Source: a virus
DNA length: 27,363 bases
Reading direction: 5' to 3' (one strand)
UHGV virus genome: UHGV-0044886
Shown here: one piece after another, positions 1 to 27,363 of the stretch
Layout: every line of letters begins with the position of its first letter
Position numbering within the stretch: the first letter of the stretch is position 1
Made by a program: the position numbers and the translations under genes
Notes under the pieces: model-generated
Database searches by the model: none
Told to the model about the DNA's origin: nothing
The model's input: only the letters and a program-made list of their open reading frames with translations

Positions 1-52
1 CGGTGGAGCTGCATGACAAAGTCATCGGGCATTATCTGAACATAAAACACTA

Positions 53-220
53 TCAATAAGTTGGAGTCATTACCCCATATGACGATAATATTTCGTTATA
101 TTCTTCAATAAGAGCTTTTCTTGTTTCCACTGAATTACAATCTACCTTCGAAAAGTCAACTTCATCAGCAAAAACATTAAATGTTAAAAAGGAAAGCACT
201 AAAAACAAACGAATCAGCAT
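53..220 (-). CDS. small secreted peptide (55 aa from internal ATG; signal peptide MLIRLFLVLSFLTFNVFA then ~37-aa mature peptide), function unknown
   Basis: ORF track gives 53..238. The ATG at 220 has a GGAG RBS, whereas the ATG at 238 sits 3 nt after the upstream ORF stop with no RBS. AT-rich, tandem with the 242..373 ORF. Confidence 0.4.
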   Translation of the reverse strand: MLIRLFLVLSFLTFNVFADEVDFSKVDCNSVETRKALIEEYNEILSSYGVMTPTY

Positions 221-241
221 AAATCCACTCCTACGCATGGA

Positions 242-373
242 TTAATAGTCATTGATCGCAAAGGCGTAAACTTGCCAAAGGTATTTCGTATAATCGGTAC
301 AAATCTCCTTTACGCTTGATGCTGCATTAACAGTCCCAGCCATAAATAATAACGATAGTAATAGTTTTCTCAT
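242..373 (-). CDS. small secreted peptide (43 aa; predicted Sec signal peptide MRKLLLSLLFMAGTVNA then ~26-aa mature peptide), function unknown
   Basis: ATG at 373 preceded by AGGTGAGG RBS on minus strand; stop TAA at 242-244; hydrophobic N-terminus with an AxA-like cleavage site; region is ~30% GC. Below the 60-aa cutoff of the ORF track. Confidence 0.35.
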   Translation of the reverse strand: MRKLLLSLLFMAGTVNAASSVKEICTDYTKYLWQVYAFAINDY

Positions 374-469
374 TATAACCTCACCTGCCTTATAACCCAT
401 TTAGGGTACATATTTTCGCCTTTAAAAAAAAGAGGTTATTAGATCCAATTGTGTATTTATTAAGCAGAT

Positions 470-486
470 AATGCTCTAATAAATTT
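470..486 (+). promoter_or_regulatory. C1-type repressor operator (AATGCTCTAATAAATTT) upstream of the immI-like operon
   Basis: Seen directly; near-identical 17-mers recur at 2140, 16035 and 19556, each upstream of a plus-strand transcription unit. Matches the P1 C1 operator consensus ATTGCTCTAATAAATTT as I remember it. Confidence 0.6.
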
Positions 487-649
487 GTATTTTTAAGTCA
501 CGAATGCTATCTTTTCGCATCATATTGACCTTTTAATCGTTCAGGCTTATAGTTCCGCCGTCGTAGCAAATTCTGCGACCGGGTTTAGCAGCCTGAATGA
601 TTGTGCGGACAGCCGCAGATATCCGATATTGCGGTATTTTTGTGTCCGT

Positions 650-760
650 AAAACCGCGTTACGCCCAAATTATGGTGGGGCGTGATGGGGAGGCTTCGGC
701 CTGCTGGTTTCACAATCGCCAGTCTGCTAACCCCGTCACGTCCTGCCACCTGTTTAGCAG
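650..760 (+). ncRNA. c4: candidate c4-type antisense RNA region (boundaries approximate)
   Basis: Lies between the operator/promoter and icd, where P1 encodes c4. The 8-mer TCACAATC (710-717) is perfectly complementary to GATTGTGA (783-790) immediately 5' of the icd RBS. A stem CTGCTAA/TTAGCAG sits at 724-760. Ends not determinable from sequence alone. Confidence 0.3.
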
Positions 761-800
761 CGGGTAGCAGGTTGTTAAACCTGATTGTGAGGCCGTAACT

Positions 801-1022
801 ATGGTTAATGCCAATCCTTGCGCACGCCCAGAATTCATCTGGCGTTTCTATTCCTGTAAAAAACACCACTATCACTTCGTTATCGCAGCAACTGAAGACG
901 AAGCACGCTCTCAATTGCCTGATGGCCCCTGCATTTTTACTGCCCGTTTTTCAACTAACTCGCGCAATTCACTTAGTTACTGGAGCCTCCCCTTCTCTGC
1001 CGACGTTCAGGGGCGTTTATGA
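801..1022 (+). CDS. icd: Icd-like small protein (73 aa), translationally coupled to ant
   Basis: 73-aa ORF whose stop (TGA 1020-1022) overlaps the ant ATG (1019) in an ATGA arrangement; position and size match P1 icd. Confidence 0.5.
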   Translation: MVNANPCARPEFIWRFYSCKKHHYHFVIAATEDEARSQLPDGPCIFTARFSTNSRNSLSYWSLPFSADVQGRL

Positions 1023-2062
1023 AAAAACCTCTCGTCACCCGTAATGACATAGCCGAAGCGATCGCCCTGCATACTGCCTGTATACCGACACGGGAGATCC
1101 CCGGCGCAATTGCCAACTATTTCATGATAACCAGGCGTTTTTATACCCGAACAGATAAGGCTGTGATCAACAGGCTACTGATAGCCGAGATCAGGGATTA
1201 TTTGATTGAACAAGGACGTCTACGTTACGCAACGGTGGCAGCAGAAATGAGAAAGGAGGCACATAGAATGACCAGTAATAATTTGAATGTTAAAAAACCA
1301 GCACCTGTTGCTTCAGCAACGCCAGCACCAGCCGTGAATGTCATCCCCACCACCGGAGACACAATCGACAGCCTGACACTGTTAAAGATGGTCAATGAAG
1401 CGCGTAAGTTATGTGGGGAACCAGAGGTTCGGAACAACAAATTCATCGAAAAAATACTCGACGAATTAGAAGGTGAGGACGGTTACACAAAAAGTGCAAC
1501 CGTGCCGCCAGGTGGCGGTACGCCTATGGTTGTCATAACCATGACCTACAAACAAGCCCTGCGAGTCGCCGCGCGCGAATCGAAAGCGGTCCGCCGTTCG
1601 CTGATCGACAAACTGGAAGAATTGCAGCAGGCAAACTCCCCTACCCCATCGATCCCCCAAACATTACCAGAAGCCCTACGCCTGGCTGCCGAGTTGGCAG
1701 AACAGAAATTGCAGCTGGAACAACAGCTGGTGGCCGCAGCCCCTAAAGTCGATTTTGCCGACCGGGTATCAGTGGCTAATGGAATCCTGATCGGGAACTT
1801 TGCAAAGGTCGTTGGACTTAAGCAAAACGCCCTTTTCTCATGGTTGCGCCAGAACGGCATTCTCATGGCTTTTGGTGCGCGCAAAAACGTACCGCGCCAG
1901 CAGTACATTAACGCCGGGTATTTCACGGTGAAAGAAGTGGTGCTGGATGATGAAAATGGCTACCAGATACGGCTGACGCCCCAATTAACGGGTAAAGGCC
2001 AGCAGTGGTTAACTCGCAAGCTACTTGATGCTGGTTTGTTAAAACCAGTAGCAATAGGTTAA
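1019..2062 (+). CDS. ant1: phage antirepressor Ant (N-terminal domain plus C-terminal KilAC/ANT-type domain)
   Basis: 347 aa; the C-terminal ~110 aa (QTLPEALRLAAELAEQK...GKGQQWLTRKLLDAGLL) is paralogous to the C-terminus of the next ORF (kilA), the typical antirepressor C-terminal domain. RBS AGGGG upstream. Confidence 0.8.
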   Translation: MKKPLVTRNDIAEAIALHTACIPTREIPGAIANYFMITRRFYTRTDKAVINRLLIAEIRDYLIEQGRLRYATVAAEMRKEAHRMTSNNLNVKKPAPVASATPAPAVNVIPTTGDTIDSLTLLKMVNEARKLCGEPEVRNNKFIEKILDELEGEDGYTKSATVPPGGGTPMVVITMTYKQALRVAARESKAVRRSLIDKLEELQQANSPTPSIPQTLPEALRLAAELAEQKLQLEQQLVAAAPKVDFADRVSVANGILIGNFAKVVGLKQNALFSWLRQNGILMAFGARKNVPRQQYINAGYFTVKEVVLDDENGYQIRLTPQLTGKGQQWLTRKLLDAGLLKPVAIG

Positions 2063-2139
2063 CAAAAGAAAAAACCTGCCAGCAAACTGGCAGGTTTCTG
2101 AGCAGATCGACCAACCCGATCTGGATCGAGTCAGAAAAA

Positions 2140-2156
2140 TTTGCTCTAATAAATTT
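2140..2156 (+). promoter_or_regulatory. C1-type operator (TTTGCTCTAATAAATTT) upstream of kilA-repL
   Basis: Seen directly; ~70 nt upstream of the kilA start. Confidence 0.6.
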
Positions 2157-2225
2157 CGTTTTCTAAGTGCAAAGAATCACCATTTCGAGCTGGTGATTGA
2201 AGGTTGATGCAAATTTGGAGAAAAA

Positions 2226-3026
2226 ATGCAACAAACATTCAATGCGGATATGAATATATCAAACCTTCATCAAAATGTCGATCCTTCAACCACTCTGCCT
2301 GTTATTTGTGGTGTTGAAATTACGACCGACCGCGCTGGCCGTTACAACCTTAATGCTCTACACAGAGCGAGCGGACTCGGTGCCCATAAAGCGCCAGCTC
2401 AATGGCTAAGAACGCTGTCAGCCAAACAGCTCATCGAAGAGCTTGAAAAAGAAACTATGCAGAATTGCATAGTTTCGTTCGAAGGCCGTGGCGGCGGCAC
2501 TTTTGCCCATGAATTGCTCGCTGTGGAGTACGCAGGCTGGATTTCTCCCGCGTTTCGGCTGAAGGTAAACCAGACATTTATCGACTATCGAGCCGGAAGA
2601 TTACAACCTGCTATTCCGCAGAGTCTCCCTGAAGCTCTCCGTTTGGCTGCCGACCTGGCAGAGCAAAAGCAACGGCTGGAGCAAAAAATGCTTATGGATG
2701 CACCTAAAGTCGAATTCGCCGAACGCGTTGCTACCGCCAGCGGGGTTCTAATCGGCAACTATGCCAAAGTGCTCGGTCTGGGCCAAAACTATCTCTTCAC
2801 CTGGTTGCGTGATAACGGAATTCTGATCGCAACCGGTGAACGCAGGAACGTCCCCAAACAAGAATACATATCCCGTGGGTATTTCACCCTTAAAGAAACC
2901 GTGATCGATACAAGCAATGGAAGCAGGATTTCTTTCACGACTCGTATAACCGGCAAAGGTCAGCAGTGGCTGATGAAGCGATTGCTTGATGCTGGTGTGC
3001 TGGTACCTGTCGCGGCAACGCGCTAA
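2226..3026 (+). CDS. kilA: KilA-type protein (KilA-N domain N-terminus, antirepressor-like C-terminal domain)
   Basis: 266 aa; GGAG RBS; the C-terminal half aligns by eye with the Ant C-terminus (SLPEALRLAADLAEQK...GKGQQWLMKRLLDAGVL). Confidence 0.7.
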   Translation: MQQTFNADMNISNLHQNVDPSTTLPVICGVEITTDRAGRYNLNALHRASGLGAHKAPAQWLRTLSAKQLIEELEKETMQNCIVSFEGRGGGTFAHELLAVEYAGWISPAFRLKVNQTFIDYRAGRLQPAIPQSLPEALRLAADLAEQKQRLEQKMLMDAPKVEFAERVATASGVLIGNYAKVLGLGQNYLFTWLRDNGILIATGERRNVPKQEYISRGYFTLKETVIDTSNGSRISFTTRITGKGQQWLMKRLLDAGVLVPVAATR

Positions 3027-3055
3027 CAGACGTAGTAAGAACCACCAGCATTGTA

Positions 3056-3901
3056 ATGCTGGCTAAAGTCACTTTCCTGAGCTGTATAACGATGAGCGAT
3101 TTTACTTTTTCTGGCTATGAATTGGCCTGCTTTGTAACACACTCCGGTCTATCCCGTAGCGCCGGGCATATCCTGTCGCAATGTGCAAATCTAGCGGCAA
3201 CAACCAGTGAATACTTCATTCACAAGCCTCACCGCCTGATCGCGGCAGAAACTGGTTATAGCCAATCAACCGTCGTTCGTGCATTCCGTGAAGCTGTAAA
3301 CAAAGGAATCCTGTCTGTAGAGATTGTTATCGGCGATCACCGTGAACGTCGCGCTAACCTGTACCGGTTTACACCATCCTTTTTGGCCTTCGCACAACAA
3401 GCCAAAAATGCGCTGATTGAAAGCAAATTAAAGATCTCTTCAGCGGCAACCAAGGTTAAAGCTGTTCTCGCTAAGACATTGGCTTTATTTAATTTTTTAT
3501 CCACACCCCCATGTCAAAATGATACCCCCTCCCCCTGTCAGGATGACGTGGCAATAAAGAATAAGAAGTCACAAGTTAAAAAAACAAAAAGATCAGTTTC
3601 CGGCGGTGCCGGAACGAGCAGACTCAAAAAATTGACTTCATGGATCGCTGAGGCAAAAGCAAAGGCTGACAATCTGCGGTTATCCAAAAAACGCGCTCAA
3701 AAACATGAGTTCAAGCAGAAAGTAGAGGCGGCAGCGCGGAAATATGCTTACCTGAAGAACAAGCGTTCTCCTGATATTGGCGGGGTATCAAACTTCGATA
3801 ATCTGCCGCATTGCATGATGGTAAACGAAGCTCTTAATGCGGTTTTAGCCAAAAATAAAGATAACGAACAATGGGGTATACCGGCGGGATTCAGAGGGTG
3901 A
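3056..3901 (+). CDS. repL: RepL-like lytic replication initiator
   Basis: 281-aa ORF directly downstream of kilA, as in the P1 L-replicon. Basic K/R-rich C-terminal region. Start uncertain (alternative ATG at 3092). Confidence 0.6.
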   Translation: MLAKVTFLSCITMSDFTFSGYELACFVTHSGLSRSAGHILSQCANLAATTSEYFIHKPHRLIAAETGYSQSTVVRAFREAVNKGILSVEIVIGDHRERRANLYRFTPSFLAFAQQAKNALIESKLKISSAATKVKAVLAKTLALFNFLSTPPCQNDTPSPCQDDVAIKNKKSQVKKTKRSVSGGAGTSRLKKLTSWIAEAKAKADNLRLSKKRAQKHEFKQKVEAAARKYAYLKNKRSPDIGGVSNFDNLPHCMMVNEALNAVLAKNKDNEQWGIPAGFRG

Positions 3902-4177
3902 TAGATTGCTCTAATCTGGAGTCACCTGGCGTTTTCAGTATGGATTTTCTTTGGCGCGGTCTGGCCATTAGGGATCATGTTTGCTGCAACATTTCTTCTG
4001 ATGTGGATATTCACCCTTCCCGGTGATTTCTATAGAAAAAAAGCCAGACATTGATACAATCATTGCGGGTGCTTGAGGCTATCTGCTTCAGGCATTACCC
4101 GAAAAGCAGATAGAAGAAAGCCCCAGATAACATTACGCGTCCTGCAAGACGCTTAACATTAATCTGAGGCAATATCT

Positions 4178-4384
4178 ATGCTTAGCATACGTAGATTAGC
4201 CTCTTACCGACCAAAAGGTCAAGGAGAAGCAGGCTATGAAGCAGCAAAAAGCGATATTAATCGCTCTGATCGTCATCTGTTTAACCGTCATTGTGACGGC
4301 ACTGGTAACGAGGAAAGACCTCTGCGAGGTACGAATCCGAACCGGCCAGACGGAGGTCACTGTCTTCACAGCCTACGAATCTGA
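4178..4384 (+). CDS. mok-like overlapping reading frame (modulator of hok translation)
   Basis: 68-aa ORF in a different frame that overlaps almost all of the hok-like ORF, the classic mok/hok architecture. Confidence 0.45.
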   Translation: MLSIRRLASYRPKGQGEAGYEAAKSDINRSDRHLFNRHCDGTGNEERPLRGTNPNRPDGGHCLHSLRI

Positions 4385-4391
4385 AAGGTAA
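4236..4391 (+). CDS. hok: Hok/Gef-family type I toxin (51 aa membrane peptide)
   Basis: Translation MKQQKAILIALIVICLTVIVTALVTRKDLCEVRIRTGQTEVTVFTAYESER closely resembles E. coli Gef/HokC as recalled (MKQHKAMIVALIVICITAVVAALVTRKDLCEVHIRTGQTEVAVFTAYESE). AGGAGAAG RBS. Not in the ORF track because it is under 60 aa. Confidence 0.8.
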   Translation: MKQQKAILIALIVICLTVIVTALVTRKDLCEVRIRTGQTEVTVFTAYESER

Positions 4392-4465
4392 GAGACCTGG
4401 CGGGGAGAGATCCTCGCCACTCTTCGTGTGTCAGGTATCCTCAATGCACCCTTTCCTCTCCAAAT

Positions 4466-4490
4466 AAAAAAGCTCCCGAAGGAGCTTTAA
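4466..4490. terminator. bidirectional intrinsic terminator (AGCTCC-CGAA-GGAGCT flanked by A and T runs)
   Basis: Perfect 6-bp stem with a tetraloop, between convergent hok (+) and the 4508..5017 gene (-). Confidence 0.6.
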
Positions 4491-4507
4491 AATACAAGGG
4501 ATGACTC

Positions 4508-5017
4508 TTAATCCCACTCAATCCAGTTGTAGACGATACGAAGTGACGGGCGCACAGCGGCAGTCACATCTTCGGTACTAAAGTCGATTGCATCACTGTA
4601 GATTTTGCAGTCCAACATTTCAATTGTTGTAGCAGCTTTTGTCACAGCGTTAACCCCGGAAGATTTGGATTCAGGGGTAGCAGCCATCGTGATATCAACA
4701 TAGTCCTTCGCCGCAATGCGATCTTTAATGAACTGAAGAATATCGCCTTCGATAGTCTCCACGCACTGGACCTGGATTTCCCCAGAGTTTCGAATTGGAC
4801 CGTGCTGGTTGAACTTCACACCATTCGGACCATAGTCCTCCACATCCTCGCGGGTCATTTCAGGAATTTGCGACGTGCGAACCAGTACGCTGATATCTTC
4901 ATGGCCTGCAAAAGTGAGCTGGAATTCAGAAGATACCAGTCGTTCGCCTTTGGCCGCGTTGGCAGTATAGCGGCCCTTAATAAATTTACGGTTTCCCTTA
5001 GTGTTATTGTGCCCCAT
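4508..5017 (-). CDS. phage tail protein, possibly tail-tube family
   Basis: 169 aa, AAGGA RBS, last gene of a minus-strand structural operon. Size and loose resemblance to contractile-tail tube proteins; not verifiable without a profile search. Confidence 0.4.
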   Translation of the reverse strand: MGHNNTKGNRKFIKGRYTANAAKGERLVSSEFQLTFAGHEDISVLVRTSQIPEMTREDVEDYGPNGVKFNQHGPIRNSGEIQVQCVETIEGDILQFIKDRIAAKDYVDITMAATPESKSSGVNAVTKAATTIEMLDCKIYSDAIDFSTEDVTAAVRPSLRIVYNWIEWD

Positions 5018-5028
5018 ATAAAATCCTT

Positions 5029-5610
5029 TTACTGGAACGCCCGAACAATATCGGAGCTGTTATATATCGAAGAACCGGTCAACTGGAGGTTGACGGTGTT
5101 TTTCAGGAAATGTCCATTGCTGTCCCTGGGCGCATCGAGATCGAAACTTATGTCCTGGATAGCGACATCAATGATGTTGATCCGGCGACCAATGTTTAGC
5201 GTCACACGCTCCGGGATTCGACCACCAATACTGGCATCTTTAAGTTCCGGGCTAATCATCGCTGACAATGCGGCGATAGCTCCTGAAACCTCCGTGAATG
5301 GGTCAAACAAAGCGATGAAAGTTACTGGCAGCGTGAAAGTCGGCGGTGTTCCCCCTTCCCAAACCATTAAGCTGTTCCAACGGGCAACCGACGTTGTTTC
5401 AGTACCAACCTGCGCAAAACCACTGAAGGCACCAGCAACAGATCCCATGGACATACCGGTAAACGGCGCTTCCCAATTCTGGGCCATGTTCATTGCCGCT
5501 CCCTGGCTGATATATCCGGTAACCTGGTACTGAGAGTTCGTTAAAGTAACTTTCAGATATGGCGATACACCGTCAGCCTGGCTGTAAACCCCATAAGGAA
5601 TAGGTGCCAT
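5029..5610 (-). CDS. phage structural/morphogenesis protein, function unknown
   Basis: 193-aa ORF in the late structural operon; start ATG 5610 is preceded by an unusual SD-hairpin-start arrangement (see findings). Confidence 0.45.
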   Translation of the reverse strand: MAPIPYGVYSQADGVSPYLKVTLTNSQYQVTGYISQGAAMNMAQNWEAPFTGMSMGSVAGAFSGFAQVGTETTSVARWNSLMVWEGGTPPTFTLPVTFIALFDPFTEVSGAIAALSAMISPELKDASIGGRIPERVTLNIGRRINIIDVAIQDISFDLDAPRDSNGHFLKNTVNLQLTGSSIYNSSDIVRAFQ

Positions 5611-5645
5611 TCAAGTTAAAGGCCGGAGTTCTCCGGCCTCCTCCT

Positions 5646-6461
5646 TTAGCCAAGGCGCTTACGGCGCAGTTTCATTGACTTTTTGCGGGCAAGTTTTGCC
5701 GCGCCGGTCTGGGCTTTTCGACGCGCTTTTTTCAGCGCCGATTTTTGAGCCGCAGTCAGACGTTTTTTACGCAGGCGTTTACGGATGAGTTTGATCTCAC
5801 CGTTACGAACAACCTTCTTAAATGCTTCAGTCAGCATTTCATCAGAAGTGCCAGCAACAACAAACGCCGCTTCCAGTTCGTCGCGGTCGTCGCTATCTAA
5901 ACCAGCGATAGAGGCACCAACATCAGCAGCTGCGTCGTCGTCTTCATCGTCAGCCAGTGCTTCGATCAGGTCATCATCTACACCGCATGCTGCGAGGAAG
6001 TCAGCAACATTTGCCCATGCTTCGTTATAGGCATCGTCCTGTTCTTCTGTAACTTCGGAGTCGTCGTCATCAGAGATACCAGCGATAGCCTGAACGAAAC
6101 CATCAAGGGAGTCGAAAGTCAGATCACCGCTATCAGCCCAGGCGAAAACGGCGTCGGCCGCATCACTCAACGCATTTTGCATAGCACTTCGATTTGCAGC
6201 TTCCAGAATCATCTGGTGCGCCTGTTCGACGGTCCATTCTTTACCGTCTTTCCCTTCCAGGATTTGCTCAGGAGCCTGGGCAGATGGAACGTTATCGTTA
6301 GTCTGTGCCGCCGGTTCCGGATTATTATTAATAACCGGATCTGTTGGCGGTTCAGCGCTTGCTCGGGCAGACTCCATCAGCTGCACAGGATCAGAGTTCA
6401 AAGCGAAACGAGACAGTCCATTCCCCAAAAATGCCCCGGATTGAAAAAAGTTTTTGCTCAT
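5646..6461 (-). CDS. phage protein with acidic core and highly basic C-terminal tail, function unknown
   Basis: 271 aa; D/E-rich central region, last ~60 aa are K/R-rich (KKVVRNGEIKLIRKRLRKKRL...RRKRLG). Confidence 0.5.
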   Translation of the reverse strand: MSKNFFQSGAFLGNGLSRFALNSDPVQLMESARASAEPPTDPVINNNPEPAAQTNDNVPSAQAPEQILEGKDGKEWTVEQAHQMILEAANRSAMQNALSDAADAVFAWADSGDLTFDSLDGFVQAIAGISDDDDSEVTEEQDDAYNEAWANVADFLAACGVDDDLIEALADDEDDDAAADVGASIAGLDSDDRDELEAAFVVAGTSDEMLTEAFKKVVRNGEIKLIRKRLRKKRLTAAQKSALKKARRKAQTGAAKLARKKSMKLRRKRLG

Positions 6462-6470
6462 TGTATTCCC

Positions 6471-8060
6471 TTACTTAATAAGCAGCGGTACGCCCTGGAT
6501 ACGACGGGCTACGCCAGTCGGGCAGCAGGCCCAGACTACTTCCCATTTATCGAATTCCGCCTGCGTAACTTTCAGCACATACGGTTCTGTACCGTCAGCA
6601 TCAGGATCACGAGGAGCCACCAGAGCGCCGGAGGCGACAAAGCGATCTAAAAGTTTGGTCATCCCTTTAGTCAGGCCAGCCGCAGTAATACCGTCCGGGC
6701 TATGCTTCATCTGTCGGGCTAACTGGACAAAGAAACGGCTGATTGCATTCATCAGGGATGGGACGTGCTGGAAGTGCAGATAGTTATCCTGCGTGCAGCA
6801 AGTTAAAGCATCGTCGATGATCATCTGGCCAGAGGTGCCAACAGATACTTTATTGAGACGGCCCTTGACCATTGCTTCTTCGTCCGGGGTATCTTCCGGA
6901 TACAGCGGTTGAATTGACGCACGAGCAATGACGGCACGTTCTTCACCAGCCGGTGAGTAATGCCAACCGCCGACATCAGAGTTTTTCTTGACGCCACGAG
7001 CTTTCGCCGCATACGCCACGCCAGACAGACCAAAGACCACACGGGATTGGGTCCATTTGTCTTTGCAGGAGAACGGGTAGTGATAGACAGCACAGCTTAC
7101 ATAATCGGTACCAAGTAAACCGGTATCTTCAACAGCAGAGATCGCTTCCGTGTACGTCAATGTCGGTTTGACATCAAAGAAGCCATCAATCAGGCGATCT
7201 GCACAGATTTTACCTAATGCGGTGATAGCCGCATTGTCATAGCAGCCCAGGCCAAGAACAGCGGTGTACATGTACGGCGCATTATTCAGCACTTTAACCG
7301 CACGCAGGTACGCAGCGGTTGAGATTTTCGACTGATCGCCGTTGGTACCGCCAGTGAACGCCAACGATTTTTTGTTTGTTACTTTCGCTGTCGAAATCAG
7401 CTCTTCATTAACAACCGCGCGCAGATATTTAGAACGGGCTTCCAGAGCCGTAGGCAGATAACACAAGCGGCCCATGTCATCTTTCGCTTCTTCCGCCAAA
7501 GACACAGTGTGTGTCTCCAGGGTCGTTACCACGCCGAGCGAAGTCGTCTGGGTCAGTTTTAAGAGGAAGCGTTCATTACCCGCGCTGTCCGCTGTTGCCG
7601 TTTCGATGGTTAACTCACGGGTAGGTGAAATACACGGATCACCATCATCAACGTAGATAGCAAAGGCTTCGCCACTATCAAGTTCAATTTCAGAACCGTA
7701 TGGCAACGCACTGTAAGCCGGTTCGCCTGATTCATCGAACATAATAATCGGGAACTTCGCATCATCCGGAACAGCGCGAACAACATAACCAGACGTTTGC
7801 TGAATAGCTTCGTATACATGGCGAATTGGTTCGAACTGTGAGCCGGAAGACGGCTTCAGCGGTTCGCCGAGAACATCTTCGTAATTGGACTCAGTAACCG
7901 CAAGAACAGTAAACGGCTTGCCACGCGCAAATACGCCAATACCAGCCCATAAGCTGCTATTTAATGCAACACCGGTAGATAACGTCGCATCGGCATTGAT
8001 CGGGCTAACCGCGACGCCGGATGCATTACCTAATGACTGTTGAATTGAATATTGAGACAT
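6471..8060 (-). CDS. large phage structural protein, possibly contractile tail sheath
   Basis: 529-aa ORF between the capsid-like gene and the tail genes; sheath call is by size and position only. Confidence 0.45.
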   Translation of the reverse strand: MSQYSIQQSLGNASGVAVSPINADATLSTGVALNSSLWAGIGVFARGKPFTVLAVTESNYEDVLGEPLKPSSGSQFEPIRHVYEAIQQTSGYVVRAVPDDAKFPIIMFDESGEPAYSALPYGSEIELDSGEAFAIYVDDGDPCISPTRELTIETATADSAGNERFLLKLTQTTSLGVVTTLETHTVSLAEEAKDDMGRLCYLPTALEARSKYLRAVVNEELISTAKVTNKKSLAFTGGTNGDQSKISTAAYLRAVKVLNNAPYMYTAVLGLGCYDNAAITALGKICADRLIDGFFDVKPTLTYTEAISAVEDTGLLGTDYVSCAVYHYPFSCKDKWTQSRVVFGLSGVAYAAKARGVKKNSDVGGWHYSPAGEERAVIARASIQPLYPEDTPDEEAMVKGRLNKVSVGTSGQMIIDDALTCCTQDNYLHFQHVPSLMNAISRFFVQLARQMKHSPDGITAAGLTKGMTKLLDRFVASGALVAPRDPDADGTEPYVLKVTQAEFDKWEVVWACCPTGVARRIQGVPLLIK

Positions 8061-8120
8061 AACTTTCCCTGTTATGCGCCCCGCACGGGGGCGCTATGTT
8101 AAACGGAGAACTACCCCTGA

Positions 8121-9848
8121 TTACTCAGAGTCACCGGCATCAATCGTGTCGCCGCTAATGAAGTTAAGCCCGCCTTTTTTGGCCATTGTCAGCGTTACAC
8201 GAGTGAAGTAATCAGCGCCGTTGCGTGGGTGCATATCGTTGATAGCCGAACCCCACAGCGTGGTACGGTTGACCAGCGCCGGAGTGGTCGGATGCTGGAA
8301 CGGGATGGCCGGGACAGCATCACCAGTCACGAAGCCTGCTTTACCCGGATTTTCATCACGGACGTAGCACAGCACATCCATCGAGCTGAACTGAATGTTC
8401 TCTGTCGTTAAGTTCTTACAAATACCAGCAGGTACTTCGTACACTTTCACGTTACCGAACAGGGTACCGATGTAGTGAACATACGGAGTCTGGATATAGT
8501 CTTCGGCTGGCTGGAAGAAATCCTTCGGCAACTGTTTGAAGAAAGATGCTGCATCAGCACCAGCAAACATCCCCATCGCACCAGAAGATTTAACGCGCTC
8601 AATAATGTCGCGATATACAGTCTGGAATTTGCCACGAATGATGGTTGCCCATACATCAAAGGACTGGTTAACCGGCAGAGCGATGTCAAAGGTGTCGGTC
8701 GCAAGAGTACGCCAGATCATGATGCGAAGACGCAGCATATCCTGTTCATGAGACAGGTATTCCTTCAGGGTGCGGAACTGTAGGGAACCCAGGTCCAGAC
8801 CAAATTCACGCTGTGCTTCATACGCCGCCTGTACCGTGTGCTCAGCCGCGATAACGAACTGGCTTGGGAACAGGGTGTATTTCTTCATTTCGTGGTTGAT
8901 CAGCGGGATCAGCTCAGGAGCGGCTTCAATATTGATTTCCGTCTCAATTGCGATCTCAGTGCCTTTATCCGGCGCTTTGGAGAACGACAGGGCAATCTGA
9001 CCAATGTTGTAGTTCAGAGAGCAGGTAACAGTGATTTGCTCACCAGCAGCATTAGTAAACGAGTGAAGTAGGCTGCCGGAACCGTTATCAACAACAGACT
9101 TAATACGGTTAACGTAGATATTAGTGCGACCTTTTCGGATTGGTACATTCTGGCCTTCGAAGTCTTCCATCTTGAAGGTTGCGGTTTTGCTGGTGCCATC
9201 GGAGCTTGCCACCAGCACATAGCGGCGGCGTAACTGGCTGTACACACCGACGGATTGCATGTCCAGAACATCACCAGCAGCATAAGAACCAAAAGAGGAA
9301 CCTGCCACGTTAAAGACTTCATAGATGTCGGACTGGTCACGCGTAACCGGAATGAAGGTACACGCATCAGCGGTAGCTGCCCCCAACTGAACAGGCAGGA
9401 TCATCGCGAGGAATAAAGGCAGACGCATAACACCGTCAGAAACGCTCATCATCTCTGCTGCGACGGATTCCAGCATCGCTTTATTAGTGGCATCCATGCT
9501 ATTGCGGGTGGACTCAATCAGGCAGTTTTCCAGCGTCTGGTGGCAGGAGGCCAGAATTTCCGGACGCGGCATAGATTTATGTGCTGCGGCGTAGTCAGCC
9601 AGTGCACTTGCCCACGCTGTAGCGATTTGAGCGGTGGCATTATCAGAGATACCCGCAAAAACCGGGTCTTTACGTGCAGCTTCAAGGATAGATGCGGCAC
9701 GCGCGGCATCATCTTTAATGAATTGGTTATCAGTACCGAACTGCGCAGTGCTTGCCCAGCCAAGCACAGCTTTAGAGCGTTTTGCGATATCTGCAATACG
9801 ATTCTGGTATTCGCGTAAGTTACTCAATTTACTCTTCCTTAAACACAA
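8121..9848 (-). CDS. large phage structural protein, possibly major capsid protein precursor (P1 gp23-like)
   Basis: 575-aa ORF from a TTG at 9848; a second TTG at 9827 with an AAGGAAGAG RBS is the more likely start (568 aa). Sits adjacent to parS as P1 gene 23 does. Confidence 0.4.
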   Translation of the reverse strand: MCLRKSKLSNLREYQNRIADIAKRSKAVLGWASTAQFGTDNQFIKDDAARAASILEAARKDPVFAGISDNATAQIATAWASALADYAAAHKSMPRPEILASCHQTLENCLIESTRNSMDATNKAMLESVAAEMMSVSDGVMRLPLFLAMILPVQLGAATADACTFIPVTRDQSDIYEVFNVAGSSFGSYAAGDVLDMQSVGVYSQLRRRYVLVASSDGTSKTATFKMEDFEGQNVPIRKGRTNIYVNRIKSVVDNGSGSLLHSFTNAAGEQITVTCSLNYNIGQIALSFSKAPDKGTEIAIETEINIEAAPELIPLINHEMKKYTLFPSQFVIAAEHTVQAAYEAQREFGLDLGSLQFRTLKEYLSHEQDMLRLRIMIWRTLATDTFDIALPVNQSFDVWATIIRGKFQTVYRDIIERVKSSGAMGMFAGADAASFFKQLPKDFFQPAEDYIQTPYVHYIGTLFGNVKVYEVPAGICKNLTTENIQFSSMDVLCYVRDENPGKAGFVTGDAVPAIPFQHPTTPALVNRTTLWGSAINDMHPRNGADYFTRVTLTMAKKGGLNFISGDTIDAGDSE

Positions 9849-9954
9849 GGCACTTGTGTGAATCCCTTTTCGGAAGAGATTTTATTGAAAGTCACTTGTT
9901 GACTTTCTCGCTAAAAGTAATTTTTTAAATTTTTTGTGCGGGGGAGGGGGGCAA

Positions 9955-10070
9955 GTAAAACAGGCGTGAAATCGTGGGAATTTCAGTCTGAAATTTTCCA
10001 TGAATATCTATATATATCATATATTTATACATGAAATAGGCGCGGGACATTTTAGACAGGGGAGGGGGCT
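9955..10070. other. parS: parS-like partition site (ParB heptamer boxes flanking an AT-rich IHF-like core)
   Basis: Immediately downstream of parB. GTGAAATCGTGGGAATTTCAG and CTGAAATTTTCC heptamer-box-like motifs (ATTTCAC/GTGAAAT family) flank the AT-rich segment CATGAATATCTATATATATCATATATTTATACATG. Confidence 0.45.
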
Positions 10071-10093
10071 AAAGCCGCCTCCCACCAGCGGGA

Positions 10094-11059
10094 TTATTCC
10101 CCAGCAGACATTTTCCCAATGATTTTTTTTATTGCTTCGTCAATTTCAGTTTGCACTTCAGACGGGAGTCTGGAGAACTCGTAGGCGACAACCCGTTTTT
10201 TCGGATCGGACTTCTTTCGGGCATATTGGCGACGGTCAGAGAAGTCTCGCAGCTTCTCAACCACCACAGATTTAACCGGCGCGGGCTTCAGGCTTTTGCT
10301 TTCCGCTTTGAAGATAGCCAGTATCTTCGCTTTATCCTCTTTCGCGCCCTCAGTCTCTGCAATTCGTTCGCGCACCGTATCAACCAGCTCTTCAATCGGC
10401 ACGCTTTTAGCGTTAGCATCCTCGGCGATCTGGAGCAGTAACTGGTAATCTGGAAGGGCGAGATCGCTGGCTACGGGGAAGACAGCAATCATCTCATCCG
10501 GCACCGCGGCAGCCTGGAAAGCTCGCGTCACTTTTGCCTTTGAGATGTTCTCAGCTCGGGCGATCTCTTCTTTGGTCATATTCTTACCGTACATAACCTC
10601 GAAGCGTTTACCCAGCTCGCGCAGAGTGTGTTCGCGGGCTGTCTGGATATCAATGGCCAGCTGGCGGGCATCCGCCAGGCTGATCTCATCTTTCGTCACC
10701 AGAATCTCAAATTTCGTTTCATTGAAGATACACGCAGCGCGGCGACGCGATCCGTCCAATACCTCAATGCGCTCCCCAACCATACGACCGATAGCCGGGA
10801 AGAACTGTTGCAATTTAATGGTGCGGGAAATATCGCTTACCGACTCAGGGGTGAGCAGAGACTGATCGCGGCCGTTAACTGCCGGGTCAACGAACGTGCG
10901 CGACTCAATCTCACCACTCAGCACGACGGTAAGCAAGAATTTAGCCTGGCGGCCAGATTTTAGGGTAAAGGTTTTGGTGCCTTCACTGCCTTCAAGCATG
11001 CGAGCAAACTCGGAGCTATTCTTGCCCAGCACTCGTCCACGGGAAACTATTTTTTTCAT
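10094..11059 (-). CDS. parB: ParB partition protein (P1/P7 family)
   Basis: 321 aa; contains the ParB-family ...ILDGSRRR... motif; start overlaps the parA stop. Confidence 0.85.
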   Translation of the reverse strand: MKKIVSRGRVLGKNSSEFARMLEGSEGTKTFTLKSGRQAKFLLTVVLSGEIESRTFVDPAVNGRDQSLLTPESVSDISRTIKLQQFFPAIGRMVGERIEVLDGSRRRAACIFNETKFEILVTKDEISLADARQLAIDIQTAREHTLRELGKRFEVMYGKNMTKEEIARAENISKAKVTRAFQAAAVPDEMIAVFPVASDLALPDYQLLLQIAEDANAKSVPIEELVDTVRERIAETEGAKEDKAKILAIFKAESKSLKPAPVKSVVVEKLRDFSDRRQYARKKSDPKKRVVAYEFSRLPSEVQTEIDEAIKKIIGKMSAGE

Positions 11060-12267
11060 GCCGCCTCACCCCTAACAAACTCAATTCGATCAAACACAGC
11101 CTTAGTGAAACGCTCGGCCTCGGTTCGTGCCTTCTTCAGCGCCTCTGCACTGCCTGGATACGATTGCGGGTTGGCACTGATTACGGTGTCGAAAGACTCG
11201 CCGCATCGCTCAAAGCCATCCAGACGAGGCAGAGAAGAGTCCAGAATGTTGCTGGCGTAAACCTCACGCGCAAGGCTGTGTGATGTCTCGTGATCGCGCT
11301 TGCCGGTCATCTTCGACATAAAACCAATGCTGGCGCTCAAACGCGGTTCTACGCCTTCCTCCTCCAGTTGCTCCAGCATTTCTGGCAGACGGGTGAGATA
11401 TTTCAGTGTTGAGTGGAAGTCAACCTGGGCTGGTGGGGTAGGGGTAAGCAGCAAATCGCTGGCCGCCAGACCGTTGAGCAGGAACGGATCCAGGTGTGGA
11501 CCGGTATCAATAAAGATAAAGTCATAATCATCCGCAACACGATCAATGATATTGCGTCGAAGGATTTCGTACTGATTTTGTCCGGGAAGATGCTCTTCAA
11601 CCAGCTCTTTCCATTGGCTGGCAACAAAGCCATCGTCGATAGAGGCTGGAATCACGTCTACGCCAGGAACGATGGTCGGACGAATCACCTCTTTGCGTAG
11701 CGTCTCCGCGTCCAGGTCGTTCAGCATCGCCTGCGCGGCGGTTTCCAGGATGGAACCAATACTGTGAGTATGGTCGAGGAACATTGTGCTGGATGCCTGA
11801 GGGTCAAGGTCAATTACCAGAATGCGCAGATCGTGACGCAGTAAATCCTGATGCACACGCAGAGCGTGCGCCAACGTGACTGTGGAAACCGTTTTGGATA
11901 CGCCACCCTTCAGGTTTACGACAAAAATAACGTAAGGCGATTTGTGAATGTCGCGATATTTGGGGATCTTACGGTGGGCATAGATATCAATGACGTTCTG
12001 GATGGTCAGCGCGTACTGTTCAACGTTACCGACCTGTTTCTTGTTGAACTGGTACCCATCATCTTCCATCTCTTTGATGGCCTGCTCCACAATACGGCGG
12101 CTCAGCTTCGGCAACTTTGCCACAGCGTTACGAGTGAACGTCTGATAATACTCGGTCTGATTGAACTCTTTGCGCTGATCTTCAATATCCTGACTCATGG
12201 CCTTAAGTAATGCGCTTGCACGAAGAGCTATGGTGCCGACACCGCCGTAATCGCGTTTCATCATCAT
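11056..12267 (-). CDS. parA: ParA partition ATPase (type Ia, long N-terminal DNA-binding extension)
   Basis: 403 aa; deviant Walker A NLKGGVSKT and Walker B-like IDTGPHLD motifs. Three consecutive ATGs at the start; the third (12261) has better SD spacing. Confidence 0.9.
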   Translation of the reverse strand: MMMKRDYGGVGTIALRASALLKAMSQDIEDQRKEFNQTEYYQTFTRNAVAKLPKLSRRIVEQAIKEMEDDGYQFNKKQVGNVEQYALTIQNVIDIYAHRKIPKYRDIHKSPYVIFVVNLKGGVSKTVSTVTLAHALRVHQDLLRHDLRILVIDLDPQASSTMFLDHTHSIGSILETAAQAMLNDLDAETLRKEVIRPTIVPGVDVIPASIDDGFVASQWKELVEEHLPGQNQYEILRRNIIDRVADDYDFIFIDTGPHLDPFLLNGLAASDLLLTPTPPAQVDFHSTLKYLTRLPEMLEQLEEEGVEPRLSASIGFMSKMTGKRDHETSHSLAREVYASNILDSSLPRLDGFERCGESFDTVISANPQSYPGSAEALKKARTEAERFTKAVFDRIEFVRGEAA

Positions 12268-12377
12268 CTCCTTATCATTTCGTATGAGTGAATTGTACGT
12301 TTGATTCTGCTACGTGCAACTTTTTTTGATTCGTGCGTCAATTATTGCACGTAAAGAAATGGCGATGTGGCTATTAG

Positions 12378-12662
12378 ATGTGTGCTGGAGGGATGATGCA
12401 GGACCAGAATGTGCGATAGAGGGAAGTCGCATTAAATTATGTGCTGTGGAGGGATCGCTGGTATCAAATATGTGTGCTGGAGGGAAAGGCAGAGAATTAC
12501 ATGTGCACTGGAGGGAAAAACGGATGGACAGATGTGTGCTGGAGGGAAAGTCTGGGCAAACTGCGGGGCGTCCCCCTCCAGCGCACATCAAAAACAGGAA
12601 ATTAGACAAGCCTTCCCGGCAGCACACATTTTTTTAATGCAGCTTCCCTCCAGCACACACTT
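12378..12662. repeat. incA-like iteron array (about nine ~19-bp RepA-binding repeats, in both orientations)
   Basis: Direct copies of GATGTGTGCTGGAGGGAAA-like repeats at ~12378, 12407 (degenerate), 12438, 12469, 12500, 12531; inverted copies (CCCTCCAGCACACAT-like) at ~12574, 12615, 12646. Sits downstream of repA. Confidence 0.8.
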
Positions 12663-13521
12663 ATTCTGGGAGTTTCAGCTTTGGATTGCGAGAATGGACG
12701 ATTACAAAACTTTCCCGGCCTTTCTTCTCAATTGAACAGTCGAGATAGCCGATTGTTTTAAGCTGTTCTATCGCTTTCTTAATGATACGGTTTTGCTCGC
12801 CAACAGCTGACTGCAAAGCCAGGCGCTCACGGATTCGGGCGAAAGATAGCGGCAACGGATTCTGCGGAAGGCTTTCGATGAAAGTGTAAATGGCTTGTGC
12901 AGCTTCTTTCTTCGGAAGGGCACGCAAGGCGTGGTGTTGCAACAGAACGCGATAATCAAGCTGGAACAGCTCCCACAGCTTCGAATCAGCCTCCAGCTCT
13001 ATCAGATCAAGGTCAGCATCAAAACGACCGACCTTTAGCAGACCAGTCTGATAGCCGCCTTTAGCATCTTTTCCGCGCTTAAAAGCGATACCCTTGTTAC
13101 GTAAGCGTCCAAGTGATTCATGAATGGTTAAACGCAGTTTCGCATCCAGACGTTTTGAGGGGAAACCACAGGCTTTAGCGAATTCCTGAAACGATAACTG
13201 GATGGTGTTTGAGGACAAGCCGTATTTGCTGAACGCGTAGATGACACCGATCCACGTTTTGAAATCAGTATCCATATCGAGTCGAGGACCGGTGATTTTA
13301 ATATCATCGTAACCCTCGGCTTTAGCTATCTCCAGCTGGGAAAATGCTTTGGTGGCATCAATCTCTTTACTTTCTCCTTTGCTCTTTGATGGCTTCGGCA
13401 CGAATACCCCCAAGCGCATCAACGCTACAGGCTGCACAGTGTTGTTTGAATTAACTGTTAGTTCTTTTGCCTTACTTTCAATGTCTGCGTAAAGAATATC
13501 GGAGATAAATGATTGATTCAT
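12661..13521 (-). CDS. repA: RepA plasmid replication initiator (iteron-binding)
   Basis: 286-aa ORF flanked upstream by five iterons plus origin and downstream by nine iterons, the P1 R-replicon layout. Confidence 0.85.
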   Translation of the reverse strand: MNQSFISDILYADIESKAKELTVNSNNTVQPVALMRLGVFVPKPSKSKGESKEIDATKAFSQLEIAKAEGYDDIKITGPRLDMDTDFKTWIGVIYAFSKYGLSSNTIQLSFQEFAKACGFPSKRLDAKLRLTIHESLGRLRNKGIAFKRGKDAKGGYQTGLLKVGRFDADLDLIELEADSKLWELFQLDYRVLLQHHALRALPKKEAAQAIYTFIESLPQNPLPLSFARIRERLALQSAVGEQNRIIKKAIEQLKTIGYLDCSIEKKGRESFVIVHSRNPKLKLPE

Positions 13522-13577
13522 ATTACTTTTTCCGAATTGTGTGGATAGTTTTTATAAGTGGTGATAACTACCCAGGC

Positions 13578-13690
13578 TTTCCCGTCAGCACACATCCTAT
13601 ATCCCGCCAGCACACATTAGCAACCCGTCAGCACACATTTTTATCCCTCCAGCACACATCGTTTTCCCTCCAGCACACATCGCGATACAC
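13578..13690. repeat. incC-like iteron array (five direct repeats) in the repA promoter/origin region
   Basis: Five copies of (T)CCC(G/T)(T/C)CAGCACACAT spaced ~21 bp apart immediately upstream of repA. Confidence 0.75.
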
Positions 13691-13699
13691 TTCTAAGCC

Positions 13700-13800
13700 A
13701 GACGTGGCGCGGCCTGCAACGATCAGGGATCTATATGGATCTAATTGGGATCTGTATGGACCTGATTATTGGATCTATCCAGTGGATAATGTGGATAAGT
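13700..13800. other. oriR-like plasmid origin core (five clustered GATC sites and DnaA boxes)
   Basis: GATC at 13721, 13728, 13738, 13749 and 13772; DnaA-box matches TGTGGATAA at 13790-13798 and GTGGATAA at ~13782. An additional TGTGGATAG sits at 13541-13549 on the repA-proximal side. Confidence 0.6.
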
Positions 13801-13802
13801 GA

Positions 13803-13827
13803 AAAACCGGCCAACGTAGCCGGTTGG
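13803..13827. terminator. bidirectional intrinsic terminator (AACCGGC-CAACGTA-GCCGGTT)
   Basis: 7-bp stem flanked by an A-run 5' and T-run on the opposite strand; ends the minus-strand operon 15953->13840. Confidence 0.5.
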
Positions 13828-13839
13828 AAGGGAGTCGTA

Positions 13840-14232
13840 TTATTCTACGCTTTCGATGAGAAGACCATGTTCATAGCATTTAAGCTCATCGCCCTCGTAC
13901 AGGAATTGGTATCCAATACCACCATATTCAGGCACATTAGGGAATAACTCATCACTTACCGAAGAACAAATCACACCAATGCAGCGATCAACGCCTTCTC
14001 GTTCTTCAGTGCTGAAAAAATCCTCTTCGGTAAGAACATGAGTACATTGCTCATCAGCATAGGTCGGAAATACATGCTCAATGCAATCCGGGTGTTTTAA
14101 ACCAAGCTGATCGGCAAGCTCGAAAGCACGACGGTATTGTTCAGATCCTGGCTTGCCAACAGTGATTTGCTCAATTTTGTAGATTGAAGTCGCTTTGTTG
14201 ATAGTTTGCTTTACTGTTACTTTATCAGACAT
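13840..14232 (-). CDS. hypothetical protein (130 aa)
   Basis: ORF with an acidic C-terminal half; last gene of the minus-strand operon. Confidence 0.5.
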   Translation of the reverse strand: MSDKVTVKQTINKATSIYKIEQITVGKPGSEQYRRAFELADQLGLKHPDCIEHVFPTYADEQCTHVLTEEDFFSTEEREGVDRCIGVICSSVSDELFPNVPEYGGIGYQFLYEGDELKCYEHGLLIESVE

Positions 14233-14243
14233 AAAAATCCCTT

Positions 14244-14495
14244 TTAGTTACCGCTAATAGCTCGGTTGTAATCATTAACGTTGCGATTCTTCCTGTTAAT
14301 CCCCATCAGCATCGTTTCTGTATCGAGGATATACGCTGGCAGATCATCAAAATATTCACTGCTAAACTCTGGCATCCTGCACATAAATGCACTTTTGGGG
14401 GCAGGGTGGTTAACCTTTGTCGGCGTCGGCGTTAAATTCGCTGATCGACTCCCGGAGCAACCGCTGAGTGTCAGCAGGAATACGCTGGCGAACAT
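14244..14495 (-). CDS. small outer-membrane lipoprotein, Rz1/o-spanin-like (possibly the P1 mlp equivalent)
   Basis: Signal peptide with lipobox LTLSGC; proline-rich mature N-terminus (TPTPTKVNHPAPK); the gene overlaps the 3' end of the upstream ORF in another frame. ORF track gives 14244..14576; the lipoprotein start at Met 14495 is preferred. Confidence 0.5.
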   Translation of the reverse strand: MFASVFLLTLSGCSGSRSANLTPTPTKVNHPAPKSAFMCRMPEFSSEYFDDLPAYILDTETMLMGINRKNRNVNDYNRAISGN

Positions 14496-14832
14496 TACCC
14501 GCCGCAACCAGTTGTTTCTGAACTTCAGCTTTTCGTTCCATTTGCCTGTCAGCATACTTGGCTTGTTCTGATTCATTTTTCACTTCCTGGCTGTGAAAAT
14601 GTTGCTCTGCTTTGTTCATCGTCTCAATGGTCTGGTTAAGATCCATTATTGACTTATCACGCTCCTTAACAGCCTGATCAAGACTGCCAATTTTCTCTAT
14701 GGCTTGCTTTAGCTGATGACGTTCCCATGCAAACCCAGCACCAACAAGTGCGCAAATCAGAACAAGAACACCAGTAGCAGCAAGTTTCTCCTTCAAAGAC
14801 AAAGCTGTTTTTAACGTAGAAAAGAATGACAT
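14410..14832 (-). CDS. membrane-anchored coiled-coil protein, Rz/i-spanin-like (possibly the P1 ppfA equivalent)
   Basis: Start at ATG 14832 with an AGGAGG RBS; one N-terminal TM helix (AATGVLVLICALVGAGFAW) followed by a charged, predicted coiled-coil periplasmic domain; the 3' end overlaps the lipoprotein gene. Confidence 0.5.
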   Translation of the reverse strand: MSFFSTLKTALSLKEKLAATGVLVLICALVGAGFAWERHQLKQAIEKIGSLDQAVKERDKSIMDLNQTIETMNKAEQHFHSQEVKNESEQAKYADRQMERKAEVQKQLVAAGNVRQRIPADTQRLLRESISEFNADADKG

Positions 14833-14871
14833 GTCTTCCTCCTGAAGAAAAATTATCAATGAAGTCCTTTG

Positions 14872-15660
14872 TTACTGTGCCGCTTTGTTTAATTCATCAA
14901 GAACAGAATCAGGAACCAAAGCGGCAACTGCGCTGGCTGTGCTGGCCTTATTTGCTGATGCTTCCGCAAGCGCGGTACCGATAGCATGGTTATAAGCAGT
15001 TATGGCTACGCTGGCGCTTTCCTTCGCTCGTTCATACTGCTGTTGCAATGCTGCTACCGGTACTGTTGTCTGGTCGAAAAAAGCACCAAATTGTTCAGTA
15101 GCTTCCTTCAGTGCTTCAACTTGTTGTTCTGTCAGTGCTGGTGGGGGAGTGACTGCGCCGCCACCTGAATCAGAGCCTGACGAGCTTCCTGAGCCTGTGT
15201 TAAGGGTCTGGTTAATGTCCTCCATAGCAGCGACTAAACTCGACGTATTAAGCGCATTTACAGCGTCCTCAAGCGATTTCGTTGTAGTCGCGTCACCAAT
15301 GGCAATAGAGATCGGCAGTTCTGAAACTTCTCGCTCATTAGCACGACAGTAAACATCCCAACCAATATCGAGTTGAAGGAGCATTGACAGATCAGCATAA
15401 CCAGCCAACAGGTCCGCGTGCTGAGTTGCCAGCCCTCCAATATTCGTTAAACCGGTTGCGGTTGTTCTGATCGTTGAAACATAGCTGGTAATAGTGTCGG
15501 GATAGACAATTGTATCCAGAATTAATCCGGTCAATTCTTCTGCAAGCAGTTTTGCTGTGTTAGCACTGTTTCGTGCCGATGTTATGGCACCAGGTGTTTT
15601 CATCCCACCGGCGGCGGCCAATTTTTTATATGCGGATAACTGGTAGTCTTTTTCCAGCAT
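14872..15660 (-). CDS. hypothetical protein (262 aa) with a Gly/Ser-rich linker, function unknown
   Basis: ATG 15660 with an AGGAG RBS 9 nt after the upstream stop; contains the low-complexity linker TGSGSSSGSDSGGGAVTPPPA. Confidence 0.55.
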   Translation of the reverse strand: MLEKDYQLSAYKKLAAAGGMKTPGAITSARNSANTAKLLAEELTGLILDTIVYPDTITSYVSTIRTTATGLTNIGGLATQHADLLAGYADLSMLLQLDIGWDVYCRANEREVSELPISIAIGDATTTKSLEDAVNALNTSSLVAAMEDINQTLNTGSGSSSGSDSGGGAVTPPPALTEQQVEALKEATEQFGAFFDQTTVPVAALQQQYERAKESASVAITAYNHAIGTALAEASANKASTASAVAALVPDSVLDELNKAAQ

Positions 15661-15668
15661 GATATCTC

Positions 15669-23850: not shown

Positions 23851-24821
23851 ACATCCTGATCATTGGGCGAAAATTTGAAGCTATCAGTGATGTGAAAACA
23901 TATACGGAAATGTGGGCTTATAACCTGGCCTGCGCCTTTAGTGAGGCAGGGGTTACATTGCAATACCATCGTCCATATTCCCCCGGCGTCGAAAGCCCGG
24001 AGGATTATGTTGAAGCTGTGTTGACTGCTGCGACCGCATGTTCTGCGAAGGCCATTTTGGCACCAGGATTGAGGTATTTTACTACGGTGCCCAGGGAAAT
24101 AGGCGTGCAACTGCGTCGTCGATTCACTGGATGGGTAGCCCAGGTATACGACGGTTCTATGCTGGATTCGGCACCAGTCGATATTACTTTTACTGTCCGC
24201 GATGATACCTGGCGGTACCTGGATAATCCAGGCAGGTTAGAGCGTCATAATCGTTTTAACAAACATGTTGGATGGGCAGCGAATCAGGAGCTGTTCCATC
24301 TGGAAACCAAAACAGACGATGTTCTGCGTATTTTTGTAGACCATGCGGCATTTGATGTTAGTGGTTTTGATCACTCCTTAAGTATCCTTATGAACCTTCA
24401 GCGCCTGGCCGTTCCGTATGAGGCCATAACGTTGACCGATGACGGATTGGTTACCATTGATCCGGGGAATATTTCGGTAACTCCATACAGACGGACGCCG
24501 GTACCAGCAACCGAATTTGCAGCTGAATTGCGTAAGAGTGACGTTTTTATCGTTACGCATCCCGAAAGCCTTGGATTAACTGTTCTTGAGGCGGCAATGT
24601 GTGGGGCGTTGATATTAACGCCGCCAGATTGCCTTCCGCCAGATCGCCTGGCTTTGGTGAACCATATGGTTATCAAGTCGCGGATTGATTGGGATGAGGT
24701 TATTGCTCGCGTTGATCGCGTGAAAAATGCTGAAAAGGTCCAGTGTCACACCTGGTCGGCAATTGCGGAAAAGATGCTTGAGACGTTTATCACGCAGAAA
24801 CCGTCGCGCGGTAACGGATAA
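23847..24821 (+). CDS. glycosyltransferase-like protein (GT-B fold, GT4-like C-terminal motif)
   Basis: 324 aa; N-terminal MNILIIGRKF Rossmann-like start; C-terminal ...VTHPESLGLTVLEAAMCGALILTPPD resembles the GT4 E-x7-E donor-binding motif (EGFGLPVLEAMACGTPVI type). ATG overlaps the dbn stop (ATGA). Confidence 0.45.
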   Translation: MNILIIGRKFEAISDVKTYTEMWAYNLACAFSEAGVTLQYHRPYSPGVESPEDYVEAVLTAATACSAKAILAPGLRYFTTVPREIGVQLRRRFTGWVAQVYDGSMLDSAPVDITFTVRDDTWRYLDNPGRLERHNRFNKHVGWAANQELFHLETKTDDVLRIFVDHAAFDVSGFDHSLSILMNLQRLAVPYEAITLTDDGLVTIDPGNISVTPYRRTPVPATEFAAELRKSDVFIVTHPESLGLTVLEAAMCGALILTPPDCLPPDRLALVNHMVIKSRIDWDEVIARVDRVKNAEKVQCHTWSAIAEKMLETFITQKPSRGNG

Positions 24822-24842
24822 AAAATTGAACCCGTCATAACA

Positions 24843-24866
24843 GAAAAGCCCGAACGCCGGGCTTTT
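24843..24866. terminator. bidirectional intrinsic terminator (GCCCG-AACGC-CGGGC flanked by AAAA/TTTT)
   Basis: Between the convergent GT-like gene (+) and the spike gene (-). Confidence 0.55.
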
Positions 24867-24867
24867 C

Positions 24868-27323
<2,456 letters not shown>

Positions 27324-27363
27324 CTTACTGATTTAGTGTATGATGGTGTTTTTGAGGTGCTCC

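Follow-up and report, generated by a model that had tools for sequence, protein, structure and literature searches.

The AT-rich left end of the window, by which we mean the whole 27,363-nucleotide stretch of the virus genome UHGV-0044886 that was analysed, carries a damaged copy of an already known operon, the sim operon of phage P1. Positions 75-471 very probably represent the promoter-proximal end of this operon in a P1-like plasmid prophage, wherein the first gene, simA, is vestigial and the second gene, simB, is cut by IS1; the identity of the locus, its junctions, its truncations and its variability are all demonstrated here. The features of the locus, given in window coordinates, are the following.

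1-74, plus strand: terminal 74 bp of IS1, the IRR end (...GGAGTCATTACC), identical at 74 of 74 nucleotides to IS1 copies in many records
75-83: CCATATGAC, right-hand copy of a 9-bp target-site duplication in simB, a single copy in P1 (L001 2494-2502)
53-220, minus strand: simB'::IS1 fusion ORF of 55 aa, from alignment with P1 SimB and intact 105-aa homologues; PGAP calls the same ORF WP_001569404.1
228-232, minus strand: AGGAG, Shine-Dalgarno sequence of simB, 7 nt upstream of ATG 220, read from the sequence
242-373, minus strand: simA, 43 aa plus stop, with a 17-aa signal peptide and a 26-aa tail; three amino acid differences from P1 SimA
379-385, minus strand: GGTGAGG, Shine-Dalgarno sequence of simA, 5 nt upstream of ATG 373, read from the sequence
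438-464, minus strand: predicted sigma-70 promoter PsimA at the equivalent position, mapped over from P1 48108-48134 (a prediction)
470-486, plus strand: Oc4 (Op51), C1 repressor operator, AATGCTCTAATAAATTT; P1 annotation 48140-48156
525-553, plus strand: P1c4 (P51b), promoter of the immI operon and not part of sim; P1 annotation 48195-48223, TTGACC-17-TATAGT in the consensus scan

By DNA comparison, window 75-1100 was found to be 96.5% identical to P1 47745-48769 and 99.8-99.9% identical to many P1-like plasmids typed as IncY or IncHI1B; the alignment with P1 is gap-free, and P1 coordinates are converted into those of the window by subtracting 47670. The P1 record (AF234172) annotates the sim operon at 46786-48070 with all genes on the minus strand (simC 46786-47580, simB 47573-47908 and simA 47912-48070), and in the same region also Oc4, the c4 promoters, C4 RNA, icd and ant1/2. 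Because the P1 annotation places the sim genes there, the ORF 373->242 is simA and the ORF 220->53 begins as simB. Leftwards from Oc4, the order in intact P1-type elements is simA, simB and simC, and the window copy lies directly left of Oc4 and c4-icd-ant and is transcribed away from both. The island had been placed next to an immunity region in the initial annotation, and this is borne out by Rfam matches to C4 RNA at 668-753 and to the c4-a1b1 targets at 547-599, followed by the immI genes icd (801-1022) and ant1 (1019-2062) of a P1-like prophage. A simple consensus promoter scan of the window recovered neither PsimA nor PsimB, both of which are predicted in the P1 record.

Besides the DNA identity, the locus shares with P1 simABC the same slot leftwards from Oc4/c4 and an equally low GC content; SimA is substituted at 3 of 43 residues and matches phrog_3933 with E = 5e-21, and codons 1-49 of SimB are identical at the protein level. 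In contrast to the window copy, in which IS1 cuts simB after codon 49, P1 has simB whole and simC, the demonstrated effector, contiguous with it. The sim or 'superimmunity' locus, when cloned, excludes superinfecting P1 (Devlin 1982, Kliem & Dreiseikelmann 1989 and Maillou & Dreiseikelmann 1990, as cited in PMC2409434 and PMC8546580), and SimC, the Sim protein, is described in the work cited there as a processed, exported periplasmic protein reported to block superinfecting P1 after adsorption (cited in PMC2409434, PMC8546580). By CRISPRi, simA, simB and simC were all found non-essential and dispensable in lytic growth (PMC10695390).

Several descriptive points of the initial annotation hold for this locus. 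The contrast in base composition is genuine (33-35% versus 49% GC), although the figure of about 30% given for the island was slightly too low: GC amounts to 34.8% over 50-420, 33.0% over 75-471 and 30.0% over 421-560, against 49.0% over 561-27363, and by piece to 42% (1-74), 32% (75-244), 36% (242-373) and 33% (374-560). No other 346-bp stretch in the window lies under 38.2%, and therefore the low-GC island is real. The two consecutive minus-strand ORFs, 373->242 (43 aa) and 220->53 (55 aa), are present as described, each with a good ribosome-binding site (GGTGAGG and AGGAG, respectively) and with a single Cys in the predicted mature part of 26 or 37 residues. Their N-termini are signal-peptide-like under a crude home-made rule (a charged n-region, a hydrophobic h-region of 10-15 residues and small residues at -3 and -1), which is passed by 9 of the 299 ATG-started frames of at least 40 aa in the window, both of these neighbours included. 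The predicted signal peptides read MRK / LLLSLLFMAGT / VNA|A for SimA and MLIR / LFLVLSFLTFN / VFA|D for SimB. The complete 43-aa SimA is MRKLLLSLLFMAGTVNA followed by ASSVKEICTDYTKYLWQVYAFAINDY, the mature part beginning ASSVKEIC..., and the 55-aa ORF encodes MLIRLFLVLSFLTFNVFA followed by DEVDFSKVDCNSVETRKALIEEYNEILSSYGVMTPTY, the mature part beginning DEVDFSKVDC.... In intact P1-type elements, SimA, SimB and SimC all have Sec-type signal-peptide N-termini.

The second ORF had been taken as a native 55-aa gene, which does not hold: its C-terminal six residues (VMTPTY, residues 50-55) and its TGA stop come from IS1, to which window 1-74 belongs in its entirety with 100% identity, and only codons 1-49 (window 220-75) are true simB, comprising the 18-aa signal peptide, an N-terminal segment and a single helix. 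The breakpoint lies between 74 and 75, with P1 homology beginning at 75, and the IS1 transposase frame on the plus strand ends at window 59 (IS1A transposase CDS, equivalent position in NZ_CP061756.1). A proposed third ORF, starting at the ATG at 32 on the minus strand, is an artefact, because it is located wholly inside the IS1 end and runs antisense to the 3′ end of the transposase gene.

Intact SimB has 105 aa counted from ATG 220, the start used by PGAP in six intact plasmids, and 111 aa in the P1 record; in the window no full-length simB exists, the IS1 end taking over past codon 49, and the fusion ORF matches phrog_14329 over positions 1-51 of 105. An AF2 model of intact SimB, built from a 5-sequence alignment (mean pLDDT 84, pTM 0.71), predicts a helix at residues 31-48 and four antiparallel strands within 52-102, and Cys28 and Cys70 are invariant across the SimB family. 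Because the whole four-stranded sheet and Cys70 are lost, the window SimB cannot form the predicted cystatin-like domain and, ending at residue 49, by this model cannot fold as SimB. In fold only, with modest scores and no sequence similarity, intact SimB may resemble periplasmic binders of the cystatin-like type, for instance Cmi (2xgl), the immunity protein against colicin M, whereas the window SimB is left without any sheet.

The SimB family is small, with 12 clusters at 90% identity, and an exhaustive profile search of 1.84 billion proteins yielded 29 representative clusters, none of which contained relatives with an informative annotation. Searches of SimA, SimB and SimC against Pfam, NCBIfam and PADLOC returned no significant family, the matches at this level being sub-threshold only (TcpS for SimB and tRNA_anti-like for SimC). 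Two further proteins, P0014 (143 aa, from an ENA contig, with a precomputed TcpS Pfam match) and P0022 (266 aa), join the first 44 SimB residues or a SimB-like domain to unrelated C-terminal parts, and are further mosaics on the same exported N-terminus.

Complete relatives reveal what was inserted at the breakpoint. NZ_CP034659.1 carries a 3,242-bp unit (L005 5833-9074) consisting of an inverted IS1, a pseudogene, ysgD, corA and IS1; each of its outer IS1 ends is immediately bordered by CCATATGAC (at L005 5824-5832 and at the position matching window 75-83), and beyond the left IS1 come the 3′ half of simB and then an intact simC. Given that CCATATGAC stands at both ends of the composite and occurs once in P1, an IS1 composite transposon has been inserted into simB; only the right copy of the 9-bp duplication falls inside the window. 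Like Tn9-like IS1 composites, the element shows the terminal inverted repeat GGTAATGACTCC..., a 9-bp target duplication and, in the complete relatives, two IS1 copies bracketing captured genes (corA and ysgD), but its cargo is a chromosomal Mg/Co transporter gene instead of a resistance gene, and the window, unlike the complete composites, retains merely 74 bp of one IS1 copy at that junction.

The exact 55-aa fusion protein was found in 171 contigs (404 index blocks), most of which stop in IS1 as the window does; three run further, all of them into IS1-corA, and two of these three continue through ysgD-IS1-simC-pmgC. In NZ_CP061756.1, the part left of IS1 has been remodelled by IS26. Within the window, tblastn with SimC (259-264 aa) gave no match, and simC does not directly follow simB; relatives with the same junction carry it beyond the 3.2-kb transposon; further IS1 sequence in the window was limited to a 54-bp end at the right edge.

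The first gene is truncated as well, in a manner common to P1. SimA covers only positions 1-41 of the 213-position phrog_3933 profile, and at the same place phage Ro157c2YLVW encodes the 215-aa gp35, which matches P1 SimA exactly over 36 residues and can be aligned through '..ESMR'. SimA aligns with residues 1-47 of long forms (215 aa in Ro157c2YLVW and 179 aa in GCA_053108235.1), the TAA stop of the window and P1 sits where the long forms have GAA (Glu), and similarity ends right after SMR; the window/P1 frame reads MRK...YAFAINDY-TAA-SMRRSGF-MLIR(simB). GCA_053108235.1 (L006), a more divergent P1-like contig, has an operon of the 179-aa long SimA, a SimB-like protein (59% identity) and a SimC-like protein, followed downstream by pmgC, tub, pmgB and sit. 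The long SimA proteins of phrog_3933 have in common with the short form the first position in the cassette, the signal peptide and ~30 residues at the start of the mature part (65% and 54% identity), and differ from it by 130-170 further residues, including a second Cys, which are missing in the window and P1 version with its stop at codon 44. Searching a word index for homologues of the 43-aa SimA yielded just three short proteins and missed the long forms, which were recovered through DNA homology and gene context.

Judged from these alignments, the simplest history would be that a long first gene lost its body by deletion, keeping its promoter, ribosome-binding site, signal peptide and ~26 residues. 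Among six P1-type copies, simA has five amino-acid-changing variable codons and no synonymous one (small numbers), and simB has two amino-acid-changing and two synonymous variable codons over 106 codons; the simA pattern appears consistent with relaxed constraint. Other short SimA variants with different tails were also seen (P0002 and P0003), and in CP148519.1 (L008) a frameshift breaks a long simA homologue into two ORFs (2290-2616 and 1968-2261), which is another independent decay of the cassette's first gene.

The start codons of both genes deserve correction. The P1 record starts simA at window 400 (52 aa) and simB at window 238, neither of which has a ribosome-binding site, and ATG 238 is in the simA frame, one codon past the simA TAA; strong Shine-Dalgarno sites precede the internal ATGs at 373 and 220, which PGAP uses. 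Because the upstream ATG 400 reads ATT in one copy, that of plasmid pEA4_97 (L011), ATG 373 is the better simA start. The P1 reference record probably places the start of simA 9 codons, and that of simB 6 codons, too far upstream.

Based on these findings, we propose that the window copy arose in two steps. First, an old deletion common to P1 would have spared only the first ~47 codons of a first gene of 180-215 aa, a TAA replacing the Glu codon and a 43-aa 'SimA' remaining. Second, a recent IS1 insertion entered simB after codon 49, duplicating CCATATGAC and leaving a 55-aa ORF that ends in IS1, with the 3.2-kb IS1-corA-ysgD-IS1 composite being the inserted element in complete relatives. simC, if kept in the source genome, would then lie more than 3 kb of transposon away from the sim promoter, which may still drive the making and export of the 26-residue SimA tail and the 37-residue SimB'-IS1 peptide. 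It is likely that neither peptide acts, and this sim copy is most likely inactivated. Because simC, if present, is uncoupled from the operon, Sim-mediated exclusion by this copy is probably lost or weakened, while simC expression could persist through transcription outward from IS1 or from an internal promoter. As the contig counts given above indicate, the IS1::simB allele is common and thus not obviously deleterious.

The simA ORF and its ribosome-binding site are intact in every P1-type copy examined, and such universal retention could have a reason, for example translational coupling into simB. One alternative accordingly regards simA as a retained leader ORF that loads ribosomes and couples translation into simB and simC, perhaps with a regulatory site, and we consider this unlikely. 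In line with it, the simA stop lies 21 nt before the simB ATG with the simB Shine-Dalgarno sequence in between, P1-type copies conserve the ORF and its ribosome-binding site even as the encoded peptide drifts in sequence, and an ArgR box is predicted, by the account in PMC2409434, exactly at the P1 simA/simB junction (P1 47906, window ~236), with two more inside simC. However, simB carries its own strong Shine-Dalgarno sequence, so coupling is unneeded, and for the window copy a leader role is moot because the downstream gene is broken. P1 'SimA' is best viewed as what remains of a longer exported protein rather than as an independent accessory factor.

The slot occupied by the damaged sim operon is variable across P1-like genomes. 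The c4-icd flank was found in ~600 plasmid records (451 at >=80% coverage), among which P1-type simA plus simB is carried by 137 and the simA head only by 128 (junctions at window 234, 258 and 334), and in the remaining flank-bearing records the match begins only at 472, at Oc4. Matches of P7, RCS47 and SJ46 to the window also start at 472; because homology with P7-type elements starts there, Oc4 forms the right-hand edge of the variable cassette. The P7-type cassette holds an allelic position between Oc4 and LPsit/pmgC and likewise encodes two exported proteins leftwards, but these, the Upf50.5 lipoprotein and Upf50.0/DUF5384, are unrelated in sequence to sim. The region simABC has already been listed among eight variable low-GC regions of P1-like phage-plasmids (PMC9603915), and the suggestion of horizontally acquired, variable cargo is thus upheld by the comparison and was published before. 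P7 Upf50.5 (L003 1696-2217) has a sub-threshold match to TraT, a surface-exclusion lipoprotein (23.1 bits versus a cut-off of 31), which hints that the slot may generally be home to envelope-located exclusion functions.

The junctions behind the simA head, at window 334, ~293, ~284, 258 and 234, bear on a further idea, namely that the promoter, ribosome-binding site and signal peptide of simA (window ~295-471) serve as a fixed expression and export adaptor for swapped periplasmic exclusion modules, and that the leftover SimA tail and SimB helix peptides keep some activity, for example as decoys for the periplasmic machinery of an incoming phage. We regard this combined idea as decidedly improbable.

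Only a very slim chance is given to the reading of the initial annotation that the two ORFs are purpose-built small exported peptides which themselves serve in exclusion or immunity, act like bacteriocins or inhibit a periplasmic target. The good ribosome-binding sites and signal-peptide-like N-termini of both ORFs, the open simA in all P1-type copies and the wide spread of the truncated simB allele could be expected of such peptides; however, the end and stop of the second ORF belong to IS1 and the intact 105-aa alpha+beta domain is lost, simA corresponds to the opening 47 codons of the gene for a 179-215-aa protein and its variation is exclusively non-synonymous, no double-glycine leader, transporter or immunity partner accompanies the pair, and no Pfam, NCBIfam or PADLOC family is matched. 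Thus purpose-built peptides, bacteriocin-like or otherwise, are not what the locus encodes: one ORF is the stump of a longer gene and the other an IS1-truncated simB. The designation as a superinfection exclusion or immunity factor is right by ancestry, through P1 simABC, but SimC, the demonstrated effector, is absent from the window.

An assembly artefact at the IS1/simB junction, in which a contig end had collapsed onto a repeat, would suit a window that starts and finishes in IS1 ends, as short-read contigs broken at repeats do, but the same junction occurs in many independent assemblies and identically in two closed plasmids with the matching 9-bp duplication at the other side of the composite, and this extremely improbable explanation was rejected as ruled out by the target duplication in the closed plasmids.

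The apparent pair of secreted mini-proteins is therefore a known locus damaged by an insertion sequence, and the present analysis is mainly a correction, its new points lying only at the level of annotation: simA as a stump, the corrected starts and the widespread IS1-corA allele. A widespread lineage of P1-like plasmids, in which Sim exclusion is probably lost or weakened, can be recognised by the corA-carrying IS1 composite in simB, and the truncated copy is of no help toward how SimB and SimC block P1 DNA entry.

Other features were noted elsewhere in the window. Its right end (27310-27363) is an IS1 end too, of the IRL side and 96% identical, and P1 homology stops at P1 75826, within the final ~9 codons of the tail-stability gene 7, a short distance upstream of gene 24. 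The 27-kb window, having an IS1 end at either edge, is therefore an inter-IS1 segment of a prophage that is probably defective. Downstream of repL, at 4067-4391, lies a hok/sok type I toxin-antitoxin module, with an Rfam sok match at 4067-4241 and a 51-aa Hok-like ORF from 4236 that is annotated as hokD in NZ_CP061756.1. Three tRNA genes on the plus strand (20238-20310, 20316-20388 and 21823-21895) are as expected for a P1-like genome.

Follow-up and report, generated by a model that had tools for sequence, protein, structure and literature searches.

The prototype of the overlapped two-component spanins is the LysB/LysC pair of phage P2 (141 + 96 aa), which ends the classical lysis cassette Y-K-lysA-lysB-lysC. 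The genes ppfA and mlp of phage P1 (140 + 87–110 aa) resemble it in their +1 overlap and in that the o-spanin gene extends past the i-spanin stop codon, but they follow tail spike-tip genes and are unlinked to two other lysis loci. In phage lambda, Rz has a type II topology in the inner membrane and a hinge between two helical segments in the periplasm, all of which is predicted for PpfA as well, and Rz1 is, like the predicted Mlp, a Pro-rich outer-membrane lipoprotein from the +1 frame whose periplasmic Cys could form a homodimer disulfide; both pairs would be expected to act by fusing the membranes once the murein has been broken down. Rz1, however, is fully embedded in Rz and has a mature length of 40 aa, whereas Mlp is of the overlapped kind, with 71 mature residues and a C-terminal helix predicted at low confidence, and Rz has two periplasmic Cys where PpfA has none. 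PseT.3/PseT.2 of phage T4 are reminiscent of the P1 pair in that the i-spanin lacks periplasmic Cys, the cysteine(s) residing in the o-spanin, and in that PseT.2 is bigger than Rz1 and has a predicted C-terminal helix (PMC6139136); they differ in being separated genes without overlap and in the need of PseT.2 for two Cys. Finally, the unimolecular spanin gp11 of phage T1 does the same final job as proposed here for the P1 pair, outer-membrane disruption, but as one polypeptide that carries a lipobox and, at its C-terminus, a transmembrane (TM) domain, without coiled coil and without periplasmic Cys (PMC6139136).

A spanin role of ppfA/mlp has been predicted before. According to Bednarek 2022 (PMC9025707), Summer 2007 predicted the P1 pair as an overlapped spanin, and Table S1 of Kongari 2018 catalogues P1 gp064/gp063 as an overlapped i-/o-spanin pair (Mlp being listed as OOS), with the predicted P1 spanins placed in families of their own. 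RefSeq NC_005856 names mlp 'Rz-like spanin'. The original GenBank records and the PGAP annotation of E. coli plasmids, by contrast, call ppfA a 'hypothetical protein' or simply 'ppfA' and name no spanin, and PGAP often leaves mlp, and also upfC, uncalled. The suggestion of the initial annotation that a spanin role is under-annotated thus holds for GenBank and PGAP records, but neither for the specialist literature since 2007 nor for the RefSeq name of mlp. What the present analysis adds is evidence on the start codon of mlp, the unit formed with upfC/upfB, and the omission of mlp by PGAP.

Results

Locus and gene neighbourhood

The window, i.e. the entire 27,363-nt stretch of UHGV virus genome UHGV-0044886 analysed here, is a P1-like phage-plasmid and shares 99.8% DNA identity with P1 at the ppfA/mlp locus. 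Its PpfA is 100% identical to that of P1 (tblastn); the window as a whole is not colinear with P1 (blastn). The initial annotation had raised the possibility that the pair corresponds to P1 ppfA/mlp and had described it as lying away from any visible lysis cassette, and was correct in both respects. In the P1 record, lyz-lydD-lydE map to 20.0–20.9 kb and lydC-lydA-lydB to 30.4–31.5 kb; neither region falls within the window, and these lysis genes are ~33 and ~43 kb from ppfA/mlp, whose neighbours are upfC, upfB, upfA and repA (Table 1). In none of the relatives examined does an endolysin or holin gene adjoin the pair, which borders the plasmid replicon. Hence, ppfA/mlp do not occupy the usual place of spanin genes, the end of a holin-endolysin cassette. 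That place is typical rather than defining: in the spanin surveys, pairs are picked by membrane signals and gene arrangement, and the unlinked P1 pair is included (Kongari 2018; PMC9025707).

Table 1. Features of the ppfA/mlp locus, in window coordinates.
Feature	Position	Strand	Description
Weak candidate promoter AAATAACCT-N4-TAAAAT	15986..16004	-	33 nt upstream of upfC; two mismatches to the P1 late-promoter pattern
upfC	15669..15953	-	Opens the unit; spike-tip protein of PAAR type; cryo-EM (PMC12810830)
upfB	14872..15717	-	Directly upstream of ppfA, same strand; baseplate 'tripod' protein; P1 annotation, cryo-EM (PMC12810830)
Shine-Dalgarno AGGAGG of ppfA	14838..14843	-	5 nt upstream of ATG; read from the sequence; same site in Kongari Table S1
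ppfA	14410..14832	-	Predicted i-spanin, 140 aa; ATG 14832 to stop 14410; ORF and translation
Transmembrane segment LAATGVLVLICALVGAGFAW	14725..14784	-	ppfA codons 17–36; sole TM segment
SD-like AGGAAG of mlp	14583..14588	-	6 nt before annotated ATG 14576; formed by invariant PpfA codons Q82-E83
mlp	14244..14576	-	Predicted o-spanin lipoprotein, +1 frame of ppfA; 110 aa from annotated ATG; ORF and P1 annotation
Two-frame overlap zone of ppfA/mlp	14410..14576	-	167 nt at most (ATG 14576)
Alternative mlp start TTG	14505..14507	-	16 codons before lipobox Cys; would give signal peptide MRRVMFASVFLLTLSG-C
Lipobox L37-S38-G39-C40	14457..14468	-	Regex match; 110-aa numbering
upfA	13840..14232	-	11 nt downstream of mlp; P1 annotation; phrog_1453, a family of unknown function
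Terminator-like hairpin with T-run	13805..13825	-	Directly after upfA, before oriR; 9-bp stem, 5 GC pairs

The pair shares a compact same-strand unit with the baseplate spike-tip genes upfC and upfB. UpfC matches the Pfam family PAAR_motif (1.1e-5) and the NCBIfam family T6SS_PAAR_dom (4e-9), and cryo-EM has placed both UpfC and UpfB in the virion, where they are proposed to form a membrane-piercing device (PMC12810830). Because upfC and upfB code for components of the virion, their unit has to be expressed during lytic growth. The third neighbour, upfA, is variable or missing in relatives (absent, for example, in lineages L007/L008), and the hairpin that follows it, found in a promoter/terminator scan, is the probable end of an upfC-upfB-ppfA-mlp-upfA unit. 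Elsewhere in the window, plp/upl was considered as a second spanin-like pair and rejected, upl having no TM segment and plp being interrupted.

How might this unit be transcribed? The promoters predicted for the locus in the P1 record, P1ppfA and P2ppfA, are both of the sigma-70 type and were not recovered by an independent consensus scan; no Lpa-type late promoter is annotated upstream of the unit. From the annotated LPlyz and LPdar we derived the late-promoter pattern AAGTNACTT-N4-TANNNT, which has a perfect match at window positions 9879–9897, corresponding to the annotated LP23 (blastn). Upstream of upfC, the pattern returned only the weak candidate of Table 1, with two mismatches, and such matches are no more numerous in the window than chance would give. 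Four diverged lineages retain a TANNAT -10 element at the corresponding position.

PpfA, the predicted i-spanin

The 140-aa frame and its one N-terminal TM helix, both described in the initial annotation, were confirmed by ORF analysis and by a Kyte-Doolittle profile, in which residues 17–35 form a single hydrophobic segment (19-residue maximum 2.35) and no other window exceeds 2. By analogy with lambda Rz, an N-in orientation (type II topology) would be expected. The protein would consist of a short cytoplasmic N-terminus, the TM helix, a long periplasmic helix, a Gly/Pro hinge (residues 111–119) and a C-terminal helix, the last of these being conserved. The AlphaFold2 model agrees (helix 13–110 with the TM segment inside it, break at 111–119, helix 120–137; pLDDT 69). 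The periplasmic part lacks Cys, and residues 37–140 comprise 36% D/E/K/R. Of the 'charged coiled-coil' domain proposed earlier, charge and helicity stand, but heptad periodicity is strong for residues 37–75 only (reached by 0/2000 shuffles) and weak for 76–110.

Overlap, selection and conservation

The frame of mlp is open from 14576 to 14244 and runs 166 nt past the ppfA stop, placing the pair in the overlapped class. The overlapped Rz/Rz1 architecture noted earlier was borne out, in the +1 frame and with an extent of 86–167 nt depending on the start codon of mlp (98 nt from TTG 14507, 86 nt from ATG 14495). Related phages share it, the overlapped lipoprotein ORF being kept in nine P1-like lineages. 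Between lineages, the part of mlp beyond the overlap has a dN/dS of 0.05–0.10, compared with pN/pS values of 1.4–3.0 when this DNA is read in its two other frames, and ppfA has a dN/dS of 0.08–0.23; as judged from these ratios, purifying selection on both genes is strong. Inside the overlap zone, the lineages reach a nucleotide identity of 0.82–0.88, up from 0.71, a suppression of synonymous change that shows, at the level of these alignments, dual coding. A chance overlap of reading frames is ruled out by dN/dS and conservation.

Synteny of upfC-upfB-ppfA-mlp, together with the architecture of the pair, is conserved in the nine lineages down to 31% PpfA identity, and ppfA/mlp rank with the best-conserved genes of P1-like phage-plasmids. 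Among complete E. coli genomes, 645 of 5426 (~12%) carry the pair, in nearly all cases on P1-like phage-plasmids. Only P1-like relatives came up in word-indexed protein searches and in tblastn against phages. When 1.84 billion representatives were searched exhaustively with HMMER, just 33 matches were obtained, mostly fragments or unrelated coiled coils, so that the PpfA family proper is narrow. Among the most distant full-length relatives, the one that could be placed, P0078, lies in a locus (L092) with the same P1-like synteny; the genomic contexts of two others (P0083, P0093) were not located in viral, genome and metagenome scans. Given this single placement, 'guilt by association' with an endolysin is shown only via P2 LysC.

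Mlp, the predicted o-spanin, and its start codon

In Mlp, the lipobox Cys, after which 71 mature residues follow (from Cys40), is invariant across an alignment of relatives and P2 LysC, and the LSG-C motif with the subsequent Ser is conserved in all relatives. With Ser and not Asp at the +2 position, sorting to the outer membrane is expected. Five Pro among the first 31 mature residues make up a Pro-rich linker, and the C-terminal half is highly conserved. A second Cys, residue 66 within a CRMP sequence (CxMP motif), is likewise invariant in the relatives and in LysC, and could link two Mlp molecules through a disulfide. For Mlp, AlphaFold2 gave a low-confidence model (pLDDT 58), from which only the predicted C-terminal helix was used.

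Where does translation of mlp begin? Table S1 of Kongari 2018 gives LipoP cleavage after residue 39 and remarks on the 110-aa form 'no hit by Prosite' and 'too long signal sequence'. In nine of nine lineages, AGGAGG or AGGAAG precedes an ATG 38 or 39 codons before the lipobox Cys, in P1 the annotated ATG 14576. A start codon at exactly -16 from this Cys is present in eight of nine lineages (ATG in six, TTG in two), while PpfA residue 109, which overlaps it, varies (V/H/D). In addition, Met1 of LysC aligns at TTG 14507, and this is also where the dual-coding constraint starts. The initial annotation had the lipoprotein run from 14495 to 14244; its lipobox and Pro-rich stretch hold, but 14495 is the least supported start. 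This codon (Met28) is ATG in P1 only, relatives having F or L, and the resulting signal peptide would have no charged n-region, whereas ATG 14576 and TTG 14507 are each conserved. Accordingly, mlp may start at ATG 14576, at TTG 14507, or at both.

We tentatively raise the possibility, on balance rather an unlikely one, of a conserved dual start, with an SD-driven ATG at -38/-39 and a second start codon at -16. If true, a highly basic leader of 39 residues and a canonical one of 16 would give two precursors of one mature lipoprotein; these could differ in export rate and so allow the stoichiometry or timing of the spanin to be set at the level of translation. We found no mention of a dual-start motif in spanins.

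Homology to known spanin families

Mlp is a detectable homologue, by sequence, of the P2 o-spanin LysC. The two align colinearly from the signal peptide through the conserved Cys (BLASTP 1e-7, 37% identity over 68 aa), with the lipobox Cys, a Pro-rich stretch, a K, the C-x-M-P motif and a D-L motif in common. Mlp matches two PHROGs annotated 'Rz-like spanin', phrog_30284 and phrog_456, the latter (2.7e-5) being the family of LysC; conversely, LysC matches phrog_30284, Mlp's own family, at 5e-4. Among curated NCBIfam models, NF038368 (P2_Rz1) was the top match for Mlp of P1 (14.7 bits, E=0.026) and its homologues in L092 (19.2 bits, E=0.001) and L007 (14.4 bits), with none of the three reaching the equivalog cut-off of 27 bits; it is the sole match for the L092 homologue, whereas L007 has a second, weaker one.

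For PpfA, the profile phrog_89 ('Rz-like spanin') was matched at 5e-25, as it was by the relatives P0053 (3e-14) and P0078 (1.6e-7) and by LysB (5.8e-61), scores that coiled-coil composition inflates, since low-complexity coiled coils attract spurious profile matches; P1 PpfA may moreover be a member of phrog_89 or have been used in its build. TIGR03495 (phage_LysB) was the top match for PpfA, P0053 and P0078 at 18–23 bits (PpfA 18), far from its cut-off of 92.75 bits; both P1 proteins thus fall below the curated cut-offs of the P2 equivalogs. Although both match phrog_89, PpfA and LysB show no significant pairwise similarity (BLASTP E=58; hhalign probability with the PpfA alignment 1.25%). 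Nor did PpfA match lambda Rz significantly (BLASTP E=0.27), and neither P1 protein matched phrog_13 or phrog_3198, the families of Rz and Rz1; the lambda and P1 pairs fall into different PHROGs and have no sequence similarity. No Pfam family reached threshold for PpfA or Mlp, and PDB sequence searches returned nothing relevant. The label 'endopeptidase Rz' in some P1-like records is a functional one and not evidence of homology.

Discussion

What is the role of ppfA/mlp? We consider it very probable that they encode the two-subunit spanin of P1-like phages, an overlapped pair on a distant branch of the P2 LysB/LysC type. An N-terminal TM segment, a helical periplasmic domain, a lipobox, adjacent overlapped genes and, in Mlp, a periplasmic Cys are all present in the sequence, and together with the homology of Mlp to LysC they support the spanin reading of the initial annotation.

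By analogy with the lambda Rz/Rz1 model, PpfA would be anchored N-in in the inner membrane, and Mlp would be lipidated, Lol-sorted to the inner leaflet of the outer membrane and dimerized through Cys66. The periplasmic C-terminal parts of the two proteins would bind one another, and the complexes, threading the murein meshwork, would accumulate without harm. Upon triggering by the holins LydA/LydD and degradation of the murein by the SAR-endolysin Lyz, the freed complexes might cluster and collapse, so that the two membranes fuse and nothing further holds back the release of phage.

A published CRISPRi study scored both genes as non-essential for plaques, with EOP values of 0.24/0.19 upon knock-down of mlp and 1.3/1.2 for ppfA. 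The plates contained 5 mM Ca2+ and 5 mM Mg2+, and lambda Rz was scored essential in the same study. The non-essential score neither proves nor excludes an outer-membrane-disruption phenotype. As an observation in its own right, the predicted spanin of P1 is encoded together with spike-tip genes, and P1 seems able to form plaques without it.

These data bear on a variant of the spanin reading, namely that the pair is a true spanin, yet a redundant one or one needed only in certain hosts or conditions, and that the P1 outer membrane is broken mainly by another factor. The knock-down result, obtained despite divalent cations in the top agar and unlike that for lambda Rz, speaks in its favour, as does the precedent of the P1 holins, which are already redundant and differ in importance by condition. 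Yet knock-down may be incomplete, given that lambda R, an essential endolysin, was scored NE in the same study, and strong purifying selection on both genes and their near-universal retention count against this reading; also, no second pair of lipoprotein and TM genes was seen in the window. We therefore regard redundancy as clearly unlikely, albeit the least improbable of the alternatives.

Lipoproteins such as lambda Bor, T5 Llp and phi80 Cor offer a model for another reading, in which the pair are envelope proteins with a non-lytic prophage role (superinfection exclusion or host envelope modification), expressed from sigma-70 promoters in the lysogen. The locus adjoins repA/oriR, the only promoters predicted in the P1 record are of the sigma-70 type, plaque formation is unaffected by knock-down, and the pair is highly conserved in P1-like phage-plasmids and present in those 645 complete E. 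coli genomes. An exclusion lipoprotein, however, needs no +1-overlapping TM/coiled-coil partner, let alone one whose arrangement is conserved to 31% identity; Mlp is homologous to a component of the P2 lysis cassette, the co-oriented upstream genes encode virion parts, and the sigma-70 promoters escaped our scan, all of which renders this reading very unlikely. Even less probable is that the pair acts at infection with UpfC/UpfB, for instance as an aid to assembly of the membrane-piercing apparatus or to its crossing of the periplasm. Although the tight same-strand upfC-upfB-ppfA-mlp unit recurs in all relatives and a piercing function is proposed for its first two products (PMC12810830), PpfA and Mlp go unmentioned in the cryo-EM work, in which nearly every protein of the virion was assigned (PMC12810830), both carry signals that target the envelope of the producing cell itself, and homology points to LysB/LysC.

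Thousands of records would benefit from curated i-spanin and o-spanin names for ppfA and mlp and from a corrected start of mlp. The lysis system of P1, a workhorse phage, is unusually dispersed and redundant, and a spanin role of ppfA/mlp would complete its parts list.

The ppfA/mlp locus in a mosaic phage-plasmid

The initial annotation described an overlapping, spanin-like gene pair that might correspond to ppfA/mlp of phage P1. These are indeed the two genes: the surrounding 851 bases are 99.8% identical to P1 (NC_005856 63210-64060), matching the features ppfA and mlp, and 99.5% identical to P7. The 589-base locus has a 100% match in the E. coli plasmid NZ_CP069885. Of 5426 complete E. coli genomes, 645 carry the locus, and plasmids account for 644 of its 661 places. 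The window as a whole differs from reference P1: blastn returns four colinear blocks of 97.5-99.3% identity with replaced segments between them, and no single fixed offset to NC_005856, the offset being 49110 throughout the block that holds ppfA/mlp. P7-type sequence makes up the parS-parB-parA region (about 9950-12400; 98.8% identity to P7, 100% to OP279344). Judged by sequence, the window is a mosaic P1/P7-like phage-plasmid.

Further departures from NC_005856 were seen. The short segment 3915-4466, which takes the place of the P1 rlfA-rlfB-pmgF region, holds a full-length sok antitoxin RNA at 4067-4241 (+) (Rfam RF01794, 114 bits), suggesting a hok/sok-type addiction module that is absent from reference P1 at that place. 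The dmt gene, one 754-aa CDS in P1, appears as two ORFs in different frames, which could be due to a frameshift, to sequencing error or to a genuine arrangement as two genes. Between ban and dbn, ~275 extra bases (23548-23850, +) carry a 100-aa ORF overlapping the end of ban and the start of dbn.

Coordinates of features in the window
Feature	Position	Strand	Remarks
Colinear P1 block	1442-3915		blastn
Colinear P1 block	4466-9997		blastn
Colinear P1 block	12374-23558		blastn
Colinear P1 block	23847-27309		blastn
Terminator-like hairpin	13825-13805	-	closes upfC-upfB-ppfA-mlp-upfA unit, just before oriR
mlp open frame	14576 to 14244	-	+1 frame of ppfA
ppfA	ATG 14832 to stop 14410	-	140 aa; AGGAGG 5 nt before ATG
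dmt (DNA methyltransferase gene), part	17302-19092	+	596-aa ORF
dmt, part	19113-19565	+	150-aa ORF
plp, 'putative lipoprotein' gene	20494-20739	-	125 aa in P1 record, 81 aa in window by stop codon

Coding evidence and predicted products

Is the overlap under selection in both frames? For comparison we took P1-like elements that have diverged to about 60% PpfA identity: Cronobacter phage JK004 and contigs of Salmonella and Klebsiella. Where mlp extends beyond ppfA, synonymous sites are saturated and dN/dS is 0.05-0.10, while the other two frames of this mlp-only DNA give pN/pS of 1.4-3.0; the non-overlapped part of ppfA has a dN/dS of 0.08-0.23. Inside the overlap, the ppfA-frame synonymous difference fraction drops from 0.48 to 0.30 to 0.20 as nucleotide identity climbs from 0.71 to 0.82 to 0.88, a hallmark of two coding constraints acting on one stretch of DNA. 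Nine lineages keep the overlapped lipoprotein frame, among them a 94-kb IMG/VR contig (L092) at just 31% PpfA identity, which answers the earlier question of whether related phages share the overlap.

PpfA has a single hydrophobic segment (residues 17-35, Kyte-Doolittle 2.35), in agreement with the transmembrane helix first proposed, followed by a 104-residue periplasmic part that is 36% charged. The proposed coiled coil held up in part: 3.5-residue hydrophobic periodicity is very strong over residues 37-75 (0 of 2000 shuffles reach it) and weak over 76-110, so that a coiled coil is well founded in the membrane-proximal half, as predicted from sequence, and plausible in the rest. An AlphaFold2 model (17 homologues as input, mean pLDDT 69) shows two helices, at 13-110 and 120-137, with residues 111-119 (AAGNVRQRI-P) as the break between them. 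Extension of ppfA to TTG 14859, as in a mechanical ORF list, was rejected as without support.

Mlp carries an L-S-G-C lipobox with Cys40 (numbering of the 110-aa form) and Ser at +2, and a second Cys lies at residue 66. Five Pro occur early in the mature protein, within its first 31 residues. The lipobox and proline-rich N-terminus thus stand as initially annotated; the start assigned there, ATG 14495 (Met28), does not, being an ATG in P1 only, with Phe or Leu in relatives, and giving a leader without a basic n-region. Two other start codons are each conserved. The annotated ATG 14576, or an equivalent one codon off, occurs in 9 of 9 lineages, with AGGAGG (AGGAAG in P1) 6-9 nt upstream, made of the invariant PpfA codons Q82-E83. 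The other lies exactly 16 codons before the Cys, as TTG 14507 in P1 and L092 and as ATG in six others, and is absent from JK004 only; PpfA residue 109 varies between Val, His and Asp, always with the codons GTT, CAT or GAT, each of which preserves this +1-frame start. The dual-coding constraint begins at this position, Met1 of P2 LysC aligns with it, and initiation there gives a textbook 16-residue leader (MRRVMFASVFLLTLSG, directly followed by C), whereas the 110-aa form was marked 'too long signal sequence' by Kongari et al. (PMC6139136). Translation may begin at either site or at both; the mature lipoprotein is identical in all cases.

Relationship to known spanins

Mlp is clearly related to P2 LysC (37% identity over 68 residues, E=1e-7), in an alignment colinear through leader, lipobox, Pro-rich stretch, Lys, C-x-M-P motif and D-L motif. 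It matches the PHROG of LysC (phrog_456) at 2.7e-5 and, reciprocally, LysC matches that of Mlp. Among NCBIfam models, the LysC model NF038368 ranks first for Mlp and two diverged homologues and is the sole match for two of the three, at E values of 0.001 to 0.03, below the 27-bit cut-off. For PpfA, no pairwise similarity to P2 LysB or lambda Rz was found. The LysB family phrog_89 matches PpfA (5e-25) and its diverged relatives P0053 (3e-14) and P0078 (1.6e-7), the latter encoded on L092, and all three have TIGR03495 (phage_LysB) as their top NCBIfam match, scoring 18-23 bits where the cut-off is 92.75. Pfam gave no match for either protein. The PpfA family proper is small: HMMER, run exhaustively on 1.84 billion representative proteins, returned only 33 matches. 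These comparisons firmly place Mlp as a distant branch of P2-type overlapped o-spanins, and PpfA is probably a distant branch of the corresponding i-spanins.

Genomic context and expression

The two genes are the third and fourth of a compact same-strand unit, upfC-upfB-ppfA-mlp-upfA, whose order from upfC to mlp is identical in all relatives examined. As first noted, they lie away from the lysis cassette: the remaining P1 lysis genes occupy two distant loci, lyz-lydD-lydE and lydC-lydA-lydB. Cryo-EM places UpfC (PAAR) and UpfB at the P1 baseplate spike tip (PMC12810830); since these are virion parts, the unit must be expressed in lytic growth. The upfA gene is absent in Klebsiella-type relatives, which have ~550 bases without a called gene (L007 3423-3978, L008 2596-3151), and a Phage_gp49_66 family protein takes its position in others; upfA thus does not always accompany the pair. 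Elsewhere in the window, the plp product is Cys-rich and not convincing as a lipoprotein, and upl, upstream of it, lacks a transmembrane segment; plp/upl was rejected as a second spanin pair.

No Lpa-dependent late promoter is annotated upstream of ppfA/mlp, the P1 record holding only two predicted sigma-70 promoters, inside upfB. A search with a pattern derived from annotated P1 late promoters gave, upstream of the unit, a single match with two mismatches, 33 nt before upfC and not above chance. The sole zero-mismatch match in the window, at 9879-9897 (-) (AAGTGACTT-TCAA-TAAAAT), corresponds to LP23 of the P1 record, which precedes the major capsid gene and lies at the parS edge. At the place of the two-mismatch match, about 35 nt before upfC, four diverged lineages keep a TANNAT -10 element beside a conserved C1 operator. 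This operator, Op68/Odmt (AAATTTATTAGAGCAAT-like), lies between the divergent dmt and upfC units (about 15986-16051, -); both elements are kept in the intergenic regions of four lineages (L005-L008) whose identity is otherwise only about 60-70%. C1 might also control the upfC-upfB-ppfA-mlp unit.

Prior predictions and likely function

A spanin role for the pair is already known, as a prediction. A passage in Bednarek et al. (PMC9025707), referring to 2007 work, gives ppfA/mlp as the P1 spanin genes; it calls ppfA the o-spanin and mlp the i-spanin, the opposite of the sequences and of Table S1 of Kongari et al. 2018 (PMC6139136), where gp064 is the overlapped i-spanin and gp063 the overlapped o-spanin, with a LipoP site after residue 39 and a single periplasmic Cys in the o-spanin, the i-spanin having none. 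The original GenBank note on mlp reads 'possibly involved in regulation of lysis (by homology)', RefSeq names it 'Rz-like spanin', and Rz/Rz1 names occur in several P1-like phage records. The suspicion of under-annotation thus fails for the literature and RefSeq but applies to PGAP records, which label ppfA 'hypothetical protein' or 'ppfA': on the 100%-identical plasmid (NZ_CP069885.1 28425-33013), ppfA and upfB are both 'hypothetical protein', and mlp and the PAAR gene upfC are missing from the annotation. In other assemblies, what gene callers report of mlp is limited to fragments of 44-52 aa. The new details are confined to the two conserved candidate start codons of mlp, the co-location with spike-tip genes and the clear LysC homology of Mlp.

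Our literature search found no later experimental test of P1 ppfA/mlp. In a genome-wide CRISPRi screen for plaque formation, both genes scored non-essential (EOP 0.24/0.19 for mlp, 1.3/1.2 for ppfA), with top agar containing 5 mM Ca2+ and 5 mM Mg2+; that study scored lambda Rz as essential. The pair could be a real spanin that is needed only conditionally, an improbable reading that partly coincides with the main explanation, since the molecular function is unchanged and redundancy is added. We consider a non-lytic envelope role in the lysogen unlikely, and a role with the spike tip at infection, next to whose genes the pair lies, very unlikely.

The lambda Rz/Rz1 model is the most likely mechanism, and we regard it as highly probable by analogy: the overlapped pair first noted is confirmed, and its spanin interpretation is supported by sequence features and the Mlp-LysC homology, from which we infer topology, lipidation, complex formation and lysis phenotype. 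PpfA would be anchored in the inner membrane, and Mlp would be lipidated, transferred to the outer membrane and dimerized via Cys66. The two would bind via their periplasmic C-terminal parts, and complexes would build up, passing through the murein; after holin triggering and murein removal by the SAR-endolysin Lyz, these complexes would fuse both membranes.
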